A stretch of 64,000 nt of DNA from an uncultured delta proteobacterium. Lineage in GTDB: Bacteria > Desulfobacterota > Binatia > Binatales > Binataceae. The position numbers and the translations under genes are program-made. Positions 1-64,000 of the stretch are shown here, one piece after another. The stretch covers positions 165,884 through 229,883 of the forward strand of contig CAVWKW010000001.1 of the NCBI GenBank assembly GCA_963755705.1. The letters are read 5' to 3'. How positions within the stretch are numbered: the first letter of the stretch is position 1; each line of letters opens with the position of its first letter. Under the pieces are notes generated by a model. It made no database searches. It saw nothing but the letters and a program-made list of their open reading frames with translations, and had not been told where the DNA came from.

Positions 1-817
1 AAGAACGCCGGGGGCTAACCGCTTGTAAACAAGATTGTTTGTAATGTGCCCCAATACTGAGGGCTTTCCGCAATTCTCGTGGTAGTCCCATCCGTAGAGT
101 CGGAATATCTGTTTGTAGAACTCTGCCGGGAATGTCCTAACGTATGGTTGAAGTTCCTTAGCAACAAACCGCTCTATGATTTTTGCAAGCGCATCGCGCG
201 CTCGAAAATCTTGATAGCCCGTCGCTTCGTCCACGAGGGCGATGATTCCGACGGTTGCAAACCCATGTTGCAGAAGCGCGCATTGTTCGGCGAGACGCGC
301 TTGCTGCTTTTGAAGTAACCCGCGCCTGCCAGCTTCAATAATAACTGCGCAAATGTCCGGCAGGATGGTAGCTTCATATCCATCCGCAGGGTTTCCACCA
401 TGTGGCGGGATGAACCGAATTGGCGAAGTGCTTCGCGCGATTAAGTCCCCGGTATTTAAGCCTTTTTCAGCCAAACTGGCCATCAAAACCGTTAATCGCC
501 TCGCGCCGCGTCGGCCACCAGCTTCGGACAGTCCTATCCCGCCCTGAAGACCTCGCTGAGAGAGCACGCGGCGACCGTCCATGAGCACGTAGCAGGGAAT
601 CTCAATTGGTCCTATTCGGAGTGGCCGATCTGGCGATCCGTATTCGGCGAATACGGGCGGTTCTTTTCCTTCTTTCATCCATCGCGCCACTGCCGCCTGA
701 CGGGCGAGATTGCTGCGCTGCTGAGCAGTCATAGATGCAACGCGCGCCTTACCACCCTTCGATGCGCCAATCGCGGCTAGCGCCCTTCCGTGCTCACTTG
801 ATCCAATTTTACTCATG
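1..817 (-). CDS. Phage-related hypothetical protein (possibly P63C-like); runs off the left window edge
   Basis: Manual reverse-complement translation from ATG at 817-815 gives an uninterrupted frame of about 270 aa to position 1 (MSKIGSSEHGRALAAIGASKGG...GWDYHENCGKPSVLGH). It is absent from the ORF track, presumably because there is no stop inside the window. The phage-like assignment is from motif memory only. Confidence 0.4.
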
Positions 818-852
818 GCAATATGTCTAGCAGCGTTCGCATTTAGTTGCAA

Positions 853-894
853 TACCAGCACGTGCTAGCATTTGACTTCTAACACGTGCTGGCA
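853..894. promoter_or_regulatory. 12-bp inverted repeat (TACCAGCACGTG / CACGTGCTGGCA, two CACGTG palindromes) bracketing a TTGACT -35-like hexamer; TACAAC lies 17 nt downstream
   Basis: Read directly from the sequence at 853-864 and 883-894. TTGACT is at 872-877 and TACAAC at 895-900. This looks like an operator over a promoter between the phage-like gene and the IS. Confidence 0.35.
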
Positions 895-1099
895 TACAAC
901 ATATTTCATGAGAACCACATTAGCCCCGACACCCGCGCTCACCGATGCGAGGGGCCACAACGGAAAGGGCCGCCCTGTCAGCGTGGCTGCGACAGGCGCG
1001 ACCCATGGTGAGCATTCCCAAAAACCGACCGGCGCGAGTGTTGATAGCACCCGCGCCAGTCTCACTTTAACGCATCCGGGTAAGCGGACACGCCAAAGC

Positions 1100-2160
1100 T
1101 GGCAAGCTCTATTGTCGCTTCGCTCGCCCGGTAGGTCAACCCACGGAGCGAGCCATGAACGTCCTACCAATCGAAAAGCAAGTCCAAGTAATTTCCGCTC
1201 TGACCGAAGGCTGTTCGATCCGCTCGACTGAGCGCCTGACTGACGTAAACCGCAACACGATCATGAGCCTGAGCCTTCGCGTCGGCGATGGCTGTGAACA
1301 CTTGCATGACGGCATGATGCGCGATCTGCAAGTGAACCAGATCGAGCTTGATGAACAGTGGGACTTCATCCAGAAAAAGCAGAAGCGCGTGCAGACTGGC
1401 GATCCTAGCGAGTTTGGCGACGTGTGGTTGTTCGTCGCGCTCGCGGCCACACAGAAGGCCGTCCTGAGCTATCTGATTGGGAAGCGCTCGACCGCGAACA
1501 CCCATGCGCTCGCGCGCGATCTGCGCGCCCGGATCGTGAATCGCCCACAGATCACGTCAGACGGATACGCGCCATATGTGGGCGCGGTTGAATCCGCGTT
1601 CGGTTGGGACGTGGACTACGCGATGCTCACGAAAGAGTACGTCGGCGATTCCAATCTGCCCGATGCGGCGCATCGCTACTCGCCCGGTCACGTCGCGGGA
1701 ATCGAAAAGACCGTGATAAGAGGACGCCCAAACGAGGATTTGATCAGCACGTCTTACGTCGAACGCTTCAATCTTTCGAGCCGGATGCAGATGCGCCGGT
1801 TCACGCGGTTGAGCAACGGATTTTCAAAGAAGCTCGAAAGCCATCGCGCGGCAGTCGCGCTTTGGGTCAGCTTCTACAACCTGTGCCGCGTGCATGAAAC
1901 GATGCGCTGCACGCCCGCGATGGCGCTTGGCGTGAGCGATCACATCTGGACGATTGGAGAGCTTGTACAGGCTGCGCTTGCGCCGCAGAACGTACCGCCA
2001 TTGCCGCAGCCGACTCCGCAAACGACGCTGCGACCGGGATACAGGCCGCTCAGACTGATCATCGGACGTGGCGGTAAGGGGGCGAACAAACCCCGCTGAA
2101 AAGGGTTTGCCTCGCGTGTTGCAACAGGTAGTATGGAATTGGTACACACCTCCCAGCGGT
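1100..2160 (+). mobile_element. IS1595/IS1-like insertion sequence (approximate bounds; terminal repeats not resolved)
   Basis: Single transposase ORF. Flanked by a phage-like gene and a small HicB-like ORF, next to housekeeping genes. Confidence 0.45.
1155..2099 (+). CDS. IS1/IS1595-family DDE transposase
   Basis: The C-terminal segment VERFNLSSRMQMRRFTRLSNGFSKKLESHRAAVALWVSFYNLCRVHETM matches the IS1 InsB / IS1595 signature (ERxNLxxRxxxxRLxRKxxxFSKSxExH...YN). N-terminal HTH-like region. One 314-aa ORF, typical for this IS family. Confidence 0.8.
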   Translation: MNVLPIEKQVQVISALTEGCSIRSTERLTDVNRNTIMSLSLRVGDGCEHLHDGMMRDLQVNQIELDEQWDFIQKKQKRVQTGDPSEFGDVWLFVALAATQKAVLSYLIGKRSTANTHALARDLRARIVNRPQITSDGYAPYVGAVESAFGWDVDYAMLTKEYVGDSNLPDAAHRYSPGHVAGIEKTVIRGRPNEDLISTSYVERFNLSSRMQMRRFTRLSNGFSKKLESHRAAVALWVSFYNLCRVHETMRCTPAMALGVSDHIWTIGELVQAALAPQNVPPLPQPTPQTTLRPGYRPLRLIIGRGGKGANKPR

Positions 2161-2193
2161 TCCGCGCTGGTATTAGCCGAGGGAGGATGCCAG

Positions 2194-2514
2194 ATGGAAG
2201 CTCACGAACGCCTCAAAATCCTTCTATTCACTGAAGGCTCAACCTGGATCGCGCAGTGCTTGCAGATTGATATTACTGCGCAGGCCCATTCGCATACGAA
2301 GGCTCTTGACCGTCTCTCGATTCTCTTTTGGGCACAGCACTATCTTGATCAACAGGCGAATCGGCTGCCGTTCTCAGCAATCCAAAAAGCGCCAAAGCGC
2401 TACTGGGATATGTTCAAACAAGGCACCGAAGTTACAATTCATCTGGACCTGCCACCGATTCCAACGGACGACGTAATTCAAGAAGCGGACGTAAAACTGG
2501 CGACGGCGGCATAG
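2194..2514 (+). CDS. Hypothetical protein, HicB-like (antitoxin-fold) small protein
   Basis: GGAGG RBS before ATG at 2194. The segment KILLFTEGSTWIAQCLQIDITAQAHS resembles the HicB N-terminal fold. Weak. Confidence 0.3.
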   Translation: MEAHERLKILLFTEGSTWIAQCLQIDITAQAHSHTKALDRLSILFWAQHYLDQQANRLPFSAIQKAPKRYWDMFKQGTEVTIHLDLPPIPTDDVIQEADVKLATAA

Positions 2515-2888
2515 CCGACCGCCAGTGAACGCGCCCGCTCCGCTCTACCCGACGTTTGCGCAATTCCGGCAAATTCTCATCGACAGATTTCGTTGCACGG
2601 TAGATCCGCCGATTCCTAATCTTGTTTACAGTCCGACGACGATCACTACGTTCAGGCGGAATGTAGGCAATGCGGACTGTGATTGGACGGCGTACATGGA
2701 CGACGATGAAACTATCACGCGGGAAATAGCGCTTGCCGCCTGCCGACACTTGCGCATTTATCCGGGCTATCTGAATTTCCTGCCCAATCCGCCAGTTCCT
2801 TGACTGTCTTAATTTCCCGCCCCGAGTGGCTTAATTCAGACAGTACCCCGGGCTCTTGAATCGGCCATCGGCGACTCGAGGGTTGCTC

Positions 2889-3422
2889 CTATCCGCGCTT
2901 AACGTCGCTTGCTGATCGCCCGATCGCATCGCTGATGTATTCGAACGTCTCGTCGAGTTCCATCCAATGCGAGATTCTGAGGCGACTGCCCTCTTCGAGA
3001 TCCTTGTAATGGTTGAAGAAGTGGCTGATCTGTTCATGCAGAATTGGCGGAAGATCGGACAGCGTCTGAACGGCAATGTAGTAAGGGTTTAATCTGTCCA
3101 CGGGAACCGCGATGATCTTCTGATCGCCGTCTTCCATCGCAAGGCCGCCGATTGGCCGGCATCGAATGACCGCGAGCGGGATGATGGGGACTTGTGAAAC
3201 AACCAGCACGTCACATGGATCCCCGTCCCGACACAGGGTGTGCGGAATGAGTCCGTAGTTGGCAGGATAGGACATGGGAGTATGCAGAAAGCGGTTAACG
3301 AAGAGGCAACCCGAGGCCGGATCGAACTCGTATTTGATCGGCGCTCCGCCCTGAGGAATCTCAATTATGACATTGACCTCGGACGGAGGATTGTCTCCCG
3401 CTGAAATCTTTCTGATATCCAT
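2889..3422 (-). CDS. ppa: Inorganic pyrophosphatase (family I)
   Basis: NVIIEIPQGGAPIKYEFDPASGCLFVNRFLHTPMSYPANYGLIPHTL...DGDPCDVLVV is a canonical Ppa signature. 177 aa. Confidence 0.95.
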   Translation of the reverse strand: MDIRKISAGDNPPSEVNVIIEIPQGGAPIKYEFDPASGCLFVNRFLHTPMSYPANYGLIPHTLCRDGDPCDVLVVSQVPIIPLAVIRCRPIGGLAMEDGDQKIIAVPVDRLNPYYIAVQTLSDLPPILHEQISHFFNHYKDLEEGSRLRISHWMELDETFEYISDAIGRSASDVKRG

Positions 3423-3502
3423 TTTTAAGTCCTCTCAACGTTAGGCCGGCATGATTCCACTGCACGAGATCGAACACTCAGAGGTCGCCGGACCAATGAC
3501 AT

Positions 3503-3533
3503 AAAAAAACTCCTGCGGCGCGTACCGCAGGAG
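3503..3533 (-). terminator. Rho-independent terminator (minus strand) after the eno-hypothetical genes
   Basis: Hairpin CTCCTGCGG-cgcgta-CCGCAGGAG preceded on + by AAAAAAA, which is a T-run on the minus strand. Confidence 0.6.
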
Positions 3534-3627
3534 TCATCGGCCGCTCGCTGAGAGCGGCAATTTTGGTGGACTCCACCACCTTCGAGATCAACCTAGCAGA
3601 GCGATCGGTTCCCCCGCCAGCTTTGAT

Positions 3628-3963
3628 TTACTCCAAAAGATCGGGGAAACGGACGTGGCGAAATGCGATCGCGAAGTCGTAAATGATGTCCGGCATAGTC
3701 ACCGACATCAGGAGAGTATCGGCGAAGGGAACTCGCCAGACCTTGGCAGCGGCTGACGCGTACCAGGGGTAGCAAAAGACGACGCGACGCTCCTCCGGCA
3801 AGATCAAGGCGCCTAATGCCTTTGCTATTGGACACTCGGCATTGGCCGAGTGTATCGAGCCGCGTGGAAGGACCGTCAATGCAGGTTCACGGACCTCGCT
3901 TCTAACGGCGTTGATCAGTTGTAGCGCATTTGAGGCAAGTTGTGACGCGAATACTGCGTCCAC
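3628..3963 (-). CDS. Hypothetical protein (111 aa) co-oriented between eno and ppa
   Basis: Intact ORF with appropriate spacing. No recognisable motif. Confidence 0.4.
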   Translation of the reverse strand: MDAVFASQLASNALQLINAVRSEVREPALTVLPRGSIHSANAECPIAKALGALILPEERRVVFCYPWYASAAAKVWRVPFADTLLMSVTMPDIIYDFAIAFRHVRFPDLLE

Positions 3964-4084
3964 GGAGGACCCCGCCCTGCAGGAGTCATTGGCGTGCCGA
4001 CCAGCAGCAGCGTTTCAGCGGACTCCACCGCGTTCCCGCGCATCGTCATGCGCGGGCGAATTTGCCATTTCCCGGCGCGGCAGC

Positions 4085-5386
<1,302 letters not shown>

Positions 5387-5431
5387 TCATAAGACGAGGA
5401 GAATGCAAGCGTGCCTGTGCGAGAAAGATCT

Positions 5432-5460
5432 TGACTAGCGCGCTCGTCAGTTGTCTTATG
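5432..5460 (+). promoter_or_regulatory. Candidate sigma70-type promoter for riboswitch 1 (TTGACT-17-TCTTAT)
   Basis: TTGACT at 5432-5437. Weak -10. Positioned about 10 nt upstream of the riboswitch start. Confidence 0.3.
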
Positions 5461-5469
5461 GTACTCGCG

Positions 5470-5560
5470 AACGGTGATGGGGTTCCACCGACAACCGCTC
5501 CCGCTTGAGTGAGCTGATGACCCCTACTGATGTTGAACATGGTAGGGGCTTTTCTTTTGA
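5470..5560 (+). promoter_or_regulatory. Fluoride riboswitch (crcB RNA motif) with terminator-type expression platform
   Basis: GGTGATGGGGTTCCACCGACAACCGCTCCCGCTTGAGTGAGCTGATGACCCCTACTG aligns with the T. petrophila fluoride aptamer GGGCGAUGAGGCCCGCCCAAACUGCCCUGAAAAGGGCUGAUGGCCUCUACUG. Shared elements are GAUGG, AACCGC and CUGAUG..CCUAC. The 3' CCCCTAC is re-used in the hairpin CCCCTAC-N14-GTAGGGG followed by CTTTTCTTTT. Confidence 0.85.
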
Positions 5561-5685
5561 AAGGGCTCTGCCGCAAGAGACGGAGTCCTTTGTGACCGTT
5601 CATATTCCGAACATGACAGCCTTCTGAGAGAACGCTTCGGCGCGGGTGTGCCTGCGACTCAATCCGGTTGGGAGGGCAATGATCT

Positions 5686-6990
5686 ATGTTCACAGGCAGA
5701 GGTAAGCAGCTGACTCTCTTCGTGACCGAAACCGATCACTATCGCCATCAATCGTTGTACATGGCGATTATCGAGATGCTCCGACGCGAGGGATGCAGCG
5801 GCGCGACCGCCATCCGCGGGATCGCCGGGTTTGGGGCATCCAGCCTGATACATACTGCCGCAATTCTGAGGCTGTCATTGGATCAGCCGTTGATGATTAC
5901 TGTTGTGGACCGGGCCGAGCGAATCGAGCGAGTTCTGCAGCCGCTGCGCGAAATGGCCCCCGCCGCCTTGATCACCATTCTGGACGTGGAAGTTGTTCAA
6001 TCCGGGGCGCCCTTTAAGGAGGGTCTGCCCGACGTGAAGGTCGTCGAGGTAATGCGTCGCGAAGTTGCGACGGTGCATCCCGACAGTCCCGTTACAGAGG
6101 TCGTTGAGTTGCTTTTACAGAAGGATTTTACCGCCGTACCAGTCGTGGATGACGAGGGAAAGGTCGTCGGCATGGTCAGCGACAGCGATCTACTGACGCG
6201 CGGCGGCATGAACGTGACGATCAGTCTTAAGAAAGCGACCGATCTGGACTTCGTACGCGGGATTCATGAATCGCTGGAGAATCCGGCACGCAAAGTTTCA
6301 GAAGTCATGACACGCGAAGTAGTAACCGTCGATCCCGAAATGATTCTTGGCCGGGCCGCGCGAGTGATGGTGGAAAAGCACCTGAAGCGACTGCCGGTAG
6401 TCGACGACGCCGGCAAGCTCGTCGGAATCCTGGGCCGGCTCGATATTTTGAATACAATCGCCGCCGTTCATCTGCCCGAATGGCACCCGGAAGCCCGGAG
6501 CATCGGCGCACAAGCCACAGTTGGCGAGGTGATGACGCGTGAGGTTCCAGTCTTACACGAATCCGCAACCGTGGAAGAAATTTTTGAGCTGCTGGTCTCG
6601 TCCTCTCACAAACGGGTGGTCGTAGTCAACGCGAAAAGGCATGTGGTTGGAATCGTCGCTGATTCAGACCTGATATCGAAGGTGAGCCGTGAACATTGGC
6701 CGGGGCTGATGGAACTCCTGGTCTCGAAAGTCCCGATCGAAAGAATCAGCGGCGTCGCTCGAAAGCACGTCCAGCAACTGCGCGCGCGTTCAGCGAAAGA
6801 GCTGATGACGCGAGGCGTGATCACGGTCCGGGAGAAAATGCCCGTCGCCAGCGCTCTCGCGCTTTCAGCGGAAAAACGTGTAAAGCGCCTCCCCGTTGTG
6901 GACGCCGAAAATGAACTGGTCGGGATCGTCGGACGCACCGAAATGATGAGAGCGCTTCTGGCCGGCGGCGCGCCGACGAAAGGTTCGTAG
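5686..6990 (+). CDS. DUF190 (PII-like) N-terminal domain fused to four CBS domains; fluoride-riboswitch-associated protein
   Basis: N-terminal ~100 aa (LTLFVTETDHYRHQSLYMAIIEMLRREGCSGATAIRGIAGFG) is a DUF190-type domain, which commonly neighbours crcB. It is followed by repeated CBS units (VxEVMTREVxTV...). Immediately upstream of crcB. Confidence 0.8.
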   Translation: MFTGRGKQLTLFVTETDHYRHQSLYMAIIEMLRREGCSGATAIRGIAGFGASSLIHTAAILRLSLDQPLMITVVDRAERIERVLQPLREMAPAALITILDVEVVQSGAPFKEGLPDVKVVEVMRREVATVHPDSPVTEVVELLLQKDFTAVPVVDDEGKVVGMVSDSDLLTRGGMNVTISLKKATDLDFVRGIHESLENPARKVSEVMTREVVTVDPEMILGRAARVMVEKHLKRLPVVDDAGKLVGILGRLDILNTIAAVHLPEWHPEARSIGAQATVGEVMTREVPVLHESATVEEIFELLVSSSHKRVVVVNAKRHVVGIVADSDLISKVSREHWPGLMELLVSKVPIERISGVARKHVQQLRARSAKELMTRGVITVREKMPVASALALSAEKRVKRLPVVDAENELVGIVGRTEMMRALLAGGAPTKGS

Positions 6991-6991
6991 C

Positions 6992-7366
6992 GTGGAGAGA
7001 GTCCTTCTGGTGGGGTCTGGCGGAGCTATCGGATCGGTCACTCGCTATCTGGTTGGTGGATGGTTCGCTGCTCGTTTCGGAAGCGCTTTTCCCTATGGAA
7101 CTTATGTAATCAACGGTACCGCGAGCTTCATCATCGGTTTTTTCCTGGCGCTCGCTCAGGTGCGCGCAGGGATCGGTCCCTACTGGCGATTGTTTGTGGC
7201 GACCGGTTTCGTCGGCGGTTATTCCACCTTTTCGACCTTCGAATACGAGTCAATGAGACTGCTCCAGGATGGCGAGATGCTATATGGGATGCTCTACCTG
7301 ATCGGAAGTATGGTGACGGGTCTCGGAGGTGCTCTCGCGGGCATTGCACTTGGCGGTTGGATTTGA
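6992..7366 (+). CDS. crcB: Fluoride ion channel CrcB/Fluc
   Basis: 124 aa, four TM helices. GSGGAIGSVTRYLV...YGTYVINGTASFIIGFF and GGYSTFSTF motifs are typical of CrcB. Directly downstream of the riboswitch-controlled gene. Confidence 0.85.
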   Translation: MERVLLVGSGGAIGSVTRYLVGGWFAARFGSAFPYGTYVINGTASFIIGFFLALAQVRAGIGPYWRLFVATGFVGGYSTFSTFEYESMRLLQDGEMLYGMLYLIGSMVTGLGGALAGIALGGWI

Positions 7367-7369
7367 GTT

Positions 7370-7398
7370 GACTGCAACGAATCCCTTGCTAGACTTCT
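7370..7398 (+). promoter_or_regulatory. Candidate promoter for riboswitch 2 (TTGACT-16-TAGACT)
   Basis: TTGACT at 7370-7375. TAGACT begins 16 nt downstream and lies about 7 nt before the riboswitch. Confidence 0.3.
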
Positions 7399-7407
7399 TC
7401 GAGCAGA

Positions 7408-7500
7408 GTTGGTGATGGGGTTCACCGCTACAACCGCCCTTTCCTGAGCTGGGCTGATGACCCCTACCGAGGTGTAAGCCGGTAGGGGTTGGCTTTCTCA
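7408..7500 (+). promoter_or_regulatory. Second fluoride riboswitch (crcB motif) with terminator-type expression platform
   Basis: GGTGATGGGGTTCACCGCTACAACCGCCCTTTCCTGAGCTGGGCTGATGACCCCTACC is a near-copy of the riboswitch-1 aptamer core. It is followed by the hairpin CCCCTACC-N12-GGTAGGGG and TTGGCTTTCTC. Confidence 0.85.
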
Positions 7501-7593
7501 GGTTCCCTACCTGGTCATTCGAGATCTCTCGCAAATCGGCGCCGCCTCGCGCCGAGGGACGAGACTTAACGCCGCATGGAACGAGCGTAGCGG

Positions 7594-8547
7594 ATGATGG
7601 CGCGTTCGATCGGGTTCAACCTGCTTCAAGTGCTGTTCGTTGTCGCACTGGCCCCGCTGGTCTCGGGCGTGTTGTCGCGGCTTAAGGAGATCGTTCAATC
7701 GCGGCGCGGTCCCAGCGTTCTTCAGCCCTATCGCGACCTACGAAAGCTGTTCAACAAAGACGAAGTTGTGTCCGAGTATGCTTCCTGGGTTTTTCGGGTG
7801 ACTCCTTACGTTGTTTTTGTTGCGCCGATCTTCGTAACCACGCTGATTCCGGTGCTCACCAGCTATCCGCTCTTTTTCGCTTTCATGGGCGACATGCTGG
7901 GAGCCGGTTTCGTGCTGGCGCTAGGCGGTTTCTTTGCCACGCTTGCGGCGGTTGATACTGCCAATCCCTACGGCCCGATGGGCGCCAGTCGAACCCGGAT
8001 GGTTGGCTTCCTGGCGGAACCCGTTTTCATGATAGTTTTTTTTACAGTCTCATTCGTGGCCGGCTCGACAATCCCTTACGTCGTTCAGCAGCACTGGGTG
8101 ACGCCGTTTTCGAATTTTCTTGCACCTTCGCACGTGCTGTTGGTGATCGCGTTCATCATGCTCATCATCGCCGAGGCTGGCCGGATTCCGGTGGACAATC
8201 CGACTGGCCATTTCGAACTCGCGATGATCGACGAGTCGAAGAGTCTCGAGTACTCGGGCACCGGTATGGCGCTGATGAAATGGGGCGGGCAGATGAAGCT
8301 GCTGGTGCTGATGTGCATCCTGCTCAACGTATTGGTAACGCCATGGGGACTTGCCATCGGCCAGAACACTGCCGAGGTCCTGCTGGCGGCACCGCTGGTG
8401 CTCTTCAAAGTAGCGATTTTTATACTGGTGGTGGTAGTGATCGAATCCTCACTCTCGAAATTGCGGCTCTTTCGCGTCAGTGAATTTCTGGGCGCGGCCT
8501 TCGTAACCTCGGTGGTAGCAATGATCACCGGGCTACTGAGCTTTTAG
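7594..8547 (+). CDS. Ehr/Hyf-type complex membrane subunit, NuoH/HycD-like (EhrB-like)
   Basis: 317 aa polytopic. LQPYRDLRKLFNKDEV corresponds to the NuoH QPxADxxKLxxKE signature. Confidence 0.8.
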   Translation: MMARSIGFNLLQVLFVVALAPLVSGVLSRLKEIVQSRRGPSVLQPYRDLRKLFNKDEVVSEYASWVFRVTPYVVFVAPIFVTTLIPVLTSYPLFFAFMGDMLGAGFVLALGGFFATLAAVDTANPYGPMGASRTRMVGFLAEPVFMIVFFTVSFVAGSTIPYVVQQHWVTPFSNFLAPSHVLLVIAFIMLIIAEAGRIPVDNPTGHFELAMIDESKSLEYSGTGMALMKWGGQMKLLVLMCILLNVLVTPWGLAIGQNTAEVLLAAPLVLFKVAIFILVVVVIESSLSKLRLFRVSEFLGAAFVTSVVAMITGLLSF

Positions 8548-8559
8548 CCAAAGACTCCA

Positions 8560-9240
8560 ATGGCGAATTACTACGCATTCATGAGCTCGCTGAATGGCCT
8601 GGCCGCGGGACTGTTCCTGATGAGTTCGTTCGGGCTCGCGGCGACGCGCCAGATGCAGGGATGCCAGCGATTCTATATTACTCAGTCTTTGTGCCTGGTG
8701 GTGTCGGCGCTGTTGCTCGGCCTCGGTTTGCACGCACCCGACCTGTTGGCGGTCGCCGCGCTTGACGTGGTGGTAAAGCCGATTGTAATTCCACGGCTGC
8801 TCCGACGCATGGTGCCTGAAGCCATTTTCAGAAGACGCGAGATCGATCAGGTATTGAATATTCCCAGCTCGCTGCTGATCGCGCTCGCGTTGACGCTGCT
8901 GGCCTATTTTCTTAGTGGATATCTGCCACCGGCGGCCGGCAGTTTGGCAAGAATCAACCTTCCTATTGGCCTCGCGGGGATATTCATAGGCATTTACACG
9001 CTCACGGTTCGGCGCGAGGCGGTGCCTCAACTGATTGGCATCTTTGGCATCGAGAATGGCGCCTTGCTTTGTGGCTTCGCGATTGCGCCGACGCTGCCAC
9101 TGGTAATCGAGATGGTCTTCCCGTTCGATATGCTGATCATCGCGCTGGTTATCGGAATCCTCACTCGAATGACGCATGAACGGGTCGGAACGACCGAGGT
9201 GGGTGGCTTCAGGACTCTGCGAGAAGGTTCCGGGAAATGA
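8560..9240 (+). CDS. Ehr/Hyf-type small membrane subunit, HyfE-like (EhrC-like)
   Basis: 226-aa hydrophobic protein in the position and of the size of HyfE. No catalytic motifs expected. Confidence 0.6.
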   Translation: MANYYAFMSSLNGLAAGLFLMSSFGLAATRQMQGCQRFYITQSLCLVVSALLLGLGLHAPDLLAVAALDVVVKPIVIPRLLRRMVPEAIFRRREIDQVLNIPSSLLIALALTLLAYFLSGYLPPAAGSLARINLPIGLAGIFIGIYTLTVRREAVPQLIGIFGIENGALLCGFAIAPTLPLVIEMVFPFDMLIIALVIGILTRMTHERVGTTEVGGFRTLREGSGK

Positions 9241-10685
9241 TCCTCTTCGTGATTCTCGCGCTTCCGCTGATTGCCGCGTCAATATCGGCAATCCCGCTCG
9301 GTCGCCGCGTCGCTCCTGCGGTTACGCTTGCGTCGTGTGTGGCAGTACTGGAGTTGACGGTCGCGGCAGCGCTGCGCGTCGTCGCGGGAGAATCGGTGGT
9401 TGCGATACGTAACTGGATCGCCATTGACGGACTAAGCACGTTGGTATTGTTGCTGGTCGCGACGGTGGGAAGTACCGCGGCGCTCTTTTCGTGGGGCTAC
9501 ATCGCTCGGGAAAAGAATTCACGCCATCTGCGCCGCTATTATGCCAATTACAATTTGTTTGTGTTCGCGATGCTCTCGGTGCCCATGCTTATCGAGCCGA
9601 ACCTGGTGTGGACCGGAGTGGAGTTGACCACGATTCTTTCCGTTTACCTGGTCGCATTCGAAAATACTGGCGAAGCTCTGGAAGCCGCGTGGAAGTACTC
9701 AGTGCTCACGATTATGGGGGGAGCGATAGCTCTGCTCGGATTTCTGGCCCTGTATGCCGCGACGCGGGGCAGGTACCCGGGAGTGCCTTACACCTGGCAT
9801 ACGCTGATCGTGCTTGCGCCCAAAGTTTCGCCGGGTGTGCTTGAGACCGCGTTCGTCTTGATTCTCGTTGGGTTTGGCGCCAAGGCCGGTTTGGTTCCCC
9901 TGCACACGTGGCTGCCCGACGCGCACAGCCAGGCGCCGAGCCCGATATGCGCGCTGCTCTCAGGGATCAAGACCACGGTGATTTTATACGTGATATTGCG
10001 TCTCATTCCGGTGTTGAACGCTTCTGGAAAGATCGATATCGACGCTTGGGCGATGGTCGTAGGTTTGTTCTCGGTAGGTATTGCCGCATTTCTGATTATT
10101 CAGGTGACTGACTATAAGCGGCTGTTCGCATTCTCCACGGTCGAGCATATGGGAATCATTTTGGCCGCCGCTGGGATTGGTGGTGCCGCCGGTCATTATG
10201 GCGCCGTATATCAAATACTAAACCATGCGCTGACCAAATCGTTTTGTTTTTTTGCGGCCGGCGCGACCTTACTCGCAGTGGACACGCGGCAAATCGCGGA
10301 AGTGCGGGGATTGATACGGACCTCGCCCCCCGCGGGTGTGGCTCTGCTGTTCGGCGGAATCGCGATCGCCGGTGCACCACCGCTGGCGGTCTTTTTGAGT
10401 GAGTTCTCGATCCTGCGCTCAGGAATCGCTGCGCAACACTATCTTGCAACCGGTCTGCTCGCTGGATTCGTAATAGTTGCATTCTTCGGGATTCTTTATC
10501 ACCTCAACCGGATGGTTTTCGGGAAACCGCAATCGACCACCGAAAATATAGTACCGGTAAAACTGCCGGTGAGCTGTATCCTGACGCTAATTCTGGCCGC
10601 GATACCGATCATCATTCTCGGAGTCTATATGCCGCAGTCGCTGCATACTCTTCTTCGGATGGCTGCCGACGGCCTGACGAGGTGA
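9237..10685 (+). CDS. Ehr/Hyf-type antiporter-like subunit, NuoN/NuoM/HyfF-like (EhrD-like)
   Basis: 482 aa, about 14 TM. Mrp/NuoLMN-family pattern (WTGVELTTILSVYLVAFE..., GFGAKAGLVPLHTWLPDAHSQAP). Confidence 0.8.
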   Translation: MILFVILALPLIAASISAIPLGRRVAPAVTLASCVAVLELTVAAALRVVAGESVVAIRNWIAIDGLSTLVLLLVATVGSTAALFSWGYIAREKNSRHLRRYYANYNLFVFAMLSVPMLIEPNLVWTGVELTTILSVYLVAFENTGEALEAAWKYSVLTIMGGAIALLGFLALYAATRGRYPGVPYTWHTLIVLAPKVSPGVLETAFVLILVGFGAKAGLVPLHTWLPDAHSQAPSPICALLSGIKTTVILYVILRLIPVLNASGKIDIDAWAMVVGLFSVGIAAFLIIQVTDYKRLFAFSTVEHMGIILAAAGIGGAAGHYGAVYQILNHALTKSFCFFAAGATLLAVDTRQIAEVRGLIRTSPPAGVALLFGGIAIAGAPPLAVFLSEFSILRSGIAAQHYLATGLLAGFVIVAFFGILYHLNRMVFGKPQSTTENIVPVKLPVSCILTLILAAIPIIILGVYMPQSLHTLLRMAADGLTR

Positions 10686-10688
10686 TCG

Positions 10689-12278
10689 ATGCCCCCGGGA
10701 CTCCGACAAGTACTCGAAGAGGCTACCGCGCGATGGAACAGCAACGTTCGCCCGAGCCCCGAAGACGGCGCCGAATCGGCTTATCGGTTGGAGTGCGAGC
10801 CTCGTGCACTGCCGGAGATTTGCGACTGGCTATTCTCTGAGATGAATTACAGCTTCGGCGGCCTTGTCGTCGAGCAGCTAGCGCAATGGGAGCTGCGCTA
10901 TTTATTTTACGGGGGCTCGGACGCAGGCTGGCTGCACGTTCTTACTCATCTATCCCCTTCCGAAGATCGAGTACCCAGCATCAGCAGGCTGGTGCATGCC
11001 GCCGACTGGCACGAACGCGAGGTCGAGGATCTGTTCGGGCTGTTCTTCGAGGGGCACCCTCGCCTTGGTGACTTCGTGCTTCACGACGACGTTTGGCATG
11101 AGGGCATCGCTCCGATGCGTAAAAGCTTCGTTGCAAGCGAGCCCGTACTTCATCGTGAGCCTGACCTGACGTGGAAGCCCCGCCAGATCGTCGAGGAAGC
11201 GGGCGCTTTTTCGATGCCAGTAGGGCCCATCTATTCGGCGGCCACTGGGCCGGTGCACTTTCAGCTTGAAACCGTGGGTGAGGACGTGATTCGCGCGCAG
11301 CCGCGTCTCTTCTACGCCTATCGAGGGCTGGAAAAAATCGCGGAGGGACGTCAGGCCGAAGACGTGCTGCTGATCGCGGAGCGGATCAGCGGAACTTCGG
11401 CATTCGCTCATTCACTCGCGGTTTGTCAGTCCGTCGAGCACGTCAGCCAAATCGAAGTGCCGCCGCGAGGCCGCGCGCTGAGAATATTTGCCGCCGAGCT
11501 CGAACGCCTGCGGCATCATGCGTCGGTGATCGAAGGTATCTGTGAATCCACCGCCCTTGCTGTGGCTGCTGCGCAGGCCGCGATCCTCGAAGAAGACTTG
11601 CTCCGGATTTCCGGCGCTCTTACCGGCCATCGATATCTGTTCGGCCTGAGCACCTTCGGCGGCGTGACGATAGACCTTGATGGCGCAGCCTGCCGGGGAG
11701 CGGCGGCGCAGGTGCGAGATATAGGTGAAAAGCTCTCAACTCTGGAGCGGATGCTTAGCACCTCGAGCAGCTTCCTCGACCGCCTCGAGCAGGTTGGTGA
11801 TGTCTCGGCGAACGATGCCCGCGAGTTTGGGCTGGTCGGACCTATCGCTCGCGCCTCCGGCGTTTCGCGGGATCTGAGGAAGGCGCAGCCATATTCCGGC
11901 TATGAGGCGGTTGAGTTTGAAGTTCCACGTGAAACCGAGGGGGATGGCTTCGCGCGGCTGCGCCTGTTCTTTCGGGAGGCTACGCAATCAGTGCGGATTA
12001 TTTCGAAGATCGCCGAACGGATTCCAGATGGCCGGTTTCGCGCGCCGGAAGTCTGGTTGCGGCCCGGTGCCGCGCTGGGCTGGGTTGAAGCGCCACGCGG
12101 AGCCGCTCTGCATTGGCTTCGTTTGCGCGAGGACGGCGTGGTCGATCGATACCGAATTATCACGCCGTCGTTCGCTAACTGGCACGGGTTCAGGCTTGCG
12201 GCCGAAAGATTTGCGTTCCAGGACTTTCCAATAATCCTCGCGACGTTCGCGCTCTCAGTTCACGAGAACGATCGCTAG
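10689..12278 (+). CDS. Ehr-type large subunit (NuoC-NuoD/HycE-like fusion) lacking the [NiFe]-binding cysteines
   Basis: NuoD/HycE core (FSMPVGPIYSAATGPVHFQLETVGE). At the L1 motif position the sequence is ERISGTSAFAHS, i.e. RxCGxCxxxH with both Cys replaced by Ser. The C-terminus ...ALSVHENDR has no DPCxxCxxH motif and resembles the NuoD end. Confidence 0.8.
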   Translation: MPPGLRQVLEEATARWNSNVRPSPEDGAESAYRLECEPRALPEICDWLFSEMNYSFGGLVVEQLAQWELRYLFYGGSDAGWLHVLTHLSPSEDRVPSISRLVHAADWHEREVEDLFGLFFEGHPRLGDFVLHDDVWHEGIAPMRKSFVASEPVLHREPDLTWKPRQIVEEAGAFSMPVGPIYSAATGPVHFQLETVGEDVIRAQPRLFYAYRGLEKIAEGRQAEDVLLIAERISGTSAFAHSLAVCQSVEHVSQIEVPPRGRALRIFAAELERLRHHASVIEGICESTALAVAAAQAAILEEDLLRISGALTGHRYLFGLSTFGGVTIDLDGAACRGAAAQVRDIGEKLSTLERMLSTSSSFLDRLEQVGDVSANDAREFGLVGPIARASGVSRDLRKAQPYSGYEAVEFEVPRETEGDGFARLRLFFREATQSVRIISKIAERIPDGRFRAPEVWLRPGAALGWVEAPRGAALHWLRLREDGVVDRYRIITPSFANWHGFRLAAERFAFQDFPIILATFALSVHENDR

Positions 12279-12293
12279 ACGGCGGGAACAGCC

Positions 12294-13064
12294 ATGAGCC
12301 AATGGTTGATCAAGGGTCTCAGAACCGGCATCAAGAGCACGCCCTATCCGCGCGCCACGGAAACTGCGGCTGGAACGTCCCCAGGCCTGCCCGCCGCTAC
12401 CAGACTCGCCGCGGAGCAGGCGCAATCGGTGGTGGCTCGGTGTCCTACAGGTGCGCTTGAACTCGCGCCGGCTGGTGTGGACGTGAACGTGCGCCAGTGT
12501 ATCCACTGCATGCGGTGCGCGCGTGATACGGACAGACCGATGGATTGGGAACGCGGCTACGAGTGGGCGAGCGAAGTCTCGGCGGTTGATGACCGAACCC
12601 GGCACTTCGGTCCCGCGTTTGCTCGGTCGGTTCAGATTCTCGTGGTCGATACAGGCGACTGCGGTGCGTGCCTGAATGAAGTCCGACAGCTCAACAATCC
12701 CTACTACAACCTGCATCGCCTCGGATTCTTTCTCACTCCAACTCCGCGGCATGCGGACGTGTTGCTCGTAGTCGGAGCGCTGACCGAGCACATGCGCGCG
12801 CCCCTGCTCAAGGCTTACAACGCGATGCCTGGTCCAAAGCGCATCGTTGCCGTAGGCGCGTGCGCGTTATCGGGAGGAATTTTTGGCCGGAGCTTCATGT
12901 GCGCAGGCGGAGTAAGCGAACTGCTCCCGGTCGATGTCGAGGTGCCGGGTAATCCGCCGCCGCCACTAGCTATCCTGCACGGACTATTGGTTGCGGTGGG
13001 CCGTAAAACCTCTGCCAGTTTGCATCGCGCGGTAGGTGGCTCCACGGGGAAAGCGTCGGGATGA
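12294..13064 (+). CDS. Ehr-type small subunit (NuoB/HycG-like) with degenerate N-terminal ferredoxin-like region
   Basis: DTGDCGACLNE (CxxC..E), VGACALSGG (GxCxxxGG) and VPGNPPPP (where CPGCPP/VPGCPP is expected; Cys replaced by Asn). The N-terminus has a single CIHCMRC (CxxCxxC) plus CPTG remnant. Confidence 0.75.
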   Translation: MSQWLIKGLRTGIKSTPYPRATETAAGTSPGLPAATRLAAEQAQSVVARCPTGALELAPAGVDVNVRQCIHCMRCARDTDRPMDWERGYEWASEVSAVDDRTRHFGPAFARSVQILVVDTGDCGACLNEVRQLNNPYYNLHRLGFFLTPTPRHADVLLVVGALTEHMRAPLLKAYNAMPGPKRIVAVGACALSGGIFGRSFMCAGGVSELLPVDVEVPGNPPPPLAILHGLLVAVGRKTSASLHRAVGGSTGKASG

Positions 13065-15211
13065 CCGCGATGGGCTTGCTGCTGATCATCATCCTGGGGT
13101 TGTGCGTCGTCGGGATATTGTTGCCGCTGGCGGTTGATGAACGATTAACGCCGGCGATTGTGGGATGGCTCGGAGCGTGCGCGGCCGCCGTCTTACTCTG
13201 CTTCAGCGGAGCCTCTCTGTTTGCCGACGTGCCGTTTCACTCGACGTTGTGGAGCATTCCCTCGCTGGCGACGCTCACGCTCTCGCTCGATCGGCTGTCG
13301 GCGCTGTTTCTTTTTGTCTCGGGCTTGATCCTCCTTCCCGGATCGATTTTCGCCGCCGGCAATCTCCGTCGATACGCGGGCCGGTACAGTCTCGGGGCCT
13401 TTAGCGTTCCATATTTCGCGCTCTTCGCAACGCTGGTGTTGATTCCTTTATCGGCCGACGCGGTCTCCTTCCTGATGCTGTGGGAGTCGATGTCGATCCT
13501 GATCTATCTGCTGGTGAACTACGAAGACGAAGATGAGGAGCATATCCGGTCGGGATTCCTGATGCTCGCGGTGGGCGAGGCCGGCACGCTCCTCATCGCG
13601 CTCGCGTTCATCGTGCTCGCCAAAAATGGCTCGCTCGAGTTCGCCGCGATGAAGGATGGCTCAGGTACGTTGACCGAGTACACGCGATGGGCCGTTTTTC
13701 TGCTCGCGTTTTTTGGCTTCGGCGTGAAGGCCGGTCTCATCCCGGTGAACTTTTGGCTCCCGCAGGCTTATGCCGCTGCGCCGGACGCCTTCGTTCCGGT
13801 GCTGGCTGGAGCGACCTTGAACCTCGGAATTTACGGAATCGTCAGAGTCAATGGCGATCTGCTGCCGGTTGCGATGATCGGCCCCGGCATCGTCGCGCTG
13901 ATAATAGGCAGTGTTACCGCATTGCTCGGGATACTTTACGCGACAACCCAGAACGATCTTAAAACTATGCTCGCGCACAGCTCGATCGAGAACGCGGGCA
14001 TCATCACGGCGGCTCTTGGCGCGGGGTTCATCTTCGTGGCGTCGAATCGCCCATCGCTCGCAGCGATTGCGTTCGCGGCGGCCTTCTACCACACAGCGAA
14101 TCACTCGATCTATAAGGCCCTGCTGTTCTTCGCGACCGGTGCGGTTGATTCAAATACCGGGACGCGAAGCATCGACCGGCTCGGAGGCTTGATAAAGGCG
14201 ATGCCTCTCACCGCATTGTTCTTTCTGGTTGGCGCGCTGTCGATCGCGGCGCTGCCGCCGTTCAACGGATTCGTCAGCGAATGGCTCACGCTGCAGACGA
14301 TGCTGCAAAGCGCGGGGCTCGCTTCGACTGGCGTGAAAATCGTCTTTGCGCTTTGTGGCGCGATCCTCGCCCTGACCGCAGCGCTCGCGGTGACCTGCTT
14401 CGTGAAGGCGTTTGCGATGAGCTTCCTCGGAATGCCGCGCTCCGAATCTGCCGCGCAGAGTCGGCCTGCGCGAGCCTCTGCGACCCTTCCGATGGCGTTC
14501 CTCGCGGTGCTCTGCCTCGTGCTCGGAGTGACTCCGACCTATGTGATTCCGGTGCTCGACGGAGCGATAGCGCCGATCGCGGGGCAAGCTCGCGCTGCCG
14601 ACGCACTGGTGCCGCCATTCTTCGCCGGCAACGTTCATCACGGCGAGTTGCCCGCATCCTTCGTCGCGGACTTTCACGCGATCGGCGCGCAAGTTGGACA
14701 GAGTATCTTGCCGGGACGCGGGCTGGTCGTGATGCATCGCGGCGGCAAAGCCAATCCGATCGTGTTCGCAATGTCCACTTCGTACATGGCGGTGGTCTTA
14801 GCGTTGATGCTGCTGATGACTTACGTTGTTTTTCGAGTAGTGATTGCTCGAAGCCGCGCCATCGAGCGGCGCGCGGTCTGGGATGGAGGTATCCGGAGGT
14901 TGCTCCCGGAAATGACCTACACTGGTACGGGATTCTCGAATCCGGTGCGAGTTATCTTTGAGGCGATCTTCAGGCCTACCACCGTGGAGGACACCAGAGA
15001 GACGGTAGGAAAGCATTTCCGGGCGGCGATTCGCCGCACGCGCGGAGAAAATCACGTACTCGACCGTCTGATTCTCAATCCGATCGCGGATGCCGCCTTG
15101 TGGGTATCAAAAGGTTTCGCGCGGATGCATCACGGCATTCTCAACGCGTACGTTCTCTACGGGCTCGGCGCGCTAATCCTGGCGCTTTTGATCGCGAGAT
15201 TTTCCTCATGA
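13061..15211 (+). CDS. Ehr/Hyf-type antiporter-like subunit, NuoL/HyfB-like (EhrA-like)
   Basis: 716 aa, many TM. NuoL/MrpA-like motifs (GVKAGLIPVNFWLPQAYAAAPDAFVPVLAGATL). Start overlaps the small-subunit stop. Confidence 0.8.
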   Translation: MTAMGLLLIIILGLCVVGILLPLAVDERLTPAIVGWLGACAAAVLLCFSGASLFADVPFHSTLWSIPSLATLTLSLDRLSALFLFVSGLILLPGSIFAAGNLRRYAGRYSLGAFSVPYFALFATLVLIPLSADAVSFLMLWESMSILIYLLVNYEDEDEEHIRSGFLMLAVGEAGTLLIALAFIVLAKNGSLEFAAMKDGSGTLTEYTRWAVFLLAFFGFGVKAGLIPVNFWLPQAYAAAPDAFVPVLAGATLNLGIYGIVRVNGDLLPVAMIGPGIVALIIGSVTALLGILYATTQNDLKTMLAHSSIENAGIITAALGAGFIFVASNRPSLAAIAFAAAFYHTANHSIYKALLFFATGAVDSNTGTRSIDRLGGLIKAMPLTALFFLVGALSIAALPPFNGFVSEWLTLQTMLQSAGLASTGVKIVFALCGAILALTAALAVTCFVKAFAMSFLGMPRSESAAQSRPARASATLPMAFLAVLCLVLGVTPTYVIPVLDGAIAPIAGQARAADALVPPFFAGNVHHGELPASFVADFHAIGAQVGQSILPGRGLVVMHRGGKANPIVFAMSTSYMAVVLALMLLMTYVVFRVVIARSRAIERRAVWDGGIRRLLPEMTYTGTGFSNPVRVIFEAIFRPTTVEDTRETVGKHFRAAIRRTRGENHVLDRLILNPIADAALWVSKGFARMHHGILNAYVLYGLGALILALLIARFSS

Positions 15212-15384
15212 AGCTTGACCGGCGTTAAACGGAGTCTTAATTTTGAACTGTAGGCGGTGGAGTCCGCCGATATCTGCCATCCGGCCAATGACTCCTGCAA
15301 GCGGGTAGAGACCCGTGGCAGGAGTTTCCACTCCAGAAGCTGGGTCTCGAGACCGCTCCGACGATTGCTGATCGGAGGCCGCAA

Positions 15385-16212
15385 GTGCTCGAGCGCCTGA
15401 CAAAAAATTTCCGGGAACTACTCAAGAAGTTCGAGGGCGCGTCGTGCCCGCTGTGTTCTGTACTAAAATGGCGGGAACAACAGCGGCTTGAGCGGCTGCG
15501 CGCAAGCGGCGTTTCGACGCGTGTCCTGTGCGGCCCGCATCTCGAAATGGCTCTGGCCGCGCTTGCTATCCGGACGGCAAGGGCGCGACTGACTCGTAGC
15601 GCGATCGAATCCGTCCTCGCCGGCCGTCCCGATTGCGAAGTGTGCTCATGGCTGTGCCAAATCGAGCTTCGGCTAGTGCGAGCGATTCGTCGTTTGGACG
15701 GCGGGATGCGCTTCCAGAAGGCTCTCGAATCGGCGCCGCTGTTCTGCCGCAAGCATGCGAGGGCGATCGGTGAACAAAATGCAGCGGTTAATTTTGCACA
15801 CGTCCAGAAGGCGAGGCTGCTTCGCTTGCGTAACGCGCTGGCTCAAGCAGAGTTGCGCAACAGCGCGGAGTTGGAATCGCTGATATCCAAGACGCTTGCG
15901 TACTTGGCTGCCCCAGTCGAGCAAGAGCCGGCATCAGAAGTCCTCGATTCCTCCGATAGCACGGAGAGTGACGCCGCGGAATTCGGGCGATGGGAGGATG
16001 CGCGTCAGCTCAAACATCTATCTGACCTCGAGAGCGAAGCGGCAAGCCTGCGCTATCGCAACGCAACGCTCGCCGAGGAAAACCGCAGACTCAAGCTCGC
16101 GCATGCTGCGGGCGAGGCTTTGAGGCGCGACCTCGAACACGATCGAGAGCAGTTTATTGCCGCGGCAAAAGCACAGGATCCAAATTCCGTAAAATCTTCA
16201 AACCGGAATTGA
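15385..16212 (+). CDS. Hypothetical protein with two C2CH zinc-ribbon-like modules and a C-terminal coiled-coil/acidic tail (GTG start)
   Basis: GGAGG RBS 6 nt before GTG at 15385. Modules CPLC-x24-LCGPH and CEVC-x33-FCRKH. C-terminal heptad-like ESEAASLRYRNATLAEENRRLKLAHAAGEALRRDLE. Confidence 0.55.
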   Translation: MLERLTKNFRELLKKFEGASCPLCSVLKWREQQRLERLRASGVSTRVLCGPHLEMALAALAIRTARARLTRSAIESVLAGRPDCEVCSWLCQIELRLVRAIRRLDGGMRFQKALESAPLFCRKHARAIGEQNAAVNFAHVQKARLLRLRNALAQAELRNSAELESLISKTLAYLAAPVEQEPASEVLDSSDSTESDAAEFGRWEDARQLKHLSDLESEAASLRYRNATLAEENRRLKLAHAAGEALRRDLEHDREQFIAAAKAQDPNSVKSSNRN

Positions 16213-16926
16213 ATGGAGCGAATCATCCCCATGCGAATCTGCATCATCTCTGACCTGCATGCGAACCTCGAGGCTCTTGCAGCGTTGCCGAGCGACTATG
16301 ACGAGTTATGGGTATTGGGCGACCTGGTCGATTATGGTCCCGATCCGGCTGAAACGATCGAATTCGTCCGATCTCACGCGTTGACCGTGATTCGAGGCAA
16401 CCATGACAACGCGGTCGGATTCGGAACGGACTGCGGATGCTCTCCCCGATTCACCGCGATGGCGGAGGCAACACGCAAGTACACTACCTCAGTCTTGAGT
16501 GCGAGCGACAAGCAGTTTCTCCGCGACCTCCCGACGTGCGCGTGCCGCCAACTAGACGGTCGAGTATTTTTTCTCTGCCACGCGACCCCGTCGGATCTTT
16601 TGTACGAATACCGTCCGCCAGACTCTCCTCTGTGGGCCCGAGATGAGGAGTCCAGTTCAGGAGCGGACGTTCTGCTGGCGGGCCATACGCACCTGCCGTT
16701 CGTACGCGTCTTCGGCGAGCGCGTCGTAGCTAATCCGGGAAGTCTCGGACAATCGAAAGTTGGAGGTGCGCGTGCCCGCTATGCGGTCTGGCAGGATGAC
16801 CATATCGAGCTAAAGGACTACGAATATCCCGTCAATAAAACTATACACAAAATTCTGACACTGCCATTGCCCGAGGAAGTAAAGCACGATCTCGTCTGTG
16901 TGCTTCGCACGGGGACGGCGCCGTGA
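16213..16926 (+). CDS. Calcineurin-like metallophosphoesterase (YfcE/MJ0936/Vps29-fold family)
   Basis: Motifs ISDLHAN, VLGDLVDYGPDP, RGNHDN and GHTH, in canonical order. Confidence 0.8.
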   Translation: MERIIPMRICIISDLHANLEALAALPSDYDELWVLGDLVDYGPDPAETIEFVRSHALTVIRGNHDNAVGFGTDCGCSPRFTAMAEATRKYTTSVLSASDKQFLRDLPTCACRQLDGRVFFLCHATPSDLLYEYRPPDSPLWARDEESSSGADVLLAGHTHLPFVRVFGERVVANPGSLGQSKVGGARARYAVWQDDHIELKDYEYPVNKTIHKILTLPLPEEVKHDLVCVLRTGTAP

Positions 16927-17918
16927 GTACTAATAGTCATCGAGACGCCGCGCCGGCGCCGATTGCGATCACGGCGGACTCCGCAAAACTCACTGCTCTG
17001 GGACGTCACCTGCGATCTCTGCACGACGGGGACGGCGCGGTGATTGAGGCAATCGGCATCGGTGCTCCAGCGGTTCCGATCCTGCGGGCACTTCTGTCTG
17101 AGCGAGACTTCACGGGGATTTTCGAACCGCGGATGCGGGCCGTTCAGGCGCTGGCCGCGCTCAGAGCCACGAGCGAATTGAAAGAGTACGTTCGGGGGTG
17201 GCAATCGGCCTCAGACCCCGTCGAGCGATTCGGAGACGAGGCAGTGCTGGGGACGGCCGCCAGATTTTTGGGCGCGACTAAAGACGAAGACGCTTATCAG
17301 ATCTTGATCGCGGTGGCCCGAAAGCATCCGGTGCCTGGCGTCATCGAAGCATTGGGAAGCTGTGGCCGCAAGGAATCGATTCCGATCGTAATCAAAGCCC
17401 TTGCCGACGACGTCAGCCGTAGCGCCGCGGAACAGGCGTTAAGAATCCTCGGAGAGGTCGGCGCACCTGCACTCATCGAAGCCGCCCTGCGACCCGTAGC
17501 GAACTTTTGGGGCAGTGAAATTCCATCCAGTGTGCGGCGGCGCCGCAGCGCACTGATGCTGCTGTTCGAATTTGGCGTCACCCGCGACATTTGGGACCGC
17601 GTCCGCGGGTTGGCAGCGGATTCAGACGACGAGATCGCGGTCCACGCGTGCGCGATTGGCCTGACCGCCGGGACCTATCCCGACCAGCGCGATTGCGCGC
17701 GCCGAATGGTGGCACTGCTGCGTCAGGTGGCGTGGCCGCTTCATCGTGAAGTCGAGGACTGTCTGATAGTTCATTTCGCAATCGCGCGCGAGTTCGTCGA
17801 ACAGGCGATCAAAAGCCCGATGGACCTGATCGCGAATGACTTCGCGCGTGCCCGCTTCAAACGATCCCTGCGCCGGATCGCGGCGCGAGCATCAACCAGC
17901 CAGGCGCCCAGGAGTTGA
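16923..17918 (+). CDS. HEAT/PBS-lyase-type alpha-solenoid repeat protein
   Basis: Repeated ~30-aa units (AVxALGxIGxPAVPxLxxLLxD...) typical of HEAT-like repeats. Start overlaps the upstream stop. Confidence 0.7.
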   Translation: MSTNSHRDAAPAPIAITADSAKLTALGRHLRSLHDGDGAVIEAIGIGAPAVPILRALLSERDFTGIFEPRMRAVQALAALRATSELKEYVRGWQSASDPVERFGDEAVLGTAARFLGATKDEDAYQILIAVARKHPVPGVIEALGSCGRKESIPIVIKALADDVSRSAAEQALRILGEVGAPALIEAALRPVANFWGSEIPSSVRRRRSALMLLFEFGVTRDIWDRVRGLAADSDDEIAVHACAIGLTAGTYPDQRDCARRMVALLRQVAWPLHREVEDCLIVHFAIAREFVEQAIKSPMDLIANDFARARFKRSLRRIAARASTSQAPRS

Positions 17919-20380
17919 CCTCGATGCCGCAAGCAGCGTCGCAGATCTCGGATATCGCGAGCGATGCTGTCCGCCGCTATGACGATCTCAAGCTTGAGAT
18001 CGCGGCGATCGGACAGACCGCGATGCTCACCTGCACCAAAGATAAAGATGAGGAAGGTGAGCGAGCGTTCCAGTCGGTGCTGGCGCGGCTCGCTGAAGAT
18101 CACTTCAATCTCGCCGTTATCGGTCCCTTCAGTCGCGGTAAGAGCAGCCTGATGAACGCGATCCTCGGTTTTCAGGGCCTGCCCACCGGCCTCCTGCCGC
18201 ACACCTCCGTCATCACGACCGTCAGTTACGCGCCACACGAACGCGTTCTCGTTCGGTGCGCGGGATGGCCGCTTCCGCAGGAGGTTCGACTCGATCAACT
18301 CGCTGAGTATGTAACCGAACGGGGAAATCCCGGCAATCGGCGGGGCGTGGCGCTCGCGGAGATCCAGTTGCCGGCCGAGATCCTTCGCCACGGCCTCTAC
18401 TTTATCGATACTCCGGGCGTTGGTTCCGCGATCGTCGCCAACACAAAAACCACGGAACGGTTCCTTCCCGAGATCGATGCCGCGGTCTTCGTCTCCAGTT
18501 TCGATTTCGCCGTAAGCGAGGCGGATATCGAGTTCTTGCGTACCGTTACCGCGACGGTGGGCAAGGTATTTTTCGTCCTGAACAAACTCGACCTCACGTC
18601 GAAGTCCGAGGCCGAAGAAGTCATCAGATTCGTCCGCGACCGGCTCGACCGCGAACCGGGTATTGGGCGCTACTCTTTGTTCGCTGTGTCGGCCAAGCGC
18701 GCGCTCGAAGCAAAACTACATGGAGATTCGGGTGCGCTAGCCCAGTCCGGGCTGATTGAACTGGAGGATGCGCTGGCGGCATTCACGGCCTCGGACAAGA
18801 CGCACCAATTGTCCGTGCGCGTAATGGACCGCCTGGTCGCTCTGCTGCAACGCGAACGCGCACACGCCGGTTTTGCTGTAGCTTCAAAGCGATCTTCTTC
18901 GCAGGTCTCCGAAGCACTCGTCGGGTTCGATGAAAAGGCCGCCGTCCTCAAAGTGCGATGCGCGGCACTCGTAAACCGCCTTGGAGCGCTGGGCAATGAT
19001 GCGCTGCGCGCCTCTCAACGGCGCCTCGACTTCGCGTTCACCAGCCTCAAGCAAAGCGCGACTTTGAAATTCGCGCCGAACTTTCTTACCGGCAGGATAT
19101 TTTCCAGGCCGAATACGCTCGATACTTTCACGCGCAACGTGTCCGTGTTTTGTGCCGGCGCGCTCACGCGCGATTTACAAGTTTACGAGGCCGCACTGAA
19201 CGAGCATTTGGACCGGACAGCCGGTCCGGTCCGCACCGAACTTCTCGCTCTACCCTATGAAGTCTTCGACATCGCGATGAATGATGAGGGCAACACTCGC
19301 GAGCTTTCAAAGCTCTCTGCGGAAGAGCCCGAGGCAGCGCCGCCTTCTGTGGGGCTCGGGGGGATCGCGCGCATCGAGTGGAGACCGCGATTGCCGTGGT
19401 GGATATACGTGGCTCCCCGGCGCTGGTTTCCCGCGGCGATGAAGAGACAGTTTGCCGTCGCGCTCGGCGACCTGCTCGCCCAATACCGGTCCCGTGTCGA
19501 TGCGATGATCCGCGTCGTCCTGAAGGAATATGCAGAGAAACTGAATCGCGAAACTGAGAAGGCAATCGACGTTCAAGTGGCTCGCGTGAAAAAACTTCTC
19601 GCATCGGGAGGAATCGAAAAAAGTCGTCAGGTGTTCGAGACGCTTCTGGAACGAGCTAGAGAGCTAAGACGACGACTTGGTGACAACCCTGACCGTGGAT
19701 CACTGCCTGAGAATAGCGCCGCGGCTTCCGTCAGGGTGCGAGCGTGTCCTGTCTGCCGCACAGTTCTGCGCGCAGTCTTCGACTACTTAAGCAAGCTGCA
19801 ATATGAGTTGAGCATCGACGCTGACGCTCAACACCGACACGCGAAGAACGGCGGCTTTTGTTCGATGCACACGTGGATTTACGCCAGCATGACCTCGCCG
19901 GTTGCGATCGCGCGGGCCTATCCCGCGCTGCTAGACGCGCTTGCGGCTCGTCTGGAACGTGCTGCGGGAGAGGCGGTATCGATCGCGGAGCTGGCTCACG
20001 ACATTGACGATCTGGCGCCGTCGAAAGAGACTTGCGGAGCGTGCGCAATCGCCCGTGACGGAACGGAGCAGTCGGTCGCGGAGGTCCTTCGGCGCCTCGA
20101 TTCAGACGGGCGCAGCGAGGTTCCGGCCTTATGCCTGCCGCATTTGGCGATCGCACTTCACCTCGGATCGGAATTGAACGGCGCCCGTTTGCTGACCTCA
20201 CGATGCGCGAGCGCGCTGCTACGGGCTGCCGAAGACATGCGCCATCACGCGCTGAAGCACGACGCGATCCGGCGCGGCCTTATGTCGGGGGATGAGCGCG
20301 ATGCGCATCACACCGGCCTCAGAAAATTAACCGGCGACATGCTGCTGACACTCCCGCCTCGAGGGGACGACCGCCTCTAA
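17915..20380 (+). CDS. Dynamin-like GTPase (bacterial DLP family) with C-terminal double C2CH zinc modules
   Basis: G1 GPFSRGKSS, G3 DTPG and G4 NKLD in dynamin order, followed by a long helical region. The C-terminus carries CPVC-x35-FCSMH and CGAC-x28-LCLPH. Confidence 0.8.
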   Translation: MTSMPQAASQISDIASDAVRRYDDLKLEIAAIGQTAMLTCTKDKDEEGERAFQSVLARLAEDHFNLAVIGPFSRGKSSLMNAILGFQGLPTGLLPHTSVITTVSYAPHERVLVRCAGWPLPQEVRLDQLAEYVTERGNPGNRRGVALAEIQLPAEILRHGLYFIDTPGVGSAIVANTKTTERFLPEIDAAVFVSSFDFAVSEADIEFLRTVTATVGKVFFVLNKLDLTSKSEAEEVIRFVRDRLDREPGIGRYSLFAVSAKRALEAKLHGDSGALAQSGLIELEDALAAFTASDKTHQLSVRVMDRLVALLQRERAHAGFAVASKRSSSQVSEALVGFDEKAAVLKVRCAALVNRLGALGNDALRASQRRLDFAFTSLKQSATLKFAPNFLTGRIFSRPNTLDTFTRNVSVFCAGALTRDLQVYEAALNEHLDRTAGPVRTELLALPYEVFDIAMNDEGNTRELSKLSAEEPEAAPPSVGLGGIARIEWRPRLPWWIYVAPRRWFPAAMKRQFAVALGDLLAQYRSRVDAMIRVVLKEYAEKLNRETEKAIDVQVARVKKLLASGGIEKSRQVFETLLERARELRRRLGDNPDRGSLPENSAAASVRVRACPVCRTVLRAVFDYLSKLQYELSIDADAQHRHAKNGGFCSMHTWIYASMTSPVAIARAYPALLDALAARLERAAGEAVSIAELAHDIDDLAPSKETCGACAIARDGTEQSVAEVLRRLDSDGRSEVPALCLPHLAIALHLGSELNGARLLTSRCASALLRAAEDMRHHALKHDAIRRGLMSGDERDAHHTGLRKLTGDMLLTLPPRGDDRL

Positions 20381-20426
20381 GCGTCTGCAAGCCGCCTATG
20401 CAAATGCGGAACGAGATTACTCGCGA

Positions 20427-21635
20427 ATGGATCGACAATCAGAGCCTGTAATTCGCGGAGTTGAGGACCTCGATTCCGGCACGCGGTTGTTCAACCGGAA
20501 CATCGCGGGCATGTGTTTGGCAAGTCTACTCTCCGATCTCGGGCATGAAATGGCGACCTCGATCCTGCCGCTGTTCCTGATCGCGATTGGAGCATCGCCC
20601 TCGGCGCTAGGAATTATTGAGGGCGCATCCGACGGAGCCGCGACGTTCGCCAAACTGCTTGGCGGCAGGATCGCGGACCACAAGGGTTTGCGCCAAAAGG
20701 TCGCAAGCCTCGGATATTTGGTGACGGGTCTTGCAACCGGATCGTTTGCTGCAGCGACGACCTGGATCGAGTTGCTGATTGCACGGACAGTCGGATGGTT
20801 CGGCAGAGGAACGCGGGGACCATCACGCGACAATCTGCTGGTCGATTCAGTGCCACGCGCGAGGATCGGCGCGGCCCTTGGGATCCATCGGACCGCCGAT
20901 ACTCTGGGAGCGATCCTGGGTCCGCTGGCCGCGATGTTCCTGCTCCATCGAATCGGGTTCCGTAACATCTTTCTGCTGAGCCTCGTGCCGGGTGTGCTTG
21001 CGGCTGCGGCTTTTTACTTCTTTGTCCGCGAACCCAATGGCGAGGCCGTGGCGCAAGGGCAGACGATTCAGGGTTGGGATGTGGCCCTGCCATCCCGCTT
21101 CCGAATGTTTCTCGCCACAATTTTGCTGTTTGGAGTCGGAGATTTCGCCCACAGCATGCTGGTGCTCAGGGCCGCACAACTGCTCGGATCAACACCCAAG
21201 GCGATGAGCATCGCCGTTGGTCTGTACGTCATCCACAACACGGCGCACGCCGCGTTGTCTTATCCAATCGGAGTCATAGGCGACCGGATCGAGCGCCGGC
21301 GCCTTCTTGCTGCCGCCTACGTGATCGCTGCGATCGCCGCGGCCGGTTTCGCCATCGGACCACACAGCGTGGGCGCATTGGCGGTGCTCTTTATTCTCGA
21401 GGGCGCGGTGATGGCGGCGCAGGAGACGCTCGATTCAGCCGTCGCGACCGATATGTTGCCAGCCGACTCGCGCGGGGCGGGATTTGGCGTATTGAATGCG
21501 ACGAGCGGAGTCGGCGACTTCGTGTCGAGCATCGTGGTCGGATTTCTTTGGACCGGCTTCTCTGGCCACATAGCCTTCGCGTATAGCGCAATCTTAAGCG
21601 CACTGGCGGCGGTAATGATGACTTGGGCGATCTGA
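20427..21635 (+). CDS. MFS transporter
   Basis: 402 aa, 12 predicted TM. G-R-(I)-xD-(R/H)-xG-R-(R/K)-type loop (GGRIADHKGLRQK). Confidence 0.8.
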   Translation: MDRQSEPVIRGVEDLDSGTRLFNRNIAGMCLASLLSDLGHEMATSILPLFLIAIGASPSALGIIEGASDGAATFAKLLGGRIADHKGLRQKVASLGYLVTGLATGSFAAATTWIELLIARTVGWFGRGTRGPSRDNLLVDSVPRARIGAALGIHRTADTLGAILGPLAAMFLLHRIGFRNIFLLSLVPGVLAAAAFYFFVREPNGEAVAQGQTIQGWDVALPSRFRMFLATILLFGVGDFAHSMLVLRAAQLLGSTPKAMSIAVGLYVIHNTAHAALSYPIGVIGDRIERRRLLAAAYVIAAIAAAGFAIGPHSVGALAVLFILEGAVMAAQETLDSAVATDMLPADSRGAGFGVLNATSGVGDFVSSIVVGFLWTGFSGHIAFAYSAILSALAAVMMTWAI

Positions 21636-22150
21636 GAGAAATAGCTGGGCCTGGTGACGAGGATGATGGATTCCTTTTGCGGAGCAGCCGCGCAAACCAG
21701 CACGGCAAAAAGCGATCGTCTGGGTCGCTGTCCATGAACTATTCGCACACGTTAAGACTTTCGATCGTGATGCGCGCGGTTGAGGACGCGGTAATCGAGA
21801 TCGAGCGCGCGCTTGAACCCGCATCGAAAGCTCCCCAGCGCGTGATGACCGATTATCAGAACGATCTCCCCGAATCCGCAAGGTTTGAGATGCGCAGGAA
21901 GCTTGAGGAGATTCGTAAAGCAATCCAGGATGCGAAAGATTGCTATGACTTGAACGTCGAAACCGTCTCTAATCGCCGGCGTCTCTCGACCAAATTGTCG
22001 ATTCTCGCGATCGATGTGACTGAATGCAGACCTGAGTATATGCGCGGCTACGGTGAGGTGGCGCACGAAGAGCACGAGCCGCTTGACCAGCGGATGTTAC
22101 AGTTAGAGGCTCTATTAAGCGACCTGAACAAACTTGCAAGCCAAGTCTAA
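21623..22150 (+). CDS. Hypothetical protein (true start probably internal, near 21734)
   Basis: ORF only. No recognisable motif. Confidence 0.3.
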   Translation: MGDLREIAGPGDEDDGFLLRSSRANQHGKKRSSGSLSMNYSHTLRLSIVMRAVEDAVIEIERALEPASKAPQRVMTDYQNDLPESARFEMRRKLEEIRKAIQDAKDCYDLNVETVSNRRRLSTKLSILAIDVTECRPEYMRGYGEVAHEEHEPLDQRMLQLEALLSDLNKLASQV

Positions 22151-22483
22151 AGCAGTCCCTTCTCAGGATTCACGCAGCGCAACGTGCATTCCGGCGCCCT
22201 GTTCGCTCCATCGAACGAACCGCATGCCCCTGCCGTGCCGTTGGTTAGGTTCTCTCATTTCCTCATTTCCGGATGGTGGGCGCACAGACAGATTGCCGCT
22301 CAGCACGGACGATCGATGGGTAATTCGTTGCCGGCGTCGGCGACGTGCACGAGGGGCTCGCAAGATATCTACTGACAGCCAGCAAGGAACCGCCGTCCCG
22401 TCGAGGTGCGGGTGGCCTCGCGTCGTTGTCCAACTTCGCAGGCGGTTGCTCGGAGCCCAACCGCTTCCGGCAAGCATGCTGAT

Positions 22484-22825
22484 ATGCTAAATAGCTCAGA
22501 GATGAAAACCTTGGGACAGTTTATCGTTGAGCGGCGCAAGGAGCTGGGGCTGGCGGGACGCGAGTTGGTGGCGGAGGTGCGCAACTCCGATGGCAAACCG
22601 ATCTCGATTCCGTTCCTGGTTGACCTCGAACACGATCGCCGCAAGCCTTCCGACGAAGTCCTTGAACAACTCGCCAAGGTTCTCAAGGTCGATTCGGATG
22701 TGCTCTACTTTTTGGCAGGGCGGTTTCCAGCCGACCTCAGCGCGACGACCGTCAACAGCGCGCAGGAACTCGCCGCGGGCTGGAAGGCGTTTCGGCGAGA
22801 AGTAAGGCGCAAGAAGAAGCCGTGA
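22484..22825 (+). CDS. XRE-family helix-turn-helix transcriptional regulator
   Basis: MKTLGQFIVERRKELGLAGRELVAEV has an HTH_XRE-like layout. Immediately upstream of an ImmA-like gene. Confidence 0.7.
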   Translation: MLNSSEMKTLGQFIVERRKELGLAGRELVAEVRNSDGKPISIPFLVDLEHDRRKPSDEVLEQLAKVLKVDSDVLYFLAGRFPADLSATTVNSAQELAAGWKAFRREVRRKKKP

Positions 22826-22894
22826 AGATGATACCGGACAGGACCGGGCGCTTTCCGGAGCGTCCGCACTGGGAGATTCCGCGAGCTTGAGCAG

Positions 22895-23489
22895 ATGTGC
22901 GAGGAGACGATTACCTCCTTTCTGCGCCAGCACTTCGGGTTTGAGCGCATCCCGGTTCCGACCGAAGCGGTCACGATGTTGATCGAGCGTGACGCCGCCG
23001 ACCTCGATTTGGCGACGAATCTGTCCGATGATATTCACGAGGTGTTTGGTTCACCCAGTTTCGAGCGCGGCGAAAAGCCGCGTGGTCAAAATCGCGCGGG
23101 AGCTGTGGGAGCAACGGCATCGTAACAATCGCTTGCGCACGACGCTGACCCACGAATATGGCCACGTGATGCTGCACACGTGGCTGTACGACAAGTACGG
23201 CGCTGCCCGCGGTCCCGACCGCTGTTACTGGCAGAGCCTGCTTCCGACCGAGCGGGTGGTGGACTGGTTTGAGTGGCAGGCGGGTTACGCCTCGGGTGCC
23301 TTGCTGATGCCGGAGAGCTTCGCGCGGCGCACGGTCGAGGCGTATTTCCAGAATCGCTCTGAGCGTCCGCCGGTCGCCAAGGGCTCGCCGGAAGCGTCAG
23401 CACTCTGCCAGCGTATATCCCTCGCGTTCGATGTCTCCGTCGAAGCCGCCACCGTGCGGCTCAAGCAACTCGGCTATCTGACCGAGTAG
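22895..23489 (+). pseudogene. ImmA/IrrE-family HExxH metallopeptidase gene with an apparent frameshift around 23050-23075
   Basis: Frame A (22895..) reads naturally to ...NLSDDIHEVFGSPSFERGE. Frame B continues ...KSRVVKIARELWEQRHRNNRLRTTLTHEYGHVMLH (HExxH) to 23489. The two ORFs overlap in different frames. Confidence 0.55.
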
Positions 23490-23764
23490 CTCCAACAACA
23501 AGCTCCCGACCATTTCGCGCCGACCGATCTTCGCGCTTGACACTCGCCCGATATCTCGCTACATAGCGAGTTAGTCACGTAGCCAAACATCGGCAGATTG
23601 CCCATGATCCAAGCCGCAATAGAGCAAGCGCCGAAATCGAACGTCAGATGGCTCATCGCCGCCTGCGCCGCCGCCCTGTTCACGCTTCGAGCCGAGCCGT
23701 CGCTGGGCCGCACCGATACGCAGGTGCCCTGCCGTGGGATCAGACGCTTGGCGCGATTCAAGAC

Positions 23765-23935
23765 ATGCTGGTCGGTCCCGTGGCTCACGCCGTAATAGTG
23801 CTGAACTTCGCCTTGTCGGCAATCCTATACGCGATCGGCAGCTACCCACGAGCAGGGCGCCTGCTGGCTGGCGGAGTAGCGGCTTGGGCCGCCCTGATCG
23901 CCGTCCAATTGCTGACTTACCTCGCGCCCTTCTGA
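23765..23935 (+). CDS. Small two-TM membrane protein (hypothetical)
   Basis: MLVGPVAHAVIVLNFALSAILYAIGSYPRAGRLLAGGVAAWAALIAVQLLTYLAPF. Lies inside the mobile-element region. Confidence 0.3.
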   Translation: MLVGPVAHAVIVLNFALSAILYAIGSYPRAGRLLAGGVAAWAALIAVQLLTYLAPF

Positions 23936-23972
23936 GCAGTCCTTTCCAAGCAACCATTGGTGGAGGTCCGAT

Positions 23973-24245
23973 ATGAAACTCGCACGCATCGCAAAGCCGC
24001 TTCGTTCCATACAGGTACGCGTGACGCTGGCCGGCGACCTGAATGCCGCCCTCGAAAGTTACGCGCGCTACTACGAGCACGTTCACGGCGACGCTGTGGA
24101 TTCGAAGGCGCTGATTCCGGAGATTCTCAGTGCCTTCCTCCAAGCTGACCGTGAGTTCCAGATTTGGTCACATTCCAGCGGTGGCAGTCATCATCGCCGC
24201 CCCAGTTCGTCTTCGTCCAACGGCAGCGCCAAGGGCCAATCGTGA
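23973..24245 (+). CDS. DUF2274-like protein (ICE/conjugative-element associated)
   Basis: MKLARIAKPLRSIQVRVTLAGDLNAALESYARYYEHVHGDAVDSKALIPEILSAFLQADREF resembles DUF2274 proteins found at the end of ICE transfer operons. From memory. Confidence 0.45.
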   Translation: MKLARIAKPLRSIQVRVTLAGDLNAALESYARYYEHVHGDAVDSKALIPEILSAFLQADREFQIWSHSSGGSHHRRPSSSSSNGSAKGQS

Positions 24246-24269
24246 CTGCCATCAGCGGAAAGTCGGCTG

Positions 24270-24440
24270 ACGTGCTTCGCACGTGTTTGGGATTGACACG
24301 TCACTCATCGCCTGGATGAACGCGATTCGTGCAAGTGCCCGTAAACATTGAGCAGACGCTGTCTACAGGAACACGTGCGAAGCCGTCTAAACCCCCGCCA
24401 AATCAGCGTAAACACCCGTCTACAGGCGGCTTTGGAGAAA
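24270..24440. promoter_or_regulatory. Candidate oriT/regulatory region: 12-bp inverted repeat GCTTCGCACGTG / CACGTGCGAAGC plus direct repeats (CGTAAACA x2, GTCTACAGG x2)
   Basis: Read from the sequence upstream of the RHH gene and the coupling-protein/relaxase genes. Confidence 0.3.
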
Positions 24441-24445
24441 CAGCC

Positions 24446-24790
24446 ATGAGCACCCGATCGATCTCAACCCGAGTCCCGGAAGAAATTGCCGATCAGCTCG
24501 CGGCCGAAGCGCGCCGCCGAAGCGTCACCGAGAGCGACCTCATTCGCGAGATTCTCGCCGCGCGCTATCTCGGCGCCGCTCTGTCAGCGATGGAACCTCG
24601 GCCAAAAATCCAATCGTTGGATGAGTACGCGCAGCTCATCTTCGAGATCGCCAAGACTCGCTCCGTGATCCTGCATTCGCTGGACCACACGCTGGGAGCG
24701 GAGGTGGTCAACGAGATCATCGACGCCGCCGAGCAGACCGCCAAGGAGCACGTCGCACAGGTGCTCAAGAGCAAGGAGACTTCGTCATGA
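24446..24790 (+). CDS. Ribbon-helix-helix (CopG/MobC-like) protein, possible relaxosome accessory factor
   Basis: MSTRSISTRVPEEIADQLAAEARRRSVTESDLIREIL has an RHH beta-strand-helix pattern. Directly precedes the T4CP. Confidence 0.5.
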   Translation: MSTRSISTRVPEEIADQLAAEARRRSVTESDLIREILAARYLGAALSAMEPRPKIQSLDEYAQLIFEIAKTRSVILHSLDHTLGAEVVNEIIDAAEQTAKEHVAQVLKSKETSS

Positions 24791-25060
24791 CGCCCATCAT
24801 TCGTCAGGCAATCCACGAACACGCCCTTTATGCTTCGCTGGAGTTCAGACTCAGAGAGGCGCTCCGTTACCTTCTCGTGACCGCGGCGCTTTGGGTCGAG
24901 ATGACCGTGTGCCTGGTCTGGCACTGGAGCGGGCCATTACGGCGGTCCGGCCGCGCATCGCTACTTCATCCGCTGGGTTCTGGCGTGGTTCCTGACCCAG
25001 GAGATTCCGCTGAGCTTCGCCTCGCTTCCCTATCGCGGCGGGCGCTACACCATCGCCAGC

Positions 25061-26581
25061 ATGTACGCCTTTCTCAATTACAAGTATTACCTCGGCGGTT
25101 CGTTCGCTGCATGGTACTGGCACTACGCACCATGGGGAGCGGCGCTCACCGGTCTGATCGAAGCCGCCGCCGTAGCGGTTCTCTTGGTGCGCCGCGGTCC
25201 GGGCGAAGCCAGACATATTCGCGGCGTCACTCTCGTTCCAGCGCGCAAACTCGCCCGCAGGCTGGGCGGCCGCGCGGGCATTCGGCTCGCTGGCGTTCGC
25301 ATACCGCGCGCGCTGGAGTGCCAACACTTTCTGGTCACCGGCTCGACCGGGTCCGGCAAGTCGGTCGCGATACGTTCGCTGCTTCGGCAGATTGAGCAGC
25401 GCGGTGAAACCGCGGTCGTGGTCAACCCGGAGTGCGAGTTCGTCTCGGAGTTCTATCAACCCGGGCGCGGTGACTTCATCCTCAATCCGCTCGATGCCCG
25501 TTGCCCGCGCTGGTCACCGTGGCGCGAGCTGCGCGATGAAAGTCACGACGCCGACTGCGAGGCGCTGGCCGCCTCGCTGCTCCCTGACCCACCGGACGCG
25601 TATCACGAGGGCGGAGCGAGCTTCTTTTTCCGTCAGAGCAGCCGGACGCTGCTGACCAGCATCTTCCGGATCGCCGAGCCCAGGGAAGCGTCGTCGATCC
25701 CGCGCCTGCTCACGCTGCCGCGGGCCGAACTCAGACGGGCGCTGGCAGGAACGCCAGCCGAAGCGCTGATCGATCCCGGAGCGCACGAGCAGGGCGCCGG
25801 CATCGTCGCTACCGCGGCAAACGCGACCAAGGCCTTTCACTACCTGCCTGAGAACGCGCCGCGAAGTTGGAGTGCACTCGATTGGTCGGCGAAGCGGTCG
25901 GGCTGGCTGTTTCTGACCTCGTCCGAGGAATCCAAAGACGCGGCGCTTCAGTTGCAGAGCGTGTGGCTGGATTGCATCATCCACCGGCTGCTGAGCCGGG
26001 AACTTATGCCGCGCCGACGGGAACAGGTCTGGATCGTTGCAGACGAGCTTCCGGTCCTGAGACGGCAAGCGAAGCTCGAGGATCTGGTCGTCCGCGGACG
26101 CAAGCGCGGGTTGGCGGTCGTGCTCGGCTTTCAGGCTATTACGCAACTGCGGACCATCTACGGCGTCAACCAGGCCGCCACCTTGGTCGCCTCGCCCGCC
26201 ACCAAGCTGATTCTCAGAACCGGCGAACCTGAGACCGCCCAATGGTGCAGCGCGCAGATCGGCGAGCGCGAGGTTGAGCGCGGCCACCTGAGCGCCAACG
26301 CGAGTCATCGAGAGCAATACTCGTTCGGTATCCGCGAACAGCGAACGACGGAACCGGCGGTGATGGCCGCCGAGATGCAGCTGCTCCAGCCGCTGTCGGG
26401 CTACCTCTGCGTCACCGGTCATCACCGCTCGTTGGTGCGCCTCGACTGTCTCGCACCACAAGTCCGACAGGAAGCTTTCATCCCGCGCGTCAATCCGCCC
26501 GCGCTGGTGAAGCCAGCGCGGCGATCGCAGGTGATCGCGCTTGGTCCCGCAGCGGCGTGCAAACGCAGGAAACGGATCTGA
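25061..26581 (+). CDS. Type IV coupling protein (TraD/VirD4/TrwB family)
   Basis: Walker A FLVTGSTGSGKS and N-terminal hydrophobic segment. An overlapping ORF 24787..25395 in another frame may be a frameshifted N-terminal extension. Confidence 0.8.
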   Translation: MYAFLNYKYYLGGSFAAWYWHYAPWGAALTGLIEAAAVAVLLVRRGPGEARHIRGVTLVPARKLARRLGGRAGIRLAGVRIPRALECQHFLVTGSTGSGKSVAIRSLLRQIEQRGETAVVVNPECEFVSEFYQPGRGDFILNPLDARCPRWSPWRELRDESHDADCEALAASLLPDPPDAYHEGGASFFFRQSSRTLLTSIFRIAEPREASSIPRLLTLPRAELRRALAGTPAEALIDPGAHEQGAGIVATAANATKAFHYLPENAPRSWSALDWSAKRSGWLFLTSSEESKDAALQLQSVWLDCIIHRLLSRELMPRRREQVWIVADELPVLRRQAKLEDLVVRGRKRGLAVVLGFQAITQLRTIYGVNQAATLVASPATKLILRTGEPETAQWCSAQIGEREVERGHLSANASHREQYSFGIREQRTTEPAVMAAEMQLLQPLSGYLCVTGHHRSLVRLDCLAPQVRQEAFIPRVNPPALVKPARRSQVIALGPAAACKRRKRI

Positions 26582-26584
26582 GCC

Positions 26585-29344
26585 ATGCTGGTAATGTCGA
26601 AAGGCGCGCTCAGTGTAGGCCAGGCCGAGACCTACTATCAGGAGAAATACTCCGAGGACGACTACTATACCGAGTCCCACCGTGTCACCGGCCAGTGGTA
26701 TGGAAGAGCTGCGGAGACTCTCGGGCTGAGCGGAGCAGTCAGCGAAGAAGATTTTCGGGCCGTGCTGCGCGGAACCAGACCCGGTAGCGGCGAAGTCCTG
26801 GTCAGTGCTGCCGCTGGCCGTGACGACCGCCGCGCAGGTTGGGACGCGACGTTCAATGCGCCCAAGTCAGTCAGTATCCAGGCGCTGGTTGGCGAAGATT
26901 CGCGACTGGTAGAGGCGCATCGGCGCGCGGTCGAGCGCGCACTCTCGGAACTTGAGCAGTTCGCCCAGGCGCGCCGCCACCGCGGACAGGAGTGGGTTAC
27001 CACCGGCAACTTCGTTGCGGCCCGCTTCGAGCACATCGCCGCGCGGCCATCGGAGACCGGGACCCGGGACGGCTACGGCCCTGACCCACACCTACATACC
27101 CACGTCGTAATCGCCAACCTGACGCTGCGGCCGGACGGCAGGTGGCGGAGTCTCGACCCGATCGAGATCTATCGCAGCCAGAGCTTTGCGACCGCGGTTT
27201 ACCGCTCGGAACTTGGCCGCGAAGTCCAAGCGCTCGGATATCGAATCAGCGTGACCGCGGCCGACGGACGCTGGGAGCTGCAAGAATACACACGCGAACA
27301 GGTAATGGCGTTTTCGCGCAGACGCCAGGACATCGAAGCACTTCTTTCCCGCCAAAACTCAACCGGAGCGGCAGCCGCCCAGATCGCCGCCCATCAGAGC
27401 CGGCTGGCCAAAGAAAAGCGCAACGAAAACGAGCTTCGCGCGGAATGGAAGGCGCGCGCCCATGACAATCGAATCGCTCTCGCCGAGATTTCGGAACGCG
27501 CGCTCGCACGCGGCCCCTCGCAGGCGGTTTCTCCGGCTGGGACAGAGGAAGCGGTCAGATTCAGCGTAGCTCACAACACCGAACGCGAAGCCGTTACCGA
27601 CCGGCGCGCTCTGGAGCGCACCGCTCTTCAGTACGCGATGGGAGTCGCCGATCTCGACGGCGTGCGGCGGGAGACCGGCGTGCGGGAATCACGTGGCGAT
27701 CTAATCGCCCTTGCTGTCTCCTCTTCGTTTCCGGGAGTCGTCTACACCACCCCGGAGATGGTGGCGGCGGAGGCCGAAAACCTTGAACTTATGCGCGCCG
27801 ACAGAGGGCACGCCCAGGCGATCACCACTGAACCAGAGGCGCGCAGTTGGGCAGCCGAGCGCTCGCTATCGGCCGAGCAGACACAGGCCGCAGTGCTGAC
27901 GCTGACTGCCACCGATTGGCTTACCTCGATCGAAGGGCGCGCGGGCGCAGCGAAGACTACTACGGTCGGAGCGCTCAACGACTTCGCTGAGAGCGCTGGC
28001 TACGCGGTACGCGGTTTCGCTCCGACCACGCGCGCCGTAAAGGCGCTCTCCGAAGCGGGAATCGAATCCCGGACTGTCGCGAGCCTGCTCGCAAGCCCGC
28101 TTCCCGATCGCGCCCCGAAGGAACTGTGGATTATCGATGAGTCGAGTCTGCTCGGCACTCGCCAGATGAATGCCCTGCTACACCAGGCGCGCGAGGCCGG
28201 GGCCGGTCGCGTCGTCTTCGTCGGCGACCAGCGCCAGCACCACGCCATCGAGGCTGGCCGACCCATCCAACAGATGCAGCAGGCGGGCATGCCGGTCGCG
28301 CGATTGGAGACTATCCGTCGCCAACTCGATCCCGGATTGCGCGAGGCGGTCACGCTCGCTTCGCGCGGAGAGGTTGGACAGGCAATCGCACTCCTCGAGC
28401 TGCAGGGCCGCATCCGGGAGATTGTCGATCCGAATGAGCGCCACGCAGCGATTGCGCGCGAATACCTCGCCGCGCACGAAGCAGGTGAAAAGGTTCTCGT
28501 CGTCAGCCCCGCCAACGACGAGCGCCGCCAGTTGAACGCCGCTATTCGCGCAGCGCTCAAGGAACGCGGGCACCTCGCCTCCGACGGACGAGAACAGCTC
28601 GTGCTCGTAAACCGCGCGCTGACCCGGCCTCAGCGTAAACGAGCGCAGAGTTACGAGGTCGGCGACGTGCTCCGATTCCGGCGTGGAAGCTCGCGGCTCG
28701 GTATCGACCGCGGCAGCTATGCCCACATCGAAGCAATCACCCCGGAACGGAACCAAATCGTGGCGCGCGATGAAAGAGGAAAAGCTGTCAGCTACGATCC
28801 TTCGCGTCTGTCTGGCGTCGAGGTCTTCCATCAGGAGCGCCGCGTGCTCGGCGCTGGCGATCGGATTCAATTTCGCGCTCCGGATCGTGCGCTCGGGGTC
28901 GCCAATGGAGAGTTTGCGACCGTCATCGCCATCGACGATCGCAAAGCACGCCTGCGCCGCGACAACGGGCGCGAGATCAGCGCGGCAATCGAGCGTCTGA
29001 AGCACATCGATTACGGCTACGCTTCTACTTCTCACTCAAGCCAGGGCGCTACGGTTGATCGTGTGATCGCTAATATCGATACCGCTCGCTCGGCTGAACT
29101 CGTCAACCGCAAACAGTTTTACGTCTCGATCAGCCGCGCGCGGTATGCGATGAGCCTGTACACCGACGACCGTGCCAGACTCGACTCAGCCGTGGGGCGC
29201 AATCGCGAAAAGTCGATTGCCCTGGAACGGCTCAATCTGAACCTCGGGCGAAGGCTTCAAGATCGTTCCAGAACCGCCGCGCCGCAACTTCACTCCCGCC
29301 CACGGCATCCGAAGGTGACTGGTCTTGCCGAACCCTGCGGTTGA
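26585..29344 (+). CDS. MobF-family conjugative relaxase with C-terminal RecD-like helicase (TrwC/TraI-like)
   Basis: N-terminal relaxase domain with His triad HLHTHVVIAN. Helicase Walker A GRAGAAKTT. 919 aa. Confidence 0.85.
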   Translation: MLVMSKGALSVGQAETYYQEKYSEDDYYTESHRVTGQWYGRAAETLGLSGAVSEEDFRAVLRGTRPGSGEVLVSAAAGRDDRRAGWDATFNAPKSVSIQALVGEDSRLVEAHRRAVERALSELEQFAQARRHRGQEWVTTGNFVAARFEHIAARPSETGTRDGYGPDPHLHTHVVIANLTLRPDGRWRSLDPIEIYRSQSFATAVYRSELGREVQALGYRISVTAADGRWELQEYTREQVMAFSRRRQDIEALLSRQNSTGAAAAQIAAHQSRLAKEKRNENELRAEWKARAHDNRIALAEISERALARGPSQAVSPAGTEEAVRFSVAHNTEREAVTDRRALERTALQYAMGVADLDGVRRETGVRESRGDLIALAVSSSFPGVVYTTPEMVAAEAENLELMRADRGHAQAITTEPEARSWAAERSLSAEQTQAAVLTLTATDWLTSIEGRAGAAKTTTVGALNDFAESAGYAVRGFAPTTRAVKALSEAGIESRTVASLLASPLPDRAPKELWIIDESSLLGTRQMNALLHQAREAGAGRVVFVGDQRQHHAIEAGRPIQQMQQAGMPVARLETIRRQLDPGLREAVTLASRGEVGQAIALLELQGRIREIVDPNERHAAIAREYLAAHEAGEKVLVVSPANDERRQLNAAIRAALKERGHLASDGREQLVLVNRALTRPQRKRAQSYEVGDVLRFRRGSSRLGIDRGSYAHIEAITPERNQIVARDERGKAVSYDPSRLSGVEVFHQERRVLGAGDRIQFRAPDRALGVANGEFATVIAIDDRKARLRRDNGREISAAIERLKHIDYGYASTSHSSQGATVDRVIANIDTARSAELVNRKQFYVSISRARYAMSLYTDDRARLDSAVGRNREKSIALERLNLNLGRRLQDRSRTAAPQLHSRPRHPKVTGLAEPCG

Positions 29345-29747
29345 AACATTTTTTCATCGGCGCTTCGCTGTGAGCGCGGACGCTCGGGCTGCGCAAGCTT
29401 CGCCGCGAGGCCACGCGGCCCATCGCGCCGCTCGCGCTCCGCTGCGCGCCGCTGTGATGGTGGCGCGCGCTCCGCGGGCAACCGCGCCGAGCGCAGCGCC
29501 CGGCACGGTTGCTACGCTCCGCCACGCGCATCTCAGAATCCTGCGCCGCCCTCCAGATTCGGTCGAGAGGGCGGCGCTTTCGAAATGCTGCGCTCTCAAA
29601 CAGGCATCGGAGCGCCCTTCCCTGCGGGACGCGGGCGCGGAGATGAAGAAGGTGCGAGAGCGTTGGTGTACTTGACTTGCGGCGGATATATAGCTAAGTA
29701 GCTACTATTACCTTGAGGGCTGGCGGACAAAGCCAACCATTTGTTCG

Positions 29748-30086
29748 ATGATGACAACCTTCAAATTCGCGCGCGAGGCAGGCTCGGGGCTCAATCGATT
29801 CCCCAATGCGGACGAGATCGCCGCCATGACGCCCGAGCAAGCGGAAGCCACCCTCGTTGCCGCAACTTCAGTGTTGCCGCTACTCGTCGCCAGGGCGAAG
29901 GAGACGCGGCCGGCCGACGCTCCTGAGTGGATCACGGTCGGCGACGCTGCGGCGCTCTCGGGGATGAGTCGCTTTTTCTTCTATGACCACTGGAAAGAGC
30001 TTCCTTTCTGCCGGAAGATTGGACGTTCGGTAAAGCTCAATCACAGGGGGCTTCGACAGTGGCTAGAAACGAAAAAGGCAGCGTGA
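29748..30086 (+). CDS. AlpA/excisionase-like HTH DNA-binding protein
   Basis: WITVGDAAALSGMSRFFFYDHWKELPF resembles the excisionase/AlpA-type HTH. Overlaps the integrase start. Confidence 0.55.
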   Translation: MMTTFKFAREAGSGLNRFPNADEIAAMTPEQAEATLVAATSVLPLLVARAKETRPADAPEWITVGDAAALSGMSRFFFYDHWKELPFCRKIGRSVKLNHRGLRQWLETKKAA

Positions 30087-31237
30087 AAGTCGCGGACAAC
30101 CTTTATCGCCGACCCGACAGCCCCAATCTCTACATCGTTTGGCACCAAGGGGGCCGCAAGCGCTGGCAGTCCACCAAGACCAGCTTAGTCAAGGAGGCGA
30201 AGCGTCTGCGAGATGAGTTTCTTGCTCGCATCAGAGCCTCCGGATTGACGCGCGATGAGCGCGTCACATACGAGCAGATTCGGCAGGTCTACATCGATCA
30301 CTGCTCGATTCACGGTCGAATCGCGTCGCTCGAAGGTTTCCTTGACACCAGGGCGAAACACCTTGACGCGTTTTTCAGCAGTCTGCGCGCTATCGAAATT
30401 TCGCAGAGCGGTGCGATCGGACGATACGTCGCGCTGCGCAAACGCGAGGGCGCTTCTAACGCCAGCGTGAACCGCGAGACACAAGTTCTGGGGCAGATGT
30501 TCCGGCTTGCCGCCGATGATGAACATCGCCTGATTGGTCGTGGACTGGTGCCGCAGATTAGAAAACTCGAAGAGCCGCCGCCGCGGCAGGGGATCGTGAC
30601 CGAGAAGCAGTTTGCCGAGATTCTCGTCAAACTTCCCACGTGGGCCATCGCGCCAATCGAAGCGATAAACATTACCGGGTGGAGGGTCCGTGCGGTTTTG
30701 AGCCGACGTAAGATAGACGCTGACCTTGAAAACGGCTTTCTGGTGCTTGATCGCGAGTCGTCCAAGAATCGCACCGCGTATAAGTGGCCGTTGGTTGGAG
30801 AATTGGGTGAACTCGTGCGCGGACAACTTGAGCTGATCGCTCGAGATGAACACAAACTGAGGCGGCTGATTCCTTGGCTCTTCCATCGCGACGGCAGACC
30901 GATTCCGTACGGCACGCTCTATGACGCCTGGCGCGAAGCTGCGAAGGCTGCGGGTTATCCCGGAAAGCTGATGCACGACTTCAGGCGCACGGCTGCAACG
31001 CGCTTGGATTCGGCGCCGGGAATTTCGCGCTCTGTCGCGATGACATTGCTCGGGCACAAGACCGACATCATGTTCCGCAGGTACATACAGCGCCCTGATG
31101 AGCGCTTGATCGAGGCTGCAAAGGCGCTGGCTGACTTCCGAGCCTCACAACTCGCCAACGGCAAATCGGAAGCAAAACGGTCACAATTCCGTAGCAGAGG
31201 GCCTGAAATTACGATGCTAGATTCAAAGAAAATGTAA
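30059..31237 (+). CDS. Tyrosine site-specific integrase (phage integrase family)
   Basis: C-terminal catalytic region HDFRRTAATRLDSAPG...LLGHKTDIMFRRYIQ (R..H-x-x-R..Y). Confidence 0.85.
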   Translation: MARNEKGSVKVADNLYRRPDSPNLYIVWHQGGRKRWQSTKTSLVKEAKRLRDEFLARIRASGLTRDERVTYEQIRQVYIDHCSIHGRIASLEGFLDTRAKHLDAFFSSLRAIEISQSGAIGRYVALRKREGASNASVNRETQVLGQMFRLAADDEHRLIGRGLVPQIRKLEEPPPRQGIVTEKQFAEILVKLPTWAIAPIEAINITGWRVRAVLSRRKIDADLENGFLVLDRESSKNRTAYKWPLVGELGELVRGQLELIARDEHKLRRLIPWLFHRDGRPIPYGTLYDAWREAAKAAGYPGKLMHDFRRTAATRLDSAPGISRSVAMTLLGHKTDIMFRRYIQRPDERLIEAAKALADFRASQLANGKSEAKRSQFRSRGPEITMLDSKKM

Positions 31238-31252
31238 TTAAATCAAGGAATT

Positions 31253-31348
31253 GGAGGAGGAAGGGGCCCGGTGGCCCCACCGGTCTTCAAAACCGGCCTG
31301 GCGGCTAATATTGTTGCCGGAGGGTTCGACTCCCTCCCCCCTCCGCCA
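31253..31348 (+). tRNA. selC: tRNA-Sec (selenocysteine, anticodon UCA)
   Basis: 8-bp acceptor stem GGAGGAGG/CCCCCTCC with one A-C mismatch. 6-bp D-stem GGGGCC/GGCCCC with 4-nt loop CGGT. Anticodon stem CCGGT/ACCGG with loop CTTCAAA (U33, anticodon TCA, A37). Long variable arm. T-arm GAGGG-TTCGACT-CCCTC. Discriminator G then CCA. The 8/6-bp architecture is diagnostic of bacterial tRNA-Sec. Confidence 0.8.
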
Positions 31349-31370
31349 TCGAAATGGATCGGAGGACATG

Positions 31371-31871
31371 CAGATGCGGGAACTTATACCGGTCGCGGAA
31401 AAAATCGGAGCGATGCTCAAGAGCAGAAGTGAAAGCGTGGCCGTGGCGGAATCGACCACCGGAGGATTGATCTCGGCGTCGATTCTTAGCATCGCCGGCG
31501 CGTCCGCATATTTTATCGGCGGCGGTGTCGTCTACACCCTGAAGGGTCGCCGCGCCTTCGGCATTCCGGATGAAGACTTCAAGGGCTTTCGTTCGGTGAC
31601 GGAGCAATATTCGATTGCGCTTGCACGTCGAGCGCGCGAGCGGTTCGGCGCCACCTGGGCTATCGCCGAAATCGGCGCGAGCGGTCCCACCGGCAATCGC
31701 TACGGCGACAAGGCAGGGCATAGCTGCGTAGCGGTCGCCGGTCCTGTCGAGCGCTCGCTTACGATCGAGACTGGCAGCCCCGACCGGGTCGCGAATATGT
31801 ACACATTCGCGACCAAGGCGCTGGACCTGCTCGCGCAGAGTCTCTCTGCCGCTTCATCCGGCAGTGCATAA
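31371..31871 (+). CDS. CinA C-terminal domain protein (PncC-like nicotinamide-nucleotide amidohydrolase family)
   Basis: ESTTGGLISASILSIAGASAYFIGGGVVYTLKGRR is typical of the CinA_C domain. Confidence 0.75.
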   Translation, partial: QMRELIPVAEKIGAMLKSRSESVAVAESTTGGLISASILSIAGASAYFIGGGVVYTLKGRRAFGIPDEDFKGFRSVTEQYSIALARRARERFGATWAIAEIGASGPTGNRYGDKAGHSCVAVAGPVERSLTIETGSPDRVANMYTFATKALDLLAQSLSAASSGSA

Positions 31872-31904
31872 CGGAAAAGTGTAGCGCGACGGAGCAGACC
31901 CGCT

Positions 31905-32342
31905 TCACCCCGCGGTCCCGAACAGGGGCGCGAACGTAGCGCTATGCCGCCACGCGAGAAATAGTTCGAAGATCACTACTATGATCGCCAGCGGCAGTCC
32001 TTCCGGCGCCAGAAACAGGTGAAAGAAAAATATATTGACGATGACCGGAGCGAGAATGATTAACGCGAAGGGAACGAAAACTCCGATGATCAGAAGAATT
32101 CCGCCGATCACCTGCGTTGCAAACAAGAGCGGAATCATATAGCCAGTCGCGAATATAGCACCGAAAAAATGCACTGCGGCATCGGGCATGGCCGGGTTCG
32201 GCAGAAAGTGCAGAAAGCCATTCAGTCCAAAGATAGTGAATATCAAGCCAAGCAGGATTCTGACGATCAGAGTAGCTATTCTCACGATTTTCTCCTCCGG
32301 GAAAATGTTGTCACATTCTACTGCCGGACGGAGCAGTAGCAA
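31905..32342 (-). CDS. DoxX-family membrane protein
   Basis: Small 4-TM protein. LLGLIFTIFGLNGFLHFL is DoxX-like. Confidence 0.55.
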   Translation of the reverse strand: MLLLRPAVECDNIFPEEKIVRIATLIVRILLGLIFTIFGLNGFLHFLPNPAMPDAAVHFFGAIFATGYMIPLLFATQVIGGILLIIGVFVPFALIILAPVIVNIFFFHLFLAPEGLPLAIIVVIFELFLAWRHSATFAPLFGTAG

Positions 32343-32345
32343 TAC

Positions 32346-33233
32346 CTACTTATCGAGCGTGCGGCGCAGCCACGCGACTGTATCACGCATCACTTCGGCG
32401 CGATTGGTCTCGTTAAGCATCTCGTGGCGTCCGTCCGGGTAAAACTTCTCGGCGACATTCGAGATTCCGGCGGCGCGATAGCGCTCGCCAAGCGGCCGGA
32501 GCCATTCGAGATGATGATTCACCGGGTCCCGGTCTCCAGCGAATATGTAGATCGGCAGAGTCGTGCGGATCCGCGCGGTCTCGGCCGGATCGACGGTTCG
32601 CGCACCTCCAGCCGCCATCGAGGCACGGGCTTTTGCGTCGATACTGAAGCCGCACAGCGGATCGGCGACGTATTTGTCGACCTCCGCGGGGTCGCGGCTC
32701 AGCCAATCGAAAGGAGTCCGGGCGGGCTCAAAATCGCGATTGAGCGCGGTCAGATCCGCTGGCTTCGAAGAATCCTCCGGCAAAGCGGCGCTGGCGAAAA
32801 GCCGGTCGAGCGAAGCGGATCCGGAGAGAATCACACCGGTTATAAGCCCGCTGTGATCGAGGATATACTGCTGCGCGGCGAACGAACCCATGCTGTGGCC
32901 TAGCAGGACGATCGGCACGGCGCGATGTGTGGCGTGCGCATGGCGCGTAAGCTGCGCCATGTCGGCGACCAGCCCGTTCCATCCGGCCGCACCGAAATCG
33001 CCGAGCACCTTCTTGTTTGCGGCGGTGCGGCCGTGACCGCGATGGTCGTTGGCATAGACGTGAAAACCTGCGCGATTTAGATATTCAGCGAAGGGCGCGT
33101 AGCGTAACGCATGCTCGCCCATCCCGTGGGCAATCTGAACCACTCCGACCGCAGGCTCGGGCGCGAGCCATCGATAACACGCGAGCGTGATTCCATCGGC
33201 GGCGCTATTGAGCGAAAATTCCTCACGCATCAT
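32346..33233 (-). CDS. Alpha/beta hydrolase (lysophospholipase/monoacylglycerol-lipase-like)
   Basis: HGMGEH and nucleophile elbow GHSMGS. Start taken at the internal MMREEF; the track ORF extends to 33311. Confidence 0.75.
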   Translation of the reverse strand: MMREEFSLNSAADGITLACYRWLAPEPAVGVVQIAHGMGEHALRYAPFAEYLNRAGFHVYANDHRGHGRTAANKKVLGDFGAAGWNGLVADMAQLTRHAHATHRAVPIVLLGHSMGSFAAQQYILDHSGLITGVILSGSASLDRLFASAALPEDSSKPADLTALNRDFEPARTPFDWLSRDPAEVDKYVADPLCGFSIDAKARASMAAGGARTVDPAETARIRTTLPIYIFAGDRDPVNHHLEWLRPLGERYRAAGISNVAEKFYPDGRHEMLNETNRAEVMRDTVAWLRRTLDK

Positions 33234-33278
33234 CGGTCTATGGATATCGCGGACCAGGCCGCATCGCAAAGAGAAAAC

Positions 33279-33854
33279 ATGCCCCGGCTTCAGGACATCC
33301 TGATTGATCACCCGCGCATTTTACTGGTGGGAATAAATCCCAGCCCTCGGTCCGCATCTAGCGGCCATCATTTTGCCGGACCGGCCAATCCGTTCTGGCG
33401 CTTGATGCACGCGTCGGGGCTGGTGCCGATCGCGCTGACGCATGAAGAGGACGGCAGGCTCGCGGAGTTTGGATTTGCGATCACCAATGTATGTTCGCGC
33501 GCGACTCGTGCGGCGTCGGAGCTCAAGCGCGAAGAGCTGGATCGCGGCGAGCGCGTGCTGACGCGGAAGATTCGCAAGCTCGGGCCGCGCGTGGTTGCGT
33601 TCGTGGGGGTCAGCATCTACCGGCGCTACTTCGGTCCCTCGGCGGCTTCAGGAGCAGGCGTCAAGCCCGAGACGATCGCGGGGGCTCGGGTTTTCGCGCT
33701 GCCAAATCCAAGCGGCCTCAACGCCAGCTTTCCAGGCTTCAAGGACAAGCTGATTTGGTACGAAGCGCTGCGCGAATTTTCGGACGAGCTGGAAGCGCAA
33801 GCCGCGGCGGCGAAGATCAAGCGCGCGGCCGCAACACCATCTGGGTCTGCGTGA
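33279..33854 (+). CDS. mug: G/U mismatch-specific DNA glycosylase (Mug/TDG family)
   Basis: ILLVGINPSPRSASSGHHFAGPANPFWRL and GFAITNVCSRAT correspond to Mug motifs. Confidence 0.75.
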   Translation: MPRLQDILIDHPRILLVGINPSPRSASSGHHFAGPANPFWRLMHASGLVPIALTHEEDGRLAEFGFAITNVCSRATRAASELKREELDRGERVLTRKIRKLGPRVVAFVGVSIYRRYFGPSAASGAGVKPETIAGARVFALPNPSGLNASFPGFKDKLIWYEALREFSDELEAQAAAAKIKRAAATPSGSA

Positions 33855-34224
33855 CAATCGCGCACAGCTTGCCGCTTTCCAGAGTGATCCGCGTCTGCCA
33901 GACCATCGTGCTGTGTCCGCGATGAATCGGAGTGCACTCGCCGATCACCTTGTTTCCGACCGGAGCGGCCGCCAGGAAGTTCGTTTTCGATTCGAGCGTG
34001 GTGGTGCCCGCCCCCTTGGGCAGGTTGAGCATCGTCGCGCACGCGCCGAGCGTGTCCGCGAAGGCCATGATCGCGCCGCCGTGCAGAATGGCAGGAACGG
34101 TGCAGACCTCCGCGCGGACGGCCAGCTCCGCGGTCACGCGATCAGGCTCGGCGGCAAGAAAGCGGATCCCGAGCAGTTCCGCGAGCGGGATGTGCTGATC
34201 CTCGAGCATCTTGCGGTAGTCCAT
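33817..34224 (-). CDS. PaaI-family hotdog-fold thioesterase
   Basis: HGGAIMAFADTLGACA is a hotdog thioesterase signature. 135 aa. Confidence 0.7.
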   Translation of the reverse strand: MDYRKMLEDQHIPLAELLGIRFLAAEPDRVTAELAVRAEVCTVPAILHGGAIMAFADTLGACATMLNLPKGAGTTTLESKTNFLAAAPVGNKVIGECTPIHRGHSTMVWQTRITLESGKLCAIVTQTQMVLRPRA

Positions 34225-34379
34225 TTTGTTTCCTTATTCAGTCGCAATTGAGATTCGGCCCTCGATAGCACTTCGATATCACGCTAAGACCCCGCGCGCA
34301 CCGAAATGTGAGGTAATGGAAAAAAAAGGGCGCGAACGTTGATCACGCTCGCGCCCCGATGGGTTCGATTGAATTGCGG

Positions 34380-36101
34380 TTAGGCGCTCGCGCCGGCCTG
34401 CGGACCGCGAATCAATTTTCCCGGCATCGCTCCAGTCGCCTCGCCACTTTCGAAGGTGACCTCGCCGCTGACGACGGTGTGCCGATAGCCCTCGGCGCGC
34501 TGAATCAATCGGCGGCCGCCGGCGGGCAGATCGAAAACCATCTTCGGGGCATGCAGCCGCATCCCGTCGAGATCAATCACGTTCACGTCAGCCTTCATGC
34601 CAGCCTCGAGTGTGCCGCGATCCTTAAGCCCGTACATCCGCGCGGTATCTTGCGTTTGGCGCTTGACCACGAACTCGACCGGCAGGCGTTCGCCGCGGCT
34701 ACGGTCGCGCACCCAATGCGTCAGCAGATAGGTCGGCATGCTCGCGTCGCAGATGAGGCCGCAATGCGCGCCGCCGTCGCTCAGGCCGAGCATCGTGACG
34801 GGGTCCATCATCATCTCGCGCACCGCGTCGAGGTTGTAGGCGGCGTAGTTTGAAAACGGCATGTAGAGCAACTCGCGGCCCTCGCGCTCGAGCATGAGAT
34901 CGTAAGTGACCTCGACCGGGCTACGGCCCTCGCGTTCGGCGCGCGCCGCGACGCTGGCTTCCTTTGCGGGCTCGTAGTCGGGCGGATCGCCGAGCGGAAA
35001 ATAGCGCGAGAAATTGGTCACCAGGTAGCGCGTCACCCGCTCGTGCGTGCCGGGCTCTTCGGCGATCAGGCGCGCGCGGAGTTCAGGGTTGCGCATCCGC
35101 GCGACGCGCTCGGCCAGCGGCAGATGCGCGAGCTCGCGGTGATAGGTCGGATGGGTGATGAACGGATGCAGCGAACTTTCGAGGCCCATCAGCATCCCGG
35201 TAGGCCGTGGCGAGATTTGCGGCGCGAGGTTGGCGCCGCCCGCGTTGTAACCGCGCACCCGATCGAGCATCACGCGCCATCCGTCAGGATTGAAGTCGAC
35301 CTGCGCCATCGCAAAGGTGATCGGAAGGCGCGTTGCTGAAGACAGCTTGATCATCCACTCCATCGTCGCGTCGGGTCCCGCCATATCCGACGCCATCTCG
35401 AACACGCCGTGGCCGACTTCGCCCAGCACGCGTCCGATTCCAAGCAGCTCGGCCTCGCTGGCGTAGGTGCCGGGAACAACTTCCTTGTTCTTCGCGCGAT
35501 GCAGCATCGTGCGCGAGGTGCTGAATCCCAGCGCCCCTGCGCGCAGCCCTTCCCGAACCACGGCCGCCATCCCGCGGATGTCGTCGGCAGTAGCTTCTTC
35601 GTTATGCGCGCCGCGCTCGCCCATTACATAGGCGCGCACCGCGCCGTGCGGCACCTGCGCGCCAACATCGAGCACCCGCGGCATCGCGGCGACCGCGTCC
35701 ATATATTCGGGAAAGCTTTCCCATCCCCATTTAATTCCCTCGGCCAGCGCGGAGCCCGGAATGTCCTCGACACCTTCCATCAGGCCGATCAAAAATTCGT
35801 GCTTGCCCGGTTGGACGGGCGCGAAGCCGACGCCGCAATTGCCCATCACCAGAGTGGTGACGCCGTGCCATGAAGAGGGAGTGAGATACGGATCCCAGGT
35901 GACCTGTCCGTCGTAGTGGGTGTGGATATCGACGAAGCCCGGCGTCACCAGCATCCCGTCGGCGTCGATTTCGCGCCGCCCGGCGCCGGCCTTTGCGCCG
36001 ACACTCGAGATTCTGCCGCCATCGATCGCGACGTCGCCGGAAAAGGCGGGTGCGCCGGTGCCATCGACAATTTTTCCGTTCCGGATTACCAGGTCATGCA
36101 T
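34380..36101 (-). CDS. N-acyl-D-amino-acid deacylase (D-aminoacylase) / amidohydrolase-family protein
   Basis: [16 protein letters not shown]..., [12 protein letters not shown] and [11 protein letters not shown]. Start chosen at MHDLV; the track ORF extends to 36212. Confidence 0.8.
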
Positions 36102-36365
36102 CGCACCGTCTCCTTTGCGAATGGTTCGGCTGGGCGCGTTCATTAACCGAGCGCGGGTAACATACCGACCGTTCAAGAGGCAAGTATCGCGCAAGTGCGC
36201 GGCCACGATCAAGCATTTTCGGCCGCTAGCCTAACAGTCGTTCGGCGACGATCGCCGGGAGCGATTGTCCGGAATTCCGCGCTCTGGTGAATCCGGCCAC
36301 GCCGATCTATAAGCGAAGCGGGCCGCACTGGATCCAACTTTCAACTTGACGATGGAGCGTAAGCG

Positions 36366-36917
36366 ATGAATTCACGCAAGCAGCGTCTTCCGTTTCGCGA
36401 TCTATCCACCCTGACCGGAGAGGATCGCGAGACCGCCGACAAGAATCAAATCAACGGCCAGGTCATCAACATCTTTCGCGTGCTGATGAATCATCCGGCC
36501 CTCGCGCGGCGCTGGATGGTGTTCGCGGCGCATGTACTGGGCAAATCGACGCTGCCGGCGCGCGAACGCGAACTCGCGATCCTTCGGATCGGATGGCTCA
36601 ACCAAGCGCCCTACGAATGGGAGCAGCACGTGATTATCGGCAAGCGCTCGGGAATCTCCGACGCGGAGATCGAGCAGATCCAAAAAGGACCGAAGGCGGG
36701 ATGGAACCGGCACGAGGCCGCGATACTCCAGGCCGCCGACGATCTGTTCGAGAACTCGGTCGTGTCGGACCAGACCTGGGCCACGCTCGCCGAGAAATAC
36801 AATACCGAGCAGATGATGGACGTGGTCTTTGCGATCGGCCAGTACAACCTGGTCTCGTGGGCGCTCAACAGCTTCGGCGTCCCGCTCGACGATTTTCTGC
36901 CCGGCGCGAAGAAATAG
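36366..36917 (+). CDS. Carboxymuconolactone decarboxylase (AhpD-like) family protein
   Basis: CMD-family fold pattern (ERELAILRIGWLNQAPYEWEQHV). Confidence 0.7.
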   Translation: MNSRKQRLPFRDLSTLTGEDRETADKNQINGQVINIFRVLMNHPALARRWMVFAAHVLGKSTLPARERELAILRIGWLNQAPYEWEQHVIIGKRSGISDAEIEQIQKGPKAGWNRHEAAILQAADDLFENSVVSDQTWATLAEKYNTEQMMDVVFAIGQYNLVSWALNSFGVPLDDFLPGAKK

Positions 36918-36984
36918 AGCGCCGCGGGTCGAAAGGGTTGTCCGACGCGCAGCACGGCTCGGCGTCGTCCATTGAATATGAACG

Positions 36985-38094
36985 CTAGGAGGATTTTCGG
37001 GGCAAGCGTACGGTGAAACTGGTACCGGCGTCTTCGGTCGAGGTCACAGTGACCGTTCCATGGTGCGCGGCGACTATTTCGCTAACTATGAACAGACCTA
37101 GTCCGAGACTCGTATCGTTGTGAGCCGGATCGCCGCCGCGAACCAAGGGGTCGAAAATAGTCGGAAGCAGCTCGGGGGATATCGGCGAACCCTGGTTGTG
37201 CACTTCGAGCGATACCTGGTCGTTGTCGCTCCTGGCTGAGATTGTGACGGTTTGCCCGCTGCCGTGTTTGATCGCGTTGAGCAGAAGATTGGCGATCACC
37301 TGTTTGAAGCGGTCGATGTCCCAATTGCCCGCCAAATCGCCACTCGACTCGAAAACGATTGGGGAGCCCGGGTTGGTGGATTGGACTTCGCCGACAATTT
37401 CGCGAACGAGCGTTCCGAGATCCGTGGGTGCGGGGGTAATCGGCATCGGACTGCCGAGCCGGCCGCGCGCAAAATCGAGCAGGTCAGTAACCATGCCGGA
37501 TAACCGATGCGCGCTGCTGAGAATACGCGAGACCGATCGAGATTGCTGCTCACTCGATGCGTCCGGGGCCAGCGACGTCGCACTCAGGATAATAGCGTTC
37601 AGCGGGTTGCGTAGGTCGTGGCCCAAAATGCCAAGAAATCGATCGCGGTATTGCATTTCACGGGTTTTGTAATAGGACACCGCCGCCGCCACTTGGTCGT
37701 CGATCACTTGAGCAAACCTCGTGATCTCGTCCGCGCCATTGGTAAAACTGCTTGGGTCGGCGTTGCGCCATAAACGCAGGACGCAAGCGCGTAGCGCGAA
37801 ATACTCGGCCATTATCTGGAGAAGATCGAATCCCGACTCGATTCGAAGCTCGACATGAGCTGGAGTGGGATACTTTGCGGCATCCGTTGATGATTGGTCA
37901 TTCGGTCTGTCGCCACCCCTGCGGTCCGCTTCCGATGTCTCAACTGCGGTAGCGATTTGCCCAATGATAGAATTGGCATGATCGCGCAAAAGCCACTTGG
38001 GTAGCGAAACTTCCCCCGCGAGCTTTCTTGCAAAATCTTCCCACTCTCGAAGAATTTGCTCCGTATTAGCCCTTATGAATTCAGATAGATGCAT
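36985..38094 (-). CDS. Sensor histidine kinase (HisKA + HATPase_c)
   Basis: H-box HDLRNPLNAI. N/G boxes LLLNAIKHGSG and GLGLGLFIVSEIV. Start at MHLSEF (38094). Confidence 0.8.
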   Translation of the reverse strand: MHLSEFIRANTEQILREWEDFARKLAGEVSLPKWLLRDHANSIIGQIATAVETSEADRRGGDRPNDQSSTDAAKYPTPAHVELRIESGFDLLQIMAEYFALRACVLRLWRNADPSSFTNGADEITRFAQVIDDQVAAAVSYYKTREMQYRDRFLGILGHDLRNPLNAIILSATSLAPDASSEQQSRSVSRILSSAHRLSGMVTDLLDFARGRLGSPMPITPAPTDLGTLVREIVGEVQSTNPGSPIVFESSGDLAGNWDIDRFKQVIANLLLNAIKHGSGQTVTISARSDNDQVSLEVHNQGSPISPELLPTIFDPLVRGGDPAHNDTSLGLGLFIVSEIVAAHHGTVTVTSTEDAGTSFTVRLPRKSS

Positions 38095-38344
38095 TGCCTG
38101 GTCATGGTTATAGGAAGTAATGCCGCCTCGGGTTGAACGTTGCGGAGGGGCAATCGTCAATCCGGGGATGTTCTCGGCGATCGTGGCTCGCATTCAATAT
38201 TGCACGCCTGATTCCACACGGTTGTCGGGACTCGATGGCGCGGACTGTCGTTACCGCATTTGCGCCTTCCGGACTCTTCAAAGTGAACCCCCAGGTAACG
38301 TTTCATCGAGTGATATCATAAATTGGGGTCTGTCTGAAAAAGGA

Positions 38345-38375
38345 AGGGCAGCGCTGAGGCGCTGCCCTTCGGGTT
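38345..38375 (-). terminator. Hairpin terminator after the LLM oxidoreductase gene
   Basis: GGGCAGCGC-tgag-GCGCTGCCC flanked by an A-run (+) and TTCCTTTTT (minus-strand sense). Confidence 0.45.
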
Positions 38376-38404
38376 CCGTGGCGATTAGAAAACGATCGCG
38401 CTCG

Positions 38405-39490
38405 TCAGGCGGCCTCGGCCTTGAGGCCGTTGAGTTTCTTCAACTCCGGCATCACTTCGGCGGCGAACAGGCGCAGGCTCTTTTCCGCGTCGTCAATCGG
38501 CATGCCCGCGTAACTGAACACGCCAGTATAATGATCCGCATTTACCTTCTTGCGGATTTCATCGATCTTGTTGAAGCAGTCTTCGGGCGTCCCCCACACT
38601 TGCAGGTTGAGGAAATACTCGATCGACGCGTCCTTGTTCTCGCCCTGCAGCGCTTTGGAGGCCTGTGCGTAATACTCGTAGCCCTTGGCCTTGCCGAAAT
38701 GGTCGCTCGCCATCTCGTAGTGGCGCAGCGCGGTCTGCCAATAGCCGCCGATATATTTGACCGCCATCTCGCGCGCGCGGTCGCGGTTCTTGTCGCAGTA
38801 CGTCCATCCCGCCGCGATCGTCGGCAGCGGTTCGCCGCCGTTCACCTGCTTGTAGATCGTTCGGTACTCGGCCAGCTCCTGCGCGACAGCTTCCCATGGC
38901 TTTTGCGGGATGATCAGGATACCGATGCCGAGCTTGGCCATGATTCGCGCCGACTCGGGCGAGACTGCGGCGGCGTAGGTGCGGCCCTTGAACGACTTGA
39001 ACGGCTTGGGACGAATATCGCGCCGCGGCTGCTTCAGATAGGTGCCGTCGTACTCCATGTACCCGCGCTCGAGCGCTTCGAGAATCGCGGTCGAATACTC
39101 GATAAAGCGCTCGCGCGACTCGCCCATCTCGAGCCGGAAGCCGTCGTACTCGATCCGCGCAAGCCCGCGGCCCAGTCCCAGGATCATGCGGCCGTTGGAT
39201 TGATGGTCAACCACCGAGACCTGTTCGGCCACGCGTATCGGATCGTGCCACGGCACCACCACGACCATCGAGCCAAGCTGGATGTTCTTGGTGCGGCCGG
39301 CGTAATAGCTCAGGAACTGCAGCACGTCGGGGCACATCGTGTAGTCGTCGAAATGATGTTCGACGCTCCAGATCGAATCGAATCCGAGCGGTTCGTACAG
39401 GTCTCCGATCCGGAGATCCTCGCGATAGACGTCGCGGTCCGAACGAACATTCATCGGGTTTTGGAAAATTACTGCACCGCCAACTTTCAT
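38405..39490 (-). CDS. LLM-class flavin-dependent oxidoreductase (luciferase-like monooxygenase)
   Basis: MKVGGAVIFQNP...LGFDSIWSVEHHF is typical of LLM proteins. GGAGG RBS before ATG at 39490. Confidence 0.8.
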   Translation of the reverse strand: MKVGGAVIFQNPMNVRSDRDVYREDLRIGDLYEPLGFDSIWSVEHHFDDYTMCPDVLQFLSYYAGRTKNIQLGSMVVVVPWHDPIRVAEQVSVVDHQSNGRMILGLGRGLARIEYDGFRLEMGESRERFIEYSTAILEALERGYMEYDGTYLKQPRRDIRPKPFKSFKGRTYAAAVSPESARIMAKLGIGILIIPQKPWEAVAQELAEYRTIYKQVNGGEPLPTIAAGWTYCDKNRDRAREMAVKYIGGYWQTALRHYEMASDHFGKAKGYEYYAQASKALQGENKDASIEYFLNLQVWGTPEDCFNKIDEIRKKVNADHYTGVFSYAGMPIDDAEKSLRLFAAEVMPELKKLNGLKAEAA

Positions 39491-39711
39491 GCGTTTTCCT
39501 CCAAGGAGCTTCCGGCGCGTCGGCGCCGCGCAAGGCAAATCTTCAAAGCTGCTACCACGTCCCGCTCGGCATTGCAAAAGCCACAAACTAAACGGTCGGT
39601 ATGTCAGCCTCGGGCGAATCCTTTACGCATCGTTTACCTATCAGCTCGCCGCTCTCGCTTGCCTTCACGATGCCCGCGCGCGATTACTATTTCAGCATTA
39701 AGGAGCCGGAT

Positions 39712-40869
39712 ATGCGACGGGAAATTTTCACCGAAGAGCATGAGCTGTTTCGCGCCCAGGTGCGCAGGTTTGTCGAAAAGGAGATCGAACCCAAAGTGGA
39801 GCAGTGGAATCGCGCCGGAATCAGCGACCGCGACTCATGGCGCAAGCTCGGCGCCGCGGGCTACCTGGGCGCGAATGCTCCGGCCGAGTTCGGGGGAGCC
39901 GGCGCCGATTTCCTCTACGACGCGATCGTGATCGAGGAGCTTGCGAGGGTGCGCGCCCACGGCCTCATGATGGGGCTGCATTCGGACATCTGCATGCCCT
40001 ACATCAACACCTACGGCAGCGCCGAACAGAAGCATCGCTATTTAACCGGCGCGATCAGCGGCGAGCTGATCCTTGCGATCGCGATGACCGAGCCGGGCAC
40101 CGGCTCCGACCTGGCCGCGGTCCGCACCACCGCGCGCCGCGACGGCGACAGCTACGTTATCAACGGCTCGAAGATCTTCATCTCGAACGGACAGCTCGCG
40201 GATCTGATGATCGTCGTGGCGAAGACCGATCCGAACGCGAACCCTCCGCATCGCGGAATCAGCCTCCTTCTGGTCGAGGGCAACGCACCCGGCTTCGTAC
40301 GCGGGCGCAAGCTCGACAAGCTTGGGCTGAAAGGCCAGGACACCAGCGAGCTGTTTTTCGAGGATTGCCGCGTTCCGATCCAGAACCTGCTCGGCAAAGA
40401 GGGGCAGGGATTCAAGATGCTGATGGAGAAGCTGCAGCAGGAACGACTGGTGGCCGCGATCGGCGCGGTCGAGAGCTCGCGCCGATGCCTCGACGACACG
40501 ATCGCGTACACCAAGGAGCGCCGCGCCTTCGGCCAGCCAATCTCGTCGTTCCAGAACACGCAGTTCCGGCTGGCCGAGATGGCGACCGAGGTGGAAGTCG
40601 GGCGCGTATTCGTCGATCGCCTGATGGCGGCGCACGTGCGCGGCGAGGAGCTGGTCACCGAGGTCAGCATGGCGAAGTGGTGGACGACGGACCTGCTGAA
40701 GCGCGTATCGAGCAGTTGCCTGCAACTCTTCGGCGGCTACGGCTTCATGATGGAGTATCCGGTAGCGACCGACTACGCCGACGCGGCGGTGCAATCGATC
40801 TACGCGGGCACCAACGAAATCATGAAGGTAATAATCGCCCGCCGCATGGGCCTGGATAATCGCAACTAG
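39712..40869 (+). CDS. Acyl-CoA dehydrogenase
   Basis: AAGGAG RBS. MRREIFTEEHELFR..., ILAIAMTEPGTGSDL, and C-terminal FGGYGFMMEYPV motifs. Confidence 0.85.
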   Translation: MRREIFTEEHELFRAQVRRFVEKEIEPKVEQWNRAGISDRDSWRKLGAAGYLGANAPAEFGGAGADFLYDAIVIEELARVRAHGLMMGLHSDICMPYINTYGSAEQKHRYLTGAISGELILAIAMTEPGTGSDLAAVRTTARRDGDSYVINGSKIFISNGQLADLMIVVAKTDPNANPPHRGISLLLVEGNAPGFVRGRKLDKLGLKGQDTSELFFEDCRVPIQNLLGKEGQGFKMLMEKLQQERLVAAIGAVESSRRCLDDTIAYTKERRAFGQPISSFQNTQFRLAEMATEVEVGRVFVDRLMAAHVRGEELVTEVSMAKWWTTDLLKRVSSSCLQLFGGYGFMMEYPVATDYADAAVQSIYAGTNEIMKVIIARRMGLDNRN

Positions 40870-40893
40870 CGCGAATCACAGCTGGCGTCTGAC

Positions 40894-41637
40894 GTGAAAC
40901 GCTTCATCGGGTGCATATTCTCGCTTCTCTGCATCGCCGCGATCTGTACGCCGCAATTGACGCCTTCATTCGCCGCCGAGCCCGCCGGGAGCCATTCGCG
41001 TGTGGTCCATCACGAGTCAGAGAACGGCGCTGCCGCGCTCACGTATCCTATCGACCTCGGGGAGGATTTTGTTTTTAGCGCAAATCTGACGCTGCCCAAA
41101 GTTCGCAATAATAGGGGGTGGTACTGTGTTTGGCTTATGGTCAGCGACTTAAAGAACACGACCCAGCATCCATCGATGCTACAAGTCGGGTTGATGCGCT
41201 GGGACCAGAGCAACTTTCAGGCACAGCCGTTCATCACAACGGAGGAATCGGCCCACGAGTTCAAGTTCAGAGCAATCCCGAGGAATCTATCCACTCACCA
41301 CAGGTTTTCAATAGCCGCTGATCATTCAACCCTAACCCTGGCAATGGACGGCAACGCGCTCATGTCCGCGCCACGCGTTGAGTTCTTCAAGGACGACTCG
41401 CGAATTTATTTGAAGATAGCAGCGGAGGTTTTTGCGGTCGGCGACACGGCGTCAGGATTGGTGAACAATGTCACACTCGGCCGAGGCGCCGCAAAAAAGG
41501 ACCCGCCGATTTCCAACGCGGCGTTCGAAGATCGCGGTCTCAAGTTTCTGTGCAAAGGCAACGGTCAATGGGAAGCGACGGGAGAATTCGATCCAAAAAT
41601 AGGCTTTGTGCAATATGTTCCTCCGGAGTGCGGTTAA
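40894..41637 (+). CDS. Secreted hypothetical protein (signal peptide MKRFIGCIFSLLCIAAICTP)
   Basis: Clear signal peptide. No known motifs. Locally lower GC than surroundings. Confidence 0.5.
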   Translation: MKRFIGCIFSLLCIAAICTPQLTPSFAAEPAGSHSRVVHHESENGAAALTYPIDLGEDFVFSANLTLPKVRNNRGWYCVWLMVSDLKNTTQHPSMLQVGLMRWDQSNFQAQPFITTEESAHEFKFRAIPRNLSTHHRFSIAADHSTLTLAMDGNALMSAPRVEFFKDDSRIYLKIAAEVFAVGDTASGLVNNVTLGRGAAKKDPPISNAAFEDRGLKFLCKGNGQWEATGEFDPKIGFVQYVPPECG

Positions 41638-41818
41638 AGGGATTGACCTTGGATCTCATTTCAAATCATCGATGGACGATCCGGGCGCCGCGAAACTCAA
41701 CGAGGAGGACTAGGGCGCGCGCATAGAGAACGCTGCGCAAAAGCCGCTTCGAGCGGTACAATCACGCCCGGATCGGTTTGCCACCATCCATTCGCGTGAA
41801 ACGCCAGAGGTTACAGCA

Positions 41819-43042
41819 GTGAACAAAAGTAATTCGCAGGATGAAAGCGGTTCGGCCTACTACCTTTCCCAGCCCCAAGCCGATCTCGATTTGGTATCAG
41901 TCGTCAGGGCCACGCCAAGCGGTGAGCTACTGCGCCGCTATTGGCATCCGATCGCGGTTGCATCGGAAGTCGGCGAGCTTCCGGTCGCGATGCGCGCGCT
42001 CGGCGAGGATCTGATTCTGTTCAAGACGCCAACGGGTGAATTTGGCCTCGTCTATCCGCGATGCTGTCATCGGGGCACCACTTTGTACTACGGGAAAGTT
42101 GAAGAACGCGGCATTCGATGTTGCTATCACGGATGGCTATTCAGCCCGGACGGCCGATGCCTCGATCAGCCCTGCGAACCGGGCGGCGGCGACAAGCGCG
42201 ACAACTATCGGCAGCCATGGTATCCGGTACGCGAACGTTACGGCCTCGTGTTCGCCTATCTCGGCCCATCGGATCGCATACCTATACTTCCCCGATATGA
42301 GGCGCTGGAGGTCTTACAGCCCGATGAATGGATCGAACCGGACGGCAGGAGCCTCGGATCAGGCGGCGATGTGATCGCGCCCTGCAACTGGTTTCAGCAT
42401 TGGGAAAACGTGATGGACCCTTATCACGTCGCGATCCTTCATTCGGCATTTAGTGGAATCCAGTTTATTCCCGAGATGGCTCAGATGCCCGATGTTTCCT
42501 TCGAGCCTTCGCCAATTGGCGTTACCAGCACGCAGATCAGAAACCTCGAGGGCAAAGTATTCCGGCGCGTCACCGAAGTGGCGATGCCGACGCTGCGCGT
42601 GGTTCCGAACCCGTGGGCGACGGGGTTCAATAGGCCCGTTGAATCGATTGGTTGGACGCTTCCTATCGACGACACGCACTACCGAATTTTCACTGCCGGC
42701 CGTGCCACGAAATCCGGACCTCTTTATTATCCGCCGAAAGGTCTCATGAGTGGGAATCGGCGCTGGCAGGACATGTCCGAAGAGGAGCGGCAGCGCAAGC
42801 CAGGCGATTGGGAGGCGCAAACCGGACAGGGAGCAATCACGTATCACTCCGAAGAGCATCTTGCGTCTTCAGACCGCGGTATCGCGATGCTGCGGCGGTT
42901 TTTTCGCAAACAGATCGAGACGGTGGCCGCCGGCGGCAACCCTGCAGGCACGATCTTCGAGGAAGGCGATGGACCAGTGAAATTCGCCGCCGGTAACTAT
43001 CTGGAAGAACCCGCCAACATGCCGTCGTCAACGGCCCGATAA
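41819..43042 (+). CDS. Rieske [2Fe-2S] non-heme iron oxygenase, alpha subunit-like
   Basis: Rieske ligands CCHRG...CCYHGW (CxH-x17-CxxH), followed by a catalytic domain with His/Asp-rich segments. Confidence 0.8.
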   Translation: MNKSNSQDESGSAYYLSQPQADLDLVSVVRATPSGELLRRYWHPIAVASEVGELPVAMRALGEDLILFKTPTGEFGLVYPRCCHRGTTLYYGKVEERGIRCCYHGWLFSPDGRCLDQPCEPGGGDKRDNYRQPWYPVRERYGLVFAYLGPSDRIPILPRYEALEVLQPDEWIEPDGRSLGSGGDVIAPCNWFQHWENVMDPYHVAILHSAFSGIQFIPEMAQMPDVSFEPSPIGVTSTQIRNLEGKVFRRVTEVAMPTLRVVPNPWATGFNRPVESIGWTLPIDDTHYRIFTAGRATKSGPLYYPPKGLMSGNRRWQDMSEEERQRKPGDWEAQTGQGAITYHSEEHLASSDRGIAMLRRFFRKQIETVAAGGNPAGTIFEEGDGPVKFAAGNYLEEPANMPSSTAR

Positions 43043-43075
43043 AAGAAAAGGCGGTCCGGCTGGACCGCCTTTTTT
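43041..43075. terminator. Bidirectional rho-independent terminator between convergent genes
   Basis: AAAAGAAAA-GGCGGTCC-ggct-GGACCGCC-TTTTTT. Confidence 0.7.
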
Positions 43076-43094
43076 GGATAGTAGAAACTATCAC

Positions 43095-44279
43095 TCAGCC
43101 GATTTCGCGGCCTACTACCGATACGAAGCTGACGCAGCGGCCCGGGGCGCCGCCGAGGTTGTGCGTAAGTCCGAGCTTGGGGTCGTTGATTTGGCGCTTG
43201 CCGGCTTCGCCGCGGAATTGGAGCCACATCTCGTACATCATGCGCAGGCCCGAGGCGCCGATCGGATGGCCGAATGACTTGAGGCCGCCGTCCGGATTCA
43301 CCGGGAGCTTGCCGTCGAGGTCGAAGTATCCGTCCATCACGTCCTGCCATGCGGTCCCGCGCCTGCTGAAGCCGAGATCCTCGTAGAGCACGAGCTCGGT
43401 CGGAGTAAAGCAGTCATGGACTTCGGCCATGCTGATCTGCGCGCGAGCGTCGGTGATTCCCGCTTGCGAGTACGCGTCTTTCGCCGAGGCGACGACTTCG
43501 CGGAAGGTCGTGAAGTCATAGTCCTGCGACAGCGGCCCCTCCGCCGGTCCCGCGACGAACGACAGCGCCTTGATGTAGATCGGATTCTTGCAGTACTTGT
43601 GCGCGTCTTCGGCGCGAACGATTATCGCCGCCGCCGAGCCGTCCGACACGCCAGAGCAATCCATGATCCCGAGCGGGTCGGCGATCTTGGGCGAGTTCTT
43701 GATCGTCTCGATCGGCACTTCTTTCTGGAACTGCGCCTTGGGATTTTTTGCGCCGTTCTTGTGATTCTTCCACGCGATACGCGAAAGGACGTCCTTGCCC
43801 TTGTCGGGATCGAGTCCGTACTTCTTGAAGTACGCGGGTGCGAGCAGCGAGAAGGACGCCGGCGCCGTCATGTTCCCGTCGGTGCCGTCGTTGGGCGGCG
43901 CGGACATCACAAGGCCCGAGTAGCCCGAGTCCTTGAGCTTCTCGACTCCTATCGCCATCACGATATCGAACGCACCCGACGCAACCGCGTAACACGCCTG
44001 GCGCATCGCTTCGGACCCGGTCGCGCACATGTTCTCGACCCGGGTAACCGGCTTGTACTGAATCTTGAGCGGCTCAGAGAGTGTCAGTCCCGAGATTCCC
44101 GAGCCCATCGTGCCGAGCCAGTAGGCGTCGATGTCGTCCGGGTTCACTCCAGCCGAGGCGTAGGCCTCATAGGCGGCTTCGCAGAGCAAATCTTCGGGTC
44201 CTTTGTCCCAATGCTCGCCGAACTTGGTGCATCCCATTCCGATGATCGCGACGCGATCCTTGATTCCTCTGCTTGCCAT
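43095..44279 (-). CDS. Thiolase-like protein (acetoacetyl-CoA thiolase / SCP-x-type)
   Basis: VAIIGMGCTKFGE, NMCATGSEAM (active-site Cys) and the C-terminal thiolase region. Confidence 0.8.
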   Translation of the reverse strand: MASRGIKDRVAIIGMGCTKFGEHWDKGPEDLLCEAAYEAYASAGVNPDDIDAYWLGTMGSGISGLTLSEPLKIQYKPVTRVENMCATGSEAMRQACYAVASGAFDIVMAIGVEKLKDSGYSGLVMSAPPNDGTDGNMTAPASFSLLAPAYFKKYGLDPDKGKDVLSRIAWKNHKNGAKNPKAQFQKEVPIETIKNSPKIADPLGIMDCSGVSDGSAAAIIVRAEDAHKYCKNPIYIKALSFVAGPAEGPLSQDYDFTTFREVVASAKDAYSQAGITDARAQISMAEVHDCFTPTELVLYEDLGFSRRGTAWQDVMDGYFDLDGKLPVNPDGGLKSFGHPIGASGLRMMYEMWLQFRGEAGKRQINDPKLGLTHNLGGAPGRCVSFVSVVGREIG

Positions 44280-44297
44280 GAACCGTTCTCCTCGCGC

Positions 44298-45713
44298 CTA
44301 GCGCTTAGGCCGTGCCTTCCAGAAATAGTTATGAACGCCGTCGGCAGTAAACAGGCGGCGGAATGTCATTTCCACTTCGTCACCGATCGCAACTTTCTCG
44401 GGCTCGCAATCCGTCATCTCGCACAGAAAGCGTCCGCCGCCCTCGAAGTCTATCACAACATTGACCGTGGGGGGATTGAGCGAGAATGCCAGCCGGTCGA
44501 TTGCGTAGGTCGCGATTTTTGCGGTGCGATCCGCAAACGCGTACGGCTCCATCTTGTCGAACGCGCGGCACTTGAAGCATACCCGCTGGGGCGGAAGCTG
44601 CGGAGTTCCGCACGCAGTGCACTTCGAGCCGACGAAGCCAAACTTCCACTGCTGCGACCGGAGCATCGGAGGACCGGCGGGACGTTCCGGATCAGGACGC
44701 CGGGGAGGTTCCGTCGGCAGGATCTCGCGCCACTTGAGGTAGCTGCCGTAGGTCACGTCACCCTTGGATTCGATCTGCATCCCGACCGACCGGATCGGTT
44801 TGAAGCTCGCGATCGCCGGCGTCGCGCGCAGCAGGATCGCGTCGGCGCCGTCGGCGACGGAGGCGACCAGTACGCGCTCGCCCGGCTTAAGAGAAGGCAG
44901 CACGCCCGCGAGCATCAACCCCGGATGCGCGGCGCCGGTCTGACCGACGGTAAGCGCGAAGTTGTCGCCGAGCTTCGGCGGGTCGAGTTTCATCCCGCGG
45001 ATAATCTCGTCAGCCGCGCGCGGATTAGGCGCGTCGAGGATGACTTTGGTCAGATCGCCGGGTGCGACCTTCGCCTTGGCCAGAACGTCGGCAATCGCTT
45101 TACCCAAAAGGGGAGAGTACGCCTGCGTTAGCGTGAAGCGCTCTTCCCACGAATGCCCAAAGCGCTCGCCGGGTGCGCGCCAGGTGTCCATGAACTCGCG
45201 GGTGAGCGATGCGGTGGCTTCGATTTCCGCGATGACGTGTTCGGTCCCGAGCACGAAGGCTACCGCACCGTCGCCATTTTGCTGCTCGGCCTTGCCCTCG
45301 GGTGCGCCCAGGCGCGCGTCGCCGATCGCGACGATTGCGTTGGTCTTCGAGCCGGACGCGGCGTCCGCACCCTGCAGAATCGCGGAGATTCCCGCGCGGA
45401 CTGAGCCGGTCAGATCGACCGCGCGGATATTGGGCGGCATCCGGGTGGCGGCGGCCACAATCGCGGCATTGAGCTTTTCACCATAAGGCGGCGTCGTGGT
45501 TGCGAAGATCAGTGCTCCGATCGGCGCGGACGCCGCAGGAGCCGCCTTCAGCGCGTCGCGCACCGCTTCGACCGCCATCGAAGCCGAATCCTCATCGAAG
45601 CTGGCGACAGAGCGCTCGCCCTTTGAAGCGGCAACTCCCAGCATCTGCGCAATCGCGGCGCGTTTGAGCCGCCGATAGGGGATATATGAGCCGTATGAAA
45701 CAATTCCAGCCAT
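44298..45713 (-). CDS. HMG-CoA synthase-like condensing enzyme fused to a C-terminal DUF35 (Zn-ribbon + OB-fold) domain
   Basis: N-terminus MAGIVSYGSYIPYRRLKRAAIA matches the archaeal-type HMG-CoA synthase start. The C-terminal ~120 aa (KCTACGTPQLPPQRVCFKCRAF...VVIDFEGGGRF...) is a DUF35/ChsH2-like rubredoxin ribbon + OB fold. Confidence 0.7.
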   Translation of the reverse strand: MAGIVSYGSYIPYRRLKRAAIAQMLGVAASKGERSVASFDEDSASMAVEAVRDALKAAPAASAPIGALIFATTTPPYGEKLNAAIVAAATRMPPNIRAVDLTGSVRAGISAILQGADAASGSKTNAIVAIGDARLGAPEGKAEQQNGDGAVAFVLGTEHVIAEIEATASLTREFMDTWRAPGERFGHSWEERFTLTQAYSPLLGKAIADVLAKAKVAPGDLTKVILDAPNPRAADEIIRGMKLDPPKLGDNFALTVGQTGAAHPGLMLAGVLPSLKPGERVLVASVADGADAILLRATPAIASFKPIRSVGMQIESKGDVTYGSYLKWREILPTEPPRRPDPERPAGPPMLRSQQWKFGFVGSKCTACGTPQLPPQRVCFKCRAFDKMEPYAFADRTAKIATYAIDRLAFSLNPPTVNVVIDFEGGGRFLCEMTDCEPEKVAIGDEVEMTFRRLFTADGVHNYFWKARPKR

Positions 45714-45982
45714 GGGCGCATTAAAGGCCGTGCCGATTCATCCGTCAACCCGAGGCTTCATTACGTCGGCGCGGGGTGCGCACGCGCCGCTTACCGAAGG
45801 CGGCCGAAATCCGCGCGTTTGTTGAGGTTCCGGCGGTTTCGTGAATTGGCCTCTATCCTCACGCGCAGAAAAAACCTATCATTAAGGCATAACGCTCGGA
45901 TGCCTTCCTGTACTCAGACCCGGGATGGTCCCGGGGTCTCTGTTCGATTGCTTCCCGGCATTTACTGATGGAGGGGCACTTA

Positions 45983-46345
45983 ATGCCCAGCAAATTGTAT
46001 GTAGGCAACCTTGCCTACTCGGTTACTAGCCACGATCTGGAAGACCTGTTCGCGCAGGCCGGCGCGGTTCAGAGCGCTGCGGTCATCACGGACAAGTTCT
46101 CGGGTCAGTCAAAGGGATTCGGATTCGTCGAGATGTCGACGCCGGAGGAAGCTGCAAAGGCAATCCAGCTCCTGAACGAGACCGAGCTCAAGGGACGCAA
46201 CATCCGCGTCAACGAAGCCAAGCCGCGTGAATCCGGCTTTGGCGGAGGCGGCGGTGGTGGAGGCGGCGGACAGCGTCGTGGTGGTGGCGGCGGCGGTGGT
46301 GGAGGCGGAGAGCGCCGAGGTGGCGGCGGCGGAAACCGCTGGTAA
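45983..46345 (+). CDS. RRM-type RNA-binding protein with Gly/Arg-rich C-terminal tail
   Basis: RNP2 LYVGNL and RNP1 KGFGFVEM, followed by GGGGGGGGGQRRGGGGGGGGGGERRGGGGG. Confidence 0.8.
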   Translation: MPSKLYVGNLAYSVTSHDLEDLFAQAGAVQSAAVITDKFSGQSKGFGFVEMSTPEEAAKAIQLLNETELKGRNIRVNEAKPRESGFGGGGGGGGGGQRRGGGGGGGGGGERRGGGGGNRW

Positions 46346-46358
46346 TATCATAACCAAG

Positions 46359-46393
46359 CTGGGCGGGCAGGCGATGCCCGCCCAGTCATTTTC
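46359..46393 (+). terminator. Rho-independent terminator after RRM gene 1
   Basis: CTGGGCGGGCA-ggcga-TGCCCGCCCAG followed by TCATTTTC. Confidence 0.65.
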
Positions 46394-46478
46394 GAGAAAG
46401 GGGACGCGGACGCGGTGTTTTTAGCCGCATGAAATGGTTCCGCGCGTCCACGTTCCGTTCATCCATGGAGGTTACGAC

Positions 46479-46760
46479 GTGCCCAGAGTCTATGTTGGTA
46501 ATCTGGCCGAATCGGTTACGCGCGATGATTTGACCACGCTGTTTTCGCGCGTTGGCAAAGTCGGCGGAGCGTTGGTTATCACCGACAAGCTTTCGGGCGT
46601 GTCGCGCGGGTTTGGTTTCGTCGAGATGATCGAGGTTGACGACGCGATCAATGCGGCGCATTTCTTTCATGACACCGAACTCTCCGGCAGAAAGCTGCAA
46701 GTCGATCAATATCGGCCCAAAGACGAACCTGCCACCAAGGGTTCCCGCAAGCGTCGTTAA
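46479..46760 (+). CDS. Second RRM-type RNA-binding protein (GTG start; no Gly tail)
   Basis: RNP2 VYVGNL and RNP1 RGFGFVEM. GGAGG RBS 7 nt before GTG at 46479. Confidence 0.7.
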   Translation: MPRVYVGNLAESVTRDDLTTLFSRVGKVGGALVITDKLSGVSRGFGFVEMIEVDDAINAAHFFHDTELSGRKLQVDQYRPKDEPATKGSRKRR

Positions 46761-46876
46761 TCACAAAACGCCGGACCTGCGGCAAGGCCCGCTCGGCCGT
46801 CACGCAGGGCTGACAGAAAGCGCCCCCGAAAATCGCGCGCTCGAAAAACTTTGTAACCATCGCCCGTGGAGGCAAT

Positions 46877-47173
46877 ATGCAGTCGGAACCGATCTCAGCC
46901 TGGCGGACCCACGAATGGAGAGTCAGGACGCTTGAATCGATCGTTGCCGGCGGCGGCTCACGGCTCGGTTTCACCTGCCGCGGATGCGGCAAAACCTTCA
47001 ATCACAACACCATTAATCGCCGCACCTGGGCAGTGGACGCGCAGGGCGTCGCGCTCAGCGACGACGTAACGAATCGTTGGCTCAAGGGCGAATGCCTGCG
47101 CCATCCGATCCTCGCCGACGACGACGACCGCAAGCTGACCAAGTATCCCCCAGGCTCCGCGCCGCACCCGTAG
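46877..47173 (+). CDS. Hypothetical small protein with CxxC pair
   Basis: ORF only. TCRGCGKTFNHN could be a zinc-ribbon remnant. Confidence 0.2.
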   Translation: MQSEPISAWRTHEWRVRTLESIVAGGGSRLGFTCRGCGKTFNHNTINRRTWAVDAQGVALSDDVTNRWLKGECLRHPILADDDDRKLTKYPPGSAPHP

Positions 47174-47515
47174 CCGAACGCGAAAAAAAGACCTTCGCTA
47201 AGACAAGTCTGAATCGAGGGCTTTGGCCGAAGCGCGAAGGGTATCGACGCCAGAGACCACGCTCAACTTCTCGAGCAGCTCGTCGGAGTCTTTCAGATCG
47301 AGCGGTGTCGAAGCCCCTCGGTGAACCAGTTGTGTCGAGACCTTAGTGTCGGGCGCGCACTGCGTGAACTGCGATCTCGCGCTCGATGCCCTTTACGTGG
47401 ACGGTCTGCGTGTCGCACTGCGTGGCCGCCAACATTGGATTTGACGGGAGGAGATATCGACCCTCGTATGCCACCCCGCGCCTTGGAAGGACCAGCAGAC
47501 TACGCGCGGACGGTC

Positions 47516-49846
47516 CTAAATGCGGGTCGGCGCCGCGAGCGAGCGCGCATTGCTTCCTGCAGCCGCGACGCGAGCGAGTACGTCGTCAAGGTCCCAGAAC
47601 AGTTGCGCCAAACGCCGCAGCGACGCGATCTCTGACATTAGCTGAAGCCGCATCGGCGTTTGCCATTGGGCAATTTGCGCAAAGCCGTTCGCGCCGACGC
47701 CTTGGGTGAAGTCGTTCAAGGGAGCCTCGATGTCGTCGGCCACGCGGTTGCCCGAAATCGCACGCGCGGCGCGGCTGCTGAGGCAGTTCGGTCCGTCAAA
47801 ATGGTCGCGCCATGATTCCAGCCGCGCGCGCATCGCAGCTAATAGCCGGTCGCGCGCAGCTTCGGTTTGTGCCGATAGCGGGGGCAGCGGCGCTTGGATG
47901 CGCTCTCTGCTGATCGCGCTCAGGCGATGCGCGATGCGGCGCAGGGTGCCCGAAGCGTTGACAGTAGCGTCGGGATCGATTCGGCTCGAACGCCCCTCGA
48001 TCCGCGCATCGTCTGCGATCCCGAGCAGGTCTGCGAGCTCGCGCGTAATACCCTCGCTGGTCTCGTGGAGTTTCCTTACCGATAACGAGTCCGCACCGCC
48101 CGGCATCAGGTCGAGCGTGGCGTGCAGAATCTTCCGCAGCCGCGGCAGCAGCGAGTCGCCTGCATATTCCGGCCAGATCAGGATGAACACCGCGGTCAGC
48201 ACCAGCATCGCGAGGATAATTCCCCATACCCGATAGAGCGGCGTCGTGATGGCTTCGCTCGGGCTGATTCCTGCCCATGTGAATACGAATGCGCCGCCCA
48301 TCTGGCGGCCTGCATATGCGAATTGTCCGTTGCCGAGTCCAAGGTAAGCGGCCGTGAACAACCCGAGGAACGCGACCATCATGTAGATCGGAAGGGTCTC
48401 GAAGTTGGGCGTCACGATAATAATTGCGAGCAGCCCGATCGCGCCGCCCAGCGCATTGCCCAGTAGCCGCAACAGCATTTTACCGAGCGTCGCGCCGTAG
48501 GTGGGCAATCCGGCGATGATTACCGTGGTGATAATCACCGACAGGTCGGCGCGCTGGGTCGTGATGCCGATGACGAACCCAATCACGATCGCGAGCGCCA
48601 CCTTGAGCGAGTAGCGGACCAGCGCCGGGTCGCGTCCATGGCGCCGCGTCGGGCCGGTGACCTCATTGGATAGCCATGGTTCTTCCAGACCGTGGATCAG
48701 CAGTTCCCCGATCTGCCGCAGTCCGTTTGCGAAAGAACCCAGGTTGGCGGCCTCGACCGTGGTTGACTGTGCGAGCAAGGCCGGGCGAACTATCGCGATC
48801 CGCGCCTCGAGCGCGGCGATTGCGGGCTGCACGGCGCCGACGGCGATCGCGGTGCGGTTCTCACCATAGGATATTTCGCCACGCGCGCGTTCGGCCGCGC
48901 GCTCGGCAAGTGCCGCGTCGAGCGCACGAACCAGCACTTCCACTTCGGGCCGCACCATCGTGCGCGCAACCCGCGGCAGCGGATCGATCGCGGCGATAAT
49001 CAGGTTATCGACCGCGATATGCAGCCGCTCGGCCAGTGTGATCGCGCCCAGCAGCACGGCCCGCCGCTCGGGCGTCGCGCCCTCCTGCGCCGCGCGTTCG
49101 AGGAGCGCCAGATGCGCGGGTATGTCAGAGAGGAATCCCGGAATTCGCACGCCCGAGTCTCCCGGCGGCGCGAAAAAGGCGGCCGCCGCTACGTCGAGCC
49201 GCGCGCGCGTGCGGCTAAGGTTATGCCCCAGCATCGCGATCAGCTCCGCGTCGGCAGGGTTCGGCCACAGCACCATATCGAATAGCGAGATCAGGATAAC
49301 GCTGATGACCACGCCGCCGAACGTCGAAGCCGCTTCGACTCCGAAACCCTGCGGGTCGAATACCACCAGATAGAACGAGGTCAGAAAGGTTATCTCGACG
49401 ATCACCCACGCATATGGAAGCCGAAACGCTGACAGGACGTAGCGAAAAACGAACGCGGCCACAAACAGGAACGGAAGCATCAGCCACGGCGTCTCCGAGA
49501 GCTGCCCCGCCAGTGGCACCGACAGCGCCAGCATCGCACCGGTAACGACGACGAAGCGCAGCCCCTTAAACGGTGTGATCCTCACGCCGCCTGCTGACGC
49601 GACGGTCCACAACACGTATGGCCCGAGGAGCGCATCGACATGCGCCGCCGCCATCAGGCCGAATCCGATTGCGCAGATTATCCCGGTGCGAAAGGCCGAG
49701 ACGGTGCGCCGAGGATGCGGCTCGAGATCGAGCGCGAGGGCGCCGAATAGCGAGTCCACGCCATCCGTGATTCGACGCACACCGGCGGCCGCGAGTCCTT
49801 TTAGTCGCCGGCGTGAGCGTAGTTCGATCCCCGGCGCGGCCGCCAT
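47516..49846 (-). CDS. FUSC-family (AaeB/YccS-like) efflux transporter
   Basis: 776 aa with two separate hydrophobic multi-TM regions, the FUSC architecture. Operon with HlyD and DUF1656-like genes. Confidence 0.75.
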   Translation of the reverse strand: MAAAPGIELRSRRRLKGLAAAGVRRITDGVDSLFGALALDLEPHPRRTVSAFRTGIICAIGFGLMAAAHVDALLGPYVLWTVASAGGVRITPFKGLRFVVVTGAMLALSVPLAGQLSETPWLMLPFLFVAAFVFRYVLSAFRLPYAWVIVEITFLTSFYLVVFDPQGFGVEAASTFGGVVISVILISLFDMVLWPNPADAELIAMLGHNLSRTRARLDVAAAAFFAPPGDSGVRIPGFLSDIPAHLALLERAAQEGATPERRAVLLGAITLAERLHIAVDNLIIAAIDPLPRVARTMVRPEVEVLVRALDAALAERAAERARGEISYGENRTAIAVGAVQPAIAALEARIAIVRPALLAQSTTVEAANLGSFANGLRQIGELLIHGLEEPWLSNEVTGPTRRHGRDPALVRYSLKVALAIVIGFVIGITTQRADLSVIITTVIIAGLPTYGATLGKMLLRLLGNALGGAIGLLAIIIVTPNFETLPIYMMVAFLGLFTAAYLGLGNGQFAYAGRQMGGAFVFTWAGISPSEAITTPLYRVWGIILAMLVLTAVFILIWPEYAGDSLLPRLRKILHATLDLMPGGADSLSVRKLHETSEGITRELADLLGIADDARIEGRSSRIDPDATVNASGTLRRIAHRLSAISRERIQAPLPPLSAQTEAARDRLLAAMRARLESWRDHFDGPNCLSSRAARAISGNRVADDIEAPLNDFTQGVGANGFAQIAQWQTPMRLQLMSEIASLRRLAQLFWDLDDVLARVAAAGSNARSLAAPTRI

Positions 49847-49850
49847 CGGA

Positions 49851-50900
49851 CTAGCGGAAACCCTGAATCGTCACGACCGCGGTCTGACCAGTGCGCAGCG
49901 GAAATTCCGGATTGCCGGGGTCGAGTGTGATCCGCACCGGGAAGCGCTGCGACAAACGAACCCAATTGAGCGTCGGCTCGACTTGAGGAAGCCCTTCAAC
50001 GCTGGCTCCGTTTTGCTGGTACAGCGCCCATCCGACGCCCTGCACGGTTCCTCGAAACGGATGATCGGGATAGCTGAGCAGATAGATCTGCGCGGTCATT
50101 CCGGGGCGGATATTGCCGAGAAAATTCTCGCGAAAATTCGCGACCACGTACCAGACCCGGTTATCGATCAGATTCAGCACGTCCCTGCCCTCGTTGGCGT
50201 ACTGTCCGACTGCGATATTGAGATTGGTGACGTAACCGTCGAACGGGGCGCTCACGTAGCAATAGTTAACATTCAGGCGTGCGTTGGTGACGTCGGCCTC
50301 GGCCTGCTTGCGGCGCGCGTTGATATCGCCGTACTGGCCAAGCTCGCTTTGTGCCTGGCTGACGGTCGCACGCGAATTTTCCACCGCGGCTTCCGCCGCA
50401 CGCAGCTTGCTGCGCGCATCGAAGACGTCGTTGGCGGTGACGTAATGCTTGGCAAGCAGCGGCTCGATGCGATGCAGATACTGGCGCGCGTATGCCAGGT
50501 CGGCCTCGCGGCGCTTCTGCTCGGAGCCTGCGGCGCGAATCGCGTCGTCGAGCCCGCTTATCTGCAGGTTGGTCAGTTGCAGCTTGGCAATGAGCGAATC
50601 GAGTGTTGCCTGGTATGGTCGCGGATCGACGATGAACAGCATATCGCCCTTGTGGACGTGCTGGTTGTCGACGATTGGGAGCTTGATTATGGGCCCGCTG
50701 ACGTGCGGCGCGACGCCGATTAGATTGGCGCGGACGTAGGCGTCGTCGGTGCGCGGATAGATGTAATAGAGCCGCGTCACCAGCAGGATCGCGACGATCG
50801 CGGCCACGATAATCGTGAGGCTGAGCAATCTTCCGATCGCCTTCAGCGCTGGATTATCCGCCGCTACTTCGTTTCCAGGAGCCACTGCGCCGCCCTTCAC
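49851..50900 (-). CDS. HlyD-family membrane-fusion/periplasmic adaptor protein (AaeA/EmrA-like)
   Basis: N-terminal TM anchor, coiled-coil segment, then beta-barrel region (GTVQGVGWALYQ...). Confidence 0.85.
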   Translation of the reverse strand: MKGGAVAPGNEVAADNPALKAIGRLLSLTIIVAAIVAILLVTRLYYIYPRTDDAYVRANLIGVAPHVSGPIIKLPIVDNQHVHKGDMLFIVDPRPYQATLDSLIAKLQLTNLQISGLDDAIRAAGSEQKRREADLAYARQYLHRIEPLLAKHYVTANDVFDARSKLRAAEAAVENSRATVSQAQSELGQYGDINARRKQAEADVTNARLNVNYCYVSAPFDGYVTNLNIAVGQYANEGRDVLNLIDNRVWYVVANFRENFLGNIRPGMTAQIYLLSYPDHPFRGTVQGVGWALYQQNGASVEGLPQVEPTLNWVRLSQRFPVRITLDPGNPEFPLRTGQTAVVTIQGFR

Positions 50901-51208
50901 ACCCGGTTAAAAAAGATTATCCAGAAGATGCATCCGAGCAGAATCGCCAGGCTCGCGTAAACCGCCGGCAGCGGCCACATATAGCGCTCGAGCCCGGAAG
51001 CGGCGAAGACCGGCCGCAGCAAAGCGGTGAGCGCCGCACCCACGATCGCGGCGACGAGCCAGCTCGGGAAATTTGCGCCCGCGATATTGACGATTGGATC
51101 GCATCCCGGCGCCGCGCACAGCGCGAATACCGCGATCCCCAGCCGCAGCGGGGTCGATGGTGCCCGATGAATCATGCCGGAAGATTCTACGCGTCGGATC
51201 GCGCGCAA
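50897..51208 (-). CDS. DUF1656-like small membrane protein (AaeX-like)
   Basis: Position upstream of HlyD/FUSC. The hydrophobic C-terminus LAILLGCIFWIIFFNRV resembles AaeX. Confidence 0.4.
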   Translation of the reverse strand: MRAIRRVESSGMIHRAPSTPLRLGIAVFALCAAPGCDPIVNIAGANFPSWLVAAIVGAALTALLRPVFAASGLERYMWPLPAVYASLAILLGCIFWIIFFNRV

Positions 51209-51433
51209 GCATCATCCTGGGGCGAGGAAAATTTTCTTCGATCGGCGCGATTTCGGAGCGCAGCCGGGTTAGGCTTGTGCCGGCCGCGGCCCGGATGAAC
51301 CGGACCGACGGACTTGGCAAGCACCATCTTGGGGGCCTTTATGCACCTGAAAACGATCACAAACTGCAACCCTCGCACGGTCGCCCGTAAGCGGCGCAAA
51401 CTGCGGCGTGCGGGAATTCCGAAGCGCGCGGTG

Positions 51434-52882
51434 ATGCTGATTCTTGCCGCCTCGATCGCGGGATGCGCCAGCTACGCCGAGCGGCCCGAGATCACGCCTG
51501 ATCTGTACTCGCCGGCCGCGGCCGATCAGCAGTGGAGTCCGGTCGCGCAACAGCAGCCGCAGTATCACGTGGCCGCGGTGACGCAGGAGATTGCGCAGGC
51601 AGCCTCTCAGGATCATTCGACGGTGACCGGATCGCACTATGACCTGCCGCGGCTGATCGATCTGGCGCTGCGGCTAAATCCGAGCACGCGCCAGTCGTGG
51701 CAAGCGGCGCGGTCGGCGGCCGCGTCTTATGGAATCGCTCAGGCGCCTTATTATCCGCGGGTTGGCTTTGAGACTGACGCCGGCTACAACCGCCTGCTGT
51801 TTCAGGTCGTTCCCGGACCTGCGGTAATCAAGCAATGGTCCGTCTCGCCGATGGGAGAGTTGACCTATACCCTGCTGGATTTCGGCCGGCGCAGTGCGGA
51901 CTCCGAATTGGCGCGCCAGGAACTCGCGGCCGCGAACTTTGGCTTTAATCGAACGATGCAGACCGTAGTGTACCAGGTACAGAGCAACTACTACTCGCTG
52001 GCCGCCGCGCAGGCTGCCGTGCAAGCCGCGACCGAGAACGTCGATCTCGCGCGCACCGACCTGGAAGCGGTCTCCCGCCGCGTAAACCTGGGACTCGCGA
52101 CCGAGCCCGCGCTGCTGCTCGCGCGCGAGACTGAGGCGCAGGCCGAGTTCCAGCTCGAAAGCGCGCACACTCTAGTGAACGATTCGCGCGCGGGACTCGC
52201 GGTCGCGGTCGGAGTGGCGGCCGATGAGCCGCTCGAGATTCAGAGCCTCGACAATCAGCCGGTGCCGAAGACGCTCGGCAAGGAAGTCCAGCAGTTGATC
52301 ACTGAGGCGGTTCGCGAGCGTCCCGACCTGGAGGCCGAAGCGGCGAAGTATCGCGCCAGCGAAGCCGCGGTGAAGCGCTCGCATGCCGAATGGTTTCCAG
52401 TGTTGACGGCGGACGCCAACTATGGCGAGCAGGCGTGGTGGTACACGTTTTCGAACTCGAACACGATCAAGAGTGCGTCGCCGCAATACGAGGCGTTGCT
52501 CACGCTGCGCTGGGACATCTTTACCGGCTTCAGCCGTCTCGACGACGATCGCCGCACAGAGGCCAATCGCAAAGCCGAGCGCGAAAGCGTGAAGTCGCTC
52601 GAAATCGAAACCATCGCGGAAGTATGGCGTTCGTACTACGACTTTCAGACCGCGGTGAAGAAATATCAGTTCGCGCAGGCGCTGCTCGCCGCCGCGCAGG
52701 AGTCATACAACGACAACCTCGATACCTATCGGCAGGGGCTCAGCACGATCGTCGAGCTTTTGACCGCCGACACCGCGCTCGCGAACGCGCGCCTGACGAT
52801 GGTCCAATCCACGGCCGAGCTACTGACCTCATCCGCGACGGTCGCATACGCGGTAGGCGCGGTGGATATGCCCAGGAGATGA
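51434..52882 (+). CDS. Outer-membrane efflux lipoprotein (NodT/TolC family)
   Basis: Lipobox LAASIAGC. Paired coiled-coil/beta-barrel repeats typical of TolC-like outer membrane factors. An alternative earlier start at 51341 is possible. Confidence 0.8.
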   Translation: MLILAASIAGCASYAERPEITPDLYSPAAADQQWSPVAQQQPQYHVAAVTQEIAQAASQDHSTVTGSHYDLPRLIDLALRLNPSTRQSWQAARSAAASYGIAQAPYYPRVGFETDAGYNRLLFQVVPGPAVIKQWSVSPMGELTYTLLDFGRRSADSELARQELAAANFGFNRTMQTVVYQVQSNYYSLAAAQAAVQAATENVDLARTDLEAVSRRVNLGLATEPALLLARETEAQAEFQLESAHTLVNDSRAGLAVAVGVAADEPLEIQSLDNQPVPKTLGKEVQQLITEAVRERPDLEAEAAKYRASEAAVKRSHAEWFPVLTADANYGEQAWWYTFSNSNTIKSASPQYEALLTLRWDIFTGFSRLDDDRRTEANRKAERESVKSLEIETIAEVWRSYYDFQTAVKKYQFAQALLAAAQESYNDNLDTYRQGLSTIVELLTADTALANARLTMVQSTAELLTSSATVAYAVGAVDMPRR

Positions 52883-52921
52883 GCAAAGCTGATAGCGTCT
52901 ATGTGATAAATCTGGATCGGC

Positions 52922-53104
52922 ATGAGAACCGCGATGAACAGACGACAGGCCGGTGAAACCGGTTCATTGACAGATTGGATTGATCGCCGGATCGATCGCG
53001 AAGGGTTGCGGCGGGAAGTCGATGAACTGGTCGATCAGATGATGATTCAGCAGCGGCTGACCGAAATGCGTCAGCGGGCCGGTATGACTCAGCGCGAGTT
53101 TTAA
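52922..53104 (+). pseudogene. HigA/XRE-family antitoxin-like N-terminal fragment (60 aa) ending at the MITE junction
   Basis: ...LTEMRQRAGMTQREF* stops where an HTH helix would begin. Downstream frames carry only degenerate remnants (e.g. PAVPRSAVKP). Confidence 0.4.
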
Positions 53105-53274
53105 GTGGCACAGGCTTTAGCCTGTGTCTTCGGCTCTTCGCCGCCTCTTCAAACTTTTCAGGGATCGGTAAAGTGTTGAGGATCTGAGTCTGGAATTTCC
53201 ATCCGGCTCATGAAAACTCTCTGAACTCAGATGATGACACCCATATTCTGAGGTCCTAAGAACACAGGCTAAAG
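53105..53274. mobile_element. MITE-like ~170-bp element with 24-bp terminal inverted repeats, each end itself a hairpin palindrome
   Basis: Left GTGGCACAGGCTTTAGCCTGTGTC (53105-53128) matches right AACACAGGCTAAAGCCTGTGCCAC (53251-53274) at 23/24. CACAGGCT..AGCCTGTG is internally palindromic. Flanks are TTAA and CTAA (TAA/TA-type duplication). Confidence 0.6.
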
Positions 53275-53595
53275 CCTGTGCCACCTAAGAACCAGCCGTG
53301 CCGCGTTCAGCAGTCAAGCCCTGCGGCGGAAGCTCGCGATTTGCTGCGCGGCGGAAGGAGGCGCGGCGCGGCGATTGATCTTTTCAGCAATCGCCGTGAC
53401 GCGCGGGTGAGGGTTCTGCTCTGCATCTTTCGCTGCGAAACGCCGTAAGTCGTCGTCCCGACGAAGCTCTGGCGGCAAATTTCCTCCTGCTTAATCCGGA
53501 TGCTGTTCGCACCATGCTCTCATGGCGCGACATACTTGATCTCGGCTTCGGCGACCGTTCGTCCGCGGAAATATTTGCTCAGAAATAACGAGGCC

Positions 53596-54384
53596 TCACT
53601 CGATTTTTACCAACAGCCCCTTGTTGCGGGCCGAGGCGAAAATCCAGTTGAAGAACAGGATCGCGGCCGCGAAGTAGCTCGCGTTCAGGCCGATGCCCCA
53701 CCAGAAGTGGACGCGCGAGAATCCGCCGCCGGCCAGTATCTGGCGCATCCCTTCGAACGCATGCGTCGTCGGCAGCATCCAGGCGATCGCGCGCAGCACG
53801 CGCGGCAGCGATTTGATCGGATAGAACACGCACGAGACCGGCTGCAGCAGTCCCGCGAAGCTCCACGCCAGCGTCTGGATTCGCGTCGTGTAGCGCACGA
53901 TCAGCCCGGCCATGATGATCCCGATCGCGAAGGCGAACAGGATCAGGTTCAGCATGTAGGGCAGGAACGCGCCGAGCAGCGGCACGATATTGAACCTGTA
54001 GGCTACGATCGCGATCGCGCTGGCGCACGCAAAACCGACGATCACCTTGACCACGTTCACGCAGATGAGCCCCGTGATGTATTCCCACACGCCCAGCGGC
54101 GAGGAGAACAGGTTGATCATGTTGCGCGCCCATAGCTCGTCGAGAAAACCAACCGTCATGTCGCGCTGGAACGCGAAAAATATTCCCCACAGGATCGCCG
54201 CGCCGAGCAGAAAGCTCACCAGGTCCGGGCGCAGGCGATTGCCCTGGCTCAAATAGATCGTGAAGAAGCCCCACAGGATGATATCCAGTACCGGCCAGTA
54301 AACCATGTCCATGAAGCGATCAATGTTGCGCCGTGCCTCATAGCAGTGGCGAACGATTACCGCCATTACGCGATGTAGTTTCAT
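53596..54384 (-). CDS. ABC-2 family transporter permease
   Basis: 262 aa, 6 TM. Start overlaps the ATPase stop. Confidence 0.75.
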   Translation of the reverse strand: MKLHRVMAVIVRHCYEARRNIDRFMDMVYWPVLDIILWGFFTIYLSQGNRLRPDLVSFLLGAAILWGIFFAFQRDMTVGFLDELWARNMINLFSSPLGVWEYITGLICVNVVKVIVGFACASAIAIVAYRFNIVPLLGAFLPYMLNLILFAFAIGIIMAGLIVRYTTRIQTLAWSFAGLLQPVSCVFYPIKSLPRVLRAIAWMLPTTHAFEGMRQILAGGGFSRVHFWWGIGLNASYFAAAILFFNWIFASARNKGLLVKIE

Positions 54385-55124
54385 GCACTAATCCTTTCCC
54401 GCACGATGCGCAGGAAGACTTCCTCGAGCGCGGGTTCGTCGCGTTCTTCTTTGAGAATCGCCTGCGTGATTTCGATCGGGCTGCCCTGAGCGATCACGCG
54501 GCCGTGATTAAGAAACACGATCCTGCTGCACATCTGCTCGACCTCGGCCATGTTGTGCGAGGTGTACAGGATGGTGGTGCCCTGCTCGCGCTGCACCCGC
54601 ATCATCATTTCCTTCACCTGCCACGCGATCTCCGGGTCGAGGTACGCGGTCGGCTCGTCGAGCAGCAACAGCCGCGGATCATTGAGCATCGCCTTGGCGA
54701 GCCCGACGCGCGTGTTTTCGCCCGACGACAGCCGCGCCACGGGTTTATTGCGCAGATCGGTGATGCCGAAGGTTTCGAGCAGTGCGTCGATCTTTTCGCG
54801 CCGGCGCGGCACGTTATATAGCCGCGCGAACACCAGCAGGTTCTCCAGCACCGTCAGCCGGTACGGAAAGGCCACATACGGCGAAGTGAAGTTGATCGCT
54901 TGCAAAATTTCCTCGCGATGCGTCCGGATGTCGTGGCCGAAAATCCGCACCTCGCCCTCGCTCGGCGTGATGAGGCCGAGAATCATGTGGATGGTCGTGG
55001 TCTTGCCCGCGCCATTGGGCCCGAGCATCCCGATGATCTCGCCGGGTTCGATTCCAAAGCTCACGTCATCGACGGCGGTGAAATTTCCGAAGCGTTTGGT
55101 CAGATGATTTACTTCAACCAGCAT
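54381..55124 (-). CDS. ABC transporter ATP-binding protein
   Basis: Walker A GPNGAGKTT, signature LSSGENTR-type, Walker B LLLLDEPT. Confidence 0.9.
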   Translation of the reverse strand: MLVEVNHLTKRFGNFTAVDDVSFGIEPGEIIGMLGPNGAGKTTTIHMILGLITPSEGEVRIFGHDIRTHREEILQAINFTSPYVAFPYRLTVLENLLVFARLYNVPRRREKIDALLETFGITDLRNKPVARLSSGENTRVGLAKAMLNDPRLLLLDEPTAYLDPEIAWQVKEMMMRVQREQGTTILYTSHNMAEVEQMCSRIVFLNHGRVIAQGSPIEITQAILKEERDEPALEEVFLRIVRERISA

Positions 55125-55448
55125 TTGAACTGTCTCCTGTCGTCCGTCGATTTGAGAGCCGGAAAGAAGAGCCGCAAAGCGAAAATGAAAAAGGCGGCTC
55201 TGGATGCTCGATGCACCCGGGGCCGCCTTTTATTTCCTGTTTCTGATACTACCTAATGGGCAGGAAGCAGGAGGAACGCGCACCCACGGGCCGATACCGC
55301 TTTATTTCGTTCGATGGCCAACATGGGTTTTTGCGCGAGCGCCTCCGGAAAACTCATTCAGACGCAGAGATGCTAGCATACGCGCCAAGGGCTGACTATC
55401 CTCGTGGGTACCGCTCGCGGCCCCTCAGGACCGCACCGTGGACCCATC

Positions 55449-56768
55449 ATGCGAACCGACCTTCGAACCGACCTGCGCGGCCTTCCGATCACGGCAAGCT
55501 CCGACGAAGCAATCGCCGCGATCGATCGCTACACCGACGCCGCGGTCGCGCTTAAGTCCGGCATGGATGCGATCGTCGCCGCCGCCGACGCGCATCGCGA
55601 CTGCGCGATGCTGCAAGCGTGCGCGGCTTCTCTGTTCGCCCTTTCGCAATCGACCGTGCAAGCGCGCCGCGGGAATCAGTATCTGGCGCGGGCGCGCGAG
55701 CGGATTGACGATCTGACCGAGCGCGAGCGGATTTTTATCGACGCGGTCAGTGCGGGATGCGAGGGCGACTTTATGCGCGCACTCGGATCGTACGAGCAGA
55801 TCGCCGAAAGGTGGCCGCGCGACCTGCTCGCGGCCAAGATCGCGGAGTTTCATTTTTTTGAAACCGGTCTTGCCGCGCGCCAGCTCGGCTTCATGGAAAA
55901 GATCGCGCCCGCCAATCGTGATTCGAGCCACGCGCAGGCGATGCTCGCGTTCGCGTGCGAGCTCAATGCGATGCGCCCGCGGGCTGAAGAGCTGGCGGTC
56001 CAGGCCCTGGAGCAGGAGCCGCTAACGATGTGGGCTCAGCATTGCCTGGCGCACGTCTTTGCAGGCGACTCGCGAGTAGCCGAAGGGGTTGCGGCGCTGG
56101 AACGCTATGCGTCATCGTGGGATCGCTTCGGGCAATACATCCAGTCGCACAATACGTTCCATCTGGCGACGCTCTATCGGACCAGGCTCGAGTTCGGCCG
56201 CGTGCTCGACGCGTACCGCCGGCATATCTGGGGTTTTCAGCCGGACGCGGTCGTCGAGCATACCGACGCGATCCTGCTCTTGTGGTACGTCGAGCTGGCG
56301 GGCGGTGACGTTGGCGGACGCTGGAGTGAGATCGCGCCGCACGTGCGCGCCAAAGTGCACGAGCAGGTCTTTCCGTTCCTGAACTCTATCTATCTGTATG
56401 CGCTCGAGCGGGCAGGCGAGTCGGCGGAGGTCGATCGCGCGCTCGATGAAATGCGCCGCTATGCCGAGCGCCAGAATGGCGCCACGGCGCGAGTTTGGAA
56501 CCAGGTCGGGATGGCCCAGGCGCGCGGATGCGTTGCGTACGCGCGCGGCGACTTCGATCGCGCGGCCGACGCGCTCGGCGCGATCCTGCCGGAGATCGCG
56601 ATTTGCGGCGGCAGCGACGAGCAGCGCGGTGTCTTCCACGAAGCACACTTCATGAGCCTGATTAAGACGGGGCGCAAGCGCGAGGCCGCAGGCGCGCTCA
56701 CCGGCTATGTTGGCGCGAGTCCGACTACGAAACTCGATCGCCGATGGTTCGAGATGGCCGGCGTCTGA
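55449..56768 (+). CDS. Tetratricopeptide-repeat protein (TTC38-like family)
   Basis: Helical repeat architecture over ~440 aa. Family assignment from memory. Confidence 0.55.
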   Translation: MRTDLRTDLRGLPITASSDEAIAAIDRYTDAAVALKSGMDAIVAAADAHRDCAMLQACAASLFALSQSTVQARRGNQYLARARERIDDLTERERIFIDAVSAGCEGDFMRALGSYEQIAERWPRDLLAAKIAEFHFFETGLAARQLGFMEKIAPANRDSSHAQAMLAFACELNAMRPRAEELAVQALEQEPLTMWAQHCLAHVFAGDSRVAEGVAALERYASSWDRFGQYIQSHNTFHLATLYRTRLEFGRVLDAYRRHIWGFQPDAVVEHTDAILLLWYVELAGGDVGGRWSEIAPHVRAKVHEQVFPFLNSIYLYALERAGESAEVDRALDEMRRYAERQNGATARVWNQVGMAQARGCVAYARGDFDRAADALGAILPEIAICGGSDEQRGVFHEAHFMSLIKTGRKREAAGALTGYVGASPTTKLDRRWFEMAGV

Positions 56769-56781
56769 CGGCCAATTCGCT

Positions 56782-58416
56782 TTGCGCAATTCGAAAACTG
56801 CGATCGTCTGTATCTCTCTGGTGGCCACCATCATTCTCGCGGCGATGACGCGATCCGCACGCGCCGCGCAGTCGCCTCCGGCTGGCGATCCGGCGCTCGC
56901 CGCCGCCGATCGGATCGAGCAGCTCGCCACTGAGCGCTTTGGCGCTCTGAGTGCGGCCGAGCGGATGACGGTGCGGGCGGCGCCGCAGCGCCAACTCAAG
57001 TGGCTCGGCCCCGCAGCCGGTCCGGACAATCCGGTCAACGACCTGGCGCTGGCCGGTAAGTGGGGACCCGAGCGCACGGTTCGCGCCGACATTGTGCGCT
57101 GGCTCTATGCTGATCCGCAGGTTTACGCGCTGATGGATCAGAGCGGACTTGGAATTGCCGGCGCGCGAATCTCCGGCGAACTGGATTTTTCATATCTTGG
57201 AATCGACAAGCCGATCACGATTTTCCAATGCTACATTCCCGATGGAGTCAACGCGTCAAACTCGAACCTGCGCAGTCTCGATCTGCGCGCCAGCCGCACC
57301 GGGACAGTAAACGCCGACGTGGCGACGATCGACGGCGACCTCGATCTGCAATTTGGCCGCTACGCGACGTTAAGCATCTTCCGGACGAAGATCACCGGCA
57401 GCCTCGATTTGTCGGGCGCGCACGTGAGCGGCGCGGATACGGACGCGATCTCGGCGCAGGAGGCAAGAATCGGCGACGACGCGGAATTCGATCAGGGGTT
57501 CACGACCGACGGAACGGTCGATTTCAGGCTGGCGCGAATCGGCCAGTCGCTGAGCTTCAAGGATGCGAAGTTTTCGGGAACTGGCGCAAACGGGCTCGAC
57601 GCCGACCGCGCACAAATCTCCGGTCCTCTCTATTGGGACGGTATCAAGCACACGCCGCAGACGATTCTTGATCTTGCAGACACTACCGCGCAGGAACTCT
57701 ACGACGATCGCGAGAGTTGGCCCGCGCCCGGAAACCTGGACGTCAATGGGTTCGTTTACAACTCGATTATCGGCGGTCCCGCTACCGGCGCCGAACGGTT
57801 GCAATGGCTCGCGTTGCAGCCCGCTGGATATCGCCCGCGTCCCTTCCGCCAGCTTGCGAAAGTGCTGCGAGAGGAAGGGCGCGACGACGGCGCGGTCGAG
57901 GTGCTGATCGCCCAGCGTGTCGCGCAGCGCCGCTTCGGGCATCTGAGCGCATCCGAACGCGCGTGGAACCTGATGCTCGAGGCGACCATCGGCTACGGCT
58001 ACAAGCCGCTGCGCGCGCTGTGGTGGATCGGAGGATTCGTGATCCTGGGCGCGCTTTTGTTCGGCGCCGGATATCGAATGCGCGTGATCACGCCTACCGA
58101 CGCGGCCGCCTACGAAGTCTTCGAGCGCTCGGGCGATACGCCGCGGCATTATCCGCCGTTCAACGCGCTAGTTTATTCGTTGGAAAATTTTTTGCCGGTG
58201 GTCGATCTGCATCAGGGAATGTTCTGGCGCCCGAACCCGCGCCATCCCGCGCGCTCACGCGCCGCGCAGGCGCGTAATACGGCTTCAGATTCCGCTGGCT
58301 CGGGGACTCTCAGCGCAACGCTTCTGCGGTGGTACCTGTGGCTGCATATTCTGGCCGGATGGATCCTGACGCCGCTGCTGTTCGCGGGACTGTCGGGATT
58401 GATTCGGCCGGACTGA
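56782..58416 (+). CDS. Secreted/membrane protein with pentapeptide-like repeats and C-terminal TM segments (TTG start proposed)
   Basis: Signal peptide (M)RNSKTAIVCISLVATIILAAMTRSARAAQ. Central A(D/N)LxG-type repeats. Hydrophobic C-terminus. Confidence 0.45.
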   Translation: MRNSKTAIVCISLVATIILAAMTRSARAAQSPPAGDPALAAADRIEQLATERFGALSAAERMTVRAAPQRQLKWLGPAAGPDNPVNDLALAGKWGPERTVRADIVRWLYADPQVYALMDQSGLGIAGARISGELDFSYLGIDKPITIFQCYIPDGVNASNSNLRSLDLRASRTGTVNADVATIDGDLDLQFGRYATLSIFRTKITGSLDLSGAHVSGADTDAISAQEARIGDDAEFDQGFTTDGTVDFRLARIGQSLSFKDAKFSGTGANGLDADRAQISGPLYWDGIKHTPQTILDLADTTAQELYDDRESWPAPGNLDVNGFVYNSIIGGPATGAERLQWLALQPAGYRPRPFRQLAKVLREEGRDDGAVEVLIAQRVAQRRFGHLSASERAWNLMLEATIGYGYKPLRALWWIGGFVILGALLFGAGYRMRVITPTDAAAYEVFERSGDTPRHYPPFNALVYSLENFLPVVDLHQGMFWRPNPRHPARSRAAQARNTASDSAGSGTLSATLLRWYLWLHILAGWILTPLLFAGLSGLIRPD

Positions 58417-58633
58417 TTAGACCTTGAGGCTTCGTTTGCGGCCGACAGCTCCCCCGATCACCAGCCCAACCGCCGCGCCGATTGCGAGCCAGACTCCAAG
58501 ATTCTGGAGAGCGAAGCCGACGGCGGCGCCAATCGCGGCTCCGAGAATTATCCCGGAGCAAATGGAAGAGCTTTGTTTCATACCCTCAGGATATCAGGCG
58601 TTCCGCGTTAATCGATCGAGAAATTTTCGAGGC

Positions 58634-59324
58634 TCAGTCGTCGCGTGAGAACGCCGAAGCCATCGCCATGAAGCGCTCGTGGCCAACGGCGATGAACACA
58701 CCCTCGGCCTCGGCGGTCAGCTTGCCTTCGCATGAGACGGTCCCGAGCGTGAAAATCTTGCGTCCTTCGACTCGGTCAACCCGCGCGTCGAACACCAGCT
58801 CCTTGAGCAGGGGGGTCGGACGCCGATAGCGCACGGTGAGCGTGCCGGTCATGCCGGGATTCCCGGTCAGCGACTGCGCCATCCCGAGCACCTCGTCGAA
58901 CGCGGCGGCCAGATAACCGCCGTGGACGTGGCCGGGCGGGCCTTCGTATGCGACGCCGAAAGTCGCGCGGCCCTCGACCCGATCGCCAACTACCGCGAGC
59001 CGAATTGGCGGCGCCAGCGGATTCGCCATCCCGATAAGTGGACTGTGATCGAAAAATACGTGCGTGTCGCCTGCGTTGGCGGCTTCCGCCCATCCTTCGT
59101 ACACCCGCGTAGTTGGATATTTCGCCAGGCGATCGGCATATTTCTCCAGCGCGTCGGCGGCGGTGCGCAGGTCCTCTTCGGGCGCGGCGACCTGCACCAG
59201 GTGATCGATCACGCGGCGCATCGCGTTCGCGATCCGCTGCGCTTGGGCGCGCCGGCCGGTCGCGGGGACCTGCGACTGAGACCATATGGTTTCGAAATCG
59301 AAATTGTACGGCTTTTCATTCATG
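58634..59324 (-). CDS. PaaI-family thioesterase (hotdog fold)
   Basis: GHVHGGYLAAAFDEVLGMAQ. Start at MASSMNEKPYNF; upstream part of the track ORF is antisense noise. Confidence 0.7.
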
Positions 59325-59338
59325 GATGACGCCATCGG

Positions 59339-60118
59339 GTGCGGATGCCAGAATCGTACATGCGCACTATTCGCGGGTCTATGCGGGTTACACTGCGGAT
59401 TGTGGCCGCGGCGGGGTTGAGCCTCGCCTTCACGGCTAATGGAGCGGTTGCACAAAGTATAATGCAGGCGCCTTCTCCCGGCGGCGAGCAGAACGCGCCC
59501 CGATTCGCGCCGCCGCCGCAATCGACAGCCACGCCCGCGCTGCCCGAAGGCGCCACCTTGCAAATCGCGCCCGCGCCGCAGCCGTCCGCCCCGGCGCCAA
59601 TATCCGCGCCGCCCGCCGCACCGAGCGTGGCGCCGCCGCCCCCGATGATGACGCAAACGGCTCCGGTTTTGCCCGCAGTGTTTCGCGGATGCTGGGAAGG
59701 CGAGGTCACACTGCTCGATACGCTCGAGCGCATGCCGGGCGGGCACAAGGTCGGCTACTGGACCCCAAAAACCTATAGGCTCTGCTACCGCAGGGTCGGC
59801 GACGGACCGTTCACGCTGACCTTCAGCGAAACCGGAATCGAGCCGACCGACAAGATCATCCATGCGCACGGCCAGGTCGATACGCTGGCGACCGACGGGA
59901 GAGTATACGCGCGCCTGCGCTCGCAGCTTGGGTTCGACGAGTTCCGGGTCGAGCCGGGCCAAAATGGCGGCACGTTTCATGTCGATGAGACCACGATGCT
60001 CGACTGCCGGATCCAGAACGGTGCAATGACTGTCGCGGCCAGCGTGTACGGCACTCGCGACGGAGCGCCGTGGTTTCGCGCGCGATGGCGCGCGCTGTTC
60101 CGCCCGGTGGCGCAATAA
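59339..60118 (+). CDS. Secreted hypothetical protein with Pro/Ala-rich linker
   Basis: Signal peptide MRVTLRIVAAAGLSLAFTANGAVAQS, PAPQPSAPAPISAPPAAPSVAPPPP linker, and C-terminal globular domain with two Cys. Confidence 0.45.
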   Translation: MRMPESYMRTIRGSMRVTLRIVAAAGLSLAFTANGAVAQSIMQAPSPGGEQNAPRFAPPPQSTATPALPEGATLQIAPAPQPSAPAPISAPPAAPSVAPPPPMMTQTAPVLPAVFRGCWEGEVTLLDTLERMPGGHKVGYWTPKTYRLCYRRVGDGPFTLTFSETGIEPTDKIIHAHGQVDTLATDGRVYARLRSQLGFDEFRVEPGQNGGTFHVDETTMLDCRIQNGAMTVAASVYGTRDGAPWFRARWRALFRPVAQ

Positions 60119-60130
60119 CGATTCGCGGGT

Positions 60131-60628
60131 TCAGTTGACGCCGCCGATGCCGCTCGCACGCGAAGCCCCGCGCGCGATCGCGTCGAAGAGCCGCGCGTAA
60201 TTCAGAAACCAGACAGTCAATAATCCGGTCCCGATAGCGACCGAGAACGGATAAAAGATCGTAGGATGATCCATCACCAGCGGCAGCAGCGCGATCGCCA
60301 GCGCGGGCGGAATGTGCAAATCAAAGGACCGCAGAACCACGATACCCCACACCATCGCGGCCGCCGCCGCACCCGCATTCGCTCCGAACGCGCGCAGGCA
60401 GATTAAGCCTCCCGCCGCGGTAAGAAAGCACGCGATTGGCAGCGACAGCGGACGCCGCGCCCACGGACAGATGTTAGGATGCCCGAGCATCTCGTATGCG
60501 ATCACCACCAGCGGCGGGAACAGAATAAAGCGCAGCCCGGTGAGATCGACCGCGACCATCGCTATCGCGACGAACAGCAGCAGCGCCCATAGCCATCGCG
60601 ATCCCGACGGCGCCGATTCAAGCATGTT
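60131..60628 (-). CDS. Hypothetical membrane protein (possible HPP family), paralog 1
   Basis: 4-5 TM. LHIPPALAIALLPLV. Similar architecture to the upstream neighbour. Confidence 0.4.
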   Translation of the reverse strand, partial: NMLESAPSGSRWLWALLLFVAIAMVAVDLTGLRFILFPPLVVIAYEMLGHPNICPWARRPLSLPIACFLTAAGGLICLRAFGANAGAAAAAMVWGIVVLRSFDLHIPPALAIALLPLVMDHPTIFYPFSVAIGTGLLTVWFLNYARLFDAIARGASRASGIGGVN

Positions 60629-61157
60629 GTTCAACGGCGTCTTCGCCCGCCGCCGGTTCCCGGTTGCGCCGCGCGAGCAGACGACCAGAATCCAGATAGC
60701 TCCATCCAATCGAAAGCGCGGCGAGAAGTGTAGTGCCGAAGAGGATGCCCGGCGGATACCACCAGCTCTTGACGCCGAGCACCAGTGGCAGCAACCCCGC
60801 CGAGATCGCCGGAGCGATCGGCGAGCGCATCGCAGCGATCACAATCAGCGCGCCGCCCACCGTCAGCATCACGGAGAAAAATCCGTAGAGCAAAGTTCGG
60901 GTCACGATTATACCGATGATCGCGGTGAGTATCGGTGTCACGACCAGCGCGACCGGTGCGCGCGCCCAGCTTCCGCGCGGCCGCGTCAGGACATCGTGCG
61001 ACAGCGCCCCGAGCTCCGGAAACATCACGTAAACCGCGCCGGTCGCGAAAGCCACTTGCGCAACAATCGCGATGTAAACCAGCGCGCCGATTTCCGCGGC
61101 GAGCCGTGAGCGACGCTGTGACGAGCCTTCGGGAGCGATATCTTCGGCCATGTTCAA
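60618..61157 (-). CDS. Hypothetical membrane protein (possible HPP family), paralog 2
   Basis: AISAGLLPLVLGVKSWWYPPGILFGTTLLAALSIGW parallels ALAIALLPLVMDHPTIFYPFSVAIGTGLLTVWFLNY in paralog 1. Confidence 0.4.
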   Translation of the reverse strand: MNMAEDIAPEGSSQRRSRLAAEIGALVYIAIVAQVAFATGAVYVMFPELGALSHDVLTRPRGSWARAPVALVVTPILTAIIGIIVTRTLLYGFFSVMLTVGGALIVIAAMRSPIAPAISAGLLPLVLGVKSWWYPPGILFGTTLLAALSIGWSYLDSGRLLARRNREPAAGEDAVEQHA

Positions 61158-61474
61158 GCGAGGAACCGGTCGAGGGTCACGACTAGTTCCTTGATCTTTG
61201 CCTGCGCGCCGCGGCGCATGATCGCATCGCTCACGCAGCTTTCGAGATGATCGCGAACTATAAGCAGCGCGAGCCGGTCCAGCGCGCGGCGCACGGCCGA
61301 GATTTGCTGCAAGACATCGATACAGTACGCATTGTCACCAAGCATCCGCTTGATCCCGCGTAACTGGCCCTCGGCGCGTTCCAGGCGCGCAGCCAGGTCC
61401 AGCCGCAAACGCTCGGGACGGGCGTGGGATTTCTTCTTCGCCTGCGCGGAGATTAACTCTTTGCCTTCAGGCAT
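61154..61474 (-). CDS. csoR: CsoR/RcnR-family metal-sensing transcriptional repressor
   Basis: RLERAEGQLRGIKRMLGDNAYCIDVLQQISAVRRALD (x-Y-C...H/C ligand pattern). Divergent from the P-type ATPase. Confidence 0.8.
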   Translation of the reverse strand: MPEGKELISAQAKKKSHARPERLRLDLAARLERAEGQLRGIKRMLGDNAYCIDVLQQISAVRRALDRLALLIVRDHLESCVSDAIMRRGAQAKIKELVVTLDRFLA

Positions 61475-61498
61475 TTGCCTTTGCTCCTCTTTCACCAG

Positions 61499-61533
61499 AT
61501 ACTCCCGGAGAGTACCATACTGATGGGGGGTAT
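61499..61533. promoter_or_regulatory. CsoR-box-like operator in the csoR-copA divergent intergenic region
   Basis: ATACTCCCGGAGAGTACCATACTGATGGGGGGTAT. The reverse complement ATACCCCCCATCAGTATGGTA resembles the B. subtilis copZA operator ATACCCTACGGGGGTATGGTA. Confidence 0.45.
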
Positions 61534-61559
61534 TACAGCTTTTTCTCCAGAGGCGCCTT

Positions 61560-63935
61560 TTGATGGACCACTCGCATCACGGATCGCACCCTCACGCCGG
61601 ACCCGCGGGCGCGGCCGCCGTTCCGCCCGCGGTCGGAATCGATCCGGTCTGCGGTATGGAAGTTGATACCGCCGCGACCGATCGCGTCATCGTGCATGAG
61701 GGGATCTCCTACCACTTCTGTAGCGACAAGTGCGTGGCGCGCTTCAAGGCGAATCCGCAGGAGTTCGTCTCCGAGGCGGCGGCGTCCGCCGAACAGAAAT
61801 CCGCCGTACGCGCCGCCGCGGCGCCGCCCGGAACGAAGTACATCTGCCCGATGCATCCGGAGATCGTCCGCGACGCGCCCGGAGCCTGCCCCATTTGCGG
61901 GATGGCGCTCGAACCGATGTCTCCGCTTGCGGCTGGTGAGGAAGAGAGTCCCGAGCTCGCCTACATGACGAAACGCTTTTGGGCCGCGCTAGTGCTGACG
62001 ATCCCGGTCCTCGCGCTCGGGATGCTGCCTCAGGCGTGGGTCGCGCGCGTGGTCCCGATGACGGTCGCGCCGTGGCTGATGCTCGCACTTGCGACTCCGG
62101 TCGTGATTTGGGCTGGCGCGGCGTTCTTCGAGCGCGGCTATGCCTCGCTCAAGTCGATGAATCTCAACATGTTCACGCTGATCGCAAGCGGCGTTGGCGT
62201 GGCTTACGGGTACAGCGTAGTCGCAACGGTATTTCCGGAGATCTTTCCACCCGCGATGCGCGATGCGTACGGAATGATTCCGACCTACTTCGAGGCGGCG
62301 GCGTCGATCACCGTGCTGGTGCTGCTCGGCCAGGTGCTCGAATTGCGCGCGCGCAGCCGCACCAGCGGCGCGATTCGGGCGCTGCTCGGCCTGGCGCCGC
62401 GGACCGCGCGTCGGCTCGCGGATGACGGTACGGAATCCGACGTGCCGCTCGACGCGGTGCATCCGGGCGATCGTCTGCGCGTTCGTCCGGGAGAAAAGGT
62501 CCCCGTCGATGGAGTCGTGCTCGAGGGCACGAGCGCGATCGACGAGGCGATGATCACCGGAGAGCCGATTACGGTCGAAAAGAAACCCGGCGACCGGGTA
62601 ATCGGCGCGACCGTGAACGCCACCGGCGGCTTCGTGATGCGGGCCGAGCGCGTCGGCGCTGAAACGCTGCTCGCGCAAATAGTCGCGATGGTGTCTGCGG
62701 CGCAGCGCAGCCGCGCGCCGATTCAGCGTCTCGCCGACCGCGTAGCGGCGTGGTTCGTACCGAGTGTCGCCGCTGCGGCGATTGTTACCTTCGTCGTTTG
62801 GCTCGCCGCGGGGTTCGGGCTGGGCCATGCGGTCGTCAATGCGGTCGCGGTGCTGATTATCGCCTGCCCGTGCGCGCTCGGTCTCGCAACTCCGATGGCG
62901 ATCATGGTCGGCACCGGACGCGGCGCAAGCGAAGGCGTGCTGGTGCGCAACGCGGAGGCGCTCGAGATTTTAGAAAAAGTCGACACGCTTTTGATCGACA
63001 AGACCGGCACGCTGACCGAGGGCCGTCCGCGGCTTGCGCAGGTGATGACACTGGACTCTGCCGATCAGAACGAGATGCTGCGGCTTGCCGCGAGCCTCGA
63101 GCGCGGCAGTGAGCATCCTCTTGCCGCGGCAATTTTCGCAGGAGCGTCTGAACGCGGACTCGCGCTCGACGAAGCGGCAGGCTTTCGCGCGATTGCCGGC
63201 AAGGGCGTGACCGGTGTTGTCTCGGGACGCAGCGTTGCACTCGGCAACGCCGCCCTGTTCGCAGAGCTTAAGATCGATGCTTCCGCGCTCGAGGCGCGCG
63301 CTGACGCGCTTCGGCGCGACGGACAGACCGTGATGCTGATCGCGATCGACGGACACGCCGCCGGTGCGATCGGCGTAAGCGACCCGCTCAAGTCCTCGAC
63401 CGCCGAGGCGGTTCGCGCGCTGCACGGCGAGGGGCTGCGGATCGTGATGCTGACGGGGGACAATCGCGCGACAGCCGCCGTGGTCGCGGCGAAGGCGGGC
63501 GTCGATGATTTTCGCGCAGAGGTCTTGCCTGACGCGAAAGCGGCCGAGGTCAGGCGGCTTCAATCCGAGGGACATGTCGTCGCGATGGCGGGCGACGGAA
63601 TCAACGACGCGCCCGCTTTGGCGCAAGCGCAGGTCGGAATCGCGATGGGCACCGGCACCGATGTCGCGATGGAGAGCGCCGGCGTGACGCTGGTGCGCGG
63701 TGATTTGCGCGGGATCGTGAAGGCGCGGCGGCTCTCGCGCGCGACCATGCGCAATATCCGGCAGAACCTGTTCTTCGCGTTTATCTACAACGTGCTCGGT
63801 GTGCCAATTGCGGCGGGGGTGCTTTACCCGTTCTTCGGATTGCTGCTGAGTCCGATTATCGCGAGCGCTGCGATGAGCCTCAGCTCCGTCTCCGTGATCG
63901 GAAACGCGCTGCGGCTGCGCCGCGTCCAGCTGTGA
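61560..63935 (+). CDS. copA: Copper-translocating P1B-type ATPase
   Basis: His-rich N-terminus, TRASH/YHS-like CGMEVD...FCSDKC, and metal-binding CPICGM. CPC in [25 protein letters not shown]. Confidence 0.9.
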
Positions 63936-63940
63936 GCGAT

Positions 63941-63961
63941 TGTTTCACGTGAAACATTTTT
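63941..63961 (+). terminator. Rho-independent terminator after copA
   Basis: TGTTTCAC-GTGAAACA palindrome followed by TTTT. Confidence 0.6.
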
Positions 63962-64000
63962 CATTCATGGGTTCGTTTGATTATCGCGGCGTTGTCCGAG

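Follow-up and report, generated by a model that had tools for sequence, protein, structure and literature searches.

In its published description, the crcB motif is overlapped by transcription terminators and its ligand should raise expression (PMC2864571). The gene associations published for fluoride riboswitches include crcB, eriC-F, enolase, pyrophosphatase (PPase), ‘FHL’ and MutS-like genes (PMC2864571, PMC11139923). In the crcB riboswitch of Bacillus cereus an RF01734 aptamer lends its 3' pseudoknot strand to an intrinsic terminator, fluoride leads to read-through, and the switch lies upstream of crcB (PMC8752731; PMC2864571). The same layout, with crcB behind the first of the switches, is found in the 64,000-nucleotide stretch of DNA analysed here (the window), from an uncultured soil bacterium of the Binataceae. 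Compared to B. cereus, the pseudoknot reads GGGGU/ACCCC, a compensatory variant of the consensus GGAGU/ACUCC, the genome is of high GC content, and the first gated gene encodes a DUF190-CBS fusion. As riboswitches these elements are ordinary; they add the uncultured phylum Binatota to the range of a well-characterised class.

Three further systems resemble the locus in part. The GI3 operon of Enterobacter cloacae FRM (ppaC-uspA-eno-gpmA-crcB-orf5249) is likewise a fluoride-riboswitch cluster with pyrophosphatase, enolase and CrcB, and a cluster adjoining mobile-element genes is another point of likeness (PMC5533749). There a single riboswitch serves six genes, whereas here four to five riboswitches occupy both strands, enolase itself has no aptamer ahead of it, and the island extends to an Ehr-type complex and a dynamin/phosphoesterase operon. 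The locus also recalls true tandem riboswitches (such as those with glycine tandem aptamers, tandem TPP or mixed two-aptamer leaders) in its same-strand series of two aptamers, both of which may be encountered by a transcript started at promoter 1. In contrast, the two switches here do not share a leader: two ORFs separate them, promoter and terminator are separate for each, and the architecture is neither cooperative nor Boolean. Ehr complexes, finally, are defined by group-4-hydrogenase-like and antiporter-like subunits that lack NiFe-binding cysteines (PMC10284858, PMC4378227). The six-subunit set behind the second switch is homologous to HyfB/C/E/F and HycE/G of the E. coli formate hydrogenlyase and hydrogenase 4, and like the published Ehr complexes it has no NiFe CxxC motifs (PMC10284858, PMC4378227).

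Two fluoride aptamers and their fold

The first two switches, their genes and the neighbouring enolase gene are arranged as follows.

4085-5371, reverse strand: enolase (Pfam Enolase_C, 5e-115), divergent from switch 1
5431-5459, forward strand: promoter 1 (-35 TTGACT at 5431-5436, 17-nt spacer, -10-like TCTTAT at 5454-5459)
5464-5533, forward strand: fluoride aptamer 1 (RF01734, 54.1 bits, E=3.3e-12; own covariance model, 81.4 bits), with P1 5473-5476/5486-5489, P2 5497-5500/5511-5514 and pseudoknot GGGGU 5479-5483 with ACCCC 5520-5524
5521-5558, forward strand: terminator 1, hairpin 5521-5548 and U-tract TTTTCTTTT 5550-5558 (minimum free energy, MFE, folds; conserved in 18 orthologues)
5686-6990, forward strand: DUF190 protein with four CBS domains, 434 aa (Pfam DUF190, 7e-31; CBS, 7e-58), the first gene behind switch 1
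6992-7366, forward strand: CrcB/Fluc fluoride channel, 124 aa (Pfam CRCB, 5e-26)
7368-7395, forward strand: promoter 2 (TTGACT at 7368-7373, 16 nt, TAGACT; promoter scan), beginning 1 nt past the crcB stop codon
7402-7473, forward strand: fluoride aptamer 2 (RF01734, 51.5 bits, E=2.3e-11; own covariance model, 78.1 bits), with P1 7411-7414/7423-7426, P2 7436-7439/7451-7454 and pseudoknot GGGGU 7417-7421 with ACCCC 7460-7464
7459-7499, forward strand: terminator 2, 13-bp hairpin 7459-7490 and weakly T-rich tail TTGGCTTTCTC (folds)

Family membership was called with Rfam cmscan at the RF01734 gathering threshold of 34 bits. Both aptamers, recognised as crcB motifs in a first-pass annotation which proposed this very search, lie far above this cut-off, match the model over its full length, and agree with it at each highly conserved position with high posterior probability. 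Related aptamers were collected with a covariance model of our own, built from 30 clean type-A aptamers because pattern descriptors proved inadequate: a first regular expression and a strict descriptor missed known copies, and a relaxed descriptor, which gave one control match in 2 Mb, failed on aptamers carrying inserted stems (as in locus L062).

Among 43 distinct related aptamers, 95.4% of the cells of P1, P2 and the pseudoknot are paired, compared to 34-59% in slid controls, and 60 changes on both sides of a pair were counted, a number attained by none of 500 shuffles. P1 is 95.8% paired, with one pair varying between UA (20) and CG (18), and P2 is 90% paired, with one pair varying between CG (24) and UA (10). 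The pseudoknot, which joins GGnGU of the P1 loop to ACnCC of the 3' tail, is paired in 99% of the cells, and its variable pair covaries (AU 26, GC 14, GU 2); in a set of 50 distinct sequences the same pair is G-C in 27, A-U in 19 and G-U in four, with no mismatch. The pseudoknotted fold with its conserved positions, on which the first-pass annotation had staked its reading, is consequently backed by covariation.

Two of its descriptions require adjustment. The aptamers had been called near-identical, while 56 of 75 aligned columns (75%) are the same. They had also been called tandem, which holds in so far as they are same-strand neighbours, but they are about 1.87 kb apart, with two ORFs and a conserved promoter in between, and do not form a tandem architecture in the sense of two aptamers in one 5' UTR with no gene or promoter separating them. 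Switches 1 and 2 are separate switches of neighbouring operons rather than two aptamers of one leader.

The genes downstream of the aptamers in the window encode CrcB, DUF190, an Ehr/‘FHL’ complex and PPase, a context of fluoride toxicity; CrcB and DUF190, with enolase and pyrophosphatase nearby, are the classic fluoride set. The enolase leader itself contains no aptamer on the minus strand in 5372-5685, by Rfam cmscan or by our own model.

Promoters, terminators and proposed mode of control

A TTGACT hexamer of the -35 type had been noted ahead of both aptamers, and the promoters are upheld by comparison. TTGACT is invariant and at the same distance in all 18 orthologous switch-1 leaders, and TTGAC with TAnACT at fixed spacing is found in 13/13 switch-2 orthologues, including one locus (L031) in which the operon is inverted; in both sets the flanks vary. 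Promoter 2 is the sole forward-strand sigma-70-like site called in 14 kb by the promoter scan, which left promoter 1 uncalled because its -10 element has no A at position 2.

In both terminators the 5' arm is the aptamer's 3' pseudoknot strand (ACCCC), in line with the earlier proposal that the aptamer's CCCCTAC(C) pairs with a downstream GTAGGGG; predicted folds give this pairing, and it is kept in 18 and 11 orthologues, respectively. In terminator 1, CCCCTACT (5521-5528) pairs with GGTAGGGG (5541-5548) around an inner stem ATGT/ACAT, which reads GTGT/ACAC, a compensatory change, in the orthologous locus L001. Terminator 2 pairs GACCCCTACC (7459-7468) with a strand ending in GGTAGGGGT (to 7490), has 23 conserved pairs in 11 orthologues, and shows variation between CG, UG and UA at column pair 66/74. 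Covariation within the two hairpins is limited by the close relationship of the orthologues and by the constraint that the aptamer places on one arm. A simple terminator scan called neither of them, as their outer loops exceed its 8-nt limit, and the MFE z-scores of the whole leaders (-1.9 for switch 1 and -0.8 for switch 2) are unremarkable. A T-rich tract had been claimed after both hairpins: this is true of switch 1, while the window's tail behind hairpin 2 is weakly T-rich and its orthologues are richer (e.g. GGGGTTTTTTCGTTTTTC in L027). Both switches accordingly show the predicted expression platform of a transcriptional ON switch, in which an intrinsic terminator shares the pseudoknot strand through its 5' arm and runs into a U-tract; for switch 2 this tract is weak in the window and clear in the orthologues.

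Each unit consists of a sigma-70-type promoter (TTGACT -35), about 10 nt of leader, the aptamer with P1, P2 and the 5-bp pseudoknot GGGGU/ACCCC, and a predicted intrinsic-terminator hairpin that reuses the aptamer tail ACCCC(UAC) as its 5' arm. Without fluoride, the terminator arm (GUAGGGG or GGUAGGGG) would capture the tail and transcription would end ahead of the genes. When fluoride is bound, as an Mg2+-F- cluster, the pseudoknot would keep the tail, the terminator would be blocked and RNA polymerase could read through, switch 1 then turning on the DUF190-CBS protein and the CrcB/Fluc channel, and switch 2 the six-gene Ehr-type membrane complex. Fluoride binding and antitermination are here inferred from the established behaviour of the family. 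The earlier description of a textbook fluoride-ON transcriptional switch finds computational support in the covariance model, the helices, and the conserved hairpins and promoters, and it is very probable that elements 1 and 2 are independent fluoride-ON transcriptional riboswitches (crcB motif, RF01734) within a larger fluoride-resistance island of Candidatus Binataceae.

The independence of switch 2 may be questioned, as its -35 box follows the crcB stop codon at 1 nt, with no terminator between the stop and promoter 2 or from there to aptamer 2. To some extent, transcripts must therefore read into switch 2 from unit 1, and these would be checked again there. If TTGACT/TAGACT after crcB were no working promoter, switch 2 would be merely an operon-internal attenuator for transcripts from promoter 1. 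This is improbable, given that the promoter elements are held at fixed spacing in all 13 orthologues while the surrounding bases vary, and given that promoter 2 is retained both in L031, whose Ehr operon is inverted and points away from the crcB unit, and in L032, whose Ehr operon has no DUF190-CBS or crcB match ahead of it. Only marginally less doubtful is a different output for aptamers that do sense fluoride: at least switch 2, as well as switch 4 described below, might act by Rho-dependent termination or RNA stability. This is raised by the weak U-tracts, as hairpins 2 and 4 are followed by TTGGCTTTCTC and TTTCCACTCC and the scan, which needs five T in eight, called neither. The orthologues speak against it, with clear U-tracts at switch 2 (TTTTTTCGTTTTT in L027, TTTTTCATTTT in L008 and TTTTTCGTTTT in L034) and a T6 at switch 4 of L001. 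Masking of a ribosome-binding site is unavailable as an output, because the start codons are about 100 nt downstream.

Decay does occur in the lineage: in L003/L030 the switch-1 orthologue has two pseudoknot-breaking changes (GAUGAGGUU / GUGAACCC), and falls below the Rfam threshold while scoring 49 bits with our own model. That the window's elements are themselves decayed or repurposed copies, with no regulation or with a ligand other than fluoride, is nevertheless very improbable, since they retain all highly conserved RF01734 positions and a fully complementary pseudoknot, precede crcB, and show no visible signature of variant specificity. Independent fluoride-ON switches thus remain the preferred reading for elements 1 and 2.

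The six-gene complex behind switch 2

That switch 2 serves a membrane complex, as originally proposed, is borne out by Pfam and NCBIfam, which identify a six-gene, hydrogenase-4-like set.

7594-15211, forward strand: six-gene Ehr-type membrane complex, comprising
7594-8547, forward strand: NuoH/HyfC-like subunit
8560-9240, forward strand: HyfE-like subunit
9237-10685, forward strand: HyfF-like subunit
10689-12278, forward strand: NuoC-D/HycE-like subunit
12294-13064, forward strand: NuoB/HycG-like subunit
13061-15211, forward strand: HyfB-like subunit

The best match of the large subunit to a solved structure is subunit 5 of formate hydrogenlyase (FHL; 7Z0S_E, E=2e-60). In alignment with this E. 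coli HycE, RVCGICGFAH is replaced by RISGTSAFAH and the C-terminal DPCYSCTDR by ALSVHENDR, and in the HycG-like subunit PGCPP reads PGNPP. Neither ligand motif of group 4 [NiFe] hydrogenases, RxCGxCxxxH or DPCxxCxx(H/R), is present, all four NiFe cysteines being absent, and the C-terminal DPCxxC is likewise missing from each of the 120 nearest homologues in the database and from 78 metagenome copies. An identity as formate hydrogenlyase was rejected, with none of the four NiFe cysteines and no FdhF, HycB/F or maturation genes. Six syntenic genes for group-4-hydrogenase-like subunits, antiporter-like ones included, and lacking the four NiFe-binding cysteines, are therefore assigned to the Ehr type. 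Judged by its sequence, the ‘formate hydrogenlyase’ label used in databases and riboswitch papers does not fit this complex.

Since 2010, ‘formate hydrogen lyase’ has been counted in the riboswitch literature among the commonest fluoride-regulated genes and explained via formate metabolism. In the bioenergetics literature, the cysteine-less relatives are named ‘Ehr’ and their function is called unknown. A link to fluoride is not mentioned in the Ehr papers (PMC10284858, PMC4378227), and no paper joining the fluoride riboswitch with a group 4 hydrogenase was found in the literature searched. The present data join the two, in that a fluoride-linked complex apparently unable to bind NiFe belongs to a clade nearly always located behind a fluoride aptamer. 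Among 48 metagenome loci encoding relatives of the complex, 45 have such an aptamer upstream on the same strand. Besides these loci, the linkage is seen in Binataceae, in one Verrucomicrobiae MAG and in two other lineages, and switch 2 accompanies the Ehr operon even where this is inverted (L031) or does not adjoin crcB (L032). A large and coherent Ehr clade without NiFe cysteines, nearly always under fluoride-riboswitch control, may hence represent a dedicated fluoride-stress machine rather than a hydrogen or formate enzyme, a tentative proposal about which our doubt slightly outweighs our confidence. One possibility is an ion-translocating module, sustaining the membrane potential or pH gradient on which Fluc export depends, or else countering HF-driven acidification. 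If correct, this would provide a first physiological handle on the Ehr family, with NaF as a simple inducer.

Further switches of the island

Two gated outputs, the Fluc channel and the membrane complex, had been proposed for the locus; both identities stand, and the count rises to at least four, probably five. Four aptamers in the window are above the RF01734 threshold (54.1, 51.5, 39.0 and 35.1 bits) and a divergent fifth is below it.

2889-3422, reverse strand: inorganic pyrophosphatase (Pfam Pyrophosphatase, 6e-48), behind aptamer 3
3508-3589, reverse strand: fluoride aptamer 3 (3589-3521; RF01734, 39.0 bits) and 12-bp terminator (3535-3508) followed by T7
3628-3963, reverse strand: conserved 111-aa protein (orf111), downstream of the fifth aptamer (tblastn, 58-92% identity in six syntenic loci)
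3968-4041, reverse strand: probable divergent fifth aptamer (4041-3973; Rfam, 14.1 bits; own covariance model, 12.9 bits)
15216-15327, forward strand: fourth fluoride switch (-35 TTGACC at 15216-15221; aptamer 15244-15304, RF01734, 35.1 bits)
15385-20380, forward strand: operon behind switch 4, encoding a Cys-rich 275-aa protein, a metallophosphoesterase, a HEAT-repeat protein and a dynamin-family GTPase (Pfam, translation)

Terminator 3 is the best-ranked match of the terminator scan, and the MFE z-score for this switch is -4.5. Upstream of switch 3 a conserved block GCTGGC...CTGCTAGGTTGATCT was compared by eye to sigma-54 and ECF-type promoters, with no convincing match. At switch 4 the -35 TTGACC is conserved among orthologues, and the predicted hairpin, ACUCCUGC...GCAGGAGU, is followed by a weak U-tract, where the L001 orthologue has its T6. 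Sequence searches of Pfam, NCBIfam and PDB gave no match for the Cys-rich protein of the operon.

The probable fifth aptamer is conserved in six loci, and its positional orthologues in L005 and L028 reach 30.2 bits (E=3.5e-6) and 22.9 bits, respectively. Its hairpin GACUCC (3987-3982) / GGGGUC (3973-3968) could, from its position, mask a Shine-Dalgarno-like element at 3967-3964, 4 nt before the GUG at 3963; L003 reads GACUCC...GGAGUC-N4-AUG. No Pfam, NCBIfam or PDB match was obtained for orf111, and it shows no similarity to the 98-aa gene that occupies the corresponding position in L060.

A second copy of either tRNA-Sec end, as looked for in a test for an integrative element, is absent from the window, and its GC content reveals no clear island boundary. 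One locus would employ a single kind of sensor in four or five places and gate different defence modules separately. Related MAGs of Candidatus Binataceae show this layout again, with 5-8 aptamers per ~20 kb.

Two fluoride switches and their output genes

The Rfam scan, run at gathering thresholds over the entire 64-kb window (RF01734 cut-off 34 bits), returned significant full-model matches to the fluoride riboswitch at both places where the first-pass annotation had put one, with scores far beyond chance. The gene map, drawn from the ORF listing with Pfam and NCBIfam scans, places CrcB downstream of switch 1 and hydrogenase-like genes downstream of switch 2, in agreement with the proposed outputs, a Fluc channel operon and a membrane complex.

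Features of the region (window positions, strand)
2889-3422 (-), inorganic pyrophosphatase, after aptamer 3
3508-3589 (-), switch 3 as a whole, gating the pyrophosphatase
3521-3589 (-), aptamer 3, RF01734, 39.0 bits
3628-3963 (-), 111-aa ORF (orf111)
4041-3973 (-), probable fifth element, GCGGUGGAGUCCGC...GCCAAUGACUCCUGC, between enolase and orf111
4085-5371 (-), enolase
5464-5533 (+), aptamer 1, RF01734, 54.1 bits, E=3.3e-12
5473-5476 / 5486-5489 (+), switch 1 P1, GGUG/CACC
5497-5500 / 5511-5514 (+), switch 1 P2, GCUC/GAGC
5479-5483 / 5520-5524 (+), switch 1 pseudoknot, GGGGU/ACCCC
5521-5528 / 5541-5548 (+), switch 1 terminator, CCCCUACU with GGUAGGGG, closing an inner AUGU/ACAU stem
5550-5558 (+), tract after terminator 1, UUUUCUUUU
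5686-6990 (+), DUF190 + 4xCBS protein, after switch 1
6992-7366 (+), CrcB, after the DUF190 + 4xCBS gene
7402-7473 (+), aptamer 2, RF01734, 51.5 bits, E=2.3e-11
7411-7414 / 7423-7426 (+), switch 2 P1
7436-7439 / 7451-7454 (+), switch 2 P2
7417-7421 / 7460-7464 (+), switch 2 pseudoknot
7459-7490 (+), switch 2 terminator, 13-bp hairpin, tail UUGGCUUUCUC
7594-15211 (+), six genes homologous to hydrogenase-4/complex-I subunits, after switch 2
15216-15327 (+), switch 4, gating four genes
15244-15304 (+), aptamer 4, RF01734, 35.1 bits
15385-20380 (+), switch-4 operon: 275-aa protein, metallophosphoesterase, HEAT-repeat protein, dynamin-family GTPase
20427-21635, MFS transporter, after the switch-4 operon
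31253-31344, tRNA-Sec (Rfam scan)

The pseudoknotted fold with its conserved positions is borne out by comparison. In an alignment of 43 distinct aptamers to our own covariance model, pairing in P1, P2 and the pseudoknot reaches 95.4%, compared with 34-59% when the partners are slid, and the 60 cells changed on both sides were reached by none of 500 shuffles. The variable pseudoknot pair is AU in 26, GC in 14 and GU in 2 of this alignment; a direct tally of 50 distinct sequences gives GC 27, AU 19, GU 4 and no mismatch. Two aptamer sequence types thus occur within the island: switches 1 and 2 carry the G-C form (GGGGU/ACCCC), and switches 3 and 4, like the fifth element, have the A-U pair of the consensus. 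Aptamers 1 and 2 had been called near-identical, which is overstated (56 of 75 aligned columns in common), though their conserved cores are identical.

The tail of aptamer 1 is common to the pseudoknot region and the terminator hairpin, where it finds its second pairing. The proposal that each aptamer tail pairs downstream ahead of a T-rich tract holds for the hairpins of both switches, but the tail of switch 2 is only modestly U-rich; the U-tract is clear in many of its orthologues. A consensus-based terminator scan left both hairpins uncalled because their outer loops are longer than it allows, and RNAalifold retains both (18 and 11 orthologues, respectively). Compensatory changes in the terminators are few: AUGU/ACAU in the window is GUGU/ACAC in the related locus L001, and column pair 66/74 of the switch-2 terminator varies between CG, UG and UA. 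Directly 3' of terminator 1 (5549-5595), the U-tract (CUUUUC) has a possible pairing partner in a conserved GAAAGG, which is followed by a second conserved hairpin, GCUCUGCCG...CGGAG, within the 135-nt leader of the DUF190-CBS gene; orthologues show both features as well.

The upstream TTGACT noted earlier proved conserved, being invariant and at a fixed distance in 18/18 switch-1 leaders and present as TTGAC, again at a fixed distance, in 13/13 switch-2 leaders. These leaders also share -10-like elements (nnTnAT and TAnACT) with variable flanking bases. In 14 kb the promoter scan called a single plus-strand promoter-like site, promoter 2. One nucleotide, and no terminator, separates the crcB stop from this promoter, so unit-1 transcripts would also be expected to reach switch 2.

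The switches belong to an already known riboswitch class. In the crcB motif terminators overlap the motif, so the ligand is expected to raise expression (Weinberg et al. 2010, PMC2864571), and switches 1 and 2 match this design. Genes associated with the motif include formate hydrogen lyase and mutS (PMC2864571), the commonest being exporters, Na+/H+ antiporters, pyrophosphatase, enolase and formate hydrogen lyase (2024 review, PMC11139923). The E. cloacae FRM operon ppaC-uspA-eno-gpmA-crcB offers an experimentally tested parallel (PMC5533749).

A multi-switch fluoride-resistance island

The observation of two fluoride switches is thus confirmed and its interpretation supported with three corrections: besides the similarity of the aptamers, the arrangement is not tandem in the technical sense, and the two proposed outputs are served within a set of four to five switches. 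A more permissive scan of 1-22000 returned nothing beyond the four above-threshold aptamers. On the minus strand the order is enolase, orf111, aptamer 3 and pyrophosphatase. The terminator of switch 3 (3535-3508, 12 bp + T7) was ranked first by the terminator scan and is the cleanest in the region. Since a TTGAC-type promoter is lacking upstream of switch 3, where a different conserved block (GCTGGC...CTGCTAGGTTGATCT) is found, this switch may act on transcripts arriving from enolase/orf111. Switch 4 has a conserved TTGACC -35 box. The first gene of its operon, the 275-aa protein, contains a pair of CxxC...CxxH repeats, ends in a coiled coil and gave no family match in the Pfam and NCBIfam scans; the metallophosphoesterase is YfcE-like and the GTPase comprises 821 aa.

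The element at 3973-4041 (-), found by reading the strand, is probably a fifth fluoride switch. It scores 14.1 bits with Rfam and 12.9 bits with our own model. Six loci conserve it in the corresponding position, and our own model gives 30.2 bits (E=3.5e-6) for the copy in L005 (8307-8374, -) and 22.9 bits for that in L028 (5410-5475, -). Its P2 is irregular yet covarying (L005 GCUUA/UAAGC). Farther downstream (window element 3968-4041, -), GACUCC can pair with GGAGUC/GGGGUC, which includes a Shine-Dalgarno-like element 4 nt ahead of the start codon (in L003, GACUCC-UGCAUC-GGAGUC-CGCC-AUG). This apparent sequestering hairpin suggests a translational ON platform.

Scanning species-representative genomes with the DUF190-CBS protein gave 59 loci. 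Almost every close relative among them (67-96% identity) carries the label of a Candidatus Binataceae, Candidatus Binatus or 'delta proteobacterium' MAG, and a few are labelled otherwise. Layouts were compared by Rfam on seven loci, a regex and tblastn map, and our own covariance model. L001 aligns collinearly with window 2867-16986 (90.7% nucleotide identity). The relatives conserve the multi-switch layout, with six aptamers each in L001, L005 and L028 (~20 kb) and seven to eight in ~20 kb in L003 and L030. Switch 2 always precedes the hydrogenase-like operon, even when the operon is inverted (L031) or has no crcB unit ahead of it (L032), and therefore belongs to that operon. The best description of the locus is that of a fluoride-resistance island with several switches, conserved in Binataceae.

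Several peculiarities accompany these loci. The sixth aptamer of L001, a near-identical relative, lies at 7059-7128 (-); it follows the pyrophosphatase gene and gates 2071-7000 (-), encoding a dynamin-family GTPase and two MutS-domain-V proteins. In L003 (9779-9848) and L030 (7251-7320), two substitutions (GAUGAGGUU; GUGAACCC) break the pseudoknot of the switch-1 orthologue, which does not reach the Rfam threshold and looks like a decaying copy; the same loci carry extra divergent aptamers (L003: 7330-7402, -; 7518-7587, +). Synteny with L001 ends at 2867, with an IS1-like transposase ORF to the left (1155-2099). At 25061-31344 lie a TrwB-like type IV coupling protein, a TrwC relaxase and a tyrosine integrase ending 15 nt before the tRNA-Sec gene; no repeat of either tRNA-Sec end was found within the window. 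In L063, an unrelated locus, a TrwC relaxase likewise adjoins the fluoride/Ehr cluster.

The complex gated by switch 2

The large subunit (10689-12278) has its best solved match in E. coli FHL subunit 5 (7Z0S_E, E=2e-60). In the alignment HycE RVCGICGFAH corresponds to RISGTSAFAH and the C-terminal DPCYSCTDR to ALSVHENDR, which leaves the subunit without any of the four NiFe ligands. The NuoB/HycG-like subunit keeps three of the four proximal-cluster cysteines, PGCPP being replaced by PGNPP with Asn for the fourth. Family members differ at this residue (N 40, C 11, Q 9, D 5, S 5, H 4, F 3). The small subunit of this pair (10689-13064) also has an N-terminal CxxCxxC...CP ferredoxin-like segment. 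Pfam and NCBIfam found no formate dehydrogenase, HycB/F or maturation genes in the operon. The complex fits the published definition of Ehr (energy-converting hydrogenase-related) complexes, whose function is there stated to be unknown (PMC10284858, PMC4378227, PMC6349859).

A large database search yielded 2573 homologues of the large subunit at E<=1e-20, many labelled 'formate hydrogenlyase subunit 5' by JGI; the DPCxxC C-terminus is absent in all of the best 120 of these and in all 78 metagenome copies tallied. Gene neighbourhoods were inspected for three distant members (59-61% identity).

Gene order around distant Ehr members
L060: aptamer, enolase, 98-aa gene, Ehr; then second aptamer, dynamin-family gene
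L062 (Verrucomicrobiae): aptamer, CrcB, DUF190, Ehr, enolase; then second aptamer, two MutS-domain-V genes
L063: aptamer, DUF190, Ehr, Usp, enolase

A metagenome scan added 80 loci (closest relatives only, some duplicates), in which our own model found 100 aptamers in 986 kb. In 48 loci the sequence extends >=3.7 kb on the upstream side of the large-subunit match; 45 of them carry an aptamer on the same strand 2.5-8.5 kb ahead of the match, mostly at ~3.3-3.5 kb, the operon leader. The literature searched held no paper joining fluoride, riboswitch, 'group 4' and hydrogenase, and only two that join fluoride, formate hydrogen lyase and riboswitch. The most interesting lead, outside the claim of the first-pass annotation, is a cysteine-less Ehr clade that, judged from sequence, appears nearly always fluoride-gated; the role of the complex we infer. 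In L062 one aptamer (14083-14155) shows double compensation in its pseudoknot (GAAGU/ACUUC) and contains an additional hairpin inserted beside P1, and another (3941-4020) has an extra stem between P1 and P2.

Follow-up and report, generated by a model that had tools for sequence, protein, structure and literature searches.

Results

A six-gene operon lies behind a fluoride riboswitch

The window, by which we mean the whole 64-kb stretch of DNA analysed, contains six co-directional and closely packed open reading frames on the + strand (7594-15211), which Pfam and NCBIfam searches assigned to the subunits of an Ehr complex in the order ehrB-C-D-L-S-A. The first gene, ehrB (7594-8547), encodes a NuoH/HyfC-like membrane anchor of 317 aa (PF00146, E = 2.7e-32), and it is followed by ehrC (8560-9240), encoding a HyfE-like small membrane subunit of 226 aa with a NuoK-like C-terminal part, and by ehrD (9237-10685), encoding a HyfF/NuoM-like antiporter-type subunit of 482 aa (PF00361, E = 4.8e-47). 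The large subunit, encoded by ehrL (10689-12278), is a NuoC-like plus NuoD/HycE-like fusion of 529 aa (Pfam); the small subunit, encoded by ehrS (12294-13064), is a HycF-like plus HycG/NuoB-like fusion of 256 aa (PF01058); and ehrA (13061-15211) encodes a HyfB/NuoL-like antiporter-type subunit of 716 aa (PF00361). The initial annotation had described the same six subunits in this order with several stop/start overlaps; the overlaps are real but number two, of 4 nt each (ehrC/ehrD, 9237-9240; ehrS/ehrA, 13061-13064), and the remaining intergenic gaps are 3-15 nt. NuoEFG, FdhF, HycB and hyp genes were not found among the larger open reading frames scanned in the window, no NuoEFG-type electron-input module is encoded nearby, and the surroundings of 80 related loci contain no conserved redox partner and no conserved FdhF, HycB or hyp genes; the annotated lack of an electron-input module is thus borne out.

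The presence of a fluoride riboswitch in front of this operon is confirmed. The aptamer (crcB motif, RF01734; 'riboswitch 2') occupies 7402-7473 on the + strand as a full-length Rfam match that scores 51.5 bits where the gathering score is 34 (E = 2.3e-11), and purpose-built models gave 72.1 and 63.1 bits. The start given in the initial annotation, 7408, falls within this aptamer. A candidate sigma-70-like promoter (TTGACT-16 nt-TAGACT with an extended-10 TG; 7368-7395, + strand), found by consensus scan only, ends 7 nt short of the aptamer, and such sites numbered 1 observed versus 0.2 expected in shuffles. The putative expression platform (7460-7498, + strand) is a terminator-like OFF structure in the minimum-free-energy fold, in which the hairpin ACCCCUACCG...CGGUAGGGGU (7460-7489; -18.8 kcal/mol in our own scan) pairs away the 3' strand of the aptamer and is followed by UGGCUUUCU. 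Our own scan found a similar hairpin with a U-rich tail at 48 of 70 operon-leading riboswitches; a strict terminator scan did not call the hairpin at 7460-7489, the U-tract of which is weak. By the usual logic of fluoride riboswitches, the hairpin would form and transcription would stop when fluoride is absent, and the aptamer would keep its 3' strand when fluoride is present, so that the six ehr genes would be transcribed.

The operon is surrounded by other fluoride genes. Directly upstream on the + strand, a fluoride operon (5464-7366) comprises a riboswitch (5464-5533, Rfam 54.1 bits) and genes for a DUF190-CBS protein (5686-6990) and a crcB fluoride channel (6992-7366), both identified with Pfam; at five related loci, crcB sits between the riboswitch and ehrB, in what is predicted to be the same transcription unit. 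Further fluoride-island genes lie on the - strand (2889-5371; Rfam and Pfam), namely an inorganic pyrophosphatase (3422-2889) under the predicted control of a riboswitch (3589-3521, Rfam 39 bits) and an enolase (5371-4085). Downstream, a third + strand operon (15244-21635) begins with a riboswitch (15244-15304) that scores 35.1 bits with Rfam, barely over the gathering score of 34, and 52.7 bits with the R2 model. Its five genes encode a protein of 275 aa to which Pfam assigns no family, a metallophosphoesterase, a protein with HEAT repeats, a dynamin-like GTPase and an MFS transporter (Pfam), and this arrangement is syntenic in Binataceae-like loci.

The riboswitch and the ehr genes are paired across bacteria

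We compared 70 related loci, drawn from about a dozen phyla. Of these, 67 carry a fluoride riboswitch on the same strand, ahead of the same ehr gene order and at a distance of 3.1-4.5 kb from ehrL; at the remaining three it lies 5.2-6.5 kb upstream of this gene. Rfam upheld the seven weakest riboswitch matches, and relatives with 39-44% identity also have the riboswitch. In contrast, no match was found in 83 control loci (840 kb), of which 9 are true-hydrogenase loci and the rest belong to the other Ehr class. The pairing is therefore not due to chance, and its spread points to a probable role in surviving fluoride. Since the canonical class has the order A-B-C-D-L-S and no riboswitch, the B-C-D-L-S-A locus belongs, on comparative grounds, to a distinct Ehr subfamily, the members of which are almost always fronted by a fluoride riboswitch. 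The residues at the former metal-ligand positions of EhrL also separate the two, being x-x-S-E/D in the riboswitch-linked clade versus S-x-S-G in the other Ehr class, and Cys-containing relatives form a separate class. Clustering with hydrogenases that carry intact metal ligands, which the initial annotation had named as evidence against its reading, is thus not seen.

The large subunit has no Ni-Fe site

EhrL, which has an N-terminal match to NiFeSe_Hases, has E. coli HycE (7z0s_E, 208.6 bits) as its closest solved relative, but S234, S237, S523 and E526 stand at the four Ni-Fe cysteine positions. Across 81 sequences, these positions hold A/S/C/N, T/S, S (79/81) and E (80/81), and the Ni-Fe ligands are replaced in every family member examined (81/81). 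The quinone ligands of complex I are also absent, the Tyr- and His-equivalent positions being Gly/Ala and Thr. The C-terminus of EhrL coincides with that of mature HycE, without a C-terminal processing extension. As read from these residues, the complex is not a hydrogenase, its Ni-Fe catalytic site having been lost. This bears on the possibility of a genuine formate hydrogenlyase, or of a hydrogenase that evolves H2, induced for a shift to fermentation under fluoride. That reading is given in a review (PMC11139923), is echoed by the JGI names of close homologues ('formate hydrogenlyase subunit 5' and similar) and agrees with E. coli FHL subunits being the closest solved relatives; nevertheless, with the Ni-Fe cysteines and the processing extension missing and with no FdhF, HycB or hyp genes among the larger open reading frames scanned in the window or conserved at related loci, an H2-evolving identity is already contradicted by the sequence, and we regard this explanation as extremely unlikely.

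The altered pocket invites a different proposal, in which the former Ni-Fe site (Ser, Ser/Thr, Ser, Glu) or an open iron of the proximal cluster would bind F- or Mg-F, and the complex would sense fluoride or actively export F-/HF. The clade-specific, near-obligate link to the riboswitch suggests a fluoride-specific job over a generic pump, and S523 and E526 are nearly invariant, whereas Gly takes the place of this Glu in the other Ehr class that lacks the cysteines. However, the proposal is purely speculative: the antiporter subunits retain Glu and Lys of the cation/proton type, no anion-binding features were identified, and dedicated export genes such as crcB lie close by. Direct fluoride handling is thus improbable in our estimation.

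The small subunit keeps two iron-sulfur cluster motifs

The small subunit had been annotated as NuoB-like, which holds for its C-terminal part; in addition, it carries an N-terminal HycF-like half-ferredoxin domain, the profile of which matches HycF (7z0s_F, E = 3e-6) from residue 1. In this domain, C50, C69, C72 and C75 form one complete 'medial' cluster motif of four cysteines, whereas members of the subclade to which the present locus belongs no longer have the distal cluster. The HycG/NuoB-like domain, with HycG as its solved relative (7z0s_G, 110 bits), contributes C123, C126 and C190, with Asn220 at the fourth ligand position of the proximal cluster. Across 79 sequences, which span about a dozen phyla, six of these seven cysteines never vary and C72 is kept in 77/79; the fourth proximal ligand varies in the subclade (N/Q/H/C/D/S). 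Because the distal cluster is lost and this ligand varies, electron transfer may be vestigial. Deeper branches of the riboswitch-linked clade keep the full three-cluster chain and the fourth Cys, in a PGCPP motif.

A three-Cys proximal [4Fe-4S] cluster recalls the MBS of P. furiosus, in which the free iron is the proposed catalytic site (PMC8165549), and in the EhrS of the subclade, too, three Cys are invariant and the fourth position varies. The complex could then be a respiratory reductase that reduces a small substrate, such as sulfane sulfur species, with coupled ion pumping, and its fluoride control would mirror metabolic re-routing. Yet an open site is no defining trait of the clade, because deeper riboswitch-linked members keep the fourth Cys; MbsL (87.5 bits) and MbsJ (57.7 bits) are among the weakest solved relatives; sulfur-metabolism genes are not conserved nearby; and many carriers are labelled as usually aerobic taxa. 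We consider such a reductase unlikely.

The membrane subunits retain ion-carrying residues

EhrB has many acidic residues that are invariant in 74 homologues (for example, E142, E194, E208, E214 and E219). EhrC, for which the best NCBIfam match is 'hydrogenase 4 membrane subunit' (E = 1.3e-16, under the curated cut-off) and the PF00420 match is weak, has conserved E165 and E184. EhrD best matches HyfF (319 bits, under the curated cut-off), and in an alignment with E. coli NuoM, its E129, K216, K245 and E389 correspond to the TM5 Glu, TM7 Lys, TM8 Lys and TM12 Glu; E129 and K216 are kept in 76/78 sequences, E389 in 78/78, and position 245 is E in 50/78 and K in 26/78. EhrA matches HyfB (514.8 bits, likewise under the cut-off), its residues 8-708 align to a NuoL model, and E142, K223, H348, K352 and E407 are each kept in at least 74/76 sequences. 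By alignment, all four membrane subunits thus retain the charged residues by which complex I, Mrp and MBH transport protons or cations.

Intact antiporter residues in EhrA and EhrD would also be expected of a purely secondary, gradient-driven Mrp-like cation/proton antiporter, in which the iron-sulfur arm is a structural or regulatory relic with no electron flow. Such a complex would be a functional analogue of the Na+/H+ antiporters, the second commonest class of riboswitch-associated genes (PMC11139923), and the loss of all catalytic-metal and quinone ligands, the loss of the distal cluster with a variable fourth proximal ligand, and the lack of a conserved redox partner nearby agree with it. 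On the other hand, the seven cluster cysteines of EhrS hardly vary over about a dozen phyla and the cluster chain is complete in deeper branches, which argues against this reading; the whole arm, of about 800 residues, is strongly conserved and would be a costly relic; and Mrp subunits B, E, F and G are missing. We hold a purely secondary antiporter to be possible, though doubtful.

Discussion

Our analysis supports the structural reading of the locus in the initial annotation and leads us to propose, with a probability of about 0.5, that the fluoride-inducible ehrBCDLSA operon encodes an ion-translocating complex that derives from group 4 (Hyc/Hyf-type) hydrogenases, has no Ni-Fe site and offsets the HF/F- load. 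Diffusion of HF into the cell and efflux of F- through CrcB would together work as a protonophore, acidifying the cytoplasm and draining the membrane potential needed by CrcB. The Ehr complex, with EhrL and EhrS as the peripheral arm and EhrB, EhrC, EhrD and EhrA as the membrane part, most likely moves H+ outward or swaps a cation for H+, and this offset would sustain CrcB-mediated export. The energy source is the least certain step: electrons probably pass from a soluble housekeeping donor via the two iron-sulfur clusters to an acceptor that would sit in a pocket of EhrL, EhrS and EhrB, or else an ion gradient already present would drive the complex. Countering acidification or energising CrcB would fit the anatomy of the complex; the other proton pumps of the carrier organisms count against the need for a dedicated one.

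Parts of this picture have precedents. 'Formate hydrogen lyase' genes have been listed as fluoride-riboswitch targets since 2010 (PMC2864571, PMC11139923), a link that the initial annotation noted, and fluoride exporters are the commonest riboswitch-associated gene class, ahead of Na+/H+ antiporters (PMC11139923). HF entry, acidification and the dependence of CrcB on membrane potential have been reviewed (PMC11139923). In the searchable literature, these genes are handled as formate hydrogenlyase, with no remark on the missing Ni-Fe site or the clade specificity, and we found no paper naming them a distinct Ehr subfamily without Ni-Fe ligands.

Comparison with known systems

As in other fluoride-riboswitch regulons (RF01734), the ehr aptamer scores over the gathering threshold and lies in the 5' UTR, and the neighbouring crcB, enolase, pyrophosphatase and DUF190 genes fit the riboswitch-linked gene classes of the 2024 review (PMC11139923). 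Canonical Ehr complexes, which are recognised by a large subunit without metal-binding cysteines (bioRxiv 10.1101/2019.12.18.881540) and to which the published account assigns no function (PMC6728331), share the NuoH-like, HyfE-like, two antiporter-like and NuoCD-like large subunits and a small subunit with ferredoxin-type motifs. The locus had been equated exactly with the described Ehr set, which is right for the subunit families and wrong for the order (canonically A-B-C-D-L-S), and identity to the present clade is 30-38%.

The group 4 [NiFe] hydrogenases Hyc and Hyf share the NuoC-like N-terminal fusion of the large subunit, as in HycE; among solved structures, HycE, HycG and HycF are closest to EhrL and EhrS, and HyfB, HyfF and HyfE are the best NCBIfam matches for EhrA, EhrD and EhrC. 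In contrast, the Ehr complex lacks the Ni-Fe cysteines, the C-terminal maturation peptide, HycB/HyfA, FdhF, HyfD and hyp genes, its HycF and HycG equivalents are fused in EhrS with loss of the distal cluster, and all NCBIfam scores of its subunits are under the curated cut-offs. MBS is likewise a respiratory complex that derives from a hydrogenase, has no Ni-Fe site and has a three-Cys proximal [4Fe-4S] cluster (PMC8165549), but its two-cluster MbsN is separate, its membrane subunits are far more numerous, its sequence similarity is low, and the three-Cys state is limited to part of the riboswitch-linked clade. Mrp (CPA3) shares MrpA/MrpD-type subunits with the TM5 Glu, TM7 Lys and TM12 charged residue, and also lacks an obvious substrate-level redox partner, whereas the Ehr complex adds a NuoH-like anchor and a large iron-sulfur peripheral arm. 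Finally, complex I (NDH-1) has homologous NuoH, NuoB, NuoC, NuoD and NuoL/M/N modules; the Ehr complex differs in having no NuoEFG or separate NuoA, NuoI and NuoJ, and EhrS carries the hydrogenase-type CxxC instead of the tandem Cys of cluster N2.

A six-gene Ehr operon behind a fluoride riboswitch

Six plus-strand genes at 7594-15211 encode the subunits of an energy-converting-hydrogenase-related (Ehr) complex, as placed by open reading frames and by Pfam and NCBIfam matches: a NuoH-like subunit (ehrB, 7594-8547), a HyfE-like subunit (ehrC, 8560-9240), a HyfF/NuoM-like antiporter subunit (ehrD, 9237-10685), a NuoC-NuoD fusion with an additional match to the N-terminus of Ni-dependent hydrogenases (ehrL, 10689-12278), a NuoB-like subunit (ehrS, 12294-13064) and a HyfB/NuoL-like antiporter subunit (ehrA, 13061-15211). 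Two pairs of adjacent genes overlap by 4 nt, and the remaining gaps measure 3-15 nt. All NCBIfam scores lie below the curated cut-offs, which rules out ordinary orthologues of Nuo or Hyf subunits. The initial annotation had recognized a six-subunit Ehr operon, set it behind a fluoride riboswitch and noted the lack of an electron-input module, and all of this was borne out: the larger ORFs of the window that we scanned include no NuoEFG, formate dehydrogenase (FdhF), HycB/HyfA or hyp genes, and an RF01734 aptamer scoring above the gathering threshold precedes the operon. The genes are arranged B-C-D-L-S-A, not in the canonical order A-B-C-D-L-S; Ehr gene order is a naming convention and no strict criterion. 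An antisense ORF of 252 aa (8533-9291, minus strand) is longer than the ehrC that it overlaps (226 aa), and a longest-ORF filter therefore drops ehrC, as it did in our ORF clustering of 80 related loci; for the same reason, gene callers could mis-annotate ehrC.

Rfam covariance models place four RF01734 fluoride riboswitch aptamers in the window. The one leading the ehr operon lies at 7402-7473 on the plus strand, the strand of ehrB and 120 nt upstream of it; at 51.5 bits it exceeds the gathering score of 34, and the match spans model positions 1-64 of 64. A promoter-like site is located 7 nt upstream of this aptamer, and a hairpin at 7460-7489 overlaps its 3' strand and, with a U-rich tail, extends over 7460-7498; the U-tract is weak, and a strict terminator scan made no call there. 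A hairpin over the aptamer 3' strand followed by a U-rich tail is also present at 48 of 70 leading aptamers in related loci. Fluoride binding would block the hairpin from forming, so that transcription could go on. A terminator-like site at 15170-15185, within the end of ehrA, is at chance level and was left unused.

The riboswitch association across relatives

Relatives were collected from one genome per species with the conserved peptides FAFQDFPI and GHRY[LF]FGL, and about 509 species-representative genomes encode a relative carrying both. Judged by taxon labels, the best 80 of these loci come from about a dozen phyla, with Binataceae, Verrucomicrobiota, Planctomycetota, Nitrospirota, NC10, Beta- and Gammaproteobacteria, Acidobacteriota, Desulfobacterota, Gemmatimonadota, Actinomycetes, Dadabacteria and others represented; L060 ('Desulfobacterota bacterium M19') is the only locus whose label is not that of a metagenome-assembled genome. 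Covariance models were built from the window aptamers and refined on their matches (the refined model is R2), and riboswitch positions were counted in the 70 loci whose upstream sequence reaches 4 kb or more. A same-strand fluoride aptamer lies 3.1-4.5 kb upstream of ehrL, which corresponds to the 5' end of the operon, in 67 of these loci, so that the co-occurrence of riboswitch and Ehr operon raised by the initial annotation also holds in comparative genomics; in the other three, the aptamer lies 5.2-6.5 kb upstream of ehrL, with extra genes between. Because R2 was trained on the same loci, Rfam's independent model was used as a check on circularity, and the seven weakest R2 matches (39.5-51.1 bits with the Rfam model) all pass it, as do three divergent loci. 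The order riboswitch-B-C-D-L-S-A is identical, and the six-gene set invariant, in every long-enough locus; five loci have crcB between the riboswitch and ehrB.

We then set the limits of this association. A HMMER search of 1.84 billion cluster representatives returned 629 matches below 1e-30, and the full-length sequences among the best 150 of these were aligned and classed by the residues at their Ni-Fe ligand positions. The window's class (x-x-S-E/D, ending in LSVAENDR) reaches as low as about 39% identity; at 30-38% identity lies another Cys-less Ehr class, the second (S-x-S-G, ending in SFNLSYAGNDL); and the true Ni-Fe enzymes (C-C-C-C) stand apart from both. Three divergent loci of the window's class, L085 (39% identity), L090 (41%) and L088 (44%), have the order B-C-D-L-S-A with a fluoride riboswitch, supported by Rfam, immediately before ehrB, whereas one locus of the second class has the order A-B-C-D-L and no fluoride riboswitch. 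The control set comprised 80 metagenome loci related to the second class together with three earlier loci of that class, 840 kb altogether; about 70 of the 80 are Cys-less members of the second class, 31 have more than 6.5 kb of upstream sequence, and 9 carry both N-terminal ligand Cys and C-terminal Cys, like true Ni-Fe hydrogenases. In these 840 kb there was not one fluoride aptamer match, even at E = 0.1, against 171 matches in 1.46 Mb of the window's clade. The riboswitch association is therefore specific to the window's Ehr subfamily, for which it is near-obligate, and is absent from the other Ehr class.

Large subunit, small subunit and membrane arm

EhrL matches PF00346, PF00329 and PF00374, and its closest solved relative is HycE of E. 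coli formate hydrogenlyase (7z0s_E, 208.6 bits), followed by NuoCD fusions (133-145 bits), MbhL (107 bits) and MbsL (87.5 bits). In the HycE alignment, drvCGiCgfaH stands opposite erisGtSafaH of EhrL, and the C-terminal HycE motif, which we take to be DPCxxCxDR, would face FALSVHENDR, where EhrL ends. With positions set by this alignment, the ligand-site motifs of the window's EhrL are RISGTSAFAH and FALSVHENDR, and the four Ni-Fe ligand positions hold Ser, Ser, Ser and Glu. Neither Ni-Fe Cys pair (RxCGxC, DPCxxC) occurs in any of the 81 family members, in which position 1 is A, S, C or N, position 2 is T or S, position 3 is Ser (79/81) and position 4 is Glu (80/81). The subunit does not group with bona fide hydrogenases that have intact metal ligands, the Cys-containing relatives being a class of their own; its best match is HycE, yet the Ni-Fe ligands are gone, and a real hydrogenlyase is hardly credible here. 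For the quinone-ligand Tyr and His and for cluster N2, we took as reference the residues established for Thermus thermophilus Nqo4 and Nqo6. The identities of these residues were also drawn from PMC8165549; the equivalents of the quinone-ligand Tyr and His in the EhrL family are G/A235 and T/A186. By its sequence, EhrL is neither a hydrogenase nor NuoD. A large subunit without metal-binding cysteines is a hallmark of Ehr complexes (bioRxiv 10.1101/2019.12.18.881540), and EhrL, having none, shows this recognition feature.

The small subunit had been described as NuoB-like, which is correct for its HycG/NuoB-like part but incomplete, as a HycF-like N-terminal domain had been overlooked. The C-terminal two-thirds of EhrS aligns with HycG (110 bits) and MbhJ and has the hydrogenase-type CxxC, not the tandem CC of complex I NuoB. 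In the 79 EhrS sequences from the window and its closest 80 loci, the proximal-cluster residues C123, C126 and C190 are invariant; at the fourth proximal position, where PGCPP of HycG has become PGNPPPP in the window, the residue is N in 45, Q in 11, H in 8, C in 6, D in 3 and S in 3. Within the N-terminal 110 residues, C50, C69 and C75 are invariant and C72 is present in 77/79, and a profile of this domain matches E. coli HycF from residue 1 (E = 3e-6). Relative to HycF, the first ferredoxin motif is reduced to its final Cys-Pro, and the second has CxxCxxC without a final Cys-Pro of its own. The 'medial' cluster of MbsN is ligated by C71 together with C96, C99 and C102 (PMC8165549), and the remaining N-terminal Cys of EhrS correspond to the ligand set of such a cluster, the distal cluster being gone. 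With its HycF-like N-terminus and HycG-like C-terminus, EhrS is thus a truncated HycF-HycG fusion, predicted to form a two-cluster wire. A three-Cys proximal cluster with a free iron proposed to be catalytic has a precedent in MBS of P. furiosus (PMC8165549), and the three invariant proximal Cys with a variable fourth residue would suit an MBS-like reductase; we consider this reading unlikely, and it is opposed by the deeper branches L085 and L088, in which EhrS has the fourth Cys and both full ferredoxin motifs. In L090 (10599-11478), the HycF-like and HycG-like halves of EhrS lie in different reading frames, either through an assembly frameshift or through a genuine split of the fusion. Loss of the N-terminal Fe-S domain in L090 was accordingly rejected, and because the domain is present out of frame this locus is not a counter-example.

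The membrane arm looks functional as far as its residues tell. Aligned with E. coli NuoM, EhrD has E129, K216, K245 and E389 at the positions of TM5 Glu, TM7 Lys, TM8 Lys and TM12 Glu; E129 and K216 are each conserved in 76/78 sequences and E389 in 78/78, and position 245 is Glu in 50/78 and Lys in 26/78. EhrA retains E142, K223, H348, K352 and E407, and many acidic residues are kept in EhrB and EhrC. Residues of this kind characterize the ion-translocating modules found in complex I, MBH and Mrp.

The fluoride island

The ehr operon belongs to a fluoride island, alongside an enolase, an inorganic pyrophosphatase with its own riboswitch and a riboswitch that heads a DUF190-CBS protein and crcB. 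The fourth riboswitch operon (15244-21635, plus strand; Rfam 35.1 bits, just above the gathering score) encodes a 275-aa protein without a Pfam match, a metallophosphoesterase, a HEAT-repeat protein, an 821-aa dynamin-like GTPase and an MFS transporter. All-against-all clustering of the ORFs from the 80 loci gave enolase, crcB, DUF190, MutS-domain-V proteins, dynamin-like GTPases, HEAT proteins, phosphoesterases and MFS transporters as recurrent neighbours, and among the ORFs so clustered there was no recurrent ferredoxin, dehydrogenase or other redox partner. Within the 80 loci searched, FdhF, HycB/HyfA and hyp genes were absent among the conserved neighbours.

Dynamin-like GTPases, a membrane-remodelling type of protein, occur in 28 related loci. 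Some of them immediately follow a riboswitch, and L038 and L088 have such a gene between a riboswitch and ehrB. MutS domain V proteins of 513 aa are found near the ehr operon at L073 (19338-20879) and 14 other related loci, and nine times directly follow a fluoride riboswitch; they correspond to the 'mutS' association of the crcB motif that was noted, unexplained, in 2010 (PMC2864571). At L088 (3260-17983, 44% identity), the riboswitch-ehr operon is surrounded by genes for chorismate mutase, a dynamin-like GTPase, a universal stress protein and enolase, and a membrane H+-pyrophosphatase lies behind another riboswitch, a further proton pump that this island places under fluoride control. In the window, a candidate fifth, degenerate aptamer (3973-4041, minus strand) reaches 34.9 bits with the clade-trained model and has counterparts in the related loci L003, L008 and L015; it was set aside, as Rfam reports nothing there even at E = 0.1, and the 111-aa ORF downstream of it (3963-3628) has no Pfam match. 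A match to the E. coli sRNA Esr41 at 3501-3577 (minus strand) was also rejected: it is far below the Rfam threshold (29 bits vs 102), overlaps the terminator of the pyrophosphatase riboswitch and is read as the stem-and-U7 of that terminator, no sRNA gene.

Mobile-element genes occur on both sides, at 1155-2099 and 25061-31344. An IS1-like transposase occupies the left-hand site (1155-2099). The right-hand genes encode a TrwB-type coupling protein (25061-26581), a TrwC relaxase (26585-29344) and a tyrosine integrase (30059-31237), the last bordering directly on tRNA-Sec (31253-31344). The island may be carried by an integrative mobilisable element, and this would be in keeping with its spread across phyla. 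No repeat of at least 13 nt of the tRNA-Sec region, as might mark the island boundary, occurs elsewhere in the window.

A proposed role in fluoride stress

HF entering at low external pH and F- leaving through the CrcB channel would together amount to a net electrogenic import of protons, and this HF/F- cycle would acidify the cytoplasm and drain the membrane potential required by CrcB; the reasoning on HF entry, acidification and the potential-dependence of CrcB comes from PMC11139923, a 2024 review of fluoride biology. An Ehr complex that moves H+ outward, or cations in exchange for H+, would counter both effects. We give such an ion-translocation or homeostasis role under fluoride a probability of about 0.5, and the co-transcription of crcB with ehr in some genomes fits the proposed role in pH and potential. 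Electrons would pass from a housekeeping donor through the EhrS clusters to an acceptor in the EhrL/EhrS/EhrB pocket; the energy source is the weakest step of this proposal.

The complex could also act in a purely secondary, Mrp-like mode, consistent with the lost distal cluster, the variable fourth proximal ligand and the lack of a partner gene, but the strict conservation of the two cluster-binding motifs argues for electron transfer, and we regard this mode as doubtful, if worth keeping in mind. Counting every mode, the secondary one included, a role in ion translocation under fluoride stress is probable. There is also a slim chance that the Ehr complex is fluoride-specific, not a generic pump, and handles fluoride directly: the former Ni-Fe pocket, now built of the hard oxygen ligands Ser, Ser/Thr, Ser and Glu, or the open iron of the three-Cys cluster would bind fluoride or a metal-fluoride and thereby gate the antiporter or drive expulsion of F- or HF. 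If true, this would be a new way of coupling energy to the export or sensing of fluoride, and an Ehr complex would for the first time have an assigned function.

Relation to known systems

Formate hydrogen lyase is among the enzymes most commonly associated with fluoride riboswitches, which has been read as a shift to fermentation (PMC11139923), so the bare association of riboswitch and 'formate hydrogen lyase' is already known. Judging from the ligand positions, however, the 'formate hydrogen lyase' of the window's subfamily almost certainly cannot make hydrogen, and the fermentative reading then does not fit. We found no literature that connects fluoride or its riboswitch with Ehr, hydrogenase-like or complex I-like systems. 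The searchable literature, the original Ehr papers excepted, likewise does not state that these riboswitch-associated genes encode Ehr complexes without a Ni-Fe site, that their gene order and ligand-position signature mark them as a separate subfamily, that their riboswitch link is near-obligate and absent in the other Ehr class, or that a truncated HycF-HycG fusion makes up the small subunit. Our analysis thus corrects a 15-year-old label for the window's subfamily, and the hypothesis now to test is a membrane-energetics response to the protonophoric HF/F- cycle. Orphan relatives of complex I thereby gain an inducing condition that is defined and a phenotype that can be tested, as had been missing until now.

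Compared with complex I (NDH-1), the window's system is without the quinone-ligand Tyr and His and without the NuoB tandem Cys of cluster N2, and it differs from group 4 [NiFe]-hydrogenases in the replacement of all four Ni-Fe Cys ligands of the large subunit by Ser, Ser, Ser and Glu. Like Mrp (CPA3) antiporters, it has antiporter-type subunits whose charges are conserved, whereas homologues of MrpB, E, F and G are absent and a hydrogenase-like arm is present. Ehr complexes have been placed between hydrogenases and complex I, with a function 'yet to be determined' (PMC6728331), and in the window, too, NuoB/HycG-like small, NuoH-like, HyfE-like and antiporter-like subunits are encoded together.

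Follow-up and report, generated by a model that had tools for sequence, protein, structure and literature searches.

Complexes of the Ehr class are reportedly the subject of work by Coppi (2005) and Marreiros et al. (2013). The name stands for Ech-hydrogenase-related or energy-converting-hydrogenase-related complexes, and the described examples include GSU0739-45 of Geobacter sulfurreducens and the genes named "hyfBCEFGI" in Nitrospira (PMC7894505, PMC4758237, PMC12342949, PMC5596200). A genome study of Nitrospirales published in 2025 states that the function of Ehr is unknown (PMC12342949), and in the Ehr literature found by search, including that study, fluoride is not mentioned. The literature on fluoride riboswitches lists "formate hydrogen lyase" among the genes most commonly linked to these RNAs (PMC2864571, PMC11139923; such genes are also read so in PMC8752731), and it explains this either by a fluoride-sensitive enzyme or by a shift to anaerobic formate metabolism.

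The locus analyzed in this work lies in a window of 64,000 nucleotides (i.e., the whole stretch of DNA that was analyzed) and consists of six genes (7594-15211, forward strand) forming an Ehr-type operon, in which all ORFs are intact. The features of the operon and of its surroundings are collected in Table 1. It should be stressed that the fluoride riboswitch preceding the operon, absent from the original prediction, is the most informative fact about it.

Table 1. Features of the Ehr-type operon and of the adjacent fluoride-related genes (positions within the window).
Feature	Start	End	Strand	Remarks
Inorganic pyrophosphatase gene	2889	3422	-	Pfam
Third fluoride riboswitch	3521	3589	-	Rfam, 39 bits; before the pyrophosphatase gene
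Enolase gene	4085	5371	-	Pfam
Second fluoride riboswitch	5464	5533	+	Rfam, 54.1 bits; before the DUF190-CBS gene and crcB
DUF190-CBS gene	5686	6990		Pfam and NCBIfam
crcB	6992	7366		Pfam and NCBIfam
Sigma-70-like promoter candidate	7368	7395	+	TTGACT-16-TAGACT with TG
Fluoride riboswitch aptamer	7402	7473	+	crcB motif, RF01734; ahead of the Ehr operon
Putative expression platform	7460	7499	+	hairpin ACCCCTACCG...CGGTAGGGGT (7460-7489) and U-rich tail (7490-7499)
NuoH/HyfC-like membrane subunit	7594	8547	+	Pfam NADHdh, E = 2.7e-32
HyfE-like membrane subunit	8560	9240	+	NuoK-like C-terminal part
HyfF/NuoM-like antiporter-like subunit	9237	10685	+	Pfam Proton_antipo_M, E = 4.8e-47
Large subunit (fused NuoC/NuoD, HycE-like)	10689	12278	+	529 aa, ATG start
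L1 remnant RISGTSAFAH	11382	11411	+	aa 232-241; HycE C241 to S234, C244 to S237
L2 remnant ALSVHENDR	12249	12275	+	HycE C531 to S523, C534 to E526
Small subunit	12294	13064	+	truncated HycF/NuoI-like (aa 1-105) and HycG/NuoB-like (aa 110-240)
HyfB/HycC/NuoL-like antiporter-like subunit	13061	15211	+	
Fourth fluoride riboswitch	15244	15304	+	Rfam, 35.1 bits; before the genes listed below
275-aa unknown protein, metallophosphoesterase, HEAT-repeat protein, dynamin-like GTPase and MFS transporter genes	15385	21635		Pfam

Judged by sequence comparison, the fourth gene encodes the large subunit of an Ehr-type, complex-I-like membrane complex, and not that of a hydrogenase. The protein is composed of a NuoC-like domain (aa 35-151) and a NuoD/HycE-like domain (aa 176-529) and is devoid of the NiFe ligands. 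As 2575 of the 8000 candidate database proteins scored were homologous to it with E ≤ 1e-3, and the best 120 of these homologs showed 59-93% identity, a chance occurrence of this ORF can be discounted. In the phmmer search of PDB its best match was HycE (7z0s_E, E = 1.7e-60), followed at some distance by NuoCD proteins (E of about 1e-37 to 1e-41) and MbsL (E = 8.5e-24), and HycE was also the top structural match found by Foldseek for the AlphaFold model (pLDDT 83, pTM 0.87), with a TM-score of 0.91 at 26% identity. The subunit had been placed between hydrogenases and NuoD; since HycE surpasses NuoCD in the E-value and is the best fold match, it does not stand midway and is nearer to HycE. Amongst family models, Pfam Complex1_49kDa (E = 3.6e-43) and NiFeSe_Hases (E = 7e-14) were matched, and the NCBIfam NuoD model NF004739 scored 198.9 bits, i.e., below its cut-off of 360.

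The NiFeSe_Hases match could be taken to mean that a true [NiFe] hydrogenase or formate hydrogenlyase is encoded, as could the JGI names of these genes and the labels used by databases and in the fluoride literature, such as "formate hydrogenlyase subunit 5" and "hyf-like group 4 hydrogenase" (PMC2864571, PMC5596200, PMC8752731). Such a reading is, however, contradicted by the sequence and has hardly any probability left: none of the four cysteine ligands (0/4) and no C-terminal extension is present, and formate dehydrogenase (fdhF), hyp and hycI genes, as well as nuoEFG, are missing from the neighbor clusters recurring in at least 7 of 79 orthologous loci, Hyp and HycI being also absent from the scanned ORFs of the window.

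The loss of the ligands is clearly visible in the alignments. The segment RISGTSAFAH pairs without gaps with RVCGICGFAH of HycE in the phmmer alignment (7z0s_E), and in a MAFFT alignment of the large subunit with HycE, HyfG and NuoCD of E. coli (taken from NC_000913) the L1 columns read RISGTSAFAH, RVCGICGFAH (both HycE and HyfG) and RIEYLGGCVN (NuoCD). Both alignments confirm, column for column, that this segment occupies the L1 position, as was claimed in the original prediction. The C-terminus (...TFALSVHENDR) matches ...SLDPCYSCTDR of HycE residue for residue and without gaps in the MAFFT alignment, and it terminates at the arginine equivalent to HycE R537, which is the maturation cleavage site of that protein. 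Past this arginine, a 32-aa extension is cleaved off from HycE and HyfG; the large subunit has none, and NuoCD (...DFVMSDVDR) finishes at the same alignment position. The C-terminus was rightly called NuoD-like: DR are its last residues, and nothing is appended to them. All four ligand cysteines being absent at the L1 and L2 positions, the earlier statement that the subunit cannot bind a NiFe center stands as well, and the conserved cysteines located elsewhere (C246, C285 and C335) are too few, and lie outside the ligand positions, to act as substitutes. No homolog with the four NiFe cysteines was found among 120 database proteins and 80 species-level loci (about 200 in total).

The variation within the family refines this picture. 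The replacement of both L1 cysteines by serine, described earlier as conservative, is true for this ORF but does not hold as a family rule: in 81 species-level sequences the first cysteine position is occupied by Ala (42), Ser (31), Cys (6) or Asn (2), i.e., most members have alanine and the serine is specific to Binatia. The L1 glycine position varies too (56 Ala, 25 Gly), and the second cysteine position contains Thr (49) or Ser (31). Only this second position, restricted to a hydroxyl residue, is under constraint. Similarly, the reported absence of a DPCxxCxxH/R motif is correct with respect to the cysteines, but the L2 frame is kept in register as LS-x-x-E-x-DR, with S523 found in 79 of 80 sequences and E526 in 80 of 80. 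H241, R232 and E231 are each present in 81/81. This conservation indicates that the L2 serine and glutamate are real signature residues of the former NiFe pocket, which appears to be under selection. An apparent covariation of E187 to G/A with A525 to H was rejected as independent evidence, as the swap is confined to the Binatia lineage and represents a single event.

It had been further suggested that the pocket is re-used for quinone or for another ligand. The tyrosine of NuoCD (in RIEYLGG) aligns to G235, in the column with 56 Ala and 25 Gly, and the second histidine of the NuoCD motif GPNHPSAHG aligns to T186. We take these two NuoCD residues to be the equivalents of Nqo4 Y87 and H38, the ligands of the quinone head group. 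Because neither is kept, canonical quinone re-use is unsupported; the second half of the suggestion, another ligand, is favored by the invariance of the pocket residues.

The other subunits have a similarly mixed affiliation. In the NuoH-like subunit about 30 charged residues are invariant in 74 orthologs. The HyfE-like subunit matched the NCBIfam model "hydrogenase 4 membrane subunit" (E = 1.3e-16, under the curated cut-off) and, weakly, Pfam Oxidored_q2, and the HyfB-like subunit matched "hydrogenase 4 subunit B" (E = 3.5e-154, also under the cut-off) and HycC in PDB (E = 5.9e-55). E129, K216 and E389 of the HyfF-like subunit, equivalent to E144, K234 and E407 of E. coli NuoM, are invariant in 76 orthologs, and E142, K223, K352 and E407 of the HyfB-like subunit are invariant across its orthologs. 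More generally, the alignments show that both antiporter-like subunits share with NuoM, MbhH and HycC the TM5 Glu, TM7 Lys and TM12 Glu, none of which varies in 76 orthologs. The TM8 Lys is found two residues away in the HyfF-like subunit and is replaced by Asn in the HyfB-like one. This subunit set, together with a large subunit lacking the NiFe cysteines, supports the Ehr-like character proposed in the original prediction.

The small subunit deserves separate attention. Its HycF-like domain retains one [4Fe-4S] motif (C50, C69, C72, C75), and its NuoB-like domain, when aligned with HycG, HyfI and NuoB, three of the four proximal-cluster cysteines (C123, C126, C190), the fourth being Asn220 (PGNPPPP). 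The kinship of the N-terminal domain with HycF emerged only from profile comparison, since the single-sequence PDB search gave nothing but weak matches to DsrA/B ferredoxin domains; with hhalign it was collinear with E. coli HycF from residue 1 (probability 95%, E = 3.3e-8) and matched HyfH with a probability of 83%. In the Foldseek search of the model, the NuoB-like half alone was matched (7z0s_G, 40% identity). The cysteines C50, C69, C75, C123, C126 and C190 are invariant in both sets of sequences analyzed (121 and 79), C72 is present in 115/121 and 77/79, and the fourth proximal position is N, H, Q, D or S in orthologs, never Cys, so that the proximal cluster may be altered, of the [3Fe-4S] type, or absent.

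The synteny of the six genes is kept in 80 species-level loci (chosen as the 80 best matches rather than drawn from the clade at random) of more than 10 phyla, spanning Binatia, Verrucomicrobiota, Planctomycetota, Nitrospira, NC10, Acidobacteriota, Gammaproteobacteria, Actinomycetes and others. Many of the hosts of these fluoride-linked genes come from acidic soils and peat, and many are aerobic soil bacteria. The loss of the catalytic residues might indicate a decaying pseudo-operon without function. Nevertheless, six intact ORFs, proteins sharing 55-93% identity, strict synteny over this range of phyla and many invariant residues contradict such a view, the probability of which is negligible.

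Genes for NuoA, NuoJ, NuoI and NuoEFG were not found in the operon, based on Pfam and NCBIfam matches and on the synteny across loci, and no gene of an electron donor or acceptor was present in the operon or among the recurrent neighbors in 79 loci. These absences bear on the interpretation of the complex as an oxidoreductase passing electrons from ferredoxin (or another donor) to quinone, i.e., a minimal relative of complex I/NDH-1 in which the former NiFe pocket would bind quinone in a non-canonical manner, in line with the quinone re-use suggested earlier. The presence of a NuoH/NuoB/NuoD-like module, the NuoD-like end of the large subunit and the aerobic soil bacteria among the hosts agree with it. 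We regard it as improbable, though, as the quinone tyrosine is changed to Gly/Ala and the histidine to Thr, NuoA, NuoJ and NuoI are lacking, all NCBIfam NuoD and NuoH models remain under their cut-offs, and a fluoride-specific control would have no obvious reason.

A control by fluoride is predicted at this locus. The aptamer ahead of the operon matched the full Rfam model in cmscan with 51.5 bits (gathering score 34; E = 2.3e-11), and it is located on the same strand as the operon, 120 nt from its start codon. The promoter candidate is weak when taken alone (one site in 4.3 kb, where shuffled sequences average 1.5 in the consensus scan). The 3' end of the aptamer contains the 5' arm of the putative expression platform hairpin, which is part of the minimum-energy RNA fold; this hairpin has a weak U-tract and was not called in the terminator scan. 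In published crcB RNAs terminators overlap the motif in the same layout (PMC2864571), and the riboswitch of the pyrophosphatase gene has a canonical overlapping terminator (3535-3508).

The Ehr operon sits in a fluoride-resistance island, with four riboswitches in all. Enolase, encoded within this island, is a fluoride-sensitive enzyme, and its homolog adjoins the operon in 28/80 loci according to tblastn and in 25/79 according to ORF clustering. The other recurrent neighbors are crcB, a MutS-like protein and DUF190, and all of these, as well as the pyrophosphatase, belong to the published fluoride regulon (PMC11139923, PMC2864571). A second tRNA-Sec 3' end, which could serve as an att site and mark the boundary of a mobile element, was not found in the window.

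The presence of riboswitches was then compared across the orthologous operons. Our own covariance model found a match within 700 nt upstream in 49 of 71 testable operons, and Rfam added a direct riboswitch in 14 more (63/71). In seven further loci the riboswitch precedes co-directional upstream genes, namely crcB (L024, L030, L049 and L080), enolase (L040), a cytidylate-kinase-like gene (L016) or a dynamin-like GTPase gene (L074), and in one locus (L037) there is a riboswitch-like match 3.3 kb upstream, not confirmed at the Rfam gathering score. Including the co-directional fluoride genes, the riboswitch accompanies 70-71 of the 71 operons. All seven matches of our own model that were spot-checked (7/7) were confirmed by Rfam. 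Being too narrow, the initial covariance model, which was derived from the four riboswitches of the window, detected none of the gammaproteobacterial copies (false negatives according to Rfam); the improved one, rebuilt from 147 matches, recovers all Rfam-verified riboswitches in 22 class-1 loci. With this improved model, no riboswitch was detected in 82 loci of the sister class (class-2 Ehr), 36 of which include the operon start. Across more than 10 phyla, almost every testable operon of the fluoride clade is linked to the riboswitch, and this link is clade-specific. Besides the present locus, about 70 other bacterial species show the pairing of riboswitch and Ehr genes.

Taking regulation and conservation as the guide, we consider it probable that the operon encodes a fluoride-induced, ion-translocating and redox-linked Ehr complex. 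With fluoride bound, the aptamer would keep the overlapping hairpin from forming, allowing the six genes to be transcribed. The complex would act as a translocator of H+ or Na+ that restores the potential across the membrane and the pH of the cytoplasm as HF enters the cell and F- leaves it via CrcB; this cycle would be equivalent to a proton leak and drain the membrane potential, which is the very force expelling F-. Two predicted Fe-S clusters, one in the HycF-like domain and the three-cysteine one in the NuoB-like domain, probably form a wire carrying electrons from a soluble donor (e.g., ferredoxin) to the remodeled former NiFe pocket, whose predicted lining comprises T/S237, S523, E526, H241, R232 and usually E187.

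The same ion translocation could take place with no redox chemistry at all, if the membrane arm worked as an Mrp-like antiporter swapping Na+ (or K+) for H+, and in this way correcting the pH of the cytoplasm under fluoride stress, with the NuoB/C/D cap and the Fe-S clusters being structural or regulatory relics. The loss of the ligands of both NiFe and quinone, and also of the fourth proximal cysteine, would fit, as would the lack of a donor or acceptor module in every neighborhood examined, the similarity of the antiporter-like subunits, which are closest to those of Mbh, Mrp and Nuo, and the rank of Na+/H+ antiporters as the second commonest gene class linked to the riboswitch (PMC11139923). 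We nonetheless find an entirely redox-independent antiporter rather unlikely, since six Fe-S cysteines are invariant, C72 is kept in 115 of 121 sequences, and S523, E526, H241 and R232 are (nearly) invariant despite an overall identity of 55-60% across phyla; a relic would not require so much constraint, although clusters with a structural role may be conserved too.

A bolder reading of the complex, which we think very improbable, would have the remodeled pocket and the adjacent three-cysteine cluster handle fluoride itself, possibly as an active extruder. The pocket would contribute Ser, Glu and His, all three invariant, together with Thr/Ser and, in most cases, another Glu, and the cluster a free iron or an Asn/His/Gln neighbor; the antiporter-like subunits would deliver protons and the bound F- would be converted into membrane-permeant HF. 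If true, this would be an extruder driven by the proton-motive force or by redox reactions, able to lower cytoplasmic F- below the equilibrium of the CrcB channel, and hence a third kind of fluoride exporter, whose chemistry would be new to the superfamily of complex I.

As to the riboswitch-linked "hydrogenlyase", it is a distinct, NiFe-free clade of Ehr, and the genes analyzed here cannot be those of a hydrogenlyase. This identity corrects a widespread "formate hydrogenlyase" annotation. It connects the "formate hydrogen lyase" entry of the fluoride field, listed since 2010-2012, with Ehr, an orphan branch of the complex I/hydrogenase superfamily since 2005, for which the fluoride link gives a testable role under fluoride stress, and it may provide a natural example of a complex-I-like machine with a repurposed catalytic pocket.

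Comparison with the known systems summarizes these relationships. With the described Ehr complexes (EhrA/C/L/S of Geobacter and hyfBCEFGI of Nitrospira) the locus shares NuoH-, HyfE-, HyfF- and HyfB-like subunits and large and small subunits homologous to those of group 4 [NiFe] hydrogenases, the large one lacking the NiFe cysteines. A MAG of Nitrospira japonica (L022) carries a syntenic orthologous operon (59% identity), and since Ehr was reported in the genus Nitrospira (PMC12342949), the link between the two is at the genus level. The fluoride clade differs from class-2 Ehr in its L2 motif (LSxxExDR versus NLSY(S/A)GND(L/R)), in the small subunit (PGNPP versus PGCPP), in gene order (H-E-F-L-S-B versus B-H-E-F-L-S) and in the riboswitch (70-71/71 versus 0/36).

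The best sequence and fold match of the subunits (HycE, HycG, HycC) is formate hydrogenlyase of E. coli (Hyd-3, 7Z0S) with Hyf (Hyd-4), with which the complex has in common the fused NuoC and NuoD large subunit and the Hyf-type membrane subunits. Unlike these enzymes, it has neither NiFe ligands nor the cleaved extension, HycB, FdhF, HycH, HycI and Hyp are lacking at the locus, HycF survives as a domain with a single cluster that is joined to the HycG homolog, and the fourth proximal cysteine is replaced. With complex I/NDH-1 it shares the fold, the DR end, the loss of the NiFe site and antiporter-like subunits in which the canonical Glu and Lys residues occur, but not the quinone Tyr and His, the tandem cysteines of NuoB, or NuoA, NuoJ, NuoI and NuoEFG, and all NCBIfam Nuo models stay under their cut-offs for its subunits. 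MBS, which retains part of the cysteine set, serves polysulfide reduction. MBS/MBX of Pyrococcus and Mrp resemble the complex in being modular and complex-I-like, with a degenerate (MBS) or absent (Mrp) NiFe site and homologous antiporter-like subunits; they are, however, much more distant than HycE, and Mrp, unlike the Ehr-type complex, has no NuoB/NuoD cap. Finally, the locus resembles the fluoride riboswitch regulon (Weinberg 2010, Baker 2012) in its RF01734 aptamer with an overlapping hairpin and in its neighbors, i.e., crcB, enolase, pyrophosphatase, the MutS-like protein and DUF190.

The 529-aa large subunit, a HycE-like protein with fused NuoC and NuoD parts, gave its best match among all PDB chains to E. 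coli HycE (7z0s_E; phmmer, E = 1.7e-60), with a gapless pairing of 'aerisgtsafahs' and 'sdrvcgicgfahs'. In the alignment with E. coli HycE, HyfG, and NuoCD (from NC_000913) and four homologues, RISGTSAFAH (aa 232-241) stands opposite RVCGICGFAH of both HycE and HyfG and RIEYLGGCVN of NuoCD, and both analyses confirmed that this segment occupies L1, the first of the two NiFe-ligating motifs of [NiFe] hydrogenases. The C-terminal block reads TFALSVHENDR (end), versus SLDPCYSCTDR plus 32 aa in HycE and HyfG and SIDFVMSDVDR (end) in NuoCD. In these blocks, the two cysteines of L1 correspond to S234 and S237, those of L2 to S523 and E526. The original prediction that DPCxxCxxH/R is missing is thus true of the L2 cysteines, but the rest of L2 is kept in register with HycE; the protein terminates at the Arg behind which maturation cleaves HycE. 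The AlphaFold model (pLDDT 83, pTM 0.87) had HycE as its top fold match (TM 0.91, 26% identity), followed by NuoCD, and the structure search returned no solved structure closer than HycE. By phmmer and alignment, the complex I quinone ligands are missing (NuoCD Tyr corresponds to G235 and His to T186), and the suggested re-use of the pocket for quinone is unsupported. Judging by these comparisons, the complex is neither a hydrogenase nor endowed with a canonical quinone site; its assignment to Ehr (Ech-/energy-converting-hydrogenase-related) complexes was right.

The database search with the large subunit yielded 2575 proteins at E<=1e-3 among 8000 candidates scored, and relatives were present in at least 486 species when one genome per species was scanned; the 80 best species-level relatives cover more than ten phyla. 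The best 120 homologues (59-93% identity; names including Candidatus Binataceae, Verrucomicrobiae, and others) carry the JGI label 'formate hydrogenlyase subunit 5'. Pocket columns were tallied over 81 species-level sequences: A42/S31/C6/N2 at the first L1 Cys (234), A56/G25 at the L1 Gly (235), T49/S31/C1 at the second L1 Cys (237), S79/C1 at the first L2 Cys (523), and E80 at the second (526), with R232, H241, and E231 invariant. According to these tallies, Cys-to-Ser replacement is family-wide only at S523, which the original prediction had not identified; the proposed conservative replacement applies loosely to the second L1 position and fails at the first, and the emphasis on serine finds no support in the family columns. 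The same columns make the window protein the Binatia variant (RISGTS...SVHENDR) of a family with the majority form RFAATTAFAH...SVAENDR. The proton-transfer Glu of hydrogenases (in 'SDEPGHF' of HycE) corresponds to position 187 and is kept in 66/81 sequences. In the Binatia lineage, Glu187 is replaced by Gly/Ala and Ala525 by His/Pro/Gln, and these changes, as read from the sequences, represent one lineage event. The pair resembles the moving of an acid/base group in the pocket.

Substitute cysteines were also looked for. Conserved off the NiFe positions are C285 (121/121; shared with HycE and HyfG), C246 (116/121), and C36, C45, and C335 (each ~105/121). A C-x3-C-x8-C pattern (aa 32/36/45) occurs in the NuoC-like domain; its aa 32 is Tyr in the window and Cys in 77/121 homologues. 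These cysteines fall short in number and lie away from the ligand positions, so that they cannot rebuild the site, which upholds the predicted inability to bind NiFe.

The large subunit is encoded by the fourth of six co-directional genes (NuoH/HyfC-like, HyfE-like, HyfF-like, large subunit, small subunit, and HyfB-like), and this order (H-E-F-L-S-B) is the same across 80 orthologous loci. None of the six subunits reached a curated cut-off among all NCBIfam models, and the operon is an annotation gap. Public names of the subunits are 'formate hydrogenlyase subunit 5', 'Ni,Fe-hydrogenase III small subunit', 'NADH-quinone oxidoreductase subunit C', and 'hypothetical protein'.

The small subunit is a fusion protein, whose HycF-like part (1-105) matches residues 1-112 of E. 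coli HycF collinearly (hhalign, E = 3.3e-8, probability 95%; 83% versus HyfH) and whose HycG/NuoB-like part (110-240) shows 40% identity to HycG (7z0s_G). In comparison with HycF, the first CxxCxxCxxxCP is cut down to its final 'CP' (C50), whereas the second motif retains CxxCxxC (C69, C72, C75) and has lost CP. In 2x[4Fe-4S] ferredoxins, CxxCxxC of one motif and CP of the other bind one cluster. In comparison with HycG/NuoB, C123, C126, and C190 are retained, while the fourth ligand ('PGCPP') is Asn220 (N102/H12/Q4/D2/S1 in 121 homologues). Six of the seven cysteines are invariant and C72 occurs in 115/121.

Both antiporter-like subunits possess the TM5 Glu, TM7 Lys, and TM12 Glu, which are invariant in 76 orthologues and align with NuoM E144, K234, and E407, as well as with MbhH and HycC; in the HyfF-like subunit, the TM8 Lys stands two residues away from its usual place, and the HyfB-like subunit has Asn instead. 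Putative pump residues and Fe-S cysteines alike are thus conserved. Electrons would probably supply the power, flowing from a soluble donor via the HycF-like and the three-Cys clusters to an acceptor within the remodelled pocket. A redox-independent Mrp-like antiporter is the main rival, which we consider rather unlikely.

At gathering thresholds, Rfam reported the fluoride riboswitch (RF01734) at four places in the window, with enolase located among them. The 5' arm of the hairpin at the operon's riboswitch lies within the aptamer 3' end, and a weak U-rich tail follows. The same layout was reported for crcB RNAs (PMC2864571). A candidate fifth riboswitch scored 30 bits with our own covariance model and was unreported by Rfam at the gathering score.

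Coordinates of the features (window positions unless a locus, i.e., a species-level orthologous locus, is named)
Feature	Position	Strand	Remark
IS1-like transposase ORF	1155-2099		left flank of fluoride island
Fluoride riboswitch	3521-3589	-	precedes inorganic pyrophosphatase
111-aa ORF	3628-3963	-	no Pfam match
Candidate fifth riboswitch	3973-4040	-	downstream of enolase, upstream of 111-aa ORF
Fluoride riboswitch	5464-5533	+	precedes DUF190-CBS and crcB
Promoter-like site	7368-7395		upstream of riboswitch 7402-7473
Fluoride riboswitch	7402-7473	+	operon starts 120 nt downstream
Hairpin	7460-7489
Six-gene operon	7594-15211
Large subunit	10689-12278	+	operon gene 4
Codon 187	11247-11249		Glu to Gly/Ala
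RISGTSAFAH	11382-11411		L1
Codon 525	12261-12263		Ala to His/Pro/Gln
Fluoride riboswitch	15244-15304	+	precedes genes up to 21635: unknown 275-aa protein (no Pfam match), metallophosphoesterase, HEAT-repeat protein, 821-aa dynamin-family GTPase, MFS transporter
Right flank of fluoride island	25061-31344		TrwB/TraD coupling protein, TrwC relaxase, tyrosine integrase
tRNA-Sec	31253-31344		abutted by the integrase
Dynamin-like GTPase	L074 4862-6712
Dynamin-like GTPase	L077 4283-6112
Dynamin-like GTPase	L033 9967-11694
Tandem cytidylate-kinase-like protein (PF13189)	L016 5640-6896		directly behind riboswitch
HIT-family protein with DUF190	L049 5625-6701		directly behind riboswitch
MutS-domain-V protein (9 loci)	L024 16091-17794		directly behind riboswitch

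The first operon gene, preceded by 400 nt or more of sequence, is present in 71 of the 80 loci. The first covariance model, based on the four riboswitches of the window, gave a plus-strand match within 700 nt upstream in 49 of these 71. Rfam certified a riboswitch within 250 nt in 14 of the 21 'negatives', which shows that these included misses of the narrow model, and it confirmed 7/7 spot-checked model matches from different phyla, including Nitrospira japonica. In total, 63/71 loci have a riboswitch directly upstream of the operon, and in seven more it precedes a co-directional upstream gene: crcB (L024, L030, L049, L080), enolase (L040), a cytidylate-kinase-like gene (L016), or a dynamin-like GTPase (L074). 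In L037, a riboswitch-like match lies 3.3 kb upstream, unreported by Rfam at the gathering score.

Clustering of all neighbour ORFs of 79 loci revealed recurrent non-core families, i.e., dynamin-like GTPase (25+5 loci), enolase (25), metallophosphoesterase (16), CrcB (14+), DUF190 (12), MFS transporter (11), and MutS-domain protein (9), a set essentially matching the published fluoride regulon. Formate dehydrogenase, Hyp, HycI, and NuoEFG were absent among clusters recurring in at least 7 of the 79 loci. Dynamin-like GTPases adjoin the operon in ~25-30/79 loci, at times right behind the riboswitch; we know of no description linking bacterial dynamins and fluoride.

The profile search found 13,154 superfamily members among 1.84 billion representatives, and L1/L2 of the best 150 of them fell into three groups: the window clade (L2 with Ser..Glu), a second NiFe-less class (L1 R(I/V)SGD..., L2 NLSY(S/A)GND(L/R)), and true hydrogenases (RxCGxC with ELCYxCxDR, or with DPCYSCTDR plus extension). 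The second class was sampled in 82 metagenome loci (L084, L086, L088-L167; 0.85 Mb total), which include a few real hydrogenases (ELCYSCTDR). Its gene order is B-H-E-F-L-S (hyfB-C-E-F-G-I), and its small subunits keep PGCPP in 46/63 cases. Neither crcB nor enolase was found nearby in the 82 loci, and no fluoride riboswitch was detected in them, 36 with the operon start (best E = 0.086), using an improved model that recovers 38/38 matches in 22 window-clade loci. Since these loci have no riboswitch, the fluoride link is a property of the window clade and not of Ehr in general; the position of the operon behind a fluoride riboswitch is near-universal and clade-specific. Two molecular signatures accompany the link: the last NiFe-Cys position holds Glu, and the fourth Cys of the cluster has been lost.

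We propose that fluoride would steady the aptamer, so that the competing hairpin fails to form and transcription of the operon goes ahead. The complex would move H+ or Na+, offsetting the proton leak from the HF-in/F--out cycle and upholding the membrane potential by which F- is driven through CrcB (this physiology is reviewed in PMC11139923). It is improbable that the polar pocket itself handles F- or HF, which would be exciting, if true.

It is also worth mentioning that the fluoride island may be carried by an integrative mobilisable element; the spread of the operon across phyla at ~60% identity would agree with this. The GC content is 56-60% at 1-24 kb, slightly below the 60-65% further right; no second tRNA-Sec 3'-end copy was found within the window.

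Concerning the literature, we found no paper joining the Ehr and fluoride-riboswitch lines, within an incomplete coverage, and neither this clade with its signature nor the obligatory control by fluoride seems to have been recognised as such. 'Formate hydrogen lyase' was listed among genes behind crcB RNAs (PMC2864571); the explanation given is formate oxidation under anaerobic conditions or an enzyme sensitive to fluoride (PMC11139923, PMC8752731). For the Nitrospira operon, an earlier study used the name hyfBCEFGI and counted it among the group 4 hydrogenases (PMC5596200). Complexes of this kind are already known. The name Ehr was first given in Geobacter, and Marreiros et al. 2013 then generalised it, as cited in PMC4758237, PMC6349859, and PMC7894505.
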